Assembly (NCBI RefSeq): GCF_000092105.1
Contig: NC_014148.1
Coordinates: 3,900,001 to 3,932,000 of the forward strand
Source of the DNA: Planctopirus limnophila DSM 3776
Lineage (GTDB): Bacteria > Planctomycetota > Planctomycetia > Planctomycetales > Planctomycetaceae
Reading direction: 5' to 3'
Length of the DNA stretch: 32,000 nt
Shown piece after piece: positions 1 through 32,000 of the stretch. The position numbers and the translations under genes are program-made. The notes under the pieces were generated by a model. It ran no database searches. It worked only from the letters and a program-made list of their open reading frames with translations, and had not been told where the DNA came from. Within the stretch, counting starts at the first letter, position 1. Each line of letters starts with the position of its first letter.

Positions 1-1169
1 ACAGCCAGCGGATTCAGGCTGGCAAGGTGGTGAAGCATCAGAACAGTTTTACGAAACTCAATACCGAACAGATTTTCGCGCAGATTGGCCGCAAGAACCC
101 GACTCCCGATAACCCCAATAACTATTACAACACCATCGACTACGAAGGCGGTGAATACTACAACCGCGGTTTCTTCAGTACGCTCAAAGAGATCAGCGAG
201 CCCAAGCATTTATGGCCTCTGATTCATCTGCTGTCGTTGGCATACATTGCTCTCGTCTTTCCCGGCGCCTGGCTGCTCGGGCTGAAGTGGAAGAGTTACC
301 AGATCACCTTTGCCGTCACGCTGGGGGCTGTGGTGATTTTTGGCGGGCTCTTTCAATTTCTGGGGCAGCGCGGTTATGGCGAAAAAACCCAGATCAACAG
401 CGTGGCGATCTTAAGACCCGTCGCTGATAACGCCTGGGCTGTCGAAGGCTGGGGCAGTATGTTCGTGACCTCCAGCGGTCAAAGATCAATTCGCCATCAG
501 GGAACCGGTTTATCGTATGCCACCTGCCAGTCTCAGGAAGCTGTCCAGGGAGTTGTTCGCAGCGGTACCGATGGTTCGATGAATGTAAACTTTCCGCCTT
601 ATTCTCACCGTGAGTTTTCTTACCGGCAGAGAATTCTTCAGCCAGTTCCTCAAGTGCAATGGCTCCAGCTCAATGTGAATCAGGACGTGTCGCCACCCGA
701 ATTGGTTTCGGGTGACTTGCTTGTCAGTGGGAAATTTCCCACGACACCCGGCAGTGCCTTTCTCGTGTGTGGCAAAGAGGTGAGGTCACTCTTTCCAGTG
801 AATGCTCCCACCAATGAAAAAGCTGATGCGAACACCTCCGCAGGTTCCCAGGTGTGGAATGTCCGTGAAAAACGGGGAGAACTCTCCGCGTTTCTCGGCG
901 GCGACTATGGCACGCCCTTTCCCTTTGCGAGTCAATCATCCCGAAAAATGGATCGGGAACAGATCCTCGAGAAACTCAAGCCATTGCTGACCGTCCGAGC
1001 GGCCAACATCTCTGAAAAATCATCGGACGGGATGATGGCTCTCCCCGCAGGTAAAGCTTACGCGATCTTCTTCGCTGACCCGCCACCCGAACTGGAACTG
1101 AAATCCAGCGATGGAATCCTCCAGCGAGGCTGGGCGGCTTACGTGCTGCCAGTTCCGCTGGAGCGATAG
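1..1169 (+). CDS. Hypothetical membrane protein, 5'-truncated by the window edge
   Basis: The frame of ORF 27..1169 stays open back to base 3 (SQRIQAGKVVKHQ...), so the gene probably starts upstream of the window. Two clear hydrophobic helices (HLWPLIHLLSLAYIALVFPGAWLLGL; ITFAVTLGAVVIFGGLFQFL). No recognisable catalytic motif. It lies directly upstream of the ABC transporter genes on the same strand. Confidence 0.6.
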   Translation, partial: SQRIQAGKVVKHQNSFTKLNTEQIFAQIGRKNPTPDNPNNYYNTIDYEGGEYYNRGFFSTLKEISEPKHLWPLIHLLSLAYIALVFPGAWLLGLKWKSYQITFAVTLGAVVIFGGLFQFLGQRGYGEKTQINSVAILRPVADNAWAVEGWGSMFVTSSGQRSIRHQGTGLSYATCQSQEAVQGVVRSGTDGSMNVNFPPYSHREFSYRQRILQPVPQVQWLQLNVNQDVSPPELVSGDLLVSGKFPTTPGSAFLVCGKEVRSLFPVNAPTNEKADANTSAGSQVWNVREKRGELSAFLGGDYGTPFPFASQSSRKMDREQILEKLKPLLTVRAANISEKSSDGMMALPAGKAYAIFFADPPPELELKSSDGILQRGWAAYVLPVPLER

Positions 1170-1258
1170 ATTTTCCAAGCGACGGACCCGCACAGAATAC
1201 GACAACACTTTTAGCCCCATCCATGACGTTTTGAATCCATACGTCACCGAGGAAATTT

Positions 1259-2350
1259 ATGAATCACATGTCGGATGATGAAACTCAGGCGGTCCCTCCT
1301 GATCAAGTCCAGCAGCCGACTCCACTGGACAATGAAGACTTTGAAAAAGCGGCGTCTTCTCCCGCTGGTGCTGCTGAAGAGGCGTCAGATCAGATTGCCT
1401 GGGCCGATCCCAACCATGCGATCTCGCTGCATAACGTCACGCATCGTTATCAGGGAAAGAAGGCTCTGGATCGCGTCTCATTTGTCGTTGAAAAAGGAGC
1501 GCTGCATGGGTTCGTCGGGCCCAATGGAGCGGGTAAGACCACTTCGCTGAAACTGGTCTGCACGTTATTGCAGCCACAAGCCGGGCGCGTGCGCGTCTTT
1601 GGCGAAGATGTCGTCGATAACATTCGTAAAGTCCGCACGATGATCGGCTTCATGCCCGATCACTTCAGTACCTACCGGCAGATGACTGTCAACGAATATC
1701 TCGATTTCTTTGCAGCGGCCTATGGGTTGCCACCAGCCCGCCGCATCGAAGTGATCGAGCAGGTGCTGTCGCTGGTGGATATGAACCATCGCCAGAACGA
1801 TCTGATCAGCGGGCTTTCGCGAGGCATGCAGCAACGCGTGGGGTTGGCGCGAGTGCTGGTCAATGATCCGGAACTTTTACTGCTCGATGAACCAGCTTCA
1901 GGGCTGGATCCGCGAGCACGTATTGAGTTGATGGATATTTTGAGAGCCCTGCGGAGCATGGGCAAAACAATCTTCATCAGCTCGCATATTCTTTCGGAAC
2001 TGGCCGAACTGTGTGATGCCGTCACGATCATCGACCGGGGAGAAATTCGCTTCTCAGGCCGCATTGGTGATCTGCTGACCAATCCCCAGAATCGCCACAC
2101 GTTGCGATTCGAGTTTGCTCCTGGTTCACCCGAAATGCGAGAAGCTCTGGCTCAGATCGAAGGGGTTGTTTCGGCGGAAAAATCGGGCGAAGGGGCCGGC
2201 TATCGCGTCGAGTTTGATCCTGCCCGGCTCGATGCCAATCAACTCGTCGTGCGCGTCGCTTCTCTGGGTGTCCCGCTGGTCAGCTTCAGTGAAGATCGGC
2301 GACAACTCAACGAAGCCTTCATGGATCTGACAACGGCTGGTGTTCGTTAA
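1259..2350 (+). CDS. ABC transporter ATP-binding protein (ABC-2/CcmA-like subfamily)
   Basis: Walker A GPNGAGKTT, Q-loop region, ABC signature LSRGMQQRV, Walker B LLLLDEPASGLD, H-loop SSHIL. GAGGA Shine-Dalgarno-like sequence about 7 nt upstream of the ATG at 1259. Confidence 0.92.
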   Translation: MNHMSDDETQAVPPDQVQQPTPLDNEDFEKAASSPAGAAEEASDQIAWADPNHAISLHNVTHRYQGKKALDRVSFVVEKGALHGFVGPNGAGKTTSLKLVCTLLQPQAGRVRVFGEDVVDNIRKVRTMIGFMPDHFSTYRQMTVNEYLDFFAAAYGLPPARRIEVIEQVLSLVDMNHRQNDLISGLSRGMQQRVGLARVLVNDPELLLLDEPASGLDPRARIELMDILRALRSMGKTIFISSHILSELAELCDAVTIIDRGEIRFSGRIGDLLTNPQNRHTLRFEFAPGSPEMREALAQIEGVVSAEKSGEGAGYRVEFDPARLDANQLVVRVASLGVPLVSFSEDRRQLNEAFMDLTTAGVR

Positions 2351-2417
2351 CGATATCTGTTGGAAGTGATTGAAATCATTTCGCCTTGTTCGATAGACCT
2401 GGGGAGTCGAATCACAG

Positions 2418-4103
2418 ATGTATCACGGGATTGCTGCACTCCTGGGTCGTTCGATGAAACTCGACGCCCGGCAACTGCCACCAAATCTTTTTCGACTGGG
2501 ATTTGTACTGGCTCTGTACGGTGCATTACTGATTGCACAGCTCGAAGCAGGGAGCTTCGGTGCTCCCGGGCTGAGGTTCTTTCAGAATATCGCCTGGTTG
2601 AATTTTCTGGTGATTCTCTTCTCGGGAGTGACTTACTTCTCGACAGCCATTACTGAAGAGAAAGAAGAGGCCACTCTGGGCCTCTTGCGCATGGCCGGGA
2701 TCAGTCCGATTGGAATTCTGCTGGGCAAATCGACCAGCCGACTGATCAGCGCTCTGATTCTGTTGACGATTCAAGTTCCCTTTACACTCTTGGCAATCAC
2801 GCTGGGTGGGGCAACTCTCGACCAGATTCTGGCGGCGTATGTGGCTCTAGGTGCCTTTATTATCTTTCTCGCCAATGCGGGCCTGTTTTCTTCGGTCATC
2901 TGTGCTCGTGGTGGAACAGCCGCTGCTCTGACCTGCTTCTGGGTTGGTCTCTACTTCATCATGCCCTGGTTCGCTTTTTACATTTCGTCAGAGATTCGAA
3001 CTGCCGGTGGCCCGACAACAACCATCTCGAACTGGGTAGTCGCCACCAGCGATCTGCTGCAACAGACTTCCGTGGCGAGTGAACTCAGCCAGATTGTCTC
3101 TTCGGGCTATGGCGATCTGAGTGATGTTCTCCCTGTGGATGAGGATGGGCAACCGATTTCCTCCTGGTCATGGGCCGTCTGGCAGATTCGCTTCAAAATG
3201 CTGGCCACAACACAGGTCATTTCGAACATTATTGGTGGTTTACTCTTCTTTGCGATTTCGTGGATTCTCTTTGACCGGCTGACACGTTACGAACGTCCCG
3301 GCTTTGTCGCCGAACGCAATTTGTTCATGCCGATAAAAATCGGTCGTGCTCAGCGGTCTCCTCTGGGGCAGGCCTGGCAGAACCCGCTCATCTGGAAAGA
3401 CTTTTACTTTGTGGCGGGCGGGCCACGATGGCTCTTTTTTCGACAGTTGCTCATCTGGATTGTGGTGATTGTCCTTTATTTCTGGATGTCATTTGCCGGT
3501 GCTTTCGGGAGTGGCAGTTACTTCGAACTCGACCAGTTGTTCGCGATCGCGCTGACGATTTTCATTCTTGTCCTGATTATCGAAGCCTCGATTTACAGCT
3601 CTCGCATCTTCCAAACCGAATTGCAGAACCAGACACTTTCGGCATTGCTGATGCTCCCCTGCTCCGTCGCCTACCTGGGTTATTCGAAAGCAGTGGGTTG
3701 CCTGCTGGGACTGGTTCCCACGTTCATCTCGATTTTCTTCGCCTGGGTGGGAATTCTCGCATCCTCGGCGTACGTCGATCGCACACTCGAATCGACATTT
3801 GAAGTCCTTGGTCAGCCGATAGTCTGGTGTGGAGTCACGTTGGTGGTGATCTTCCTGAATCTTGTCACCACGATTTCGCTCTTCCTCAAATGGGGGGCTC
3901 TCCCGTTGAGTTTTGTCATCGTCTTCTTTGGCAGCAGTTGCTGTCCTCTGACATATATTCTCATGGCCTTTGCCGGTGCCGCCAACGACCCGCTGGGTGC
4001 TGCGGCAGGGATTCTGATCAACATCATGGCCATGGCGCTGATCAGCCTGGTCTTCCATGCCGTCATCGCTTCGCGTCTGCAGGCCCTGGGCAGCAAACTT
4101 TAA
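2418..4103 (+). CDS. Polytopic membrane protein, probable ABC-2-type permease partner
   Basis: 561 aa with many predicted TM helices across the whole length. It starts 67 nt downstream of the ABC ATPase on the same strand. No soluble domain recognised. Confidence 0.75.
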   Translation: MYHGIAALLGRSMKLDARQLPPNLFRLGFVLALYGALLIAQLEAGSFGAPGLRFFQNIAWLNFLVILFSGVTYFSTAITEEKEEATLGLLRMAGISPIGILLGKSTSRLISALILLTIQVPFTLLAITLGGATLDQILAAYVALGAFIIFLANAGLFSSVICARGGTAAALTCFWVGLYFIMPWFAFYISSEIRTAGGPTTTISNWVVATSDLLQQTSVASELSQIVSSGYGDLSDVLPVDEDGQPISSWSWAVWQIRFKMLATTQVISNIIGGLLFFAISWILFDRLTRYERPGFVAERNLFMPIKIGRAQRSPLGQAWQNPLIWKDFYFVAGGPRWLFFRQLLIWIVVIVLYFWMSFAGAFGSGSYFELDQLFAIALTIFILVLIIEASIYSSRIFQTELQNQTLSALLMLPCSVAYLGYSKAVGCLLGLVPTFISIFFAWVGILASSAYVDRTLESTFEVLGQPIVWCGVTLVVIFLNLVTTISLFLKWGALPLSFVIVFFGSSCCPLTYILMAFAGAANDPLGAAAGILINIMAMALISLVFHAVIASRLQALGSKL

Positions 4104-4137
4104 TCTCTCCGTGTGCCATGCTTTGTGTGCTGTGTGC

Positions 4138-4163
4138 CATGCTTGCGGCTCTGCGCAAGCATG
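4138..4163 (+). terminator. Candidate hairpin terminator after the ABC permease
   Basis: Perfect 10-bp stem CATGCTTGCG (4138-4147) / CGCAAGCATG (4154-4163) with a 6-nt loop, 35 nt after the stop at 4103. The downstream sequence TTCAACAACTTTT is only a weak U-tract. Confidence 0.4.
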
Positions 4164-4316
4164 TTCAACAACTTTTCGCCCGCCATTTCCAATTGTGATT
4201 CCTCCCAGAACTGTTCGAACCAGGTACTTCGATCTTCTTTCGGCTATACTGCACGAGTGCCCAGTTCTTGTCCGGGTTCAATACTGATTCCCTCCCTGCA
4301 GTGACGTTTTCAACCC

Positions 4317-5666
4317 ATGCCCTCTTTTCTGCACGTAGCCGACCTGCATCTCGACAGTCCGAGAAGTGGACTTTCCCGCGATGCCAGTGCCCCGGTTTCT
4401 GAAATTCAGCAGGCTCCTCGCAGAGCACTCGAGCGATTGATTGACGAAGCCTTAAGGCGAAAGGTTTCCGCAGTCGTGATTGCTGGCGATCTTTACGATG
4501 GCGACTGGAAAGACCACCAGACGGGTCTCTTCTTCGTGAGGCAGGCCCAGAAGCTGGCCGACGCCAGGATCCCGGTGGTGATGATCACCGGCAATCACGA
4601 TGCCCAGTCAGTCATCACCCAGCAGCTTCCTTTACCCCCCAACGTGAAAGTTTTAAGTGTCGATGCACCCGAGACATTCCTGCTCGAGGATTGCGGTCTG
4701 GCACTGCATGGGCAAGGTTTCAAGAACCGGGCCGTGCCGCAGAATCTGTCGGCGAACTATCCCGCTAAAATCAACAGCCTCTTGAACATAGGGCTCCTGC
4801 ATACGTCGCTGACAGGCTTCGAAGGGCACGAAGTTTATGCCCCCTGCAGCTTGAGCGATCTGGCCCGGACCGGCTACGAATACTGGGCCTTAGGCCATAT
4901 TCATAAGCGGCAGGAATTTCCTCTGGCCAGTGGCGGGATGGCGGTTTTTCCAGGAAATCTGCAGGGGCGCCATATTCGTGAATGCGGGCCCAAAGGCTGC
5001 GAAATCATCGAGTATCAACCGAATGGAATTCTCCAGCGAGAGTCAATTGTCCTCGATGTCTTTCGTTGGGAACTGCTTTCGATTTCAGTGGACGGATTAT
5101 CTTCCCGAGACGAAATTCTCGCACTGATTGAAGATCACCTGCGCGCTTTTCGCACTTCCGCAGATCCCCAACCACATGCCCTGCGCATCGAACTGATGGG
5201 GGCCACAACTTGTCATGGTCAGCTCATCGACCGCCAGCGGGAACTTCGTGCCGAAATTCAGAGCCTGGTGGTACAGTCAGGAAGTGGCAACTGGTGGCTC
5301 GAAGACCTTTCGCTCCGCACAACTTTTCCAGAGGCATCCATCGATGCCGCTTTGACCAGTGCTGCCTCTCAGGAATTGCTGGCATTGGCCCGGTCGGAAC
5401 TGCAGGCAGCCCATTCCTCTCCCGAACTGCATCGTCTGATGCAAAACCTGACTGAGGATTTGCGGAAGAAGCTCCCTGCGGAAATCTCGTGGAGTGATGT
5501 CCTTGGCCCCACCTCTTCGCACGCTGCAGGCTCTACGACAAACCAGGCATCAACTAATGCTGGAATCGAGTGGAGTCCACTCCTGGAAGAATCTTTAGCA
5601 CTTCTTTCGGCTCGGTTGGAGCAGCCCCAGACACAAGTCTCCACAGGTCGAAAGGGGCGGTCATGA
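4317..5666 (+). CDS. SbcD/Mre11-family metallophosphoesterase (YhaO/SbcF-like DNA exonuclease subunit)
   Basis: Calcineurin-like phosphoesterase motifs in canonical order: VADLHLD, AGDLYDG, TGNHD, GLLH, GHIH. The stop overlaps the start of the next gene (ATGA at 5663-5666). Confidence 0.85.
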   Translation: MPSFLHVADLHLDSPRSGLSRDASAPVSEIQQAPRRALERLIDEALRRKVSAVVIAGDLYDGDWKDHQTGLFFVRQAQKLADARIPVVMITGNHDAQSVITQQLPLPPNVKVLSVDAPETFLLEDCGLALHGQGFKNRAVPQNLSANYPAKINSLLNIGLLHTSLTGFEGHEVYAPCSLSDLARTGYEYWALGHIHKRQEFPLASGGMAVFPGNLQGRHIRECGPKGCEIIEYQPNGILQRESIVLDVFRWELLSISVDGLSSRDEILALIEDHLRAFRTSADPQPHALRIELMGATTCHGQLIDRQRELRAEIQSLVVQSGSGNWWLEDLSLRTTFPEASIDAALTSAASQELLALARSELQAAHSSPELHRLMQNLTEDLRKKLPAEISWSDVLGPTSSHAAGSTTNQASTNAGIEWSPLLEESLALLSARLEQPQTQVSTGRKGRS

Positions 5667-8600
5667 GGATTGCTTCACTCCATCTGGAAAATGTCGGCCC
5701 ATTCCGCAAGACGACCTGGAACCTCGATCCATCCCGAGGTTTTCAATTGTTTATCGGGCCCAATGAGGCGGGCAAAAGTACCGCACTCAGGGCCCTGGCT
5801 GATGCTCTGTACGGCTTTCCTCATACCTTGCCGGATGGTGAGTCCTTTCAACCTTATCGGGATCGTCGTGTTGGTCTCTCTTTGATCAGCGATGATGGCC
5901 AGCAGCTCCGTTTTCTCCGCCGCAAAGCAACCAAACAGGCCTTGCGTGGCCTGGATGACAAAACGGTGGTCGACGAAGCCGAATTGAGCCGGTGGCTGCA
6001 ACAGGTGGATCGTACCCGCTTTGAACAGTTCTTCGGGCTTGACCATGCCCGGCTGGTTCAAGGTGGTAACGAACTGCTCAACTCGAAAGGAGATATCGGG
6101 ACCATCCTCTTCGCAGGTTCTCAGCTACAAGGAGCACCGCAGATTCTTGAAGCGCTGTCCCAGGAGGCAGCCAGCCTGTTCGCCCCTCGAGCACAGAATC
6201 CCCCCATCAACAGCCAGATCCGCCAACATGCCGACCTGATTGCCAAAGTCAATCAGTTGATGGTCAAGCCACAGGCCTGGCGCGACGTTCAAACCGAGTT
6301 TGATCAGGCAAGTACCACCAAAGACAAGCTGCAGTCACAACTCAAAGAGCTGGAAAAACGAGTCAGCCATCTGGCGAGGCTCAATGCCGCCTGTACTCCG
6401 GCCCGGCAACTTCGGCAGATCAGGCAGCAACTGAAAAGCTATGCCGACTTGCCCATGCTCGATGAAGAATTTTTTGAAAAGGTGGAAACTGTTCGCCAGA
6501 AGATCTTCAGTGCTGCTCACGAGCAACGAGTCAAGCTCGACGAATTGCAGCAATTGAAATCCACCCTCGATCAATTGCCTCCTGTCGAATCGATCTGGCT
6601 GGAACACGAAAGCACCATTCGCGAACTCGTCGAAACACGCGGATCAATTCAAAAGGCCCGCAAAGACACTCCCAAAGTTCAAAAAGAGCTGCTTCTGGCA
6701 AAAGCCAGACAACAGACCATCCTCGATCAGTGGAAATGGGCTCCTGCGGATCAATCCGCTTCGATCCCCAGGAGACTCCGTAGAGAGCTCGAAGCACTTC
6801 AGGCCGAGTGGCTGGTACTCTCCGAACGCAAAAAAGCACTGACAGATCGTGCACAGGCCCTGGCCAAAACCACAGCCAGAATTGCCAGCGAACCAGTCGA
6901 TCGTCGAGAGACGTTGCGGCAAGAGCTGGCGAAAACTCAAGCGACGCTGCAAACAGCCGCTTCACTGCTCGAAGCCGATCAGAAGATCAGAACTCTCCGC
7001 ATCAGCCAGACGACACTCGAACGAAACGTCGCCCAGGCCTGGCAGAAGCTTGAACCACAAACGCTCATGAGCCAGTGGGCGGAAGCACACACACTTTCGG
7101 AACAGATCGCACTGCTCTCGTCAACGAACATTCCCCCTCACGACGTGATCGAACAGTTCCGCGAAGAAATCGACACCTGGCACCAACAGGTCCTCTCAGC
7201 GGTGGCCGCTCTCGAAAAAGCACGGCTCGAACAGTCACACGCCATCGAAGAGCGGCAACGACTGCGCACATTGATTCTGCAAGCCACGCCCGAAGATCTG
7301 GCCGCCGCTCGAAGTGAACGTGACCAGCTCTGGGCAAAGTTCCAGCAACAACTGGAAAGTGAACCGCGACCAGACCATCAGCAGCTGATCGAACAGGCTC
7401 AGATCGTGCAGCAATCCATACAGCAGGCCGATCAACTGGCTGATGCACTCTTCAAGCAGGCCACCAATGTCTATCGCGATCAAGAGCTGGCCCTGCGAAC
7501 GGAGCAACTCTCAACTTCCATCCAGCAACTGCAAGAGCGACTCACCACCCAGAAAGATCTCGAAAGCCAGGCAGTTCATCGCTGGGAAAACTTGTGGAGT
7601 TCAACAGGCATCTCGCCCCGATCCCCTCGCGAAATGCTGGTCTGGTCTCGCATGGCACACGAGTTGATCGAACTCGGCGAAAAGCTCGCGGCAATCAACG
7701 ACGAACTCACCGCTCACGATCAACAGTGCGAAATCTTCTGCCACCAGTTCGACACTTCACAGAGCATCGAGTCCGATGCTCCCGAACCTCAACCTTTGCC
7801 CACAATTCATGCACGGCTCAAGATCGACGACCAGAACCTGCTGGAAAGAATTCGTGCTGCGGACCTGCTCGAACTCGACAGGCAACGTCTGAATGATGAT
7901 CAGACAGCCTATCAACACGATCTCGAAGCCTGGCAATCGACCAGCCAGGAGTGGGAACTCCGGTGGAAAGCCGCCATCCTGGCCACTGGCTGGGAAGAGT
8001 CGACCACACCCGATGAACTCGCGGAGTTGTTAGAACAGTTTCAACTTCTTGAGCAGACACAGAACTCAATTCAAAAGCTCGAGGAGAGACTCTCGGGTAT
8101 GGCCGAAGATGAATCGACCTTTCAGGAACAGATCTTCGATTTTGTCCGCACGTCGATTCCCCTTGAAGCCGAGAACCTGATTGCCAGCTTCCCGCCCGTT
8201 GAACTTTCGCAAGCCATCGAGACTCGACAAAATTCCGCCCGCGTGCAGCAGGCTCAATATCAACAGCAGCAGGCCACTATCGAGCGTCTGACTGCCGCTG
8301 TGGAACAACTGGGTGATGCACTGGAACTTGCCCAGGAACAACTGAACCAGGCTCTCAGGCAGGCCAGGCTCAAAGAACCCTCCGAATTGACGGCACTGCG
8401 AGAGAAATGCCGCCTTCGTAGAAAACTGATCGATGATGCCGTTCACCACGAACTCGAACTGGCCCGGCAATGCGGTACCAATTCGGTCGAAGAGCTGATT
8501 CAGCAGGCACTCGAAGTCGACCCAGCGACACTCCCTCCGGAAATTGAATCACTCGGACAGGAAATCAGTTCCTTAAGAGAGCAATTGGGACAAGCGACGG

Positions 8601-9220
8601 CGCGCCTGGAAGCCGCCCGCCTGGCATTGGCAGGCATGAGTGGAGAATCGAAAGCGGCGGAATTGAATGAAGAAGCCAGTGATCTTCGCCGGCTGATTAT
8701 ACAGGATAGCCGGGAGTATCTGCGATTAGTGACTGCCGCCGAGCTCTTGCGATCCGCGATCAAAACCTATCGAGAGCAGCATCAGGGGCCGGTCTTTGCC
8801 CTGGCTGCGTCGATCTTTACACGCATGACGGGCGGTGTGTTTGAAGGTTTGCAGATTGATTCCGAGGATGGTTCTCAAGAACTGCTGGTGCGTTGTCACG
8901 ATGGGCGCACGCTGCGAGTGACTGAACTTTCGACAGGCACCGCCGACCAGCTCTTTCTGGCCATCCGGCTGGCGTGGATTGAAGAGTACCTGCATCAGCA
9001 CCCCCCCTTCCCGCTGGTGCTGGATGATGTGCTGGTGCAGTTCGATGATGAGCGCACGCGTTATGCCCTGGAGGTGCTGGGAGAACTCTCTCGCCGCACT
9101 CAAATCCTGTGCTTCACGCATCATGAACACCTCAAGGAACTGGTCGAACAGACGCTGGAACCCGACCAATACGAGATCCACTCCCTCCAGCGCCTTCGCA
9201 CACCTCCTTTCAAGAGCTGA
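5663..9220 (+). CDS. SMC/Rad50-like AAA ATPase with long coiled coil (YhaN/SbcE-like), 1185 aa
   Basis: I prefer the internal ATG at 5663 (MRIASLHLENVGPF...) because it overlaps the upstream stop as ATGA and sits just before the N-terminal Walker A GPNEAGKST. About 900 aa of heptad-like Q/E/L-rich sequence follows. The C-terminal end has an ABC signature-like LSTGTADQL, Walker B LVLDDVLVQFDD and H-loop FTHH. Confidence 0.85.
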   Translation: MRIASLHLENVGPFRKTTWNLDPSRGFQLFIGPNEAGKSTALRALADALYGFPHTLPDGESFQPYRDRRVGLSLISDDGQQLRFLRRKATKQALRGLDDKTVVDEAELSRWLQQVDRTRFEQFFGLDHARLVQGGNELLNSKGDIGTILFAGSQLQGAPQILEALSQEAASLFAPRAQNPPINSQIRQHADLIAKVNQLMVKPQAWRDVQTEFDQASTTKDKLQSQLKELEKRVSHLARLNAACTPARQLRQIRQQLKSYADLPMLDEEFFEKVETVRQKIFSAAHEQRVKLDELQQLKSTLDQLPPVESIWLEHESTIRELVETRGSIQKARKDTPKVQKELLLAKARQQTILDQWKWAPADQSASIPRRLRRELEALQAEWLVLSERKKALTDRAQALAKTTARIASEPVDRRETLRQELAKTQATLQTAASLLEADQKIRTLRISQTTLERNVAQAWQKLEPQTLMSQWAEAHTLSEQIALLSSTNIPPHDVIEQFREEIDTWHQQVLSAVAALEKARLEQSHAIEERQRLRTLILQATPEDLAAARSERDQLWAKFQQQLESEPRPDHQQLIEQAQIVQQSIQQADQLADALFKQATNVYRDQELALRTEQLSTSIQQLQERLTTQKDLESQAVHRWENLWSSTGISPRSPREMLVWSRMAHELIELGEKLAAINDELTAHDQQCEIFCHQFDTSQSIESDAPEPQPLPTIHARLKIDDQNLLERIRAADLLELDRQRLNDDQTAYQHDLEAWQSTSQEWELRWKAAILATGWEESTTPDELAELLEQFQLLEQTQNSIQKLEERLSGMAEDESTFQEQIFDFVRTSIPLEAENLIASFPPVELSQAIETRQNSARVQQAQYQQQQATIERLTAAVEQLGDALELAQEQLNQALRQARLKEPSELTALREKCRLRRKLIDDAVHHELELARQCGTNSVEELIQQALEVDPATLPPEIESLGQEISSLREQLGQATARLEAARLALAGMSGESKAAELNEEASDLRRLIIQDSREYLRLVTAAELLRSAIKTYREQHQGPVFALAASIFTRMTGGVFEGLQIDSEDGSQELLVRCHDGRTLRVTELSTGTADQLFLAIRLAWIEEYLHQHPPFPLVLDDVLVQFDDERTRYALEVLGELSRRTQILCFTHHEHLKELVEQTLEPDQYEIHSLQRLRTPPFKS

Positions 9221-9254
9221 AAACGCCTCATTCGACTCTGGCAATAGCTTGTGA

Positions 9255-9413
9255 ATAGAGATTCCAATACGTGAACCTGTCGCTCAGTCCGAGTTGGTGG
9301 GTTGCGCAAAGCCTTACCCCACCCTGATTGCCGCTATGAGAAAGCTCCTGACCATCCTCAACGCCATGATTAAAAATCAAACCCCATGGAAAAATCCCGC
9401 ACCAACAGCTTGA
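9255..9413 (+). pseudogene. C-terminal remnant of an IS110-family transposase
   Basis: My own translation of the frame ending at TGA 9411-9413 gives ...LVGCAKPYPTLIAAMRKLLTILNAMIKNQTPWKNPAPTA*. The (A/C)MRKLLTILNAM..(Q/G)TPW tail is the characteristic C-terminus of IS110/IS1111 transposases. An in-frame stop at 9252-9254 leaves only about 50 codons, so it is a fragment. Confidence 0.6.
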
Positions 9414-9559
9414 TTCTCAAGACAGTCGCTACCTGTCTATTCTTACGCGAAGGCGCGAAGATCTCGAAGGAATGGCGACAACGTGTGGGTGCCTCCAGCG
9501 AAAACATGCCCGGTCATTTCATGCTGCAGTTCAGCATGCATTTAGCTGCCTGAATGGAA

Positions 9560-9587
9560 TTGACAGCGAAAACCCACAAGATAACCT
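9560..9587 (+). promoter_or_regulatory. Candidate sigma70-like promoter for the TIR gene
   Basis: TTGACA (9560-9565), 16-nt spacer, TAACCT (9582-9587), about 45 nt upstream of the ATG at 9632. The -10 element matches TATAAT at only 3 of 6 positions, and promoter rules for this lineage are uncertain. Confidence 0.25.
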
Positions 9588-9631
9588 AAACGCTGTTCAC
9601 TTAGATAAGATTTTAACGTTTGGGAAAGGCA

Positions 9632-10603
9632 ATGAATTCAGCCAATCGAAAGAAGGTCGCAGTAATCACTTCATATGTTCAGCAATCATTTTCCGAAAGT
9701 GATTGGTACGCGATTGGGCAGCTTACAGGTCAACTCAACACAATCTCAGGTCACTCGAGGCTCTTGCGAGCGTTGAATTTTGGAGACGACGACTATTCTG
9801 GTTGCGCAGCGGAAGTTCTTGACAGAATCTTCTCCGCAAATGAATCGGCCATTGATGAGGTGATCGACCACTTCGACATCGACCTTTGGTACCAGCAGAA
9901 AAGTCCTGAAAAGTACAACAGACTGTTCTCCGCCGCGGCCTCGTCCTCTGCGGACTTTTGGAAAAGTGGTTTTCTTAAGTTATTCGTTAGCCATCTTTCA
10001 TCCAATAAGACTCGAATGTCTGCACTCAAAGCTGGGCTGGCGACTTGGGGAATTTCAGCCTTCATCGCACACGAAGATATCGAGGCATCTCGTGAATGGA
10101 GGGATGAAGTCGAAGCCGGCTTGGAAACGATGGATGTGCTTGCGGCCGTCGTAGAACCAGGATTCAAGGAATCAGATTGGTGCGTACAAGAGGTCGGTTA
10201 CGCCCTAGGCCGCAAAATCGATGTAATTCCACTACGAGCAGGATTAGACCCTTTTGGTTTCTTTGGAAAGTTTCAAGGAATTCAGATCAAAGGGCGACTT
10301 CCCGAGCAGGTGGCATGCGATATTACACAAGTTCTTCTCAAGAAACCTCAATATAGAGAGAGGCTCATCCAAAGCATATCAATAGCCTTTTCAACACTGG
10401 CTTCCGAGAAAAAGATCGAAAATATTAACACGCTAGACGAATGGTCGATTCTTACCGACATTCAGTTGAAAACTGTGGTCGAGCAAGCCGCGATGTCAGG
10501 GGCTGAGAAGCAAGCGGCGAAGAATCTGATCGCTCGCATTGGAGCATTCAAAGCAGCAGAAGTCGAAGTCAACCTGCCTGACGACGATGACATTCCGTTT
10601 TGA
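9632..10603 (+). CDS. TIR-domain protein (ThsB-like candidate) with unassigned N- and C-terminal regions
   Basis: Central region LFVSHLSSNKTRMSALKAGLATWGISAFIAHEDIEASREWRDEVEAGLETMDVLAAVVEPGFKESDWCVQEVGYALGRKIDVIPL fits the bacterial TIR pattern (F-[IV]-S-[HY]...; F.D.dI..g..W...I; then S.WC..E). The candidate catalytic Glu is in WCVQE (codon 10190-10192). I prefer the ATG at 9632, preceded by GGAAAGG, over the TTG at 9620. Confidence 0.75.
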   Translation: MNSANRKKVAVITSYVQQSFSESDWYAIGQLTGQLNTISGHSRLLRALNFGDDDYSGCAAEVLDRIFSANESAIDEVIDHFDIDLWYQQKSPEKYNRLFSAAASSSADFWKSGFLKLFVSHLSSNKTRMSALKAGLATWGISAFIAHEDIEASREWRDEVEAGLETMDVLAAVVEPGFKESDWCVQEVGYALGRKIDVIPLRAGLDPFGFFGKFQGIQIKGRLPEQVACDITQVLLKKPQYRERLIQSISIAFSTLASEKKIENINTLDEWSILTDIQLKTVVEQAAMSGAEKQAAKNLIARIGAFKAAEVEVNLPDDDDIPF

Positions 10604-10754
10604 CAGCGAAGCGAATCACGTTGAGTGGAATACGATAGTTTCAATTGGCGGCGTATCGCTGGTCACTGGAATTAAATAGCGGACGGCATCTAAGTTTTTT
10701 GCGATCCATCCAAATGAGAATTCTCTTCTAAGAAATGCAAAGGTATTTGAACAT

Positions 10755-12080
10755 ATGGCGGAGCGCAGACATCGTTTTGAAGGCTTGGTGCCAGAAATGC
10801 TCATACAGAGTATCCGCGATCATCGGTGCGTGCTTTTCGCTGGCGCCGGGATGTCAGCCCAAGCTCAAACTCAAGACGGCACACGCCTCCCGACTTGGAG
10901 TGCTCTGCTCGAGCGAATGCTGAACTGGTGTATCGATCATCGAGTTCCACTTCGGGCTGATCCAGCAGAGTTCAAAGAGGTACTGAAGCGTGGGAGGTTG
11001 CTCGTTGTTGCTCAAGAACTTCAGCAGAGTCTCGGTAGCCAGCTAAACACTTGCTTGTCAGCAATTCTCCATACCGGCAAGACAACACCAAGTGAAGCAC
11101 ATCGTTTGGTATCGAGAATTGATTGGGTTGCTGCGCTTTCGTCTAACTATGATGGACTGATTGAAGGGGCCTATGCACTTGAAACTGGTGGCATCGTCCC
11201 ACCAGTTTTCTCTCCTGCCGGAATTGGTCAGGCTCTCGATTGCCTTCGAAGTAACCGCTTCTTCGTCTTGAAAGTGCATGGCGATGTCAATCTCCCCGGC
11301 TCAATAGTGTTAAGCAACCGAGACTATTCAAGACTTCTATATTTGAGCCCCGGCTACCGATCTTTTCTTGAATCTATCTTTTCAAACTATACCGTTCTAT
11401 TTGTAGGATTTGGCGGGAATGATCCAGATCTTGATGGAATAGTGGATAGACTATCCACAATCTACGAACATAGTATCGGACAGCACTTCATATTGATTTC
11501 TGAGGATGAATTTACTGCGCTCGAACGTAGGCGTCTACTTGAAGACAAGCGCCTAGACTGCATTACGTATCGACGGGATGCCTCACATTCACAAGTCGTC
11601 GAATTTCTTTGGGCGCTGTCACAGCGGTTAACTTCAAAGGCAGTCGTTAACACGCCGTTTGCTAAAGACGAGAACAAACAACGCGCGTTCATATCTGGGA
11701 GTTCTCGACAAATAGGCATGCTTCGCGAAGTGGCCGAGATAGCAAGGCAGGTAGGCTTTGATGTGTGGTACTCCGAGACAGAGATCGCTGTGGGCGATCG
11801 TTTGGTTGATGTGATCGCCAAGTGTATCGACGAGGCGGACTGTTTCATTGTTATTCTGTCAAAAGAGTCAGGGGAGTCTTCTTGGGTTCACTTTGAAATC
11901 GGCAGGGCCTTTGGAGCGCACAAAAAGGTGTTTCCAATCCGCATTGGTGATGCTCCTGTACCCTCAGACCTGATGAACGTTGTCTACCTGCAAGTCAGCG
12001 AGCCACCATTTAACGCTGAAGATAAAGAAAAAATCATGATGAACCTGGCGAGATTTCTTAAGCCCACGAAATCTAGCTAG
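10755..12080 (+). CDS. SIR2-family (SIR2_2-like) NADase domain fused to a C-terminal TIR domain
   Basis: N-terminal part: CVLFAGAGMS (Rossmann glycine loop), LPTWSALL, SSNYDGLIE (Asn131, codon 11145-11147), VLKVHGDV (His175, codon 11277-11279) and LFVGFGGNDPDLD, which are the defining motifs of ThsA/DSR-type prokaryotic SIR2 domains. C-terminal aa ~310-415: RAFISGSS...GFDVWYSETEIAVGDRLVDVI...ADCFIVILSKESGESSWVHFEIG, a TIR pattern with the conserved Glu381 (codon 11895-11897). Confidence 0.8.
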   Translation: MAERRHRFEGLVPEMLIQSIRDHRCVLFAGAGMSAQAQTQDGTRLPTWSALLERMLNWCIDHRVPLRADPAEFKEVLKRGRLLVVAQELQQSLGSQLNTCLSAILHTGKTTPSEAHRLVSRIDWVAALSSNYDGLIEGAYALETGGIVPPVFSPAGIGQALDCLRSNRFFVLKVHGDVNLPGSIVLSNRDYSRLLYLSPGYRSFLESIFSNYTVLFVGFGGNDPDLDGIVDRLSTIYEHSIGQHFILISEDEFTALERRRLLEDKRLDCITYRRDASHSQVVEFLWALSQRLTSKAVVNTPFAKDENKQRAFISGSSRQIGMLREVAEIARQVGFDVWYSETEIAVGDRLVDVIAKCIDEADCFIVILSKESGESSWVHFEIGRAFGAHKKVFPIRIGDAPVPSDLMNVVYLQVSEPPFNAEDKEKIMMNLARFLKPTKSS

Positions 12081-12283
12081 GCACTCACCTTCCGCGTCAG
12101 GCCCACCGCTCGCTTCCCACACTCCCTTGAACTCCACCGTCTTGACGCAACATCCCATCCAGCCAACCCGTGGCATTCCGCTTGCCGAGTACGATATACT
12201 TGGTCTTTCTGAACGGATTGTCATGATGGGCTGAGCGTCTGTTGGTCGTGTTCGCAGTGGCGGGATGGTCACGGGAGGGGAGC

Positions 12284-13954
12284 ATGGAGGAGCGTTCGAG
12301 GCTGCCGATCAGCATGCCGTCGTTTTTGACCGATTCCCGCGTGCTGCCGAACTCCATCGCGGCGGAGCAGCTTGCCGCCGAAAGACAGGCCACAGAGCGA
12401 CTTGCTCAGGAACAATCCCCCGCCCGGCTTGGGGTGGCCTGGCGGGAGTTGCTGGCGGTTCTGCTGCTGGTCGTTCTGGGCGATCTCACCCTCTACCGGG
12501 GCCACGGGTTTGGCGGGTATGCCCTGCTGCTCGCGGCGGCTCCGCTGGCACTGCTCCTGGGTGCCGCCCGGCATCAACGCCCCTGGCAGGTCCTCGCCGC
12601 CACGGTCATGATCTGGGGAGCCGCCCTCCGGCTGGCGTGGTGCGGCAACTGGCTCGCCTTCGCACTCGGTGGCGTACTCCTCATCTGCCTTTCCACCAGT
12701 CTTGCCGGTGCCGGGATGTATTTGGGAGATGTCCTCAGGTGGCTGGCTTCGTTCATTCCCAGTCTCTTTCGCGGCCTGGCCGATTACGAAGCGACCTTCC
12801 GTCAGCGGGTGAGCCTCCGCTGGGGATTGCCGGCCCAGGCGATCCTGTGGGCCTACCTCCTCCCGCCGATTTGCGCCGTGATCTTTCTCGGGCTGTTCAT
12901 CCAGGCCAACCCCGATGTCTCGCTCTGGGTTCAGCAACGCCTGCTCTCCTTTCAGGAACTCTGGTCGCAGGTCTGGTCAATCATTGGTTCTCCCTATCGG
13001 ATGGGCTTCTGGCTGATCTGCGGCTCCGTGGCGATCGGACTCATGCGGCCGCACCTGATGACCCTCTATGAGGTCTTTCAGACAGAACCATTGGAAGACT
13101 TGAAGGTTGATAACACATCGCGGACCGATCTCTACCCCGCCTATCGCAATACGATCCTCGTGCTGATTGTCCTCTTCGCGATGTATCTCGTTTTTGAATT
13201 CGTGACGATGTGGACGCGGACCTTCCCGCCGGGCTTCCACTATTCGGGGTATGCGCATGAAGGGGCCGCCTGGCTGACAGTGGCCTTGGCGCTGGCGACG
13301 ATCATGCTGTCGATCATCTTCAATGCCTCGATGATGACCGACCCGCGCATGCCCGCACTGCGGAACCTGGCCATGATCTGGGCGGCAGAGAACATCCTGC
13401 TGGCGCTGGCGGTCTACAACCGGCTCTTAATCTATGTCGGCTTCAACGGCATGACGCGAATGCGGGTCGTGGGGATATTGGGTGTCACCAGTGTTCTGGC
13501 GGGAGTGGTGCTGGTGATGATCAAGATTTCGCGGGGGCACAGCTTCGGCTGGCTGCTCAAGAATCAGATCTTCGTGGTGGCTGTCGCTGCCTACCTATAT
13601 GCCGTGCTGCCAGTGGATGGCTGGGTAATGACCTACAACGTGCGGCAGGTGCTGGTGGGCAACCTTCCACCCAGCGTGCAGATTGCCCACCATCCCACCA
13701 CGACCGAAGGCTGGCTGGCACTGCTCCCCCTGCAACAGGCCGAGAACCAAGTCATTCGCGAAGGGGTGGTCGAAATGTTGACCAATCACGAACGCCGCCT
13801 CAAAGACGTAACGCCCATCGACTGGACGGCCCGGCAACTGGCGGACGAACAGTTCCTGCGAGCCGTGGCACTCCCTGAAAACGATAGCTTGCGAAAGCCG
13901 ATCAAGCCCGGCGCGGAAGACCGGTTTCGCTCGTTTTCGTTTCAGTGGTATTAG
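12284..13954 (+). CDS. Large polytopic membrane protein (possibly DUF4153/DUF4173-like, from memory only)
   Basis: At least 10 hydrophobic helices. I prefer the ATG at 12284, preceded by GGGAGGGG, over the TTG at 12242. G+C is very high (43/60 in the sampled line 12481-12540), and this produces long spurious ORFs in other frames. Confidence 0.7.
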   Translation: MEERSRLPISMPSFLTDSRVLPNSIAAEQLAAERQATERLAQEQSPARLGVAWRELLAVLLLVVLGDLTLYRGHGFGGYALLLAAAPLALLLGAARHQRPWQVLAATVMIWGAALRLAWCGNWLAFALGGVLLICLSTSLAGAGMYLGDVLRWLASFIPSLFRGLADYEATFRQRVSLRWGLPAQAILWAYLLPPICAVIFLGLFIQANPDVSLWVQQRLLSFQELWSQVWSIIGSPYRMGFWLICGSVAIGLMRPHLMTLYEVFQTEPLEDLKVDNTSRTDLYPAYRNTILVLIVLFAMYLVFEFVTMWTRTFPPGFHYSGYAHEGAAWLTVALALATIMLSIIFNASMMTDPRMPALRNLAMIWAAENILLALAVYNRLLIYVGFNGMTRMRVVGILGVTSVLAGVVLVMIKISRGHSFGWLLKNQIFVVAVAAYLYAVLPVDGWVMTYNVRQVLVGNLPPSVQIAHHPTTTEGWLALLPLQQAENQVIREGVVEMLTNHERRLKDVTPIDWTARQLADEQFLRAVALPENDSLRKPIKPGAEDRFRSFSFQWY

Positions 13955-14167
13955 CGCGGGCTCGATGAACAAGACGAAACTTCCAGTCTCGATGCAGGGC
14001 TGAGTACAGTCTGCGAAGCTTCAGCGAGATACTGCGCCGCTTCCCATGAGCAGGGGAGTTGACCAGTGGCTGCTGTGCTGATTGGGGCGCAGTTTTCCGT
14101 GGTTGAGCGAGTTCTTGATCGCAAGGCATGCAAGCCCTGTCAGTTCTTCCTATTAACAATTGGCAAC

Positions 14168-14193
14168 AGCATGTTTCATTTTTGAAACATGCT
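14168..14193. repeat. Perfect 11-bp inverted repeat (hairpin or operator candidate)
   Basis: AGCATGTTTCA (14168-14178), TTTT, TGAAACATGCT (14183-14193). Read directly from the sequence. Intergenic, with no U-tract on either side. Confidence 0.5.
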
Positions 14194-14383
14194 CGCTCGT
14201 CACTGCGTTCATTCTCCTCCGTAAATCCTCGTTAAATCGAGTGTTTCCCCTCAACTGGCCGGTTAGGTATGCGAAATGCACTGATTTGGTAGCAGTGACC
14301 GGAGCAGGTCTGAATGTTTCAAAAGGCGAAGGGAGTCTTTTGTTTTCTGTGATTGGTTTTCTCTGATCGAGAAGGTGTTTGCC

Positions 14384-14629
14384 ATGGAACCAGTGGCCAA
14401 CCGGAATGACGGCAACCTCTACGCGTCGAATACCATCGAGCCCAGCCTCATGTATCTGCTCGTGGGGATGGGTGTCATGTTCTTTCTGGTGCTCACCTTG
14501 ATTGGTGTGAACGGCCGGGGAGAATCCACAGGCGACAAAGTCTTCCCGAAGACGAGGCCATCGGCTCCGGCAGATGAAGTCCCTTCCGAGCCCTCGCCAG
14601 AAATTGGCGGCTTGCTTCCCACGAATTGA
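14384..14629 (+). CDS. Small single-pass membrane protein (hypothetical, 81 aa)
   Basis: The ATG at 14384 is preceded by GAAGG with 8-nt spacing. One clear TM helix (LMYLLVGMGVMFFLVLTLIGV) is followed by a Pro/Ser/Glu-rich tail. It competes with an Arg-rich 163-aa antisense ORF that looks non-coding. Confidence 0.4.
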   Translation: MEPVANRNDGNLYASNTIEPSLMYLLVGMGVMFFLVLTLIGVNGRGESTGDKVFPKTRPSAPADEVPSEPSPEIGGLLPTN

Positions 14630-14801
14630 ATCAGAAGGATTCACGATTGCTGTGGATTGGCGTTAAGACGAATTCTTGCGCTGACCGTGGGTGAAGAATT
14701 CCTCCCACTTGAGGCGTCACTGGTCATTTGGCTGAAAAATCGTCAACGTAAAGCAGAGAAGTTTCTCATGTTTTACGCTGTCCATCTGCCAATGGTTGAC
14801 C

Positions 14802-16727
14802 ATGAGTCGTCCTGCTGAATCGCCTACTCCCGAAGAAATCTCGCCGGTCTTTCGACTGAGTGACAAGACCACGCTCTTCCCGGTCATTCACGAGAGCGGT
14901 GATTTCTCCGTCGCTATTCGCCGGTTTTTACTACACCACAGCTTCGATTGCCTCGCTGTGCCGCTGCCACCTTCCTTTGCCGAAGCTGTCGAGCAGGCCA
15001 TTCTGCAATTGCCTTCGGTTTCGATTGTCCTGCAGCGGGAAACCGCCATTCCGACTGTGAGATCGTGGACACCACCTGCTGAGACGCGGGATGACGATGA
15101 ACAGCCGGAATTTTTTACCCGTGCCGCCAGCTATGTGCCGGTTGAACCTTGCCAACCAGTCATTGCCGCTCTTCGTGCAGCCATGGAAGAACGGATTCCC
15201 CGGGCATTCATCGACCTCGAAACCGATCACTTTGAATGTCATACCGCCGTCTATCCCGATCCTTACTCACTCAAGCATACGACTCCTGAAGCGTTTGCTG
15301 CAGCCATTCTCCCTGCGATTCCTCCACCACCGGGAGAACAAGCCTACGCCCGCATTCATACCATGGCTCATCGCCTGCACGAACTCGAACAGCGGTACAA
15401 CTCGATTCTCTGTATCTGCTCGCTGACAGATTGGCCATGGATTCGCAAAGCGTACCAGGATCGCCTCCCCCAAGTGACAGACGACCAGGTGGAATCGGTC
15501 GAAACGTTTGCAGTCACTCCGGAAACACTACATTTCATGATGGGTGAGCTGCCCTATATCACCGGTCTTTATGAGCGGGCACGAGCCGAGTTGGAATCCG
15601 ATGAGAACCTGAGCATCGACGGCGTCAAAACCATGCTGCTCGCGACACGCGATGAATATCGCGAAGACCTGGGTTCCCGCGCACGCAAGATTACCCCTAA
15701 GCTTCTCAAGACGTACTTTCAGTATGTCCGTAATCTCACACTGATTCAGAAACATCTCACTCCTTCGCTCTATACGCTGATCTCAGCGGCTCAGCAGATT
15801 GCTGGAGATCTGTTTGCCGTGCAACTGGCCGATGTGGCTCAGCAGTACGGCTATCCACCTCTGGACGGTGTTCCCCCTTTGCGCATGGGCATCAATAAAG
15901 CCGCCCTGCCGGATGGAACTTTCTATGGCATGAAAACGCGTCTGCCTGGTCAGACCCGGGTCTGGTGTACCCTAAAGCTCACACCCAAGCCACCTCAACT
16001 CCAGCAGCAGGATTGGCAGTCGCGATGGAATCCATTTCGCCAGTGCAGCTGGCCACCAGAAGATCTGGCGATCGAGAAATTCCGCACGCATATCAAGGAT
16101 TCTGCAATCGCGTTAATGGGTGCTGATCTGGCCCGCAGTGAAAAGTTCACAACCAGTTTGAAGGATGGTCTCGATATGCGCGAGACGCTTCGCAACTGGC
16201 ATTCGGGAGAGTTGTATGTTCGTATTAATCCGCCCGCCCGCGGGAATCTCGATTGCGTGATTATGCTGTTTGATTCCCCCGCCGACCCGCGCACTTATCC
16301 CTGGCGGGTGACGTGGCATGCCGAGCATCACGATGAATCGACGCTTTCACTCTTTGCGACCGATTACCGCGCCAGTATGCAAGGCCCGGGGATTGGCATG
16401 GCGACTTATGGCGGTGCCATGTTTTTATTTCCGCCCCGGCCGATTCCCGATATCTGGCGGTCGAGGCATTTCGATCATGCCGACACTCTTGAAGAGCGGT
16501 TGATTATGGCGGCTTGTCATTACTCGCGGGAAAAGCATATCGCCATGCTCAGCCCCCTTCCCCCCGGGTTGGCATGGAAGAAGATTGCCCAGCGCTACGG
16601 CAAAAAACTGATCCACCTGCCCCTTTCGAGATTCAGCCAGGAGACAATCGAAAAGCTCCGCGTCTTCCATGTACTTAATGGAACCAGCGTTCGCAGCTAC
16701 GCCGCTCATTTTATCCGCAAAGGCTGA
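14802..16727 (+). CDS. Large conserved hypothetical protein, 641 aa; N-terminus is TraB/GumN- or DUF5682-like by pattern only
   Basis: Long uninterrupted ORF with protein-like composition. The N-terminal TLFPVIHESGDFSVAIRRFLLHHSFDCLAVPLPPSF and later IPRAFIDLE resemble the H-containing strand, helix and 'PD-vvavE' layout of TraB/DUF5682 families. No catalytic assignment is possible. I prefer the ATG at 14802 over the TTG at 14796. Confidence 0.7.
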   Translation: MSRPAESPTPEEISPVFRLSDKTTLFPVIHESGDFSVAIRRFLLHHSFDCLAVPLPPSFAEAVEQAILQLPSVSIVLQRETAIPTVRSWTPPAETRDDDEQPEFFTRAASYVPVEPCQPVIAALRAAMEERIPRAFIDLETDHFECHTAVYPDPYSLKHTTPEAFAAAILPAIPPPPGEQAYARIHTMAHRLHELEQRYNSILCICSLTDWPWIRKAYQDRLPQVTDDQVESVETFAVTPETLHFMMGELPYITGLYERARAELESDENLSIDGVKTMLLATRDEYREDLGSRARKITPKLLKTYFQYVRNLTLIQKHLTPSLYTLISAAQQIAGDLFAVQLADVAQQYGYPPLDGVPPLRMGINKAALPDGTFYGMKTRLPGQTRVWCTLKLTPKPPQLQQQDWQSRWNPFRQCSWPPEDLAIEKFRTHIKDSAIALMGADLARSEKFTTSLKDGLDMRETLRNWHSGELYVRINPPARGNLDCVIMLFDSPADPRTYPWRVTWHAEHHDESTLSLFATDYRASMQGPGIGMATYGGAMFLFPPRPIPDIWRSRHFDHADTLEERLIMAACHYSREKHIAMLSPLPPGLAWKKIAQRYGKKLIHLPLSRFSQETIEKLRVFHVLNGTSVRSYAAHFIRKG

Positions 16728-17066
16728 ACTTACCCCAGTCGCTATTATGTCCCAGAGAAGTCAGGCCCTTCGTTGAAGCGCAGGTCGGCCTGATGTGCTA
16801 CTTTTGTCGCTTGAAGCGAATATCTCAGGCGATCTTCGTTCAACGTTTCTAAGCAAGACATCACAATCGCTCATTATTTTCTTTCCCGTATACTTCTGAT
16901 ACACCTTTCAATACCCGAGCATCACTCATTCGTCGTAAGATTTCGAGAATGTCATACCAATCCATTGAACCACATCTTCGTACCGACCACAGCGGTGCCA
17001 ATCGAGATTAATCAGGAAGAACGCGTTGAGACTTCTTGAGACAAACACTATTTCACGAATTATTAC

Positions 17067-18566
17067 TTATCGATAGATCTGGCAGATCCTAAGCAGACAC
17101 AACAGAGGGTCGTCCGCTGAAAGTTTATCTATCCGTTCTATAACCTCTGAATCAATTGGAACACAATCCTTGAGAACATTAAGAACCTGGAAATACTCTA
17201 ACTGTTGGTACAGGCAGAATCTCAGTAATCGAAAACGAAGTGACTGATAATAAAAATGCCACGATTTCAGTCCAGAACGAAGCACTGGGTCACGAATGAG
17301 ATGGCGACGGATCTCATCACCATCCAGAGCAATGTAATGACCACACTTACTTAACCACAGTTGTTCAATTTTGACTTTTATCGCCTGAAACCAAATAGTC
17401 CCCTTATCCCGCAATATTTCCAGACATAGAAGCGTATCCTGCGGATTAATCAATAACTGTAATAGAAGTTCGTCAACCATTTCATTCTGGAGCGTCTCAT
17501 TCTCGTATTCCATTTCAAAAGCGACTTTAAGGCACATTCGGCATAGAGATCGAACGGATTGTGATGCCTTCACGATAGATGGGTTCGTGAAACTCAGTTG
17601 CTCAGAGCTTATAAGAAGACAATCTGCACGATCCAAAAGATGATCACCATAAAACCCACTAACAGTAAACTCACTCAGAGCACTTTTACAGTGTTGAATA
17701 AGCTCGTCTTTCTGAACTGGTTCATAAACAATCAACATCTCCAATAAACAGACAATGATAGCTAACCAATAAGAACAGTCATCCACAAGCATTTCATCAA
17801 GTCGATGAAACTCTTGAATAACTATTTCGTCTTGATCCCTCTTAAAATACAACTGCCATCGCACTCGCAGAAGCTGTGTTTGAAGTGTACGAAACGCAGG
17901 ATCCAATATCAGCTTCCAAAAATCTCTTCCTGTGGTTAATTCGGGGTGATTCGAACACTCCCTCGTCAACAGCCGTTGAGACTGTAAGCTCAAGCCATAC
18001 TTCAATGCATAACTCAACAGCAGATTCAGAGATGTCGTCGATGAATCTAAATGCGGCTGAAGCGTCAGCAACCAGTATCTTTGCAGCATCTCCCGCTCAA
18101 TATGAGGATGAGTCAGACTTCTTCGCGAAAGAACTTCGTAAGCAAGATCGACTTTCCCGGATTTCGCCAATTGCCACGGATCACTATCAAGACATGACAG
18201 ATATGAATGATCTGCGTCCTTGACAGAAGCTTCCATACCTCTAAAAGCATCTTTTGAATCACACTCAAGGATAACTTCATCTTTAAATGGACGAATCATA
18301 TCAGGAGTCTGCATTTGCTCGCCGAGAAGAAGAGCAAAATCGTCTGATCGTTTTTTCGCATCAGCATAGGGAAGAAGTACCTCATACGCCTTCCGAATCT
18401 TCTGAAAGGCCTCAGCGTCGATTTCAGGCCGAAACCGCTTAATCAGCTTTGAATAGACCCGCTTTAGATCACCACTTGAAAATGATCGTCCCATCCCCAT
18501 TAACTCCCAGGGATTTTCTGGCCACTTCGAGAAATCATCAGGGAGCGAGTGAGCATCGGTACCCAT
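17067..18566 (-). CDS. J-domain-like protein, module 2 (HPD replaced by RPE), DjlB/DjlC-like size
   Basis: N-terminal NPWELMGMGRSFSSGDLKRVYSKLIKRFRPEIDAEAFQKIRKAYEVL aligns to DnaJ helices I-III (DYYEILGV...IRKAYKRLAMKYHPD...FKEIKEAYEVL), with RPE (18423-18431) at the HPD position. About 430 aa of helical C-terminal region is homologous to the paralog at 19767-21272 (EREMLQRYWLLTL, DPWQLAK and others). I prefer the ATG at 18566 over the GTG at 18578. Confidence 0.8.
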   Translation of the reverse strand: MGTDAHSLPDDFSKWPENPWELMGMGRSFSSGDLKRVYSKLIKRFRPEIDAEAFQKIRKAYEVLLPYADAKKRSDDFALLLGEQMQTPDMIRPFKDEVILECDSKDAFRGMEASVKDADHSYLSCLDSDPWQLAKSGKVDLAYEVLSRRSLTHPHIEREMLQRYWLLTLQPHLDSSTTSLNLLLSYALKYGLSLQSQRLLTRECSNHPELTTGRDFWKLILDPAFRTLQTQLLRVRWQLYFKRDQDEIVIQEFHRLDEMLVDDCSYWLAIIVCLLEMLIVYEPVQKDELIQHCKSALSEFTVSGFYGDHLLDRADCLLISSEQLSFTNPSIVKASQSVRSLCRMCLKVAFEMEYENETLQNEMVDELLLQLLINPQDTLLCLEILRDKGTIWFQAIKVKIEQLWLSKCGHYIALDGDEIRRHLIRDPVLRSGLKSWHFYYQSLRFRLLRFCLYQQLEYFQVLNVLKDCVPIDSEVIERIDKLSADDPLLCLLRICQIYR

Positions 18567-18665
18567 TATTACCTGCACGCCAGAGGCACCATCACATTAC
18601 GAAAACACAAACTAACTGCACCATACTGACACTAAGACTTGAACCACTATCAATCTGGGAAAGGA

Positions 18666-19472
18666 TCAACAAAGCCAGATAAACAGTACCGAACCTGCCA
18701 ACAAAATGATCGCAACAAAAACAACACAAGTCTTACTTACTACAAACTCCTTTTTGCGATGAGTCCAGGTGCCCCCCCATTCCGGATCAATGACATCAGG
18801 AAAATATTTGCGATGCCAATGGCTTGGATTGTCCGAATGTAATAACTCGCCAAACCAGTCTCCACCAAGCGATGCGAGCTTCGGATCAATCCTTCTCAAC
18901 TTTTGCGACTCAGCCTGCCACTCCATCGGCTTATCAAAGAATACATCGATTTTCTTGCGATAGAAGTCCCCCTTCTCGGTGGGCCACGTGACATACGAAT
19001 TCAGGATACATTTGCCCAAATACTTGAGGTGCACTGATCCGAGATGATTGATTTCAGAGTTGATATCGAGCCCGCGTTCAAGATGTTCCAGCAGTCGCTT
19101 CAAGCGTAGGTGTGGCTGACACAAAGGCCTCAACCGCTCATACTCCCGTTTACGATCCTTCGGAGGGTAACCTAAATAGCGAGAAAAGAAACTGCGAAGT
19201 TCCACCTCAACCTGGGCTTCATTGAGCTGCTCCCAGTGCGATCGATCAGTCGGCGTCCATAATGTCTCCGGCTTTCCCGCCAGATACTTAACGGCATGAT
19301 CTAATGCCTCATTACTTGTAAATCCAGATTTCTCCAACGCGCTTAAAGCAACGGCTTGTATATCATCCACTTCCGCTCCTGTTTCCAGGCCCAGAACAGA
19401 CCTCCCCCAGGCGAGATGGTGCTCATCGATCACAAAATTGTCTCTGGTTTCAGGTAGAGGATCGTTATCCAT
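18666..19472 (-). CDS. Tail-anchored hypothetical protein, module 2 (paralog of 21404-22210)
   Basis: 268 aa. A soluble, mostly helical body is followed by a single C-terminal TM helix (CVVFVAIILLAGSVLFIWLC) at the extreme end. Roughly half the residues are identical to the module-1 copy (AVKYLAG.PETLW, EYERL.PLC.PH.RLKRLL.HLERGL, TWPTEKG.FYR.KI, DP.LASLGG.WF.ELL). Confidence 0.75.
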   Translation of the reverse strand: MDNDPLPETRDNFVIDEHHLAWGRSVLGLETGAEVDDIQAVALSALEKSGFTSNEALDHAVKYLAGKPETLWTPTDRSHWEQLNEAQVEVELRSFFSRYLGYPPKDRKREYERLRPLCQPHLRLKRLLEHLERGLDINSEINHLGSVHLKYLGKCILNSYVTWPTEKGDFYRKKIDVFFDKPMEWQAESQKLRRIDPKLASLGGDWFGELLHSDNPSHWHRKYFPDVIDPEWGGTWTHRKKEFVVSKTCVVFVAIILLAGSVLFIWLC

Positions 19473-19766
19473 TCTGATGAACTTTCATGAATCGATAATT
19501 GAGATTGCTTTCAGCAAAGAACACTCCGACATGATTCCTTATACTATTACCTCAACTTCCCTCATCGCGCTGGTAAGTTTGTTGTCCACTCAACAAGGTT
19601 CTAGATTGCATTTTTTATAAAACTTACTGATCGTTGGGACTCTTTAACACTTTTCTACTTCACTCCCCGTAGTGTACCCTGCATTCAAGCTACATTACAA
19701 TCCGATAAATAGCGGCATATTCCCCATCATATAAGCTTGAGAAGACGATCATCGACAGGGCTCTTT

Positions 19767-21272
19767 CTAAATACCGATCTGACATGCCTGAACCAGGCTG
19801 CGCAGGGGTTTATCTTTGAGCAACATGTCGGCCCGGGGTGTTGTCGCTTTATTGGAGATTTCGATCATCTGCAGTACAGGGACCAGTTTTGTCATGTCAA
19901 TACAGTGCACGAGACAGAATCGCAGGACGCGTCCTCGCAATGAGTTGTAGCTGAATTGCGATGCGGACATCAGACCCATAAGAACCGTATCGCGCTGGGC
20001 CTCGCTTTTCAGTCCCTCAAATTCAAGGGCTTCGTACTGTGAATATTCTTCATACCAGAGTTGATAGATCGCTTGACTGAGTATCTGCAGCCAGGGTGCA
20101 CCTTTTTTCAACAGCTCATCCAGGCACATCAGTGAACTCTGCGGGTGATTCACAATCTGATCGATCAGTGGCAACAAAATCTCCCGCCTGCGCGGGCTTT
20201 CGATATGTTCCAACTCAGTAGCGACCTCCAGACAGCGACGATAAAGAAAACGGATCGATTTAGAGGTTCTGACGAGTGATGAAGGCGAGCGAAAGAAGTC
20301 ATGGTAATTCGATATCAGATAGTCTGCCCGATCAAACAATTCCTGTTGATGAACCCCTTGTGATTCCAATTCTTTCAGAAGGGTCTGGCAGCGGTCAAAC
20401 ATCGGCTGACGCAAACGGGGATGATAGACCACCACCAGTTCCAGCAGTTGGATCACAATCGTTAACCATTGAGCAGGATCGTCGAAATACTGCGATTCCA
20501 GTTCTTCAAACTCCTGCAGCACAACTTCATCGCCGTCGTCTTTGAGAAGCCCTTTCCACCTCAGACGTAACAACGAGAGACGGAAACTCTGGTTGTAGCG
20601 GCCTGAGATCAGCTTCCAGATCTGGTTTTTCATCGCCAGTTCCGGCCGGTTCGACACTTCAGCCAAGAGCAATCGCTCCACCTCATCACTCAATCGATAA
20701 GTGATGGCGAAATTCAGAAGTTGATCATAGGCCGTTGTCGAACGATCCAGCTCGGGATGAAGTGTCAGCAACCAGTAGCGCTGCAGCATTTCCCGCTCAA
20801 AATGAGGTCTCGTAAAACGTCTTCTGGCAAGTTCGGCATACGCCTTCTCATATTCACCCGCCTTCGCCAGTTGCCACGGATCGACATCTCGGTGAGCCTG
20901 CCGCCGATGGTGGGATCTCTGGGATGATGATTCATGTCCCGCGTCGTCATGTTCAGGAGTCTCGGCCGAATGATCTTCTGCCGAAGTGCCATCATCCTCG
21001 ACGGATTTCTCATCCGTTGTTTGAAGATGATTCCATATCAGATGGGCCACGGCGGCAGTGTCCGCATCGGCATCGGCGTAATGCTGCAAGGTTTCATACG
21101 CCTGCCTGACTTTTTGAAATGCTTCCGGTGCCGATTCGGGGCGATATCGTTTAATTAACCGCGAGTACGCCAGCTTTAACTCTTTTTTGGTAAATGATCT
21201 TTCCATCCCCAGAATCCGCCAGGGATCTTGAGGCCATTGGGAAACATCGTCCGGTAAAGAGTCCATATTCAT
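19767..21272 (-). CDS. J-domain-like protein, module 1 (HPD replaced by RPE), DjlB/DjlC-like size
   Basis: N-terminal DPWRILGMERSFTKKELKLAYSRLIKRYRPESAPEAFQKVRQAYETL has a J-domain helix II, loop and helix III pattern, with RPE (21135-21143; I verified the codons cgc ccc gaa on the minus strand). An acidic, His-rich linker is followed by a helical domain homologous to 17067-18566. Confidence 0.8.
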   Translation of the reverse strand: MNMDSLPDDVSQWPQDPWRILGMERSFTKKELKLAYSRLIKRYRPESAPEAFQKVRQAYETLQHYADADADTAAVAHLIWNHLQTTDEKSVEDDGTSAEDHSAETPEHDDAGHESSSQRSHHRRQAHRDVDPWQLAKAGEYEKAYAELARRRFTRPHFEREMLQRYWLLTLHPELDRSTTAYDQLLNFAITYRLSDEVERLLLAEVSNRPELAMKNQIWKLISGRYNQSFRLSLLRLRWKGLLKDDGDEVVLQEFEELESQYFDDPAQWLTIVIQLLELVVVYHPRLRQPMFDRCQTLLKELESQGVHQQELFDRADYLISNYHDFFRSPSSLVRTSKSIRFLYRRCLEVATELEHIESPRRREILLPLIDQIVNHPQSSLMCLDELLKKGAPWLQILSQAIYQLWYEEYSQYEALEFEGLKSEAQRDTVLMGLMSASQFSYNSLRGRVLRFCLVHCIDMTKLVPVLQMIEISNKATTPRADMLLKDKPLRSLVQACQIGI

Positions 21273-21403
21273 CAGTGATTTCAGTTGAATTGTTGTGAAT
21301 CGTCTTTACACGATCTGCCATAACTATATAGATCGCCGATCAATCTTCGCAGATCATTGTTTATCGAATTGTTATCATTCGACAGCACTCCTTGATGCGT
21401 CAG

Positions 21404-22210
21404 CTAGCGATTGATCAATACGGAAATCAGACTGATAACAAACAGGATCGCGGTGATCAGGCAGCCCCATTGATCAAAAAACGAAGCTTTTTGGGGTGTG
21501 ACCCACTGTAGCCCGGTATCTTTCTCTGCCAGATCTGGAAAGTGCATGCGGTACCAGTAGTGAGGATCCTGGATGTTGAGTAACTCCTGAAACCAGTTGC
21601 CTCCCAGAGAAGCCAGCCTGGGGTCTTGTCTTTTCAACATCTGCGCAGCAGCATGCCATTCGTTCGCTCGATCAAAGAGAACTACGATTTTCTCTCGATA
21701 GAAATGTCCCTTTTCGGTAGGCCAGGTGGTATAGGATCGGAGAATACAATCGCCCAGATACCGCTGATACTCTGTTCCCACATGATCGACATTGAGGCTG
21801 AGATTCAGCCCACGCTCAAGATGGTTCAGCAGACGTTTCAGTCGCGGATGAGGTTCGCACAAGGGCTTGAGCCTCTCGTACTCATGCTTTCTCAATTGCG
21901 GCGGAAGGCTGTAGTAGCGGCTGTAAAATTTACGAAGGACCTGCTCGGTTTCTTTTTCCGTGAGCTGCTGGGAATGTGCGTGGTCTGCGGCTGTCCATAA
22001 TGTCTCCGGCCCGCCCGCCAGATATTTCACGGCTCGGTCAAAATCGGCATGCCCTTCAAAATCGGCGGTTTCCAGAGTTTTTAAGGCCCGGGTCGCGCAG
22101 ACGGTGGCATCGAGGGAGGGTTCCAGATCGAGGTAATTTCTTGCCCAGGCTCGATGATGCTCTTCCACCTGCAGGCTCTTACTCGTCGGATGGAGAGGTT
22201 CCGTAGTCAC
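21404..22210 (-). CDS. Tail-anchored hypothetical protein, module 1 (paralog of 18666-19472)
   Basis: The track ORF runs to 22312, but that N-terminal extension lies inside the Hsp70 gene. The in-frame GTG at 22210 gives 269 aa and aligns residue-for-residue with the 268-aa paralog (His18-His19 in both). C-terminal TM helix CLITAILFVISLISVLI. An alternative GTG start lies at 22168. Confidence 0.72.
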   Translation of the reverse strand: MTTEPLHPTSKSLQVEEHHRAWARNYLDLEPSLDATVCATRALKTLETADFEGHADFDRAVKYLAGGPETLWTAADHAHSQQLTEKETEQVLRKFYSRYYSLPPQLRKHEYERLKPLCEPHPRLKRLLNHLERGLNLSLNVDHVGTEYQRYLGDCILRSYTTWPTEKGHFYREKIVVLFDRANEWHAAAQMLKRQDPRLASLGGNWFQELLNIQDPHYWYRMHFPDLAEKDTGLQWVTPQKASFFDQWGCLITAILFVISLISVLINR

Positions 22211-23933
22211 CTTGTTCGCCTTCAAAGGAATCGAATGCCTTGAGAAATGCTCCCAGTTCTTCAGCAAAGAGTTTGATCTGTGCCTGATCCTGAGATTCCA
22301 GTACCTCTTCAAACCCCGTGATCAGTTGATCCAGGCGGTTTCGCTCACGATGGGGAAGTTCCATATAGAGTCGCTCGGCCCATTTAAGCAGTAGCCGGTT
22401 CTCTTCTTCATCGCGAGGATGAGCCTTTAAAGCCTGCATCTTATCGAGAGCCGTTTTCATCTGACTTTCGCTCAGATTTTTCATATGGCGGGTAAAGACC
22501 TGAGTGGCCCGCTTTTGTGTCTTCACAATCACCGCTTCGGCTTCGAGAATGCCATTGAGGTCATAAGTGAATCGAATATCAATTTCCTGTCCAGGTGGGC
22601 CGGGGGGAATACCAGTGACTTCGAAAGAACCCAATAGCTGGTTGTCTTTGACCAATCGGGATTCACCCTGATAGACCGAAACATTCACTTTGGATTGATT
22701 GGCCACACGGGTGGCCACGCGTTCGACCCGGCTGACAGGAATGGTTGTATTGCGATTGATGATCGGCAGGTAATAACCATCCCGATCTTCGCCACCAATT
22801 TCACGACAGATCTCCACGCCCATGGTAAAGGGAGCGACATCGGTCACGACAATTTCGGAAAGGCTCTCATGCCGATCCAGAATCCCGGCATTGACGGCGG
22901 CACCTAAAGCGACCACTTCATCGGGATTGATGGTGCAGCGTGTGGGTCTTTCGAACAGCTCTTCAATACGTTTAATAAGACTCGGCATGCGAGACGCACC
23001 GCCTGCCAGAATGACTTCGTCGATCTCCTGCCGTTTCAGCCCGGCATCGCCTAGCGCCCTGCGGATCGGGCTTAAAATGCGATCCAGCGTCGGTTTCGTC
23101 CAGAGGTCGAACATTTCCCGTGTGATCGCATAACGCGGTGCATCGGGCTCGATTTCTCCCTGACTGTTCGGCAGGCGAACTTCTGTTGACGCTTCATTTG
23201 TCAACCGGCGTTTGGCCTGTTCGCATTCCCGACGTAAGCGAGAAACTCGCAGTGGCTCCTGCATTTCGGTGTGTTCGAACTTCATCCCGGCCTGATTGAG
23301 AATCTGGGAGACACAGGCGTCGGTGAAATCTTCTCCACCCAAAAAGATCTCGCCGGCTGAAGCACGAATTTCAAGCACACCTTCAAACATTTCGACAATT
23401 GAAACGTCAAACGTGCCGCCACCTAAGTCGATAATCACGGCTGTCTTTTGAGAATCGGCTTCATGGAGACCGTACGCTATGGCTGCAGCCGTGGGCTCGT
23501 TGACAATCCGTTCAACCTTGAGACCTGCCATCTGACCGGCAGCAATCGTCGCTCGCCTCTGCTCTTCATTAAAGTAGGCAGGGACGGTAATCACAGCCGA
23601 CGTTACGGCTTCGCCCAGATAATGCTCGGCATCAGCGACCAGCGATCGAAGCACACAACTGGACAGATCGATCGCCGACATCTTGCGGCCAGCCAGAGTC
23701 ACGCTCCAGTCACTTCCCATGTAGCGTTTGAAAACGCTCGCGCAAAGATCCGGATGTGAGACCTGATACTCTTTGGCCGTCATTCCGACCAGCAGATGCT
23801 CGCCTTCAACCCCCACAACAGAAGGAGTCAGTTTCTGGCCAAGTGAATTCGGGATGAGCTTCGGGCCATCCGCCTCCATAATGGCAATGAGTGAATTGGT
23901 CGTTCCCAGATCAATGCCAACAATGCGACTCAT
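22179..23933 (-). CDS. hscC: Hsp70-family chaperone, HscC-type (584 aa, short C-terminal lid, no EEVD)
   Basis: GIDLGTTNSLIA (phosphate-1), FKRYMGS (catalytic Lys region), NEPTAAAIAYGLH, IDLGGGTFDVS (phosphate-2), FLGGEDFT, ILAGGASRMP (adenosine motif), SBD VTDVAPFTMGVEI, ERNTTIPVSRVE and VYQGE. Length and motif variants match my recollection of E. coli HscC rather than DnaK or HscA. The gene symbol is by family resemblance only. Confidence 0.9.
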   Translation of the reverse strand: MSRIVGIDLGTTNSLIAIMEADGPKLIPNSLGQKLTPSVVGVEGEHLLVGMTAKEYQVSHPDLCASVFKRYMGSDWSVTLAGRKMSAIDLSSCVLRSLVADAEHYLGEAVTSAVITVPAYFNEEQRRATIAAGQMAGLKVERIVNEPTAAAIAYGLHEADSQKTAVIIDLGGGTFDVSIVEMFEGVLEIRASAGEIFLGGEDFTDACVSQILNQAGMKFEHTEMQEPLRVSRLRRECEQAKRRLTNEASTEVRLPNSQGEIEPDAPRYAITREMFDLWTKPTLDRILSPIRRALGDAGLKRQEIDEVILAGGASRMPSLIKRIEELFERPTRCTINPDEVVALGAAVNAGILDRHESLSEIVVTDVAPFTMGVEICREIGGEDRDGYYLPIINRNTTIPVSRVERVATRVANQSKVNVSVYQGESRLVKDNQLLGSFEVTGIPPGPPGQEIDIRFTYDLNGILEAEAVIVKTQKRATQVFTRHMKNLSESQMKTALDKMQALKAHPRDEEENRLLLKWAERLYMELPHRERNRLDQLITGFEEVLESQDQAQIKLFAEELGAFLKAFDSFEGEQGDYGTSPSDE

Positions 23934-24174
23934 ATCGTCTCTATCTGATCCTGTCAGTACTCACCACAGCCTTGAATCTCACGAGATTCTGCGGCAAAGG
24001 ACACACCGGCAGGCAACAGGTTCCAGAAGAAACCGTGTCCCAAAGTCGACTGGCGACTGACCCTGCGCCCACTTGTTACTTGAGGCTAATCTTCAGAGAA
24101 CGGTCATCGCAAGATGCTTTTGATTCCTCTGGCCTGGAAGTTGAACTCCAGCGGTAGGCGGGATGCGGTTGAAA

Positions 24175-25497
24175 TCAGGCAATCCATTCAAAAGAGTGGA
24201 GTTCTTCGCCCTGCCTGTTGATCCAGGTGGCAGTCAGTTTGGGTTGGCTTTCCAGATTGCTGGCAACGAGCTTGAGGAACACATTCGGAGCGGGTTTGCT
24301 CCAGACACGGGCTGGATGCTGCACATCGAGCGAAGGGATGACCGAAGCGTGCATCGGCGAAACAACACATTCGTGGAGTGGATAACCGACTCGCTCCGGC
24401 CCATAAATATGATGCCGGCTGACATGGATATCTCCCGAGATTAGCATGACGCCGCTGATCTGCTGCTGCTTAATCCAGGCAAAGAGTGCTTCGCGCTCGG
24501 CACTGTAGGTCTCCCAGTGATCTTTCTCTTTGTTCCCCTTGGGATACCAGACCATGCCGGTACAAAGAATTTTGAATGGGGCCGTCGAAGCCTTCAATGT
24601 TCGCTGAAGCCAATTCCACTGCGCTTGGCCCAGGCAGGTCTTTTGTGCCGGGTCGGCCCAGGAACTGGCTGTCTGTGAGAACCAGCGATCATCAATCAGC
24701 CAGACTTCGACAGGCCCTCGGCGAAACGAGGTATAGATCCCCTCGTCGTTTTCTCCGTAATTTGCCAGAGCGTTGTATTCGAGGAACGCCTGGCGGATAT
24801 CTTCCTTTTTCGGCATCAGTCCATCGGAATCATTCTTGCCGAAGTCGTGGTCATCCCAGGTGTTCCAGAAGGGGATTTTCGTAGCGAGCATTCTGAGGGT
24901 GGGGAGTGTCCCCCAGAACTTTCGCCGGGCGAGTCGGTTCCTGCTGAGGTCGTTGGTATCGATGTAAGGGGTATCGCCCAACAGGCAGAAGCCATCAACT
25001 TGATGAGCGGCGATCTGGCTCCATAAATCATCGAACTCGGTGCTCGACACACAGGAACCCAGCCCCAGCGTGATTGTGGCAGGCGTTTCGGGTGCTACGG
25101 GTGTCGTGAAGGTGAACTTTCCATCAAAGTTATCAGGACCGAACAGTGAGGTTGAACCCGTGGTCACCAACTGGCCGCGATAGGTCGTACCGGGCTGGAG
25201 GTTCTGCAGAGAGAAGGTCACACAATCATCGTGAACTTTCTCGGGAGCCGATTCCAATTGCTGTATTCTCTGCCCTTGTGCATTCTCGAGGCTCAGGCGA
25301 ACGGATGTCGCACCAGGAGCGCGGCAGAATAAGTAGGCTTGACGATGATCAATATGCCCCAACACAGGCCCGATGACTTCGCGAATGGGCTGATCGGCAG
25401 CCAGCAAAGGATTGACGCCTGTGGCCACAACCAAAGTGCCCGCAGCGGTCATAAACTCTCGGCGATTCCACCCGGCTGAAATTGTTGCATTCGTCAT
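24175..25497 (-). CDS. phoD: Tat-exported PhoD-like alkaline phosphatase / metallophosphatase
   Basis: Twin-arginine signal NRREFMTAAGTLVVATG. PhoD-type metallophosphatase motifs GDTPYID, WDDHDF and SGDIHVS. Confidence 0.88.
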   Translation of the reverse strand: MTNATISAGWNRREFMTAAGTLVVATGVNPLLAADQPIREVIGPVLGHIDHRQAYLFCRAPGATSVRLSLENAQGQRIQQLESAPEKVHDDCVTFSLQNLQPGTTYRGQLVTTGSTSLFGPDNFDGKFTFTTPVAPETPATITLGLGSCVSSTEFDDLWSQIAAHQVDGFCLLGDTPYIDTNDLSRNRLARRKFWGTLPTLRMLATKIPFWNTWDDHDFGKNDSDGLMPKKEDIRQAFLEYNALANYGENDEGIYTSFRRGPVEVWLIDDRWFSQTASSWADPAQKTCLGQAQWNWLQRTLKASTAPFKILCTGMVWYPKGNKEKDHWETYSAEREALFAWIKQQQISGVMLISGDIHVSRHHIYGPERVGYPLHECVVSPMHASVIPSLDVQHPARVWSKPAPNVFLKLVASNLESQPKLTATWINRQGEELHSFEWIA

Positions 25498-25647
25498 TAC
25501 TGAATCCCGATCTTGTGCGAGCAGTTACCAGGTGATGTTTGAGAGTGCCAATCAACCAATGTTATGACAGCGATCATGCTCGGGGACGATGAAAAATCGA
25601 TTAAAGAGACAAAAAATTTCCTAAAAATCACAGACTAGCCACTCATC

Positions 25648-25977
25648 ATGCGATTTGAAGATTGGGATTTGGCAGTACTGATCAATGCGTGCGAAGTGCT
25701 GATCTGGATGGGCCTGGCTGTCGTCGTCACCTTGAGACCGCTGTTCCCGCCTGTTCAACCCGCACAATTGCCAAGCGAGGCCCGACTTCGCCGGTGGATG
25801 GCGTTTGCGCTGGTGCTGTTTGGCTTATCAGACGCCGTGGAAATCTGGTCGGGAGCGTGGTGGCGGCCCTGGTGGCTGCTCGTCTGGAAAACGGCCTGCG
25901 TATTCGCGATCTGCGTAATCGGGTCAGTGCTTTATCTGCGCAGTCGGGAAAACAACGCTCACATTTCCAAATCCTGA
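25648..25977 (+). CDS. Small membrane protein (hypothetical, 109 aa, about 3 TM)
   Basis: Three hydrophobic segments (LAVLINACEVLIWMGLAVVV; WMAFALVLFGLSDAVEIW; WWLLVWKTACVFAICVIGSVL). The overlapping alternative-frame ORFs are Arg-rich and look spurious. No clear SD. Confidence 0.5.
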   Translation: MRFEDWDLAVLINACEVLIWMGLAVVVTLRPLFPPVQPAQLPSEARLRRWMAFALVLFGLSDAVEIWSGAWWRPWWLLVWKTACVFAICVIGSVLYLRSRENNAHISKS

Positions 25978-26217
25978 TAGTGCAGATCACTTCTGAACTT
26001 CTGCAAAAAGCCCACTCTCAACAAAAAGGCTGAAATTCTTGAGAATTCCAGATTGGAGAGTGTAATTTACAAACCCGATTTGGTTTGATATTGCGTACAT
26101 TATCGTAGTATGGGACGGGCTTGGCTAACAAAACAAGTGATTTTGTGAAGATCCTTCCTGCGGTTCGAGCGTTCAATCGCTGAAAACAAATCTGCCAGAT
26201 GTCTTCGGGAGTGGTGT

Positions 26218-28569
26218 ATGAAAGCTTATGTCTGGTTGATGATGATGGTGTGGTCTCTGCCCTGCCCTGGGGGCTCGTTATTGATCAGTGAGGATCAACC
26301 TCCACAAACCGCGCCTGAGGCGAAAATCTACCGTGATCGGATTTCGCCCACCTGGCTGCCCGACGAATCGGCTCTGTGGTATCGCGTGGAGGTGGCTCCG
26401 AAGAAGGAAGAGTACATTCGCATCGATGCGGCAACAGGCCTCCGGAGTGTTCACAAAGATTTCAAATCAATGAATCTGCCAGGCCCTGCGGAGATTCGCA
26501 CCTCGACACTCACGACCAGCAGACGCAAAGGTCCTGCCGAATCAGAGATTTCCTGCCATCTGGAGTTTAAAAATCAGATGGATGAACCAGTCAAACTGGA
26601 CTGGGTAAAAGCTGAAGGGGAGTCGATTCCGTATGCGGTGATCGAGCCAAACGCCAGCCACACCCAGCACACTTTCCAAACGCACCAGTGGATCATCACC
26701 AGGCAGAATGGCGAGCCATTGGCCACAATATTTGCGGACCCTGCCACCCCACGCATCTTGATCGATGGCATCTCCGGAAAGGCACCGAGGAATTCTCCCT
26801 CAAGAAGGCCCAGATCTTCTGCTCAAGGGTTCTCTCCCGACGGAAAATGGTTTGCTCGCGGATCAGGGAATCAGGTTATTCTCACAAACGGCGAGATGCA
26901 GGATGAAGTTCGCATTTCGCCGCCAATCCCGGCAGATGCCAAAATCTTTGGGACAGCCTCGTGGTCGCCAAATTCTGAGGCCTTTGTGTTTTCGTCAGCC
27001 ATACCTGTCAAGGTGCGGCAAATCTCGATTGTCGAGACCTCACCCAAAGATCAACTGCAACCCAAGGTACGTCAGTTGAACTATGCCAAACCAGGCGATG
27101 AACTGGACCAGCCAGTCCCTGTGCTCTTCCGTCTCGAGAACGGCTCCTTTAAGCCAGTCGTGCTGGATTCGACGCTCTTTACCAATCAGTTTACCAGTTC
27201 GCCCTCGATGAATTTTCACTGGTCGGAAGATGGTCGCGAGTTTTACTTCGATTTTAATCAGCGGGGACATCAGTGCTATCGAATTCTCGCCGTTGATGTG
27301 AAGACCGGGCAGGTTCGTCCTGTCGTCGAAGAGGTCAGCCCGACGTTTGTCGACTACCGCAATCTCTCCTGGCGACATTGGTTGCCGAAGACGAAAGAAC
27401 TCCTCTGCAAGAGCGAGCGAGATGGATGGAGTCACCTTTGGAAGTTTGATGTTTCCGGGCAGAAGTCACCTCAACAACTGACCTCTGGCCCATGGGTCGT
27501 TCGAGAGATTCAGCGCGTCGACGAAGCATCAAACACGATCTGGTTCACAGCCAATGGGTTGCGTCCTGAAGAAGATCCTTACCATCTCTATCTCTGTAAA
27601 GTCTCGTTCGATGGCACCGGTTTTCAACAGCTCACACAAGGCGATGGGACTCACGAAATTCAGTTCTCTCCTCAATCGACCTACTTTGTCGATACCTGGT
27701 CGCGGATCGATCATCCTCCTGTGGTTGAACTTCGGAAGAGTGCTGACGGCCAGTTGATCTGTGAAATGGAGCGTGCCGACGCAACGGCGTATTTAGCCGC
27801 AGGCCACACCTTTCCGGAAAGATTTGTCGCTACCGGACGAGACGAGAAGACCAACATCTATGGCGTGATCTTTAAGCCGACAAAATTCGACCCAGCCAAG
27901 AAATATCCTGTCCTGGAAAACATCTACGCTGGCCCTCATGGAGCTTTTGCACCCAAACGGTTTGGAGCAGCCCGGCAAATGCAATCGTTTGCCGATCTGG
28001 GCTTTATTGTGGTGCAGGCCGATGGCATGGGCACCAACTATCGGGGCAAGACATTTCATGACGTCGCCTGGAAGAATCTCAAAGACTCCGGCTTCCCGGA
28101 TCGTATCCGTTGGATCAAAGCTGCCGCTGCGACCCGTCCCTGGATGGATTTAACCCGCGTGGGAATTTACGGCGGGAGTGCCGGCGGGCAGTCGGCCATG
28201 AGAGCGCTTCTGGATTACTCAGATTTTTATCATGTCGCGGTGGCGGATTGCGGCTGCCACGACAACCGCATGGACAAAATCTGGTGGAATGAACTCTGGA
28301 TGGGCTGGCCTGTCGACGAAAGTTATGCAGCCAGCTCGAACGCAGTCGATGCCCACAAACTCAAAGGCAAATTGCTGTTGATTGTTGGCGAACTCGATTC
28401 CAACGTCGATCCTGCCAGTACGATGCAGGTTGTCGCGGCTTTGCAGAAAGCGGGAAAATCATTCGACTTCCAACCCATCATCAACGCCAACCACGGAGCC
28501 GCAGAAACACCCGCAGGCAGCCGAGCCCGCAAAGAGTTTCTCATCCGCCACTTGAAGCCAGAACTTTAA
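26218..28569 (+). CDS. S9-family serine peptidase, DPP-IV-like (beta-propeller N-domain plus alpha/beta hydrolase)
   Basis: N-terminal signal peptide. C-terminal catalytic triad context YGGSAGGQSA (GxSxGG nucleophile), GELDSNVD (Asp) and NANHG (His). The long N-terminal region is typical of DPPIV_N propellers. GGGAG lies upstream of the ATG. Confidence 0.9.
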   Translation: MKAYVWLMMMVWSLPCPGGSLLISEDQPPQTAPEAKIYRDRISPTWLPDESALWYRVEVAPKKEEYIRIDAATGLRSVHKDFKSMNLPGPAEIRTSTLTTSRRKGPAESEISCHLEFKNQMDEPVKLDWVKAEGESIPYAVIEPNASHTQHTFQTHQWIITRQNGEPLATIFADPATPRILIDGISGKAPRNSPSRRPRSSAQGFSPDGKWFARGSGNQVILTNGEMQDEVRISPPIPADAKIFGTASWSPNSEAFVFSSAIPVKVRQISIVETSPKDQLQPKVRQLNYAKPGDELDQPVPVLFRLENGSFKPVVLDSTLFTNQFTSSPSMNFHWSEDGREFYFDFNQRGHQCYRILAVDVKTGQVRPVVEEVSPTFVDYRNLSWRHWLPKTKELLCKSERDGWSHLWKFDVSGQKSPQQLTSGPWVVREIQRVDEASNTIWFTANGLRPEEDPYHLYLCKVSFDGTGFQQLTQGDGTHEIQFSPQSTYFVDTWSRIDHPPVVELRKSADGQLICEMERADATAYLAAGHTFPERFVATGRDEKTNIYGVIFKPTKFDPAKKYPVLENIYAGPHGAFAPKRFGAARQMQSFADLGFIVVQADGMGTNYRGKTFHDVAWKNLKDSGFPDRIRWIKAAAATRPWMDLTRVGIYGGSAGGQSAMRALLDYSDFYHVAVADCGCHDNRMDKIWWNELWMGWPVDESYAASSNAVDAHKLKGKLLLIVGELDSNVDPASTMQVVAALQKAGKSFDFQPIINANHGAAETPAGSRARKEFLIRHLKPEL

Positions 28570-28606
28570 CGTTTGAGTTAGACAATTACGCATCGTATGA
28601 GTTCAA

Positions 28607-28698
28607 CGAGCCGGAAGCGTTAGCGACGAGAATTTACCATTCCTCTTGACGATCATGTTTGGAAAACGAGAGCACCCGTCGCTGACGCTTCCGGCTCG
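28607..28698. repeat. 22-bp imperfect inverted repeat (1 mismatch) enclosing a 48-nt spacer
   Basis: Left arm CGAGCCGGAAGCGTTAGCGACG (28607-28628). The reverse complement of the right arm (28677-28698) is CGAGCCGGAAGCGTCAGCGACG. It lies in the convergent intergenic region between the S9 peptidase and D-aminoacylase genes. Confidence 0.6.
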
Positions 28699-28724
28699 TG
28701 GATGGCGACCTGCGTTCAAGAGGC

Positions 28725-28755
28725 CCAAAACACAAAAACCCCTGCAAAGCAGGGG
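28725..28755 (-). terminator. Rho-independent terminator candidate for the minus-strand dadA-like / D-aminoacylase operon
   Basis: On the minus strand: CCCCTGC-TTT-GCAGGGG (28739-28755) followed by TTTTTGTGTTTTGG. It lies about 170 nt downstream of the D-aminoacylase stop at 28923. Confidence 0.55.
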
Positions 28756-28922
28756 TTGTGTGGACTGAAGTTCCGAAAAAATGCACCATTTTGATCGTTG
28801 ATCACATAGACACTGAATTGGTGCATTGGCATGCACCCAAAGGGAAGGTCGAAGCTCATTCATCCCGTTCCCCAGCTACCGTCACATCCTGTCTCTACCT
28901 GGTGGTTTTGACAACTTTTAAC

Positions 28923-30500
28923 TTATTTTGCCGTTTTTTGATCGGCGTTCTTTTGCAAGGCTCGGCCAGCCAAGGCACCCGTCGGAGTTCCCTTGTAGAC
29001 AGCCATAGTGCCATTAACCAACACGTATTGCATTCCTTCAGCGTATTGATAGGGTTCCTCGAAGGTTGCCTTGTCGATGAACGATTGCGGATCGAAGACG
29101 ACAATGTCGGCGGCGTAGCCAGTTTTCAAATAGCCCCGGTCCTTGAAGCCAAGAATGTCGGCTGGGAGGCCCGTCGCACTGCGGATGGCGTGTTCGAGGC
29201 TGATCACCTGTTCGCGAATCGCGTAATGCCCGATCTTGCGGGGGAAGGTGCCGTAGCCGCGGGGGTGGGGACGGTCGGCGGTGGGGAGCCCCGCCGAGGC
29301 ATCCGATGCTGTCGCCACCCAGGGATAGGTCATCGCCGTGCGGACATCGTCTTCACTCATGGCGAACTTGACGATCCGGGCACCGCCAGCACGGGTGATC
29401 TTCTCGACCGCTTCCGTCGCGGTGATCTTATCCATCTGGCCGATCTCATAGAGGTTTTTGCCGACGTATTGCGGATAGCGACTGCAGCTTGAAATCACTA
29501 TCTGTCGGCCGTCGTCGGAAGTCTTGATCTCCCGAGCCACCTCCTCGCGGATCTTCGGTCCGGCTTCGGGATCGTTGAGTCGGGCGATCAATTCTTTTCG
29601 TCCCCCAGAGCGAGCCCAATTGGGGAAAATCGTGGGTTCGAGAGTCGTGCTGAAAGCGGTGTAAGGATACTGATCCGCTGTGACTTTGAGTCCCTTCCTT
29701 TGGGCTGTCTCGATAAGGGCGATGGCCTGGCCGATGCTGCCCCAATTCGGGGTGTCCGCGGCCTTGATGTGCGAGATATGCGTGGGGCAGCCCGCCTTCT
29801 CGCCGATCTCGATCGCCTCCAGGACGGAGGGGAGGAGCGTAGAAGCTTCGCCCCGGATATGACTGGCGTAGAATCCGCCACCGGCAGCGATCTCGCTGGC
29901 GATCTCGATCAACTCTTCGGTACTGGAATAGCTGCCCGGGAGGTAGATGAGGCCGGTGGACATGCCCCAGGCCCCGTCATCCATCGCCTTCTTCGCCAGA
30001 GCCCGCATTTTGGCCAGTTCTTCGGGCGTCGGCTTGCGGTTCTCCGAGCCAACCACCTGGGAACGCAGCGAGCCTTGCGGCAACAAATGGGCCACATTCG
30101 TCCCTGCACCGGGCGTGTTGATCTTCTTGTAGTAGTCGGCCACATCGACCGGGCCGCTGCCACAGTTGCCGGTAACCGAAGTCGTGCAGCCCTGCATGAT
30201 GTAATTGGTGCAGGCACGGCTGTTCACAGAGGTAACGCTGGGATCGCTATGCGTATGGAGGTCGATGAATCCCGGCGCGATAACCAGGCCTTTGGCGTCG
30301 ATCACCCAAGTGGCTTCTGGGCCGTCGCCTTGGCCGAGAGAGGTGATCTTCCCCTTGTCGATCGACACATGACCAATAACCGGAGGAGCACCGCCGCCGT
30401 CGTAGATGGTGGCATTGCGGAAGACGAGAGCATCTTTCGCGAGGAGATCACTCCCTTGCAAAAGCGAACAGATCAATAAGGTGAGGGCCGTATGCCGCAT
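28923..30500 (-). CDS. N-acyl-D-amino-acid deacylase (D-aminoacylase) family amidohydrolase, secreted
   Basis: The signal-peptide-like MRHTALTLLICSLLQGSDLLA is followed by VFRNATIYDGGGAPP...VSIDKGKITSLG...VIDAKGLVIAPGFIDLHTHSD (HxH metal site), the canonical N-terminus of D-aminoacylases. The ATG at 30500 gives a sensible signal peptide; the ORF could instead start at 30530. Confidence 0.88.
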   Translation of the reverse strand: MRHTALTLLICSLLQGSDLLAKDALVFRNATIYDGGGAPPVIGHVSIDKGKITSLGQGDGPEATWVIDAKGLVIAPGFIDLHTHSDPSVTSVNSRACTNYIMQGCTTSVTGNCGSGPVDVADYYKKINTPGAGTNVAHLLPQGSLRSQVVGSENRKPTPEELAKMRALAKKAMDDGAWGMSTGLIYLPGSYSSTEELIEIASEIAAGGGFYASHIRGEASTLLPSVLEAIEIGEKAGCPTHISHIKAADTPNWGSIGQAIALIETAQRKGLKVTADQYPYTAFSTTLEPTIFPNWARSGGRKELIARLNDPEAGPKIREEVAREIKTSDDGRQIVISSCSRYPQYVGKNLYEIGQMDKITATEAVEKITRAGGARIVKFAMSEDDVRTAMTYPWVATASDASAGLPTADRPHPRGYGTFPRKIGHYAIREQVISLEHAIRSATGLPADILGFKDRGYLKTGYAADIVVFDPQSFIDKATFEEPYQYAEGMQYVLVNGTMAVYKGTPTGALAGRALQKNADQKTAK

Positions 30501-30550
30501 GGAGACTCTTTCACCACAATTCATGGTCATGAGATGGCTGTGATTCAGAA

Positions 30551-31864
30551 TTAGAAGCGATGGACGCGATAGGGGTGGGGATCGATATGGGGCGTAGAGC
30601 CGGCCAGCATTTCCGCCACCAGCTTTCCGGTGGCCGTCGCCATCGACAAGCCGAGCATGCTATGACCGGCGGCGAGCCAGGCGTTGTCCATGCGGGGCAG
30701 TTTTCCGACAATGGGGACGCCATCGCAGCTCATGGGCCGCCAACCGTACCAGCGTTCGACAATCGGTTCCGTCTGCGGATCGCGGAGATAGAACTTGGCT
30801 CCTTCAGTGAGGAGGCTCAAGCGATCAGGCCGCAGCGTGTTGTCATAACCCGCGAACTCCATCGTTGAGCCAATGCGATATTCGTTCTTGGTGGGTGTGA
30901 CGGCGACGCGATGATCCTCGAAGATCATCGAATGACTGGGGCAGATCGCGGGGCGGGGCATGGTGATCGAGTAGCCTTTGCCCGGCTCGATGGGAATTGC
31001 CACACCCAGCTTCTTTTGCAACTGCCGCGACCAGGCCCCCGTAGCGAAGACGACATGATCGACAGGAAAGTCGCCGCGGCTGGTGAACAGGCGGGTGATC
31101 TTTTTCGATTGCACCTCCAGGTCGAGGAACTGGCAATGTTCGCGAATTTCGACACCCTGCTGCTGGAGCAGCTTCCGCCACGATTTCATCAGCAGGTCGG
31201 GGCGGATGTGGGCATCGCAATCGTAGTACCAGGCACCGGCCACCACAGGTTTGAGGGCAGGTTCACGCTTTAGTAGTTCGTCGCGATCCAGGCGATCCGC
31301 GGAAACTCCAAATCGTTCGGTCAGCAGGCGGTTGGTCTTCTCGAAGTGTTCGAAATGGCGTTCGTTGTGATGGACGAACATCAGCCCCTTCATTTCCCAG
31401 TCGCAATCCCCCAGCTTGCCGATCTCCATCAATTCCTGATAGAGCCGCCGGGAGGAAGCCAGCATCGCATGGCGGGCCTGCCCAGCATTAAGCATATCCT
31501 TGAAGTTGCAACGCAACGCAAACCTTAAAAACCACATCCACATTTGCAGGTCGAGGCGGGGACGAATCTTGAACGGGGAGTTCTTTTGGAAGAGTGTCCA
31601 GAGCGAGGAACTGATCGCCCCCGGGCGGCAGAGCGGAAGGACGTGGCTGGGGGAGACGTAGCCGCAATTGCCATGCGAGCAACCCCGTCCGAATTCGCCC
31701 TGATCGATCAACACGACCTGGCAACCCGCCTCGGCGAGATAGTGGGCACAGGCGGCCCCAACGACGCCGGCACCCACGACATAGACAGGCGTGGTGGCTT
31801 TAGCGGGATTGCGGTTAATCGTCATCTGCTGACTTGGCGCGGGGGCTTCGATCGTGGCTGACAT
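30551..31864 (-). CDS. dadA: FAD-dependent D-amino-acid dehydrogenase (DadA-like)
   Basis: VYVVGAGVVGAACAHYLAEAGCQVVLID (GxGxxG FAD fold). Blocks are collinear with my recollection of E. coli DadA: PGKGYSITMP vs PLKGYSLTIP, WYGWRPMSCDGVPIVG vs WTGLRPMTPDGTPVVG, and AAGHSMLGLSMATATGKLVAEMLAGSTP vs [28 protein letters not shown]. The start may be the internal Met at 31825. Confidence 0.85.
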   Translation of the reverse strand: MSATIEAPAPSQQMTINRNPAKATTPVYVVGAGVVGAACAHYLAEAGCQVVLIDQGEFGRGCSHGNCGYVSPSHVLPLCRPGAISSSLWTLFQKNSPFKIRPRLDLQMWMWFLRFALRCNFKDMLNAGQARHAMLASSRRLYQELMEIGKLGDCDWEMKGLMFVHHNERHFEHFEKTNRLLTERFGVSADRLDRDELLKREPALKPVVAGAWYYDCDAHIRPDLLMKSWRKLLQQQGVEIREHCQFLDLEVQSKKITRLFTSRGDFPVDHVVFATGAWSRQLQKKLGVAIPIEPGKGYSITMPRPAICPSHSMIFEDHRVAVTPTKNEYRIGSTMEFAGYDNTLRPDRLSLLTEGAKFYLRDPQTEPIVERWYGWRPMSCDGVPIVGKLPRMDNAWLAAGHSMLGLSMATATGKLVAEMLAGSTPHIDPHPYRVHRF

Positions 31865-32000
31865 GATCGTACTAAACCTTGTAGAAGAATCTGTGAGAGT
31901 CCATCGAGAACCAGGCTGTTGATAATGAGTCGTCTCGACGAAAAACGACTAAGGTGTCCGCAGTACGGGATTCAAATCGATCTTGATGTCGTTCCGCCCG

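What the first reader, a model, noticed from the sequence alone, without database searches (positions are those of the whole stretch)
9560..12080. Thoeris-like but non-canonical two-gene cassette: TIR protein plus SIR2-TIR fusion in an AT-rich islet
Two co-oriented genes 151 nt apart encode (a) a TIR-domain protein and (b) a SIR2 domain with intact ThsA-type Asn/His catalytic motifs (NYD, KVHG) fused to a second TIR. Both TIRs keep the Glu of the S.W(C/V)..E motif that is catalytic in NAD-cleaving TIRs. In characterised Thoeris, a TIR (ThsB) makes a cyclic ADPR isomer that is sensed by the SLOG domain of SIR2-SLOG (ThsA). I recognise no SLOG, Macro, STING or other ligand sensor here. The cassette sits immediately after a transposase remnant and is much more AT-rich than its flanks (23/60 G+C in sampled line 10381-10440, against 36/60 at 8941-9000 and 43/60 at 12481-12540), which fits a horizontally acquired defence islet. 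To my knowledge a TIR + SIR2-TIR pair is not an experimentally characterised defence system.
Basis: partly seen in the sequence, partly recalled or inferred. Interest (0 to 1): 0.88.

Follow-up and report, generated by a model that had tools for sequence, protein, structure and literature searches.

The report
Two separate NAD-cleaving defence genes
The two genes are real and correctly read (a TIR protein and a SIR2-TIR fusion on a foreign, AT-rich islet), but they are not a conserved pair. Each is a widespread stand-alone gene, and the TIR protein ends in a copy of the tail that the bacterial DNA-binding protein SSB uses to recruit its partners.

Summary
The window is Planctopirus limnophila DSM 3776; the genes are Plim_3017 and Plim_3018.

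**Observation confirmed.**
- Gene A (9632-10603, 323 aa) is AbiJ_NTD5 + TIR_2.
- Gene B (10755-12080, 441 aa) is a ThsA-type SIR2 + TIR_2.
- They are 151 nt apart.
- The catalytic Asn/His/Glu motifs, low G+C and an IS110-like remnant are all present.

**"Thoeris-like two-gene cassette" not supported.**
- 0 of 24 loci carrying gene B homologues (33-80% identity) carry gene A.
- 0 of 27 non-redundant gene A loci carry a SIR2 gene.
- Neither gene has a recurrent neighbour.

Most likely these are two autonomous single-gene NAD+-depleting modules parked side by side.

**Gene B** is ThsA-like, with a TIR where ThsA has its SLOG sensor. Full-length ThsA is its best fold match. No paper or PADLOC/NCBIfam model describes this architecture. 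Other, unrelated TIR genes lie near 5 of 20 homologues, so some TIR partnership stays open.

gene A ends in ...DDDDIPF, the SSB C-terminal tip.
- All 120 homologues keep an acidic run plus [IVM]PF-like ending.
- So do 67 of the 150 best 50%-cluster representatives of the wider TIR family, which carry different N-terminal domains.

This suggests a link between TIR activation and the SSB interactome. Function is inferred, not shown.

The parts
9288..9395 (+). Short frame resembling the C-terminus of an IS110-family transposase (remnant). It marks the upstream edge of the low-G+C islet.
   Evidence: Translation. tblastn against plasmids hits annotated IS110-family transposases at 54% identity over 37 aa, E 4e-3. 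No Pfam hit. Weak support.
9632..10603 (+). Gene A (Plim_3017), 323 aa: AbiJ_NTD5, TIR, helical C-terminal domain, disordered linker, SSB-type acidic tip.
   Evidence: ORF. 100% match to P0121. Pfam. AlphaFold2 model with mean pLDDT 79.5. The start at 9632 agrees with homologues.
9632..9907 (+). AbiJ_NTD5 all-helical N-terminal domain of gene A (residues 1-92). Presumed sensor or partner-binding module.
   Evidence: Pfam PF18865, E 4.4e-32. Helices 3-98 in the model. No PDB fold match for this part.
9983..10291 (+). TIR domain of gene A (residues about 118-220). The catalytic-type Glu187 is at 10190-10192.
   Evidence: TIR_2 E 1e-12. Fold matches to SARM1, BtpA, SpbK, AbTir and SPARTA TIR domains. 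E187 is invariant in 53 close homologues and in 54 distant tail-bearing relatives.
10301..10540 (+). Helical C-terminal domain of gene A (residues 224-303). It is conserved together with the TIR domain in relatives that carry other N-terminal domains.
   Evidence: Model helices 224-303 with pLDDT about 90. The Klebsiella plasmid TIR protein is 51% identical over residues 109-261.
10541..10600 (+). Variable disordered linker plus acidic tip DDDDIPF (tip at 10580-10600). The tip mimics the SSB C-terminal interaction motif.
   Evidence: pLDDT about 50. All 120 homologues end in an acidic run plus xPF-like ending (104 end in IPF), and the commonest last eight residues are DFDDDIPF. More distant relatives and a plasmid protein keep the tip. 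DDDIPF is the SSB-Ct motif (PMC5872125).
10755..12080 (+). Gene B (Plim_3018), 441 aa: SIR2 (ThsA/SIRim type) fused to a C-terminal TIR.
   Evidence: ORF. 100% match to P0001. Pfam. AlphaFold2 model with pLDDT 87.5 and pTM 0.89. Best fold matches are full-length ThsA structures.
10755..11639 (+). SIR2 NADase domain of gene B (residues 1-295). Asn131 is at 11145-11147 and His175 at 11277-11279.
   Evidence: SIR2_2 E 2.6e-29. Profile hits to ThsA (1.8e-25), FAM118B (1e-18), KomC and DSR2. N131, D133 and H175 are invariant in 60 sequences.
11688..12005 (+). TIR domain of gene B (residues 312-417), in the position that SLOG occupies in ThsA. Glu381 is at 11895-11897.
   Evidence: TIR_2 E 1.1e-15. 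Profile hits to the BtTir/AbTir TIR domains, Cat1, TIR-STING and PdTIR. E381 is at least 90% conserved but is Ala in P0013, P0083 and P0084.

Best explanation
These are two independent, horizontally mobile, single-gene NAD+-consuming modules. They sit next to each other on a 2.8-kb low-G+C islet in Planctopirus limnophila. They are not a dedicated signalling pair.

**Gene A** is an AbiJ-style one-protein system.
- It has a variable N-terminal domain (here AbiJ_NTD5) joined to a TIR NADase instead of AbiJ's HEPN RNase.
- It adds a helical domain and a flexible tail that ends in the SSB C-terminal tip (DDDDIPF).
- Inferred mechanism: the tip docks the protein onto proteins that carry an SSB-tip pocket. 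These could be host replication or repair enzymes, or phage proteins that hijack SSB.
- Clustering on such a partner, or on ssDNA-bound complexes, would bring TIR domains together. That is what TIR enzymes need to become active, and NAD+ would then be cleaved.

**Gene B** is a ThsA-like SIR2 NADase whose ligand-sensing SLOG domain is replaced by a TIR domain.
- Inferred mechanism: self-association of the TIR domain drives the oligomerisation or filament formation that switches on ThsA-type SIR2 domains.
- One polypeptide would therefore both sense and deplete NAD+.

**Shown:** the domain architecture, conserved catalytic residues, fold matches, lack of synteny, conservation of the tail, and foreign composition.

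**Inferred:** NADase activity, the anti-phage role, the triggers, and the function of the tail.
For: **No synteny**
- Gene A is absent from all 80 loci fetched with the SIR2-TIR profile, including 20 full-length homologues.
- It is absent next to the closest gene B homologues: L081/L082 (76%), L129 (80%) and L132 (77%).
- No SIR2 lies near gene A in 36 metagenome loci plus 9 others.
- No recurrent neighbour exists for either gene.

**Each family is large and of constant length**
- More than 100 clusters at 90% identity for gene B, from Planctomycetota, Aminicenantes, Chloroflexota, Acidobacteriota, Nitrosomonas, Bacteroidota and a Methanobacteriaceae archaeon.
- 379 hits for gene A.

**Defence context in part of the loci**
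- Gene B lies near type I or IIG restriction-modification genes, PD-Lambda-2_B, PDC-M32A, a type II Thoeris, SLFN_AlbA_2 and SIR2-TPR.
- Gene A lies near Mrr, PIN/MazE, Cas6, HerA and SAVED-HNH.

**Precedents and structure**
- An AbiJ_NTD5-like N-terminus joined to HEPN is a validated single-gene system, Taranis (bioRxiv 10.1101/2024.07.02.601686).
- Full-length ThsA is the best fold match to gene B, E 8e-16 over about 460 columns.
- Catalytic residues are conserved.
- The two TIR domains are only 18% identical, so they are not a recent duplication.

**Tail and composition**
- Tail conservation.
- Foreign composition.
Against: - The two genes are co-oriented and only 151 nt apart on one islet, with nothing between them. 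That is how operons look, and co-transcription was not excluded; the promoter and terminator scan was uninformative.
- TIR-domain genes of other types lie within 3 kb of 5 of 20 non-redundant SIR2-TIR loci, against 0 of 27 gene A loci. Fisher p is 0.01 with all detection methods and 0.07 with one common method. SIR2-TIR may therefore tend to work with a variable TIR partner, as ThsA does with diverse ThsB proteins.
- Many homologues of both genes sit among housekeeping genes, so a defence role is not established.
- No activity, trigger or phenotype was measured.
Confidence: 0.6

Rival explanations
1. A true but lineage-specific Thoeris-like pair. Gene A is the infection sensor. Its TIR either makes an ADPR-derived signal that the TIR of gene B binds in place of a SLOG domain, or it nucleates a mixed TIR-TIR assembly that recruits gene B and switches on its SIR2 NADase, as in cooperative assembly in Toll/MyD88 signalling.
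For: - Adjacency, co-orientation and a shared islet.
- Gene B is ThsA-like with TIR in the SLOG position, and Foldseek aligns it over the whole length of ThsA.
- Other TIR genes lie beside SIR2-TIR in L009, L011, L081 and L129, and a type II Thoeris lies two genes away in L019.
- Thoeris TIR partners are known to be diverse and interchangeable.
- A TIR-containing effector exists in type IX Thoeris, where ThsJ is TIR + SLOG (bioRxiv 10.64898/2025.12.03.692087).
Against: - 0 of 24 and 0 of 27 loci show this pairing.
- About 75% of SIR2-TIR genes have no TIR neighbour at all.
- Gene A is solitary everywhere else.
- Gene B has no known ligand sensor.
- The neighbouring TIR genes are heterogeneous and may only reflect clustering in defence islands.
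Confidence: 0.18
2. Not immunity genes. Gene A is a replication or repair-linked NAD+-consuming or ADP-ribose-signalling factor recruited through its SSB tip. Gene B is a regulatory NADase tied to cellular signalling. The islet is then just a mobile cargo site.
For: - Gene A is unusually conserved for a defence gene: mean column identity is 75-77%, with 84% identity to its closest metagenome homologues and 82% to one from a Methyloversatilis MAG (Betaproteobacteria).
- Gene A often sits among housekeeping genes.
- The SSB tip points to host DNA metabolism.
- Histidine-kinase or response-regulator genes flank SIR2-TIR or its SIR2-only relatives in L002, L005, L009, L018 and L022.
Against: - The patchy cross-phylum distribution, the foreign composition and plasmid-borne relatives fit mobile defence or toxin genes.
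- All characterised relatives of both catalytic domains with this motif set are NAD+-depleting immune effectors: ThsA, DSR2, KomC, SpbK, AbTir and SPARTA.
- Kinase neighbours are common by chance in these phyla.
Confidence: 0.15
3. Decayed cargo: one or both genes are inactive remnants next to a dead insertion sequence.
For: An IS remnant lies upstream. A Megaira plasmid relative of gene A carries an in-frame stop.
Against: Both ORFs are full length, begin and end like their homologues, and keep every invariant residue.
Confidence: 0.04

Closest known systems
Type I Thoeris (ThsA SIR2-SLOG + ThsB TIR)
   Same: Gene B's SIR2 is of the ThsA type. ThsA is the best sequence hit (6LHX, 1.8e-25) and the best fold hit (8BTP, 8e-16), and the catalytic Asn/His are conserved. 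A TIR gene lies next door.
   Different: There is no SLOG domain; a TIR occupies its place. The neighbouring TIR gene is not a conserved partner. Gene A scores only 4.7e-4 against any ThsB model.
Type IX Thoeris (ThsB + ThsJ, a TIR + SLOG effector; Yirmiya et al. 2025 preprint)
   Same: It is a precedent for a TIR-containing protein acting downstream of another TIR.
   Different: ThsJ senses through SLOG and has no SIR2. Gene B has SIR2 and no SLOG. That survey discarded stand-alone TIR proteins and, in the text and tables I could read, lists no SIR2-TIR effector.
AbiJ / Taranis single-gene abortive-infection proteins (AbiJ N-terminal domain + HEPN)
   Same: Gene A has the AbiJ_NTD5 N-terminal domain and the same layout of a variable N-terminal domain followed by an effector. 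It occurs as a solitary gene.
   Different: The effector is a TIR, not a HEPN RNase. Gene A also has an extra helical domain and an SSB-type tail.
Defence-associated sirtuins DSR1/DSR2, SIR2-STAND (Avs5) and KomC
   Same: They carry an N-terminal SIRim-type SIR2 NADase regulated by a C-terminal module and by oligomerisation.
   Different: Their C-terminal parts are large sensor domains or separate partners. Gene B has only a 130-aa TIR. NCBIfam Dsr1/Dsr2 scores are 22-25 bits against cut-offs of 1400.
SSB C-terminal tip (DDDIPF) and SSB-like phage proteins that carry it
   Same: The identical acidic-tip motif sits at the very C-terminus, after a variable disordered linker.
   Different: There is no OB fold and no ssDNA-binding core. 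The tip is attached to a TIR enzyme.
Animal FAM118B (SIRanc) with its TIRAP neighbour
   Same: FAM118B has a SIRim-type SIR2 that forms filaments (the gene B profile hits it at 1e-18). It is genomically linked to a TIR adaptor in 73% of metazoa (bioRxiv 10.1101/2024.09.18.613514).
   Different: In animals the two are separate genes and act in TLR signalling. In gene B the SIR2 and TIR are fused in one bacterial protein. No direct descent was tested.

Membership tests
Type I Thoeris | The effector ThsA has a SIR2 NADase domain with catalytic Asn and His. | tested here: met
   SIR2_2 E 2.6e-29. PADLOC ThsA model PDLC00407 at 1.3e-20 over residues 16-344. N131 and H175 are invariant.
Type I Thoeris | ThsA carries a C-terminal SLOG domain that binds 3'cADPR. 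| tested here: not met
   The C-terminus is TIR_2 (E 1.1e-15). There is no SLOG hit. The ThsA model is matched only over positions 13-318 of 478.
Type I Thoeris | A ThsB TIR gene is a conserved operon partner. | tested here: not met
   Gene A is absent from 24 gene B loci, and SIR2 is absent from 27 gene A loci. Only 5 of 20 loci have any TIR neighbour.
Type I Thoeris | A TIR-made cyclic ADPR isomer activates the effector. | not testable with these tools
   This needs biochemistry.
Type IX Thoeris (ThsJ) | The effector combines TIR with a SLOG sensor. | tested here: not met
   There is no SLOG in gene A or gene B. The architecture is taken from Table S2 of 10.64898/2025.12.03.692087.
AbiJ / Taranis | An AbiJ-type N-terminal domain. 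| tested here: met
   AbiJ_NTD5 E 4.4e-32, covering the full profile.
AbiJ / Taranis | A C-terminal HEPN (Abi_C) RNase effector. | tested here: not met
   There is no HEPN or Abi_C hit. The effector position holds TIR_2.
DSR1/DSR2 | A full-length match, including the large C-terminal sensor region. | tested here: not met
   NCBIfam Dsr2 scores 25.1 bits and Dsr1 21.9 bits, against cut-offs of 1400. The protein is 441 aa, against about 1000-1200 aa.
Catalytic (NAD+-cleaving) TIR domains | A TIR fold with the conserved Glu of the S-x-W-x-x-x-E helix. | tested here: met
   - Gene A: E187 is invariant.
- Gene B: E381 is at least 90% conserved.
- Fold or profile matches to AbTir, BtpA, SARM1, SpbK and Cat1.
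- Activity itself was not tested.
SSB proteins | An OB-fold ssDNA-binding core. | tested here: not met
   There is no SSB or OB-fold Pfam hit, and the model is a helical domain, a TIR and a helical domain. Gene A is therefore a mimic of the tip, not an SSB.
SSB proteins | A C-terminal acidic tip, D-D-D-I-P-F, after a disordered linker. | tested here: met
   Gene A ends in DDDDIPF, and 104 of 120 homologues end in IPF. The linker is variable and has low pLDDT. The motif definition comes from PMC5872125.

The most novel reading that the evidence does not exclude
A large, unnamed family of bacterial TIR enzymes uses a copy of the SSB C-terminal tip as bait or tether. Proteins that dock on host SSB, such as phage recombinases, SSB-like proteins or exonucleases, would bind several tails at once. 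That would cluster the TIR domains and fire NAD+ cleavage. This would be an explicit, testable trigger mechanism for a TIR immune sensor. In Planctopirus the activated TIR might additionally seed co-assembly with the TIR of the neighbouring SIR2-TIR protein. That would be a bacterial version of TIR-adaptor signalling onto a sirtuin, echoing the FAM118B-TIRAP link in animals.
Probability: 0.2. Interest if true: 0.85.

Novelty: new variant of a known kind. Interest (0 to 1): 0.55.

Why it matters
- **It corrects an attractive but unsupported reading.** Adjacency in one genome is not a system. Treating the pair as a new Thoeris type would misdirect experiments.
- **SIR2-TIR is widespread and uncharacterised.** The architecture spans many bacterial phyla and an archaeon. 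A TIR stands where ThsA has its ligand sensor. Working out how it is switched on would show whether TIR domains can act as regulatory or assembly modules for sirtuin effectors. That question also bears on the animal SIRanc/TIRAP link.
- **The SSB-tip tail gives a concrete hypothesis.** The TIR family carrying it has at least 170 clusters at 50% identity with E below 1e-30, and about 45% of the best 150 carry the tip. What bacterial TIR sensors detect is largely unknown for Thoeris-type TIR proteins. This family points to replication and recombination proteins that read the SSB tip.

Tried and rejected
- **Promoter and terminator scan, 9200-12400:** no promoter-like site and one intragenic terminator-like site, fewer than in shuffles. 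It says nothing about co-transcription.
- **Repeat search for islet boundaries:** only three short imperfect inverted repeats inside coding sequence, and no direct repeats. No insertion scars were identified.
- **Pfam on the IS remnant:** no hit. Only a weak tblastn match.
- **PDB sequence search with the gene A profile:** only Cat1 TIR at E 0.011. The N- and C-terminal helical domains have no fold match.
- **Recent duplication of the two TIR domains:** rejected at 18% identity.
- **A link between gene A and the upstream SbcCD-like ATPase:** no similarity to neighbours of gene A elsewhere. The PADLOC 'mad3/mad8' hits there are unrelated P-loop proteins.
- **Phage origin:** essentially no homologues in 50,697 phage records.
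- **Histidine-kinase neighbours of SIR2-TIR:** seen in 5 loci, but these families are abundant and the excess is not convincing.
Full report
**1. What is there**

The window comes from Planctopirus limnophila DSM 3776. The two proteins are identical to Plim_3017 and Plim_3018.

- Gene A is listed from TTG 9620, but every homologue begins MNS/MDS at the ATG at 9632. I therefore take 9632-10603, 323 aa.
- Gene B is 10755-12080, 441 aa. The gap is 151 nt.
- Pfam gives AbiJ_NTD5 (4.4e-32) plus TIR_2 (1e-12) for gene A.
- Pfam gives SIR2_2 (2.6e-29) plus TIR_2 (1.1e-15) for gene B.
- No SLOG, Macro, STING or SAVED domain is found.

N131, D133 and H175 are invariant in 60 gene B homologues, and E381 is at least 90% conserved. 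E187 of gene A is invariant.

The islet has G+C 0.48 and GC3 0.47-0.49, against GC3 0.58-0.78 in the flanking genes.

The frame at 9288-9395 resembles IS110-family transposase C-termini only weakly (E 4e-3; no Pfam hit).

The surroundings are not a classical defence island:
- upstream, an ABC transporter and an SbcCD-like pair (metallophosphoesterase plus a 1216-aa AAA_27 ATPase);
- downstream, a DUF4153 membrane protein.

**2. Is it a cassette?**

I tested synteny from both sides.

*From gene B.*
- A profile of 22 SIR2-TIR proteins (A1) recovered 80 genomic loci, 20 of them full-length homologues at 33-70% identity. They span Aminicenantes, Chloroflexota, Syntrophobacteraceae, Acidobacteriota, Nitrosomonas, a Methanobacteriaceae archaeon and Bacteroidota.
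- tblastn with gene A, and with its three parts, found nothing in any of them.
- All-against-all comparison of flanking ORFs found no recurrent neighbour.
- The closest homologues lack gene A as well:
  - L129 (80% identity): preceded by a TIR-TM protein and a lipoprotein-like ORF.
  - L132 (77%): preceded by a SLFN_AlbA_2 protein.
  - L082 (76%): preceded by a 99-aa ORF.
  - L081 (75-76%; only 216 nt of upstream sequence held): followed by a CAP12-type TIR protein and a SIR2-TPR protein.

*From gene A.*
- Four homologues at 76-84% identity sit alone among unrelated genes: SLT and acetyltransferase; PLD and a histidine kinase; Mrr and a 5'-nucleotidase; PIN/MazE and RIO1.
- A metagenome scan added 36 loci.
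- No SIR2 lies near any of them, and there is no recurrent neighbour.

The counts are 0 of 24 and 0 of 27 non-redundant loci.

**3. A residual signal**

TIR-domain genes of other kinds lie within 3 kb of SIR2-TIR in 5 of 20 non-redundant loci:
- L009: a TIR-histidine-kinase fusion.
- L011: a 257-aa TIR gene 9 nt downstream.
- L019: a complete type II Thoeris, then one unknown gene, then SIR2-TIR.
- L081 and L129: as described above.

This compares with 0 of 27 for gene A loci. Fisher p is 0.01 with all detection methods and 0.07 with the single method applied to both sets.

This may reflect defence-island clustering. Restriction-modification genes, PD-Lambda-2_B and PDC-M32A also occur nearby. 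It may instead reflect a loose partnership with interchangeable TIR proteins. I cannot separate the two, so I leave about 0.18 for a functional pair.

**4. Gene B**

- The AlphaFold2 model is confident (pLDDT 87.5, pTM 0.89).
- Its best PDB matches are full-length ThsA structures, including the 3'cADPR-bound filament 8BTP/8BTO (E 8e-16 to 1e-13 over about 460 columns). SIR2 domains of KomC, DSR2 and Avs5 follow.
- By sequence profile the SIR2 part hits ThsA (1.8e-25), human FAM118B (1e-18), KomC and DSR2.
- The TIR part hits the BtTir/AbTir TIR domains, Cat1, TIR-STING and PdTIR.

Gene B is therefore a ThsA-like sirtuin with a TIR domain where the SLOG sensor sits.

Some relatives have lost the TIR glutamate (P0013, P0083, P0084). 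Others carry a different C-terminal domain (P0100, P0113, L016-L018). The SIR2 catalytic residues never vary. This suggests that SIR2 is the core effector and the C-terminal domain is the regulatory position.

My inference rests on established knowledge. ThsA-type SIR2 domains are activated by oligomerisation (Tamulaitiene et al., structures 8BTO/8BTP), and TIR enzymes are activated by self-association. On that basis I infer that TIR-driven assembly switches the protein on. The trigger is unknown.

No name exists for this architecture:
- PADLOC matches ThsA only over the SIR2 part.
- NCBIfam scores are far below their cut-offs.
- 'SIR2-TIR' and 'TIR-SIR2' occur in no paper of the library.
- The 2025 Thoeris survey lists SIR2-SLOG (type I) and TIR + SLOG (type IX) effectors but no SIR2-TIR in the parts I could read, and it discarded stand-alone TIR proteins.

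**5. Gene A**

The model shows:
- a helical N-terminal domain (residues 3-98),
- a TIR domain,
- a helical C-terminal domain (224-303),
- a low-confidence tail.

Only the TIR part has PDB fold matches: SARM1, BtpA, SpbK, AbTir and SPARTA.

AbiJ_NTD5 otherwise heads AbiJ-like proteins with a HEPN effector. Taranis, whose N-terminus is distantly related to AbiJ_NTD5, is a validated single-gene system. Gene A therefore looks like an effector-swapped AbiJ.

The family is unusually conserved: mean column identity is 75-77%, the closest metagenome homologues are 84% identical, and one from a Methyloversatilis MAG (Betaproteobacteria) is 82% identical.

**6. The tail**

Gene A ends in ...LPDDDDIPF.

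- All 120 listed homologues end in an acidic run plus an xPF-like ending, and 104 end in IPF. The commonest last eight residues are DFDDDIPF.
- The 15 or so residues before the tip are variable.
- Relatives at 44-56% identity keep the tip.
- A Klebsiella IncFIA plasmid TIR protein shares only the TIR and C-terminal domains (51% identity) and has a different N-terminus, yet it ends in ...SDDIPF.
- A search of 1.84 billion cluster representatives with residues 105-323 found 3315 relatives, 170 of them at E below 1e-30. Of the best 150, 67 end in [ILVMTAS]PF, most after an acidic run.
- Fifty-four such proteins all contain TIR_2, with E187, P322 and F323 invariant. Their N-terminal domains are mostly unannotated.

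DDDIPF is the conserved SSB C-terminal hexapeptide through which SSB binds its many partners (PMC5872125; PMC10018359). A phage SSB-like protein carrying FDDDIPF was recently tied to SbcB and to activation of the DRT10 defence system (bioRxiv 10.64898/2026.04.29.721553).

I found no paper connecting this tip with TIR proteins.

Gene A has no OB fold, so it mimics the SSB tip and is not an SSB. I can think of three roles for the tip, all untested:
- a tether to SSB-tip-binding proteins;
- bait for phage proteins that dock on SSB;
- an autoinhibitory element.

**7. Verdict**

The domain interpretation is correct. The system-level interpretation is not supported.

The most likely picture is two autonomous NAD+-targeting single-gene modules that landed together on one islet (confidence 0.6). 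Both are uncharacterised variants of known kinds.

The SSB-tip tail on a large TIR family is the most unexpected result, and it is directly testable.

A possible parallel concerns gene B. Animal FAM118B (SIRanc) lies two genes from the TIR adaptor TIRAP in 73% of metazoa and acts in TLR signalling (bioRxiv 10.1101/2024.09.18.613514). A bacterial fusion of SIR2 and TIR is the kind of 'Rosetta stone' that would fit a functional SIR2-TIR link, but I did not test descent.

Noticed in passing
window 10541-10600 (tip 10580-10600); also L133:3740-4672, L093-L127, P0241-P0390: Gene A ends in the SSB C-terminal tip motif (DDDDIPF) after a variable disordered linker. The tip is kept in all 120 close homologues and in 67 of the 150 best 50%-cluster representatives of the wider TIR family, which have other N-terminal domains. 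One of these is a Klebsiella IncFIA plasmid protein.
   Followed up: yes
L134:3605-4690 (Candidatus Megaira plasmid pMegNEIS296): A relative of gene A is annotated as ending at an in-frame stop, but the frame continues for about 39 codons to ...NDEEIPF. This is either a recent pseudogene, a sequencing error or read-through.
   Followed up: no
L002, L005, L009, L018, L022 (loci of SIR2-TIR or SIR2-only relatives): Histidine-kinase, response-regulator or Hpt genes flank the SIR2 gene. In L009 the downstream gene is a TIR-HisKA-HATPase_c fusion. This may be chance in kinase-rich phyla.
   Followed up: partly
L019:7321-11326: In a Bacteroidia genome the gene order is ThsB (173 aa), ThsA-Macro (306 aa), an unknown 352-aa gene, then SIR2-TIR. 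A type II Thoeris therefore sits directly beside a SIR2-TIR gene.
   Followed up: partly
L081:217-5243: The 75-76%-identical SIR2-TIR is followed by a 302-aa CAP12/Pycsar-type TIR protein and an 868-aa SIR2-TPR protein. That makes three NADase-type genes in a row.
   Followed up: no
window 17067-23933, minus strand: A second low-G+C stretch (0.41-0.48 over 17000-21500) holds two roughly 500-aa proteins whose only hit is an N-terminal DnaJ domain, plus ORFs of 268 and 302 aa with no hits. A 584-aa Hsp70 gene lies at its edge. This is an unusual Hsp70/J-protein cluster that looks foreign.
   Followed up: no
window 4317-9220: An SbcCD/Mre11-Rad50-like pair lies immediately upstream of the islet: a 449-aa metallophosphoesterase and a 1216-aa AAA_27/SMC-type ATPase. 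The ATPase has weak PADLOC hits to mad3 and AriA. The two longest ORFs overlap by 97 nt, so the ATPase probably starts later than 5570.
   Followed up: partly
A1/A4 alignments: P0013, P0083, P0084, P0100, P0113; L016-L018: Some SIR2-TIR relatives have lost the TIR catalytic Glu (Ala instead) or carry a different C-terminal domain. The SIR2 Asn/Asp/His residues stay invariant.
   Followed up: partly
gene B, residues 12-294 (window 10788-11636): The profile of the SIR2 part hits human FAM118B (SIRanc) at E 1e-18. The FAM118B gene lies two genes from the TIR adaptor TIRAP in most animals (bioRxiv 10.1101/2024.09.18.613514), a possible parallel to the bacterial SIR2-TIR fusion.
   Followed up: no

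Follow-up and report, generated by a model that had tools for sequence, protein, structure and literature searches.

To our knowledge, in all characterised types of Thoeris a TIR enzyme makes a small molecule that acts through a dedicated sensor domain (such as SLOG or Macro) of the effector. A broader set of sirtuins, comprising DSR2, Avs5 (SIR2-STAND), KomC, SIR2-APAZ and human FAM118B, pairs an N-terminal SIR2 effector with a C-terminal sensor, and several of these proteins are activated via filaments or oligomers; their sensors are STAND NTPases, HEAT/TPR arrays or partner proteins, and none is a TIR. In TIR-SAVED (Cap12), TIR-STING and Cat1 (CARF-TIR), a TIR is one of two domains and higher-order assembly takes place, with the TIR as the effector and the other domain as the ligand sensor. 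Adaptor-style signalling from TIR to TIR has to date been described in animals and plants, the animal adaptor TIRs being non-catalytic, and no heterotypic TIR signalling in bacteria is documented in the literature searched. Within the same literature, no paper on a “SIR2-TIR” or “TIR-SIR2” protein was found, reviews treat the two domains as separate proteins only, and the available parts of the text and tables of a 2025 survey of 29 putative Thoeris types contain no SIR2-plus-TIR effector. The SIR2-TIR fusion is thus uncharacterised in the literature searched.

Such a fusion is encoded in the window analysed here, i.e., the stretch of 32,000 nucleotides from Planctopirus limnophila DSM 3776 (contig NC_014148.1, positions 3,900,001 to 3,932,000). 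The open reading frame (441 aa; ATG start, TAG stop) is 100% identical to NCBI Plim_3018 of this strain and lies downstream of a second TIR gene, Plim_3017 (Table 1).

Table 1. Features of the SIR2-TIR locus (positions are those of the window; aa numbering is that of the respective protein)
Feature	Position	Strand	Basis or remark
Plim_3018, SIR2-TIR gene	10755..12080	+	ORF list; Pfam SIR2_2 and TIR_2
SIR2 (ThsA-like sirtuin) domain of Plim_3018, aa 14-291	10794..11627	+	AF2, ThsA alignment, PADLOC, Foldseek
N131-Y132-D133 codons, SIR2 catalytic Asn motif	11145..11153	+	in register with ThsA TTNYD
H175 codon, SIR2 catalytic His (KVHGD)	11277..11279	+	in register with ThsA KMHGD
TIR domain of Plim_3018, aa 310-435	11682..12059	+	Pfam, AF2, PDB matches
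W377...E381 codons, TIR catalytic-site motif W-x-x-x-E	11883..11897	+	AbTir/AaTir W...E alignment
Plim_3017-Plim_3018 spacer, 151 bp	10604..10754		GC 0.417
Low-GC islet with Plim_3017 and Plim_3018 only	9221..12241		gene GC compared with flanks
Plim_3017: AbiJ_NTD5, TIR_2 and helical C-terminal domain	9632..10603	+	Pfam, AF2
TIR domain of Plim_3017	9983..10291	+	Pfam TIR_2; W...E motif at 10178-10192

In Plim_3018, Pfam assigns SIR2_2 to aa 128-270 (E 2.6e-29, 102.6 bits, cut-off 24.5) and TIR_2 (PF13676) to aa 312-417 (E 1.1e-15, 58.6 bits, cut-off 28), with weaker matches of the TIR half to TIR, ThsB_TIR and CAP12-PCTIR_TIR; no third domain is present besides these two. In the AF2 model (mean pLDDT 86.2, pTM 0.86), aa 14-291 adopt a SIR2 fold and aa 310-435 form a flavodoxin-like beta-alpha unit, the latter with strands at 310-314, 336-338, 363-368, 391-397 and 412-414 and helices at 317-333, 349-360, 370-387 and 421-435. 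The high pTM suggests that, in the model, the TIR is packed on the SIR2 within one chain and is not free to dock, which tells against assembly through the TIR. The earlier note had read from the sequence an order of SIR2 then TIR, with no room in 441 aa for a further sensor, and Pfam, AF2 and Foldseek agree on this reading. It had also allowed that aa 310-415 might turn out to be a SLOG or CheY-like domain instead, which is at odds with the Pfam TIR_2 match, the AF2 fold and the matches to AbTir and AaTir.

ThsA of type I Thoeris (6lhx, 8bto, 7uxt, 8wc0) is the best match of Plim_3018 in both sequence and fold. The two share the SIR2_2 fold with its GAGxS, NYD and HGD motifs, a layout of N-terminal SIR2 and C-terminal Rossmannoid domain, and a similar length (441 aa compared with ~476 aa in ThsA). 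In the PDB sequence search, the SIR2 half matched ThsA 6lhx (8.7e-26), the NYD and HGD motifs of both falling into register, and was also aligned to ThsA 8bto. The top Foldseek matches are full-length ThsA (SIR2-SLOG) with ~440-515 columns aligned; since the alignment runs across both domains, the TIR occupies the SLOG position, just as the earlier note had placed it. Nevertheless, where ThsA carries a C-terminal SLOG/STALD, Plim_3018 carries TIR_2. The ThsA models of PADLOC reach the SIR2 part only (aa 16-344, aligned to positions 13-318 of the 478 in the model), Pfam found no STALD domain, and no SLOG/STALD binding 3'cADPR was found by Pfam, PADLOC or the PDB sequence search. Of the features that define type I Thoeris, Plim_3018 therefore has the predicted SIR2 NADase domain with catalytic Asn and His (N131, H175), while the C-terminal 3'cADPR-binding domain is missing and an adjacent ThsB is not obligate, as a TIR gene stands at ±1 in 7/29 loci and at −2 in one more (L101). 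Further, the DSR1 and DSR2 NCBIfam equivalogs score 22-25 bits only, far below their cut-off of 1400, which places the protein outside both families. It does belong to the defence-associated SIR2_2 sirtuins of the ThsA/DSR/Avs5 type, with their N-terminal SIR2_2 and variable C-terminal module; Foldseek matches of its SIR2 include ThsA, KomC and DSR2, and the SIR2 clade is common to DSR2, Avs5, KomC, SIR2-APAZ and FAM118B.

The TIR half resembles bacterial enzymatic TIRs. Its PDB sequence matches, covering aa ~310-400, are best for AbTir and AaTir (7uwg, 7uxu, 8g83 and 7uxr, with 6.8e-9 for AaTir 7uxr and with 7uwg and 8g83 being AbTir), to which it aligns in the FISxxS beta-A motif, in the VGD loop and in W-x-x-x-E of the catalytic site, SSWVHFE (aa 375-381) pairing with DWTNYE of AbTir. 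A flavodoxin-like fold with a TIR_2 match and the catalytic Glu in W-x-x-x-E predict an enzymatic TIR. Proteins of the AbTir type differ in carrying an N-terminal coiled coil and no sirtuin, whereas the TIR of Plim_3018 is C-terminal to SIR2, and in that 14% of the SIR2-TIR family can dispense with the Glu. Cat1 and TIR-STING are also among the PDB matches; unlike Cap12, TIR-STING and Cat1, Plim_3018 has no dedicated ligand-binding domain, and its other domain is itself a predicted NADase.

Conservation across the family is uneven between the two halves. N131, D133 and H175 of SIR2 are kept in 95/95 members, compared with 81/95 for W377 and 82/95 for E381 of the TIR (i.e., 86% keep the Glu and 14% are without it), and mean column conservation is 0.72 in SIR2 versus 0.59 in TIR. 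In a Bacteroidota branch the C-terminal domain is degenerate while SIR2 is intact. The invariance of the SIR2 residues, set against the partial loss of the TIR residues and the Bacteroidota branch, indicates that SIR2 is the obligatory enzyme; likewise, since the catalytic residues of the TIR are partly lost, the role that the family conserves for its C-terminal domain is not a strictly catalytic one. As an observation on its own, a role of the TIR in assembly alone would leave the retained Glu of most fused TIRs unexplained. A set of 53 related SIR2_2 proteins shares this N-terminal SIR2 and continues into STAND, TPR, HEAT, pYEATS or STALD, and this variety of modules marks the C-terminal slot as one for regulation or sensing.

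On these grounds we tentatively propose, at somewhat less than an even chance, that Plim_3018 is a SIR2 effector of abortive infection which depletes NAD+, is activated by TIR-driven oligomerisation and takes an optional input from a neighbouring sensor-TIR. The N-terminal ThsA-like SIR2 would be the indispensable NADase, and the C-terminal AbTir-like TIR would fill the sensor or regulator place that is held by SLOG, STAND NTPase, TPR or HEAT in related sirtuins. Oligomerisation of the TIRs would gather the SIR2 domains into filaments or oligomers, as are known to activate ThsA and further defence sirtuins. For most genomes we envisage homo-oligomerisation, and in about a quarter of the loci, including that of the window, an adjacent sensor-TIR protein (here with AbiJ_NTD5) may signal to the effector via the fused TIR. 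Such a mechanism is consistent with the nearest solved structures on both sides: for SIR2 these are the filament-activated NADases ThsA (helical filaments 8bto/8btp), KomC, Avs5 and FAM118B (bioRxiv 10.64898/2026.03.01.708072), and the nearest TIRs, those of AbTir, Cat1 and SpbK, have structures solved as filaments.

The neighbourhoods of SIR2-TIR genes bear on the optional input. The most frequent Pfam family among the neighbours is that of non-orthologous TIR genes, and in the census, which covers 29-32 loci of which a few are closely related, a same-strand TIR gene stands at ±1 in 7/29. Within the same loci the TIR rate at ±1 is 7/53 compared with 1/198 for the remaining positions (p = 9e-5). 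The control consisted of SIR2 relatives that have no TIR fusion, and here an adjacent TIR occurs in 2/53 loci against 7/29 (p = 0.008), with no TIR family among the top neighbour families in Pfam. The adjacent TIR genes (L007, L008, L009, L011, L022, L087 and L100; position −2 in L101) encode differing architectures and are not orthologous to each other from locus to locus, and the catalytic Glu is kept in all of them as well as in Plim_3017. No correlation between loss of the Glu in the fused TIR and presence of an adjacent TIR is visible in the small sample of 29 loci. About 70% of the SIR2-TIR homologues have no TIR neighbour, and all-against-all clustering found no neighbour family common to 24 loci; the fusion can therefore probably work alone. 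A fixed two-gene operon was rejected, as there is no match to Plim_3017 other than the fused TIRs in 91 loci and no neighbour family shared among the 24.

Plim_3017 is itself a recognisable type of protein. It measures 323 aa from the annotated ATG, or 327 aa from a TTG at 9620, and Pfam assigns to it AbiJ_NTD5 (E 4.4e-32, 110.3 bits, cut-off 26.7) followed by TIR_2 (E 1e-12, 49.1 bits, cut-off 28), which makes it a member of the AbiJ-NTD5 plus TIR proteins. Its AF2 model has an all-alpha part at aa 3-98, the TIR at aa 115-237 and a second all-alpha part at aa 239-303. Foldseek returned AbTir, SpbK and BtpA, matching the TIR core only, and a PDB profile search with the family gave no sequence-level match. 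Among 25 homologues W183, C184, Q186 and E187 (323-aa numbering) are invariant. Proteins joining an AbiJ-NTD to an effector have been proposed as one-protein Abi systems (PMC3710099), and Plim_3017 has exactly the AbiJ-NTD5 plus TIR architecture described there; the example cited by Anantharaman et al. 2013, gi:296123260, has a number that falls within the P. limnophila range (PMC3710099). That paper treats the protein as one-protein Abi-like and mentions no connection with a SIR2-TIR neighbour.

The earlier note had suggested that the fused TIR docks onto oligomers of this neighbouring TIR protein. The enrichment of TIR genes at ±1 supports a link of this kind for TIR domains as a class only, and several points speak against it for the specific partner. 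No Plim_3017-type protein was found beside SIR2-TIR homologues in about 100 loci (tblastn with the whole protein and three split domains), the sole tblastn matches of Plim_3017 on 91 loci being the fused TIRs themselves, and no SIR2-TIR lies near the Plim_3017 homologues (76-84% identity), which are surrounded by housekeeping or other genes in the four contexts examined. Further, the frequency of SIR2-TIR homologues lacking any TIR neighbour means that a partner is not required, and a pure docking adaptor would not need the catalytic Glu that most fused TIRs keep. Because Plim_3017-type proteins occur alone in the four contexts examined, the pairing in the window could, as judged from gene context, be fortuitous.

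It is accordingly conceivable, if rather unlikely, that two independent single-gene systems stand side by side with no cross-talk. Plim_3017 would then be a self-contained AbiJ-NTD5 sensor with a TIR NADase, and Plim_3018 a double NADase, with SIR2 and TIR as effectors, that senses phage components directly. That each family occurs alone elsewhere, the one-protein Abi proposal (PMC3710099) and the general clustering of defence genes all favour such independence. So does the distance between the genes, which do not overlap but are separated by 151 bp; a scan found no terminator-like or sigma-70-like site in this spacer, and co-transcription of Plim_3017 and Plim_3018 is possible. Between the TIR of Plim_3017 and that of Plim_3018, identity is 24% over 68 aa, which also speaks for independence and led to rejection of a recent duplication. 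A defence-island effect would, however, leave the preference for a same-strand TIR at ±1 unexplained, and the enrichment is specific to SIR2 proteins with a fused TIR. Moreover, a TIR acting as co-equal effector fits poorly with a Glu that some members have lost while SIR2 is always intact.

The same data can be read along the lines of Thoeris, with the fused TIR as a receptor: an ADPR-derived molecule made by a TIR would bind the pocket of the fused TIR and switch SIR2 on, a course of events that we consider improbable though worth weighing. The messenger would come from the adjacent sensor-TIR if present and, failing that, from the fused TIR of a second Plim_3018 molecule; the nucleotide pocket would be homologous to that of SLOG, with ThsA and 3'cADPR as the model. 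TIR, SLOG and DrHyd have been placed in one Rossmannoid clade of nucleotide binding or processing (PMC9503650), in keeping with the Foldseek superposition of the TIR on the SLOG of ThsA. The Glu that is present in all adjacent TIRs, and invariant in the Plim_3017 family, is expected of ThsB-like signal producers; retention of W377 and E381 in ~85% of the fused TIRs is compatible with a ligand pocket, and a conserved effector with variable TIR partners recalls ThsA and ThsB. Against a messenger stand the lack, in the literature searched, of any known TIR receptor for a TIR product, the absence of a separate TIR gene from most loci, the existence of Plim_3017 homologues without any SIR2-TIR, and the tendency that a receptor retaining the Glu would have towards destroying its own ligand.

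Within the proposed activation by oligomerisation, the fused TIR might more specifically be a receiver through which various sensor-TIRs switch on a shared SIR2 NADase by heterotypic co-assembly, with no diffusible messenger involved; this stronger version, which draws on the adjacency of the genes, is doubtful, and we rate it as distinctly unlikely. The candidate inputs would be AbiJ_NTD5-TIR, TIR-TPR, TIR-histidine kinase and TIR-TM proteins, and the arrangement would be a prokaryotic counterpart of signalling from TLR to MyD88 or of the sensor/helper TIR pairs of plants. TLR-MAL-MyD88 and the plant RPS4/RRS1 TIR pair are conceptual analogues of coupling from a sensor-TIR to a TIR-effector, and the TIRs of MyD88, MAL and RPS4/RRS1 are among the fold and sequence matches. 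SIR2-TIR is a ThsA-like sirtuin with a TIR in the sensor slot, and a rare fusion that is specifically enriched for TIR gene neighbours. If its TIR is a receiver, whether by co-assembly or by binding of a TIR product, this would amount to a coupling logic new to NADase immunity in bacteria, and the fusion would make the existence of adaptor-style TIR-TIR signalling in prokaryotes testable. If it is not, Plim_3018 would still be an uncharacterised single-gene NAD-depletion system, as predicted from its domains, which PADLOC and NCBIfam do not recognise as a unit.

A role outside immunity, in housekeeping or regulation, appears highly improbable; the protein would then be a sirtuin (such as a deacylase or ADP-ribosyltransferase) regulated by a TIR-like domain that binds nucleotides. 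Such a role would accord with the immediate flanks of the islet, where neither the Metallophos plus AAA_27 pair nor DUF4153 is a recognised defence system, and with the lack of an experimental defence phenotype. On the other hand, the SIR2 falls in the SIR2_2/ThsA/DSR NADase clade and not among the deacetylase sirtuins, and a defence context is supported, at the level of gene content and distribution, by the neighbours at homologous loci (AbiH, putAbiC, an Eco57I-type methylase, SLFN_AlbA_2, Zeta toxin and SIR2-TPR), the low-GC islet and the patchy occurrence of the family across phyla. Carriage by mobile elements was not evident, as plasmid matches cover the SIR2 part only, the single phage match covers the TIR part only, and a PHROGs search gave weak partial matches only; at the islet boundaries, one 17-nt direct repeat (88% identity) and weak inverted repeats are indistinguishable from chance. 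The sporadic cross-phylum distribution implies horizontal transfer, and the GC contents of the two islet genes are 0.476 and 0.488, compared with 0.55-0.62 in the flanking genes.

The SIR2-TIR gene Plim_3018 encodes a protein in which a TIR domain occupies the place of the ThsA SLOG domain and no further domain is present, an arrangement proposed in the earlier note from sequence alone and borne out by Pfam, PDB matching, AF2 and Foldseek. A family profile (27 members) matched ThsA (6lhx) at 8.7e-26; the NYD and HGD motifs line up, and from this alignment N131 and H175 are the predicted catalytic residues of the SIR2 domain. The C-terminal half alone matched the enzymatic bacterial TIRs AaTir (7uxr, 6.8e-9) and AbTir; since SSWVHFE (aa 375-381) aligns with AbTir DWTNYE, W377 and E381 are the putative counterparts of the catalytic pair. 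Together with the flavodoxin-like fold in a confident AF2 model (pLDDT 86.2, pTM 0.86), this match upholds the earlier assignment of the domain as a TIR. The best Foldseek matches are full-length ThsA (~440-515 columns aligned), followed by the KomC, DSR2 and Avs5 sirtuins. The PADLOC ThsA models cover the SIR2 part only, and no whole-length model was found in PADLOC or NCBIfam. Plim_3018 is a SIR2_2 sirtuin of the defence type with a C-terminal TIR_2 domain; a non-immune role is considered highly improbable.

Features of the window and TIR genes adjoining SIR2-TIR homologues at loci from other genomes and metagenomes (L handles)
Feature	Position	Strand	Description
Plim_3018 ORF	10755..12080	+	441 aa; identical to Plim_3018 of Planctopirus limnophila DSM 3776
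SIR2_2 in Plim_3018	aa 128-270		Pfam, E 2.6e-29
TIR_2 in Plim_3018	aa 312-417		Pfam, E 1.1e-15
Plim_3018 AF2 layout	aa 14-291; aa 310-435		SIR2 fold; short linker; beta-alpha flavodoxin-like TIR
Plim_3017	9620/9632..10603	+	AbiJ_NTD5 (E 4.4e-32), TIR_2 (E 1e-12), C-terminal region of ~90 aa
Plim_3017 AF2 layout	aa 3-98; aa 115-237; aa 239-303		all-alpha N-domain; TIR; all-alpha tail
Two ~500-aa proteins	17067..18578 and 19767..21272	-	sole Pfam match an N-terminal DnaJ J-domain
268-aa ORF between J-domain genes	18666..19472		no match
L087 adjacent gene			TIR + 170 aa
L100 adjacent gene			N-domain + CAP12-type TIR, then SIR2-TPR gene
L007 (archaeal MAG) adjacent gene			TIR-TPR
L008 adjacent gene			TIR-histidine kinase
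L009 adjacent gene			TIR with transmembrane segment + C-terminal domain
L011 adjacent gene			N-domain + TIR
L022 adjacent gene			TIR fragment

The fusion is rare: among 1.84 billion cluster representatives, searched exhaustively, 164 matched at E <= 1e-30, with only about a dozen spanning both domains. Members occur in Planctomycetota, Acidobacteriota, Chloroflexota, Bacteroidota, Proteobacteria and one archaeal MAG. SIR2 residues N131, D133 and H175 are unchanged in all 95 full-length members, while TIR W377 is kept in 81/95 and E381 in 82/95; in three close relatives residue 381 is Ala, and the C-terminal domain of a Bacteroidota branch, though collinear and similar in size, has neither the W/E motif nor a Pfam TIR match. 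The TIR half is less conserved than the SIR2 half throughout (for example, 58% vs 85% in the nearest relatives). Since other proteins of this SIR2 clade end in STAND NTPases, TPR or HEAT arrays, pYEATS or STALD, the C-terminal position is read as a regulatory or sensor slot.

Plim_3018 and the upstream gene Plim_3017 form a low-GC islet (gene GC 0.476 and 0.488 vs 0.55-0.62 in neighbouring genes), flanked by a Metallophos/AAA_27 pair on one side and a DUF4153 membrane protein on the other. A 151-bp gap, in which no terminator was recognised, separates the two genes, and their TIRs share 24% identity over 68 aa. An orthologous two-gene system was ruled out: a scan of species-representative genomes and metagenomes yielded 91 loci with Plim_3018 relatives, none of which (0/91) holds a Plim_3017 relative; no conserved partner family emerged when neighbouring genes at 24 full-length loci were clustered; and Plim_3017 homologues (76-84% identity) stand alone amid unrelated genes in the four contexts examined. 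Each gene is evidently able to exist without the other. Plim_3017 belongs to a large family of high sequence conservation (>400 relatives, many at 63-84% identity between phyla), with a W-C-x-Q-E catalytic motif invariant in 25 sampled members; structural relatives were found for its TIR only. A 2013 catalogue lists the AbiJ-NTD5 + TIR architecture and interprets it as Abi-type, the effector being joined to an N-terminal domain (PMC3710099). The example in Table 2 of that work, gi:296123260 (Anantharaman et al., 2013; PMC3710099), is probably Plim_3017 itself, its number lying within the P. limnophila range.

TIR_2 tops the Pfam census of ±2 neighbours at 29 full-length loci, a set of about 30 with some lineage redundancy and mechanically called ORFs. 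When these loci were annotated singly, a same-strand TIR gene was immediately adjacent in 7, and the closest relative (L101, 80% identity) has the operon order TIR, no-family gene, SIR2-TIR. The candidate catalytic Glu is kept in all these neighbouring TIRs (seven adjacent plus L101). TIR genes take 7/53 of the ±1 positions vs 1/198 other positions at the same loci (Fisher p = 9e-5), and adjoin 7/29 SIR2-TIR loci vs 2/53 loci of SIR2 relatives lacking a fused TIR (p = 0.008); no TIR family is among the top Pfam families of 96 neighbours in this control set. Because the position control and the fused-TIR-free control both support the association, free-standing TIR genes of varied type are specifically associated with the fusion, with a TIR neighbour missing in about 70% of family members. 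That Plim_3017 and Plim_3018 are independent single-gene systems is unlikely; this position- and family-specific enrichment opposes such a reading in general, though less so for the pair itself.

The function of Plim_3018 is inferred here from homology and gene context. In the model that we tentatively put forward, SIR2 would be the indispensable effector that destroys NAD+, under the control of the TIR: TIR self-association would nucleate an active SIR2 oligomer, and at loci with an adjacent sensor-TIR protein the latter would give its input via the fused TIR. This would be the simplest model because filament formation switches on the nearest solved sirtuins ThsA, KomC, Avs5 and FAM118B (bioRxiv 10.64898/2026.03.01.708072), and the nearest TIRs (AbTir, Cat1, SpbK) are likewise solved as filaments. 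Its main rival, in which the fused-TIR pocket would bind a TIR-made ADPR derivative, is rather doubtful. In its favour, the TIR pocket is evolutionarily related to SLOG (PMC9503650), and the fact that most members keep the catalytic Glu suits a messenger, or a catalytic contribution, better than pure docking.

In its predicted working Plim_3018 is nearest to ThsA; nevertheless, it is not to be classed as Thoeris, since it is without the SLOG/STALD domain and the obligate ThsB that define type I. Neither the searchable literature nor the accessible portion of a 2025 survey on Thoeris diversity was found to describe a SIR2-TIR fusion. Architecturally, Plim_3018 is a domain swap inside a well-known toolkit, and its interest lies in the specific recruitment of TIR neighbours and in whether a TIR can be a receiver.

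Several individual loci merit description. On the metagenomic contig L100 (163-5243), three consecutive genes are of NADase type: they encode a SIR2-TIR that shares 76% identity with Plim_3018, a protein of 302 aa whose C-terminal domain is a CAP12/Pycsar-type TIR, and a SIR2_2-TPR protein of 868 aa. In a Thermoanaerobaculia MAG, TIR_2 is fused to HisKA and HATPase_c (an unusual architecture) immediately downstream of the SIR2-TIR homologue (L008:2212-3348). The Methanobacteriaceae MAG L007 (4051-7362) holds a homologue of 38% identity with the TIR-TPR gene upstream, which implies gene exchange across domains of life, or else a binning error. At L101 (267-3607), three same-strand genes begin with a 266-aa TIR_2 protein with a hydrophobic C-terminus; the start of the second (352 aa, no family match) overlaps its stop, and the gap before SIR2-TIR is 156 bp, nearly equal to that in the window. 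In a Chloroflexota MAG (L002:4336-7311), the gene 45 bp upstream of SIR2-TIR encodes a response-regulator receiver domain alone (137 aa); the gene before it encodes a protein of 398 aa, grouped by clustering with the L008 neighbour that contains a kinase.

Window 4317-9220, which adjoins the islet on its upstream side, encodes first a 449-aa Metallophos phosphoesterase and then a 1216-aa AAA_27/SMC-like coiled-coil ATPase; these look like a YhaO/YhaN or SbcCD pair, with weak PADLOC matches only (mad3 3.5e-9, AriA 3e-6). The DUF4153 gene (12242-13954; GC 0.615, GC3 0.78) lies far above its neighbours (~0.55) and contrasts sharply with the adjoining islet. A second low-GC stretch (16500-21300, GC 0.41-0.47), which includes the J-domain genes, may be another acquired islet.

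Follow-up and report, generated by a model that had tools for sequence, protein, structure and literature searches.

Does the five-gene, minus-strand operon of Planctopirus limnophila (Hsp70, X1, J1, X2 and J2, in that order) encode a dedicated, membrane-tethered chaperone machine? From our analysis of the surrounding window, a stretch of 32,000 nucleotides, we infer that it does, with a probability of roughly 0.5: the operon would be an HscC-class Hsp70 machine specific to Planctomycetota. All five open reading frames identified in the first-pass annotation are present on the minus strand, and the features to which we refer are as follows.

22179-23933, minus strand: Hsp70 gene, 584 aa (Pfam HSP70, E 4.6e-141)
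21404-22210, minus strand: X1, 268 aa, tail-anchored X-family protein, GTG start
19767-21272, minus strand: J1, J-domain protein of 501 aa
19473-19766, minus strand: J1-X2 spacer, 294 nt, AT-rich (GC 0.40), the left part of the module-2 indel
18666-19472, minus strand: X2, 268 aa, tail-anchored X-family paralogue (Plim_3024, annotated 'hypothetical protein')
17067-18566, minus strand: J2, J-domain paralogue, 499 aa from ATG
21413-21469, minus strand: predicted C-terminal TM segment of X1, residues 248-266 of 268
18669-18725, minus strand: predicted C-terminal TM segment of X2, residues 250-268 of 268
21135-21143, minus strand: RPE triad of J1, residues 44-46, at the HPD position
18423-18431, minus strand: RPE triad of J2, residues 46-48, read from the aligned sequence
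16728-19770, strand not assigned: module-2 segment (X2-J2 plus spacers), a 3,043-nt indel by blastn
23934-24174, minus strand: region upstream of the Hsp70 gene, 241 nt, presumed to hold the promoter

X1 and X2 (47% identity over 266 aa, E 2e-91) and J1 and J2 (41% over 495 aa, E 1e-126) are paralogue pairs, and a two-gene module is indeed present twice, as had been proposed. X1 lies where it had been placed, but its length is 268 aa from the GTG codon rather than the 269 aa given earlier; this start aligns with that of X2 and lies inside the Hsp70 gene, giving an overlap of 32 nt at the Hsp70 stop. For J2, an alternative GTG start at 18578, four codons upstream, would yield 503 aa.

The Hsp70 is identical to ADG68849.1 of P. 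limnophila DSM 3776, whose RefSeq name is 'molecular chaperone HscC'. We found that it shares three HscC-defining indels with E. coli HscC (a deletion in NBD lobe I, an 8-aa L1,2 insertion and a helix B deletion), and that it is closer to HscC (40-42% identity) than to DnaK (36%) or HscA (33%). These indels, the identity ranking and the RefSeq name bear out its initial assignment to the HscC type. Residues of the J interface are strongly conserved: R167, N170, E171, T173, E206, E217 and P419 are present in all nine family Hsp70s, and Q378 in seven of the nine, with Asn in the two Planctopirus proteins. Roles for R167, P419 and L391 in Hsp70 have been described (PMC8215388).

We found no CIRCE element (up to three mismatches) in the entire window, no sigma32-like site upstream of the Hsp70 gene, where the best match has mismatches at 6 of 14 positions, and no Rfam family in the 241-nt upstream region. 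The lack of CIRCE and sigma32-like sites, noted at first pass as an argument against a heat-shock role, thus stands as an observation, but it is weak evidence for that argument because the consensus sequences derive from other phyla. In the J1-X2 spacer, no consensus promoter or terminator scored above shuffled sequences. The locus had also been described as AT-rich; this applies to the spacers (GC about 0.40) and module 2 but not to the remaining genes. GC3 values are 0.54 (Hsp70), 0.58 (X1), 0.55 (J1), 0.51 (X2) and 0.40 (J2), compared with 0.58-0.62 for the genes nearby.

The small partner carries the membrane anchor. A C-terminal TM segment is predicted in both X1 and X2 (Kyte-Doolittle 19-residue means of 2.61 and 2.9, respectively) and in neither J protein, where our search returned no credible TM and a single weak J2 segment inside the confidently folded solenoid; the anchor therefore sits where the first-pass annotation had put it. 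Members of the X family consist of an all-alpha cytoplasmic domain of about 210 aa, one TM helix and usually a tail: in 123 of 150 representatives we counted a single TM, located near residue 240 and past the conserved domain. The AlphaFold2 model of X2 is likewise all-alpha (pLDDT 87.9), with a terminal helix at residues 238-267. Basic residues precede the TM, indicating that the N-terminal domain faces the cytoplasm, and the Planctopirus proteins have no periplasmic part. X is thus predicted to be a bitopic or tail-anchored inner-membrane protein with its helical domain on the cytoplasmic side. X1 is 89% identical to its P. hydrillae orthologue and scores 236 bits with the X-family HMM.

X also founds an uncurated, previously undescribed protein family, which comprises at least 155 clusters. 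Nothing in Pfam, NCBIfam or the PDB matches the family; the X2 model matches no PDB fold (best E 0.5, TM at most 0.2), and hhalign comparison with the J-domain gave nothing significant (probability 0.4%). The suggestion that X1 and X2 belong to DUF1266 was rejected: none of 53 family members had a Pfam match, and hhalign against YbeR/YbeU gave a probability of 0.1%.

Are these genes found together elsewhere? Hsp70, X and J are syntenic at 10 of 12 informative loci. The three genes follow one another in this order in Planctopirus, in two Pirellulales, in Gemmataceae, in two MAGs of Planctomycetota and on several metagenome contigs, so the linkage of X and J to HscC-type Hsp70s, whose absence elsewhere would have told against the initial idea, is recurrent. 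All named genomes with the locus are Planctomycetota, a restriction based on a pattern-limited scan that returned seven genome loci. Hsp70 and X overlap by 4-23 nt at the loci other than that of P. limnophila, and X and J by 4 nt in L004, L008, L012 and L024; these overlapping stop and start codons point to translational coupling of the three genes. Flanking genes are not conserved between lineages; they have housekeeping or metabolic functions with no relation to one another. At two related loci, L008 and L024, whose triad is DPA, no Hsp70 gene adjoins the X-J pair, and L016 carries an orphan J gene next to a tyrosine recombinase, indicating that the pair can exist apart from the Hsp70 gene. 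None of the operons encodes a canonical HPD J protein.

The J proteins bear a variant J-domain. In J1, an N-terminal LPDD-WP motif is followed by the J-domain, a disordered linker (77-128) and an alpha-solenoid (130-501; pLDDT of the AF2 model 79.8), and in the J proteins generally the J-domain is succeeded by a disordered linker and a solenoid of about 370 aa. Alpha-solenoids are typical protein-binding scaffolds; Foldseek returned only generic TPR/ARM-like matches for J1 (E at least 0.028). Of the two predicted matches to the Pfam DnaJ model (PF00226), that of J1 passes the cut-off (30.7 against 27.8 bits) and that of J2 does not (23.8 bits), although J2 scores 672 bits with the J-family HMM. 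The family profile matches solved J-domains (E 5e-11) with Arg or Lys at the His position, and we conclude from these alignments that the proteins carry a real J-domain. The non-canonical motif noted at first pass reads RPE in both proteins, and that of J1 aligns with the His-Pro-Asp of DNAJA1 and the HPE of DjlC. Across 14 J-family lineages, the triad is RPE, KPE, RPD, KPD or DPA, and never contains His.

In all systems tested, stimulation of the ATPase is lost when the His of HPD is changed to Gln (PMC8215388), and a J-domain with R/K-P-E may therefore have no activity, or may regulate instead of stimulating. The J proteins would then be J-like regulators, comparable to Pam16/Tim16, that bind X or the Hsp70 but do not set off ATP hydrolysis, and the Hsp70 would be activated by another J protein or work without one. 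The missing His in all 14 lineages fits this idea, as does the sub-threshold score of J2, and the Pfam match covers positions 1-54 (J1) or 2-59 (J2) of 63, leaving helix IV partly unmatched. We nevertheless consider it unlikely: the triad Pro is invariant and is followed by an acidic residue in 12 of the 14 lineages; helix II retains its basic residues, and the Hsp70 its partner residues R167, P419, E206 and E217; Arg or Lys may be able to donate the hydrogen bond of His33 to the linker backbone; the operons encode no HPD protein that could take over; and the strict synteny of Hsp70, X and J favours a working partnership.

How does the operon compare with the E. coli hscC locus? The E. coli arrangement described at first pass is correct: ybeR-djlB and ybeU-djlC adjoin hscC, and each pair overlaps by 4 nt. 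The two layouts are parallel. Both species have one Hsp70 gene of the same subclass beside two paralogous pairs of overlapping genes, each with the small gene (about 235-270 aa) before a J protein of about 480-500 aa; identity within the E. coli paralogue pairs is 59% and 51%. In DjlB/DjlC, which are the J-proteins cognate to HscC, the triad is the variant HPE (PMC10410713), which like RPE ends in Glu, and a tail anchor targets the E. coli system to the membrane (PMC8215388), as we predict for P. limnophila. In contrast, the anchor is on DjlB/DjlC in E. coli but on X here; the triad His, present in DjlB/DjlC, is replaced by Arg/Lys in the planctomycete family; X differs from YbeR/YbeU in not being DUF1266; the P. 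limnophila genes form one co-directional operon whereas hscC is convergent; and the Sel1-repeat genes (ybeQ/ybeT) are absent. The expected kinship of the J1/J2 C-terminal regions with DjlB/DjlC was not borne out, as only the J-domain aligned by hhalign (probability 89%). We conclude that the operon is a planctomycete variant of the HscC system, analogous in layout to that of E. coli.

The second module varies between strains. By blastn, its segment is a presence/absence polymorphism among Planctopirus genomes: in P. hydrillae JC280 (L010) and a metagenome contig (L020), window position 19771 is joined to 16727 with about 50 nt between, while the MAG JAIXUU01 (L017) carries the segment. No repeats or mobile-element genes flank it, and its absence from P. 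hydrillae indicates that it is dispensable. By NJ, X1 groups most closely with X2 and J1 with J2, apart from all sampled homologues of other lineages; the pair thus appears to have been duplicated as one unit within the P. limnophila lineage, and the sister clades would fit specific X-J pairing. X or X-J duplication has occurred independently in three lineages, X being the gene duplicated in L003 and L025.

None of the five genes is disrupted, and dN/dS is below 1 in each: 0.02-0.04 for Hsp70 and 0.11-0.36 for X and J, which evolve 3-10 times faster. Values are highest in module 2 (X2, 0.24; J2, 0.36 against the MAG orthologue). These values, the lowest GC3 of the locus, the clean junctions where the module is missing and the sub-threshold J2 J-domain could mean that module 2 is a redundant duplicate in decay that does nothing of its own, the presence of two modules being accident rather than functional design. 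This seems doubtful to us, since X2 and J2 are full length in two genomes diverged to dS 0.13-0.19, dN/dS is well below 1, no residue invariant in the family has been lost (LPDD, WP, triad Pro, YWLLT, RW, FCL), and saturation between the paralogues at synonymous sites indicates a copy long retained. On these codon comparisons, module 2 is under relaxed purifying selection and remains intact.

A role in conflict, also raised at first pass, found no direct support. We saw no signature of defence, phage or heat shock in the five genes; X and J match no PADLOC family, and the Hsp70 match to PDC-M61B is partial and generic (E 3.6e-8); no PHROG or viral-contig relatives were found, nor was any nuclease, protease, NADase or other effector domain in the operon. 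The window also contains an insertion with TIR and SIR2-TIR genes, some 5 kb from the operon.

These observations also bear on whether X could be a client instead of an anchor. X would then be a regulated effector whose folding, oligomerisation or insertion is controlled by Hsp70 and J, possibly an envelope-stress signalling device or an abortive-infection module in which released X perturbs the membrane. The rapid evolution of X and J, the recurrent, independent expansions, the strain-level polymorphism and atypical GC3 of module 2, the nearby TIR genes and the recombinase beside the orphan J could all be read this way. Such a role is improbable, however, given the lack of defence-family, viral and effector-domain matches, the unrelated metabolic neighbourhoods of the core trio in other genomes, the mutual proximity of the paralogues in the trees and the lack of a periplasmic part for sensing.

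We therefore return to the membrane-tethered machine. Its conserved core would be the translationally coupled operon of Hsp70, X and J, in which X anchors or receives J, a soluble class-C J-domain protein, at the inner membrane. The J solenoid may bind the part of X that faces the cytoplasm, or clients that are presented at that site; the [RK]-P-[ED] J-domain would engage the conserved R167/linker/P419 surface of its cognate Hsp70 and so set off ATP hydrolysis at the membrane.

Similar arrangements are known. At the mitochondrial import motor, Pam16/Tim16, a J-like protein without HPD, tempers the membrane-anchored J protein Pam18. There, as proposed here, a partner pair recruits an Hsp70 (mtHsp70 in the import motor) to the membrane, one partner lacking a canonical HPD and one being membrane anchored; however, there is no sequence relationship past the J fold, the sole J-type domain of P. 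limnophila is the non-HPD one, and no translocon is encoded nearby. DjlA of E. coli, also a class-C J protein, places DnaK activity at the inner membrane, but it has an N-terminal TM, a canonical HPD and a housekeeping partner, whereas the P. limnophila J is soluble and paired with a dedicated HscC-type paralogue. HscA-HscB, which serves Fe-S clusters, likewise couples a specialised Hsp70 to its own co-encoded class-C J, presumably for narrow clients, but the operon Hsp70 lacks HscA features and no isc genes lie nearby. Given the duplication of the X-J pair, one Hsp70 in P. limnophila would be served by two adaptor pairs, which presumably differ in specificity or localisation.

We found that all five open reading frames proposed by the first-pass annotation were present on the minus strand of the window: an Hsp70 gene, followed by two modules that each pair a gene for a small membrane protein (X) with a gene for a J-domain protein (J).

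22179-23933, minus strand: Hsp70, 584 aa
21404-22210, minus strand: X1, small membrane protein of module 1, 268 aa
19767-21272, minus strand: J1, J-domain protein of module 1, 501 aa
18666-19472, minus strand: X2, small membrane protein of module 2, 268 aa
17067-18566, minus strand: J2, J-domain protein of module 2, 499 aa

X1 and X2 share 47% identity (E 2e-91) and J1 and J2 share 41% (E 1e-126), as expected of the two paralogue pairs that had been claimed. A mechanical ORF list begins X1 at a TTG, giving 302 aa; with the GTG at 22210 as start, the N-terminus matches X2 and the P. hydrillae orthologue residue for residue, and the gene overlaps the Hsp70 stop by 32 nt. In GenBank (ADG68847.1) and in the Logan gene call, J1 starts 22 codons too late, and the resulting 479-aa form lacks both J-domain helix I and the LPDD/WP motif that is invariant in the family. 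Because the 501-aa form (RefSeq WP_041401932.1) includes both, we conclude that it is the correct one. The five genes are already in public records, where they are annotated only generically: the Hsp70 is identical to ADG68849.1/WP_013111280.1 of P. limnophila DSM 3776 (RefSeq name 'molecular chaperone HscC'), X2 is Plim_3024, a 'hypothetical protein', and J1 is a 'J domain-containing protein'. A literature search found no mention of Plim_3023 to Plim_3027. Overall, what had been observed at this locus stood, and its interpretation was supported in part. Convergent with J2 is a 643-aa gene (14796-16727, plus strand) whose product had no match in Pfam, NCBIfam, PADLOC or PHROG; the gene borders the operon in one-module as well as two-module genomes, and its product shows 99% amino-acid identity between Planctopirus species (dN/dS 0.014).

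HscC-type Hsp70s are defined by a deletion in NBD lobe I (approximately DnaK residues 76-101), an insertion in loop L1,2 and a deletion in lid helix B (PMC8215388). We aligned the window Hsp70 and its planctomycete relatives with DnaK, HscA and HscC of E. coli. The lobe I gap relative to DnaK and HscA was present in E. coli HscC as well as in the window Hsp70 and every planctomycete relative (columns 182-205). In loop L1,2 of the beta substrate-binding domain, for which we took 4-8 inserted residues as characteristic of HscC, the window Hsp70 carries the 8-residue insertion REIGGEDR; at this position E. coli HscC has 4 extra residues, and DnaK and HscA have no insertion. Finally, helix B of the alpha-helical lid, where a deletion of about nine residues characterizes HscC, showed an 11-column gap shared with E. 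coli HscC and not with DnaK or HscA (columns 644-654). Identity to HscC was 40%, compared with 36% to DnaK and 33% to HscA. Judged from sequence, these three subfamily indels place the Hsp70 in the HscC type, in agreement with the first-pass annotation. The DnaK residues that contact the J-domain (R167, N170, E171, T173, E206, E217 and P419; roles per PMC8215388) are kept in 9 of the 9 family Hsp70s examined; among the same nine, Planctopirus has Asn at Q378 where the rest keep Gln.

J1 scored above the cut-off of the Pfam DnaJ model (PF00226; 30.7 bits vs 27.8) and J2 below it (23.8 bits), while a profile of 15 J-family sequences matched 60 solved J-domains (best E 5e-11). In the profile alignment, 'rfrPehaP' lies on 'kyHPDknP', with Arg/Lys exactly at the His of the canonical His-Pro-Asp (HPD) triad. 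Both J1 and J2 carry RPE at this site, between helices II and III, and the non-canonical motif read from the sequence is thus real. Across 14 non-redundant J-family lineages the triad is RPE, KPE, RPD, KPD or DPA: the Pro is invariant, and His occupies the first position in none of the 14. Two related members have DPA, with neither a basic nor an acidic residue (loci L008, 1833-3287, and L024, 5995-7464). An HPE triad occurs in about 1% of J-domains, in a survey that left out sequences without a full HPD (PMC10410713); this omission is probably why the J family has gone unnoticed. The J-domain is preceded by an invariant N-terminal motif, LPDDVxxWPxDP. In an AF2 model of J1, built on an alignment of 6 sequences (pLDDT 79.8), helix III of the J-domain is long, residues 77-128 form a disordered linker that is acidic and His-rich, and residues 130-501 fold as an alpha-solenoid. 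Foldseek returned only generic TPR/ARM/HEAT-like matches to this model (best E 0.028), and the C-terminal 370 residues of J had no PDB sequence match.

Whether a J-domain without His can stimulate Hsp70 is the main uncertainty of any model of this operon. Mutants in which the His of HPD is changed to Gln are dead in all systems tested, and the J protein of this family, lacking His throughout, might therefore be non-stimulatory in the manner of Pam16. We consider this unlikely, however, given that the triad Pro, the acidic residue and their contact residues on Hsp70 are conserved. Arg or Lys could, like His, serve as hydrogen-bond donor to the backbone of the linker.

The X proteins supply the membrane anchor. 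Each has a hydrophobic segment at its extreme C-terminus (X1 residues 248-266; X2 residues 250-268, each of 268 aa), and no terminal hydrophobic segment was present in J1 or J2; the anchor is indeed on the small partner and not on the J protein. Neither X1 nor X2 matched Pfam, NCBIfam or PADLOC. Word-index searches for X and J gave almost nothing (1, 5 and 5 matches, with X retrieving only a near-identical orthologue); the X family emerged only from an exhaustive profile search, which recovered 155 cluster representatives at E <= 1e-3, 17 of them at E <= 1e-10. X is thus an uncurated family of at least 155 clusters at 50% identity that can now be defined by gene context. All representatives have the N-terminal roughly 200 residues in common, and 123 of the 150 listed have exactly one TM-like segment, starting near residue 240. 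From the basic residues ahead of this segment, the conserved domain lies on the cytoplasmic side. Beyond the TM segment comes a tail (median length 101 residues; Pro- and charge-rich in the homologues inspected); the Planctopirus proteins are the tail-less form and hence tail-anchored. An AF2 model of X2 was of high confidence (pLDDT 87.9) and all-alpha; its best structural match was not significant (E 0.5, TM <= 0.2), and X2 had no PDB sequence match.

The first-pass annotation had proposed checking X against DUF1266 (PF06889), the family of E. coli YbeR and YbeU. Our profile comparisons ruled out membership of X in that family: X1 and X2 gave no match at E <= 0.1, no notable match appeared among 53 X-family members at E <= 1, and hhalign returned a probability of 0.1%, while YbeR and YbeU themselves match the model at E 1e-45. 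Separately, the X N-terminal consensus 'W-A..LGL...A....R.A.L..L...DFVP' (X2 residues 14-65; window about 19278-19433) resembles the register of J-domain helices I and II. That this region is a degenerate J-like domain was unsupported: hhalign placed it on the start of the J-family J-domain with a probability of only 0.4%, no X member matched Pfam DnaJ, and the Foldseek match to a J-domain structure had an E of 2.2.

The association of X and J with HscC-type Hsp70s recurred in many homologous loci.

Gene order in homologous loci from other genomes, MAGs and metagenome contigs
L010, P. hydrillae: Hsp70-X-J
L011/L017, Planctomyces MAG: gene order as in the window
L012 and L014, two Pirellulales MAGs: Hsp70-X-J
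L015, Gemmataceae MAG: Hsp70-X-J
L003, Planctomycetota MAG: Hsp70-X-X-J
L025, MAG, assembly GCA_031374655.1: Hsp70-X-J-X
L004, L021 and L027, metagenome contigs: Hsp70-X-J

Overlaps of 4-32 nt between the operon genes are common, which suggests translational coupling. Flanking genes differ in every lineage (NRPS and ABC exporter, polyprenyl synthetase, BamB-like protein, dehydrogenase, Tad pilus genes, DUF1501, PhoD), indicating that the conserved unit is the Hsp70-X-J trio itself. Three loci were exceptions. In L024 the X-J pair occurs with no Hsp70 gene over 13 kb, and in L008 it has only 0.7 kb of sequence upstream, which leaves no room for a directly upstream Hsp70 gene; both have the DPA triad, and this sub-lineage may be uncoupled from a dedicated Hsp70. 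L016, a Thermoguttaceae MAG from goat duodenum, has an orphan J gene with an RPE triad (7989-9506), directly downstream of a tyrosine recombinase and with a GC of 0.39 vs 0.47 for the locus; no X or Hsp70 gene lies within 8 kb of it. In L003 (464-6021), a same-strand terminal NRPS module (C-A-T-TE) and an ABC exporter immediately precede the operon, with gaps of 28 nt or less, and all may be co-transcribed. All taxonomically labelled genomes in our scan were Planctomycetota; because the scan used one exact peptide pattern, this apparent limit is provisional.

In NJ trees, J1 and J2 formed sister clades, as did X1 and X2, indicating that X and J were copied together, as a pair, in the Planctopirus lineage and ruling out import of module 2 from a distant lineage. 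J2 resembles the L016 orphan at the N-terminus only; over the full length, identity is 20%. The X copies within L003 were also sisters, as were those of L025, so X was duplicated independently at least twice elsewhere. By blastn, P. hydrillae JC280 and metagenome contig VFQR01004680, both one-module genomes, were collinear with the window up to 19771, beside the J1 stop codon (19767-19769), and again from 16727, the stop of the convergent 643-aa gene, with about 50 nt between the two points. The 3,043-nt segment holding module 2 is thus cleanly polymorphic for presence or absence, and MAG JAIXUU01 carries it. Its borders showed no meaningful direct or inverted repeats, and the indel holds no integrase or transposase gene. 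The paralogues are saturated at synonymous sites vs a dS of 0.13-0.30 between strains, so the duplication is much older than the strain split, and the simplest reading of these sequences is that module 2 was lost in the P. hydrillae lineage.

Each of the five genes is maintained, with dN/dS values of 0.02-0.04 for Hsp70, 0.11-0.21 for X1, 0.13 for J1, 0.24 for X2 and 0.36 for J2: X and J evolve at several times the rate of the Hsp70, and selection is most relaxed on module 2. Even so, that module 2 is a decaying duplicate seems improbable to us. The locus had been described as AT-rich; base composition upheld this for module 2 (GC3: X2 0.51, J2 0.40) and the spacers, and not for the rest of the operon (GC3: Hsp70 0.54, X1 0.58, J1 0.55; neighbouring genes 0.58-0.62). 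Scans of the 241-nt spacer upstream of the Hsp70 gene confirmed the reported absence of CIRCE and sigma32-like elements (best sigma32-like match, 6 of 14 mismatches) and found no Rfam family. Sigma70 and terminator scans gave signals at shuffle level.

The fast evolution and expansion of X and J, the module-2 indel and a nearby TIR/SIR2 islet lend circumstantial support to the idea that X is a regulated client or effector, including one with a role in conflict. PADLOC, PHROGs and viral contigs gave it no direct support, however; the first-pass suggestion of a conflict system was not upheld, and we regard this account of X as quite unlikely. In PADLOC-DB v2, X1, X2, J1 and J2 had no matches, and the Hsp70 matched only PDC-M61B, in part (residues 140-321, E 3.6e-8), a match that any ATPase of the Hsp70/actin fold would be expected to give. 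The islet is a 2.8-kb low-GC segment (9326-12161; GC 0.48-0.50) that is absent from the collinear P. hydrillae contig. Its ORFs (9620-10603 and 10755-12080, plus strand) encode an AbiJ_NTD5-TIR protein and a SIR2-TIR protein, with ThsA-like (E 1e-20) and ThsB-like PADLOC matches; the segment, which lies about 5 kb from the chaperone operon, resembles a Thoeris-like or NADase defence islet specific to the strain. Directly upstream of this insertion, a 1,216-aa AAA_27/AAA_23/SMC_N-type ATPase (5570-9220, plus strand) with weak PADLOC matches to mad3, AriA and PtuA-type ATPases may be part of this defence neighbourhood.

Among known systems, E. coli hscC with ybeR-djlB and ybeU-djlC comes closest; to our knowledge it is the only HscC system studied, and the phenotypes of E. 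coli hscC concern Cd2+ and UV. We confirmed its layout, two overlapping small-gene/J-gene pairs beside hscC, with paralogue identities of 59% and 51%. The two systems have in common the Hsp70 subclass, a DjlB/C-like J-domain with a variant triad, a membrane tail anchor and a duplicated two-gene module. They differ in the small protein family (DUF1266 in E. coli, X here), in the family of the J C-terminal domain, in the position of the anchor (the C-terminus of DjlB/DjlC there, X here) and in the triad: DjlB and DjlC have HPE and retain His, whereas the planctomycete J proteins have the variants without it. Between J and DjlB/DjlC, hhalign aligned the J-domain only (52 columns, probability 89%) and BLASTP only residues 18-60; with a DjlB/DjlC profile of 2 sequences and hence limited sensitivity, kinship of the C-terminal domains was not detected by either method. 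By analogy, we suggest that the window system works like the HscC/DjlB/DjlC arrangement, with partners from outside the DUF1266 and DjlB/DjlC families.

Given the gene content, protein families, anchor position, synteny and selection described here, the best-supported reading is a dedicated, membrane-tethered HscC machine. In such a machine, X would hold its helical domain on the cytoplasmic face of the inner membrane, the J solenoid would bind X, or clients at X, and the J-domain would recruit and fire the Hsp70 at the membrane, stimulating its ATPase; duplicated X-J pairs would provide two addresses for one Hsp70. A bolder version is possible, although we would lean against it: that the [RK]-P-[ED] J-domains are fully active with HscC-type Hsp70s and, together with X, form a planctomycete-specific machine acting on membrane-associated assemblies, with the solenoid as a client or adaptor platform and duplicated X-J pairs retargeting one Hsp70. 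If true, this would be the first case in nature of an Hsp70/J-protein family that has replaced the 'essential' HPD histidine throughout. Genetic tools have been published for P. limnophila DSM 3776, a type strain that can be cultivated, and these predictions are thus directly testable. For chaperone specialists, the operon offers a His-less J-domain family co-encoded with its own Hsp70 and a new membrane partner family: with Arg/Lys in place of His, it is a natural experiment on the HPD rule. In addition, the pairing of one HscC with 'small protein + J protein' membrane modules is found again in a distant phylum, where the partner domains are non-homologous; this suggests that the architecture itself is functionally important.

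Follow-up and report, generated by a model that had tools for sequence, protein, structure and literature searches.

A basic residue in place of the J-domain histidine in the operon-linked partners of an HscC-type Hsp70 from Planctopirus limnophila

The window, that is, the whole stretch of 32,000 nucleotides from Planctopirus limnophila DSM 3776 that was analysed, contains an operon in the order HscC-type Hsp70, M (a tail-anchored membrane protein) and J (a J-domain protein), together with a second, diverged M-J module. The relevant features are the following:

22179..23933, minus strand: HscC-type Hsp70 of 584 aa, first gene of the operon (Pfam HSP70, E 4.6e-141)
21404..22210, minus strand: M1, tail-anchored all-alpha membrane protein of 268 aa (47% identical to M2; AlphaFold2 model)
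19767..21272, minus strand: J1, J-domain protein of 501 aa (Pfam, phmmer and AlphaFold2; ortholog named 'J domain-containing protein')
21021..21227, minus strand: J-domain of J1, about residues 16-84 (AlphaFold2 model and profile alignment to solved J-domains)
21135..21143, minus strand: RPE codons of J1 (R44 P45 E46, cgc-ccc-gaa, context KRYRPES), at the HPD position
18666..19472, minus strand: M2, second tail-anchored copy of 268 aa (47% identical to M1; ortholog in a metagenome-assembled genome, MAG)
17067..18566, minus strand: J2, second J-domain protein, 499 aa from ATG 18566 (41% identical to J1, full length)
18423..18431, minus strand: RPE codons of J2 (cgg-cct-gaa, context KRFRPEI), at the HPD position

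The start of J2 at ATG 18566 is matched by an ortholog beginning MGTDAH, the mechanical ORF starting at GTG 18578. For M1, GTG 22210 was picked from the MTTE(T/P) N-termini of its homologs and from orthologs of 268 aa, the mechanical ORF starting at TTG 22312. From its N-terminus, J1 runs through an LPDDxxxWPxDP motif into the J-domain, followed by a disordered linker and, at the C-terminus, an alpha-solenoid. Its AlphaFold2 model (pLDDT 86.4) consists, within the J-domain, of helix I (17-21), helix II (29-42), a loop (43-48) and a single long helix III (49-84). Helix IV was not seen separately, and R44-P45-E46 lies within the loop between helices II and III.

The His-Pro-Asp (HPD) tripeptide is the textbook invariant of the J-domain. 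It is missing from both J1 and J2, where RPE is found instead. The Pfam DnaJ family (PF00226) matched J1 with 30.7 bits, above the curated cutoff of 27.8, and J2 with 23.8 bits (E 4.8e-5), under that cutoff. In a phmmer search against the J-domains of the PDB, KRYRPE was placed on KKYHPD of DNAJA3 (E 1.7e-5). A profile of 30 family members matched 55 solved J-domains at E<=1e-3 (top E 2.6e-10), and on the DnaJ chain of the DnaK-DnaJ complex (5NRO_B, E 1.6e-9) 'rrfkPeha' was set on 'lkyHPDkn'. With hhalign, the KPE of the family fell on the HPE of DjlB/DjlC in a 52-residue alignment free of gaps (E 2.4e-6). The register is the same whether single sequences, the family profile or two profiles are aligned, and these alignments indicate that J1 and J2 each possess a genuine N-terminal J-domain, with R-P-E exactly at the position of H-P-D. 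The sequence-only reading had placed RPE in the helix II-III loop with the same codons and flanking residues, and its coordinates were right. A profile alignment, which it had named as able to shift the register, left the same triplet in the loop.

The J family comprises at least 516 representative clusters in Planctomycetota (50% identity; E<=1e-30). Among the 154 members read, the triad is KPE in 132, RPE in 8, KPD in 7 and RPD in 3, and His is found in none of the 154. By these alignments, RPE is the apparent local form of a family-wide [K/R]-P-[E/D] triad with KPE as the consensus. The check proposed in the earlier reading, whether RPE is family-wide, shows the basic-Pro-acidic pattern in nearly all members read and RPE itself in few of them. 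Across 120 members with an overall identity of about 22%, K/R is nearly invariant, Pro is invariant and Glu is kept in at least 90%; near-invariance at such a low identity means that chance is not an issue. In the same members W13, Y36 (DnaJ Y25), R56 (DnaJ K51) and P45 are invariant, K44, E46, F52 (F47), L39 and A58 are conserved in at least 90%, and R38 (R27) and R53 (K48) are consensus residues. Since these positions are conserved, the family keeps the surface with which DnaJ touches DnaK in 5NRO (contacts from PMC8215388). The alignment shows the triad and the other putative Hsp70-contacting residues of the J-domain to be under strong purifying selection. A planctomycete sub-branch with DPA or DPE has its other J residues degraded too, and no Hsp70 adjoins its members.

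J1 and J2 are mutual closest relatives, so they owe their RPE to a common ancestor, and its occurrence in both does not count as independent support. The paralogs are indeed moderately similar (41% identical) and unlike in base composition (GC 50.4% in J1, 42.9% in J2), as had been stated, but the argument for selection built on the pair does not carry; what counts as evidence is the family as a whole. The conclusion itself, selection and not decay, is upheld by the family-wide conservation and by dN/dS values of 0.13 for J1 (against P. hydrillae) and 0.36 for J2, the highest among the five genes. The respective values for Hsp70, M1 and M2 are 0.04, 0.21 and 0.24, and all five genes are under purifying selection (0.04-0.36).

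The Hsp70 shares 41.6% identity with E. coli HscC (E 1.6e-131) and 35% with DnaK, and its orthologs carry the NCBI name 'molecular chaperone HscC'. Compared with DnaK, HscC is recognised in the nucleotide-binding domain (NBD) by deletion of about 77-100 in lobe I and of 208-211, and elsewhere by an insertion in loop L1,2 of SBD-beta, a deletion in lid helix B, a short C-terminal tail and a length of 550-580 aa (PMC8215388). All HscC indels relative to DnaK are seen in the alignment, which assigns the window Hsp70 to the HscC type. The alignment also shows that the predicted catalytic and J-contact residues are kept, namely K70, E171, D194, T199, D201, R167 and P419. The Arg of VERIVNEPTAA had correctly been equated with DnaK R167.

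The Hsp70-M-J order was found at eight loci and on one additional contig. J adjoins an hscC-type gene here and in at least nine related planctomycete loci, and several loci show a 4-nt overlap of M with J. Judged from gene order, the unit is conserved across Planctomycetota. No further J-protein is present in the operon, and no J-protein with HPD was found in the operon here or in the related loci. M homologs are positioned between the Hsp70 and J genes in all planctomycete loci examined, and a TM helix is present in 22 of 23 of them; in the M1 model (pLDDT 81) it spans residues 244-267. M1 matched no Pfam or NCBIfam family, and no PDB match was found for its structure model. M is a previously undescribed tail-anchored subunit of a Planctomycete three-gene chaperone module. 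Membership of M in DUF1266 (YbeR/YbeU) was rejected, the hhalign probability of the M family against YbeR/YbeU being 0.3%. M2 has a 93% identical ortholog in MAG GCA_027483405.1, where the genes are ordered alike, and the M2-J2 module is missing from P. hydrillae. By hydropathy, a C-terminal TM helix is absent from J1, J2 and 152 family members; most other HscC J-partners read have one.

The E. coli HscC-DjlB/DjlC system shares with the locus the diagnostic Hsp70 indels (at the 41.6% identity given above) and the subtype of J-domain, which has a II-III loop six residues shorter than that of DnaJ, Glu as the third residue and the pattern xPExxPxxFxxhRxAYE. The analogy with DjlB/DjlC and HscC drawn in the earlier reading is thus borne out on both sides. 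Similarly, the E. coli locus hscC-djlC-ybeU-djlB-ybeR consists of two tandem modules of an accessory gene and a J-protein of about 480-500 aa with a single Hsp70, and membrane anchoring occurs somewhere in both systems. The differences are that DjlB/DjlC have His first in the triad (HPE) and the planctomycete family Arg or Lys; that DjlB/DjlC carry their own C-terminal tail anchor, whereas in the planctomycete locus the anchor sits on M and not on J; that E. coli pairs them with the DUF1266 proteins YbeR/YbeU, to which M is unrelated; and that the planctomycete gene order is Hsp70-M-J with all genes co-directional. Both hhalign (with a DjlB/C profile of only 2 sequences) and BLASTP match J to DjlB/DjlC in the J-domain alone and not in the C-terminus. 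HPE is a known state of DjlB/DjlC (PMC10410713), and Glu as a departure from HPD is accordingly not new.

Other J-domains beside HscC vary at the triad. HPE is found in E. coli DjlB/DjlC, Bacillus, Erwinia and Vibrio, RPD in Ralstonia, Rahnella, Rhizobium and Duffyella, and DPQ and DSD in two other HscC-adjacent J-domains. The RPD proteins (Ralstonia GMI1000 megaplasmid, Rahnella, Rhizobium sp. CB3171 and Duffyella) resemble the planctomycete family in having Arg for His and a J-domain of the short-loop subtype directly beside an hscC-type gene, but differ in the third residue, which is Asp and not Glu, and in their own C-terminal TM helix. Neither an M homolog nor DUF1266 was found within 6 kb of these loci. 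The proteins are annotated as 'J domain-containing protein' or 'molecular chaperone DnaJ', and no description of them was found in the literature. This variation is an indication that HscC partners in several phyla can do without His as the first triad residue, and HscC systems generally would do without it as well. The suspicion that such a triad is common among DjlB/DjlC homologs was right in that Arg or Lys is common among HscC partners; that it is a known trait was not confirmed, as no literature record of Arg or Lys at this position of HscC partners was found and HPE alone is recorded in the literature searched.

With canonical DnaJ in 5NRO the J-domain shares the hairpin of helix II, loop and helix III and the equivalents of Y25, R27, L28, P34, F47, K48, K51, A53 and Y54; it differs in that H33 is R/K, D35 is E, K26 is lost and the loop is six residues shorter. 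On the side of DnaK, R167, P419, E206 and E217 are the same in the Hsp70, whereas D208-D211 are deleted, D477 is T, D481 is N and L391 is V. J-like proteins without HPD are also known as type IV J-domain proteins (JDPs) and their like, for instance Pam16/Tim16 (DKE/DKS), DNAJB13 (HPL) and those of Plasmodium. They share a J fold with an altered triad; in contrast, the planctomycete triad is strongly conserved, keeps Pro and the acidic residue and occurs in an operon with a dedicated Hsp70. The canonical HPD partner of a Pam16/Pam18-type heterodimer is absent from the operon and from related loci.

The RPE J-proteins are probably dedicated, working co-chaperones of the HscC-type Hsp70, recruited to the membrane, in which Lys or Arg replaces His. 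The J-domain would still dock on the interface of NBD, linker and SBD-beta of the ATP-bound Hsp70 and trigger ATP hydrolysis. The Lys/Arg side chain would donate the hydrogen bond to the linker backbone, as His33 does in DnaJ-DnaK, and Glu would maintain the contact to R167 and Q/N378. J may bind M through its soluble alpha-solenoid, an interaction suggested by gene order and the location of the anchor only, so that the chaperone would act at the cytoplasmic face of the membrane. The E. coli equivalent of recruitment by M would be the tail anchor on DjlB/DjlC themselves, and the two M-J modules may be two targeting adaptors for one Hsp70, like DjlB and DjlC. Against the reading as working co-chaperones stand the DPA/DPE sub-branch, the sub-cutoff Pfam score of J2 and the missing separate helix IV of the model.

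A rather unlikely alternative is a non-stimulating J-like tether of the 'type IV' kind, which would bind the HscC-type Hsp70 through the conserved helix II/III surface without triggering ATP hydrolysis, its role being to localise or hold the chaperone or to regulate it negatively as Pam16. It draws on the observation that replacement of His (e.g. H33Q) abolishes stimulation in every tested system (PMC13254874), which speaks equally against the co-chaperone reading, and on the first triad residue, which is free (H, R, K, D) among HscC partners and could just as well mean that the triad does no catalytic coupling work. The DnaK J contacts D208-D211 and D477/D481 are also lost in HscC-type Hsp70s, so that coupling may differ, and the DPA/DPE sub-branch persists with no adjacent Hsp70. 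However, a pure tether would not need a triad that is among the most conserved positions of the family, the Hsp70 retains its full catalytic set and R167, and a canonical J-protein to be regulated is missing from the operon. Generic J-proteins do not serve E. coli HscC, and a dedicated partner is therefore expected, for which the operon offers no other J-protein.

Compensatory co-evolution, in which His to Lys/Arg is matched by L391 to V in the Hsp70 linker, would refine the co-chaperone reading and does not exclude it, but it is put forward here tentatively, as a somewhat doubtful addition. In DnaK-DnaJ, the His33 hydrogen bond is accepted by the backbone carbonyl of L391 (PMC8215388), and L391V is among only 6 aligned positions identical in DnaK and E. 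coli HscC and uniformly different in 8 planctomycete partners. The linker is x-x-V-V-T-D in 118 of 120 planctomycete HscC-type proteins and I-L-T-D in the adjacent HscC of all three His-type partners read (E. coli, B. mycoides and Erwinia). The covariation is nevertheless weak and not strict: compared with V in planctomycetes, the Hsp70s beside RPD partners have L at DnaK-391 in Rahnella and Duffyella and M in Ralstonia and Rhizobium. His-group sequences are few, phylogeny is confounded with triad type, and, the contact being made by a backbone atom, the side-chain change may be irrelevant. Decay, with the J-domains as degenerating relics and RPE as a neutral remnant, is very improbable: the low GC, sub-threshold Pfam score and top dN/dS of J2 and the absence of M2-J2 from P. 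hydrillae would fit it, but none of the five genes is disrupted, their dN/dS lies far under 1, the triad is kept in hundreds of clusters, and the ortholog of J2, 86% identical, has RPE too. That another tripeptide truly occupies the loop through an error of alignment has a negligible chance, since no supporting point was found and four independent alignments and the structure model concur.

According to a 2026 review, HPE is the sole replacement known to be tolerated, and whether other deviations from HPD are accidents or selected 'remains enigmatic' (PMC13254874). The present family is a clear counter-example to the HPD rule, with hundreds of clusters of operon-linked Hsp70 partners that have a basic residue for His under purifying selection, and parallel Arg variants adjoin hscC in Proteobacteria. 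The question of selected versus accidental deviation would thereby become a simple ATPase experiment on a cognate pair. It is possible, at a little short of an even chance, that HscC-type systems do not need the J-domain His for coupling and that lineages work with Lys/Arg or even Asp while Pro and the acidic residue are kept. If so, the HPD rule would be a property of DnaK-type Hsp70s and not of J-domain/Hsp70 signalling as such, and the Hsp70-M-J operon would be a natural, strongly conserved system for the actual role of the first triad residue. Large surveys that drop non-HPD J-domains overlook a whole branch of HscC systems, and the locus defines a Planctomycete three-gene chaperone module.

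The locus comprises five co-directional genes on the minus strand (17067-23933 of the window), in which an HscC-type chaperone is followed by two modules, each formed by a membrane protein (M) and a J-domain protein (J):

22179-23933, minus strand, Hsp70, 584 aa
21404-22210, minus strand, M1, 268 aa from the probable GTG start at 22210
19767-21272, minus strand, J1, 501 aa
21143-21135, minus strand, RPE codons of J1 (cgc-ccc-gaa)
18666-19472, minus strand, M2, 268 aa
17067-18566, minus strand, J2, 499 aa counted from the probable ATG
18431-18423, minus strand, RPE codons of J2 (cgg-cct-gaa)

J1 and J2 align over their entire length with 41% identity and have GC contents of 50.4% and 42.9%, respectively; M1 and M2 are 47% identical. 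The orthologs are named by NCBI as "J domain-containing protein" (J), "hypothetical protein" (M) and "molecular chaperone HscC" (Hsp70). Two starts most likely need correction. M1 would begin at GTG 22210 rather than 22312, with an N-terminus (MTTEP...) like that of its homologs and orthologs of 268 aa; the resulting overlap with the Hsp70 stop would be 32 nt. J2 would begin at ATG 18566 rather than 18578, its ortholog beginning with MGTDAH. Convergent on the operon lies a 643-aa ORF (14796-16727, plus strand), syntenic in Planctopirus hydrillae (646 aa) and in a MAG (641 aa), for which no match was found in Pfam, NCBIfam or PADLOC.

The sequence-only reading had placed RPE exactly at the position of the HPD tripeptide in both paralogs, and every alignment as well as the structural model confirmed this, with the codons present as claimed. 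The Pfam DnaJ model scored 30.7 bits on the N-terminus of J1, above the cutoff, and 23.8 bits on that of J2, just below it. In a phmmer comparison with all PDB chains, J-domains were the only matches, and KRYRPE was aligned to KKYHPD. A family profile built from 30 N-termini matched 55 solved J-domains (best E 2.6e-10), including the DnaJ chain of the DnaK-DnaJ complex 5NRO with an unchanged register (E 1.6e-9), and hhalign against DjlB/DjlC gave 52 columns without gaps (E 2.4e-6). In the AlphaFold2 model of J1 (120 homologs as input, pLDDT 86.4), R44-P45-E46 is located in the loop between helix II (29-42) and helix III (49-84). Misregister, by which another triplet would occupy the loop, is thus ruled out by phmmer, the family profile against the PDB, hhalign and the model; the register was the same in the first three.

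Whether RPE is family-wide had been left to an alignment of homologs. The full family became visible only when 1.84 billion representative proteins were scanned in full with an HMM, giving 516 clusters at E<=1e-30; a word-indexed search with J1 had given 5 relatives (triads KPE, KPE and DPA), and a metagenome scan for further loci returned 5. Over 154 family sequences the triad is KPE in 132, RPE in 8, KPD in 7 and RPD in 3, while DPA, DPE, TPE and NPE occur once each; His was found in 0/154. The basic-Pro-acidic triad is family-wide, RPE being the form it takes in this locus.

Among 120 aligned members, which are only about 22% identical overall, P45, W13, Y36 (DnaJ Y25) and R56 (DnaJ K51) are invariant, and conservation reaches at least 90% at K44, E46, F52 (DnaJ F47), L39 and A58. 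These include positions listed for 5NRO as contacting Hsp70 (PMC8215388), which indicates that the J-domain has preserved the surface by which it meets Hsp70. Judged by this alignment, the triad belongs to the most tightly constrained positions of the protein, but is fixed in a different chemical class.

A motif preceding the J-domain, L-P-D-D-x-x-x-W-P-x-D-P (J1 residues 5-17, window ~21222-21260), is nearly invariant in the planctomycete family, with W13 invariant and L6, P7 and P14 at least 90% conserved; neither DjlB/DjlC nor the HscC partners of Proteobacteria have it. One RPE member of 555 aa with an N-terminal extension, from a Thermoguttaceae MAG of goat gut (locus L014), stands alone, with neither an M nor an Hsp70 gene within ~8 kb.

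The Hsp70 of the locus has 41.6% identity with E. coli HscC, compared with 35% with DnaK. In the alignment with DnaK all the HscC-defining indels are present, that is, the deletions of DnaK ~77-100 and 208-211, an insertion in the SBD-beta loop L1,2, the loss of 11 residues from the lid and a short C-terminal tail. The catalytic residues K70, E171, D194, T199 and D201 are all intact, and R167 and P419, the positions of J contact, are likewise kept; the retention of the R167 equivalent had been correctly read from the sequence.

The E. coli hscC locus, with the order ybeR(DUF1266)-djlB, ybeU(DUF1266)-djlC, hscC, has a strikingly parallel layout. The J-domains of the window also belong to the subtype of DjlB/DjlC, their loop lacking six residues relative to DnaJ, so that the Hsp70 indels and the J-domain subtype agree in assigning the locus to an HscC/DjlB-C-like system, in line with the link to DjlB/DjlC made in the sequence-only reading. 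Four points separate the two systems, namely which residue opens the triad, the C-terminal domains (between which no homology was detected), which protein carries the anchor, and the type of accessory protein. DjlB and DjlC are themselves tail-anchored, and DjlC is the sole J-protein that stimulates HscC (PMC8215388). Their triad is HPE (PMC10410713), and novelty of the Glu is hence not upheld.

HscC loci outside Planctomycetota were drawn from a plasmid and chromid collection and the triads of the adjacent J-genes were read. HPE is found in Bacillus mycoides, Erwinia persicina, Vibrio tritonius and E. coli, RPD in Ralstonia pseudosolanacearum GMI1000, Rahnella victoriana (two genes), Rhizobium sp. 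CB3171 and Duffyella gerundensis, DPQ in Eleftheria terrae and DSD in Clostridium baratii. The presence of RPD next to hscC in several organisms shows that Arg for His is widespread among HscC partners. Across these loci the first triad position is generally free, whereas Pro and an acidic residue are mostly kept. No mention of KPE or RPD J-domains was found in the literature searched; a 2026 review gives HPE as the sole tolerated change and calls selection on other deviations "enigmatic" (PMC13254874).

In these few loci, a DUF1266 neighbor accompanies the HPE type only (L015, L027, L033 and L034: E. coli, B. mycoides, Erwinia and Vibrio) and is missing beside the RPD and DPQ types (L028-L032: Ralstonia, Rahnella, Rhizobium, Duffyella and Eleftheria), a pattern suggesting that the HscC system comes in distinct sub-architectures. 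In the case of the Rahnella victoriana plasmid (L029), hscC is followed by two RPD J-genes, that is, duplicated partners of one HscC; one is annotated as a "molecular chaperone DnaJ" of 185 aa and the other is a tail-anchored protein of 446 aa.

Only six aligned positions are common to DnaK and E. coli HscC and uniformly different in 8 planctomycete partners. L391V is one of them, and the carbonyl of linker residue 391 of DnaK binds His33 of DnaJ (PMC8215388). The linker reads V-V-T-D in 118/120 planctomycete HscC-type proteins. A strict compensatory change in Hsp70 was striking at first but was weakened once the proteobacterial pairs of RPD type were added, in which the residue is L in Rahnella and Duffyella and M in Ralstonia and Rhizobium. 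The covariation of linker and triad, being confounded with phylogeny, is suggestive only. Position 378 is N in Planctopirus only, and Q is retained in the partners of an RPE (L026) and an RPD (L017) protein; Q378N is thus rejected as a match to the Arg triad and is apparently Planctopirus-specific.

The Hsp70-M-J unit is kept in Pirellulales, Gemmataceae, Planctomycetaceae and unclassified Planctomycetota (loci L001, L002, L008, L010, L012, L013, L017, L026 and the contig of protein P0121), often with a 4-nt overlap of the M stop with the J start, and contains no other J-protein. J has no C-terminal transmembrane segment. In the model of J1 a disordered linker (87-130) is followed by an all-alpha solenoid (132-500), for which Foldseek against the PDB gave generic TPR/ARM-like matches only, none significant (E>=0.03); similarity to DjlB/DjlC was detected in the J-domain only, by BLASTP and by hhalign with a DjlB/DjlC profile of 2 sequences. 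M is predicted to be all-alpha with a single C-terminal TM helix (244-267 in M1). It belongs to no Pfam family, M1 had no structural match in the PDB by Foldseek, and a divergent DUF1266 is ruled out (hhalign probability 0.3%, no Pfam match).

An anti-phage defence system was rejected, as PADLOC had no match for J or M; Hsp70 gave a weak partial match to the candidate model PDC-M61B (E 3.6e-8). No plasmid-borne relatives of J1 were found in a search for them. Elsewhere in the window (4317-12080, plus strand) there is a defence-island-like cluster, and GC falls to 0.48-0.50 across 9-12 kb:

4317-5666, plus strand, calcineurin-like phosphoesterase
5570-9220, plus strand, AAA_27/SMC-type ATPase, 1216 aa
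9620-10603, plus strand, AbiJ_NTD5-TIR protein
10755-12080, plus strand, SIR2-TIR protein resembling Thoeris ThsA (PADLOC ThsA, E 1.3e-20)

With P. hydrillae as comparator for module 1 and MAG GCA_027483405.1 for module 2, dN/dS is 0.04 for Hsp70, 0.21 for M1, 0.13 for J1, 0.24 for M2 and 0.36 for J2. Decay of the J-domains is ruled out by these values and by the conservation of the family. The sequence-only reading had argued for selection from the occurrence of RPE in two paralogs. Selection stands on family conservation and dN/dS, but the independence of the paralogs does not: neither J1 nor J2 has a closer relative than the other, so their RPE was inherited and does not amount to two independent observations. 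The real evidence for selection on the triad is the family.

One M-J module is found in P. hydrillae and two in the window and one MAG. M2-J2 (17067-19472) is absent from P. hydrillae, where J1 is directly followed by the convergent 646-aa gene (L008; L022); in GCA_027483405.1 it is present with the same gene order as in the window. With 48% in M2 and 43% in J2, its GC lies below the 50-53% of the other operon genes. The module may be an ancient tandem duplicate whose composition has drifted, or it may have been lost from P. hydrillae.

The locus combines a conserved triad, an operon, an intact Hsp70 and a unit with no further J-protein, and J is probably a working, membrane-recruited co-chaperone of HscC. 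M would anchor J at the membrane and the J-domain would dock on the ATP-state Hsp70. Lys or Arg may then take over from His33 of DnaJ-DnaK as donor of the hydrogen bond to the linker backbone, and Glu may retain the R167/Q378 contact.

A J-domain that binds Hsp70 without stimulating it is the main alternative, and a less likely one. The experimental record on His mutants favors it, as does the looseness of the first triad position across HscC partners, whereas the strong selection on the triad itself speaks against it. It is also favored by the sub-branch of L006 and L020 (with P0005 and P0009), where the triad is DPA/DPE, other J signatures are lost (AH for AY, AAR for AYE) and no Hsp70 gene is located in the flanks (~6 kb on each side of L020, only ~0.7 kb upstream of L006); the upstream M gene is retained in both.

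The working co-chaperone remains the preferred reading, and the result of most substance is a large branch of HscC co-chaperones, lacking the His and not described before, together with an Hsp70-M-J module specific to Planctomycetes.
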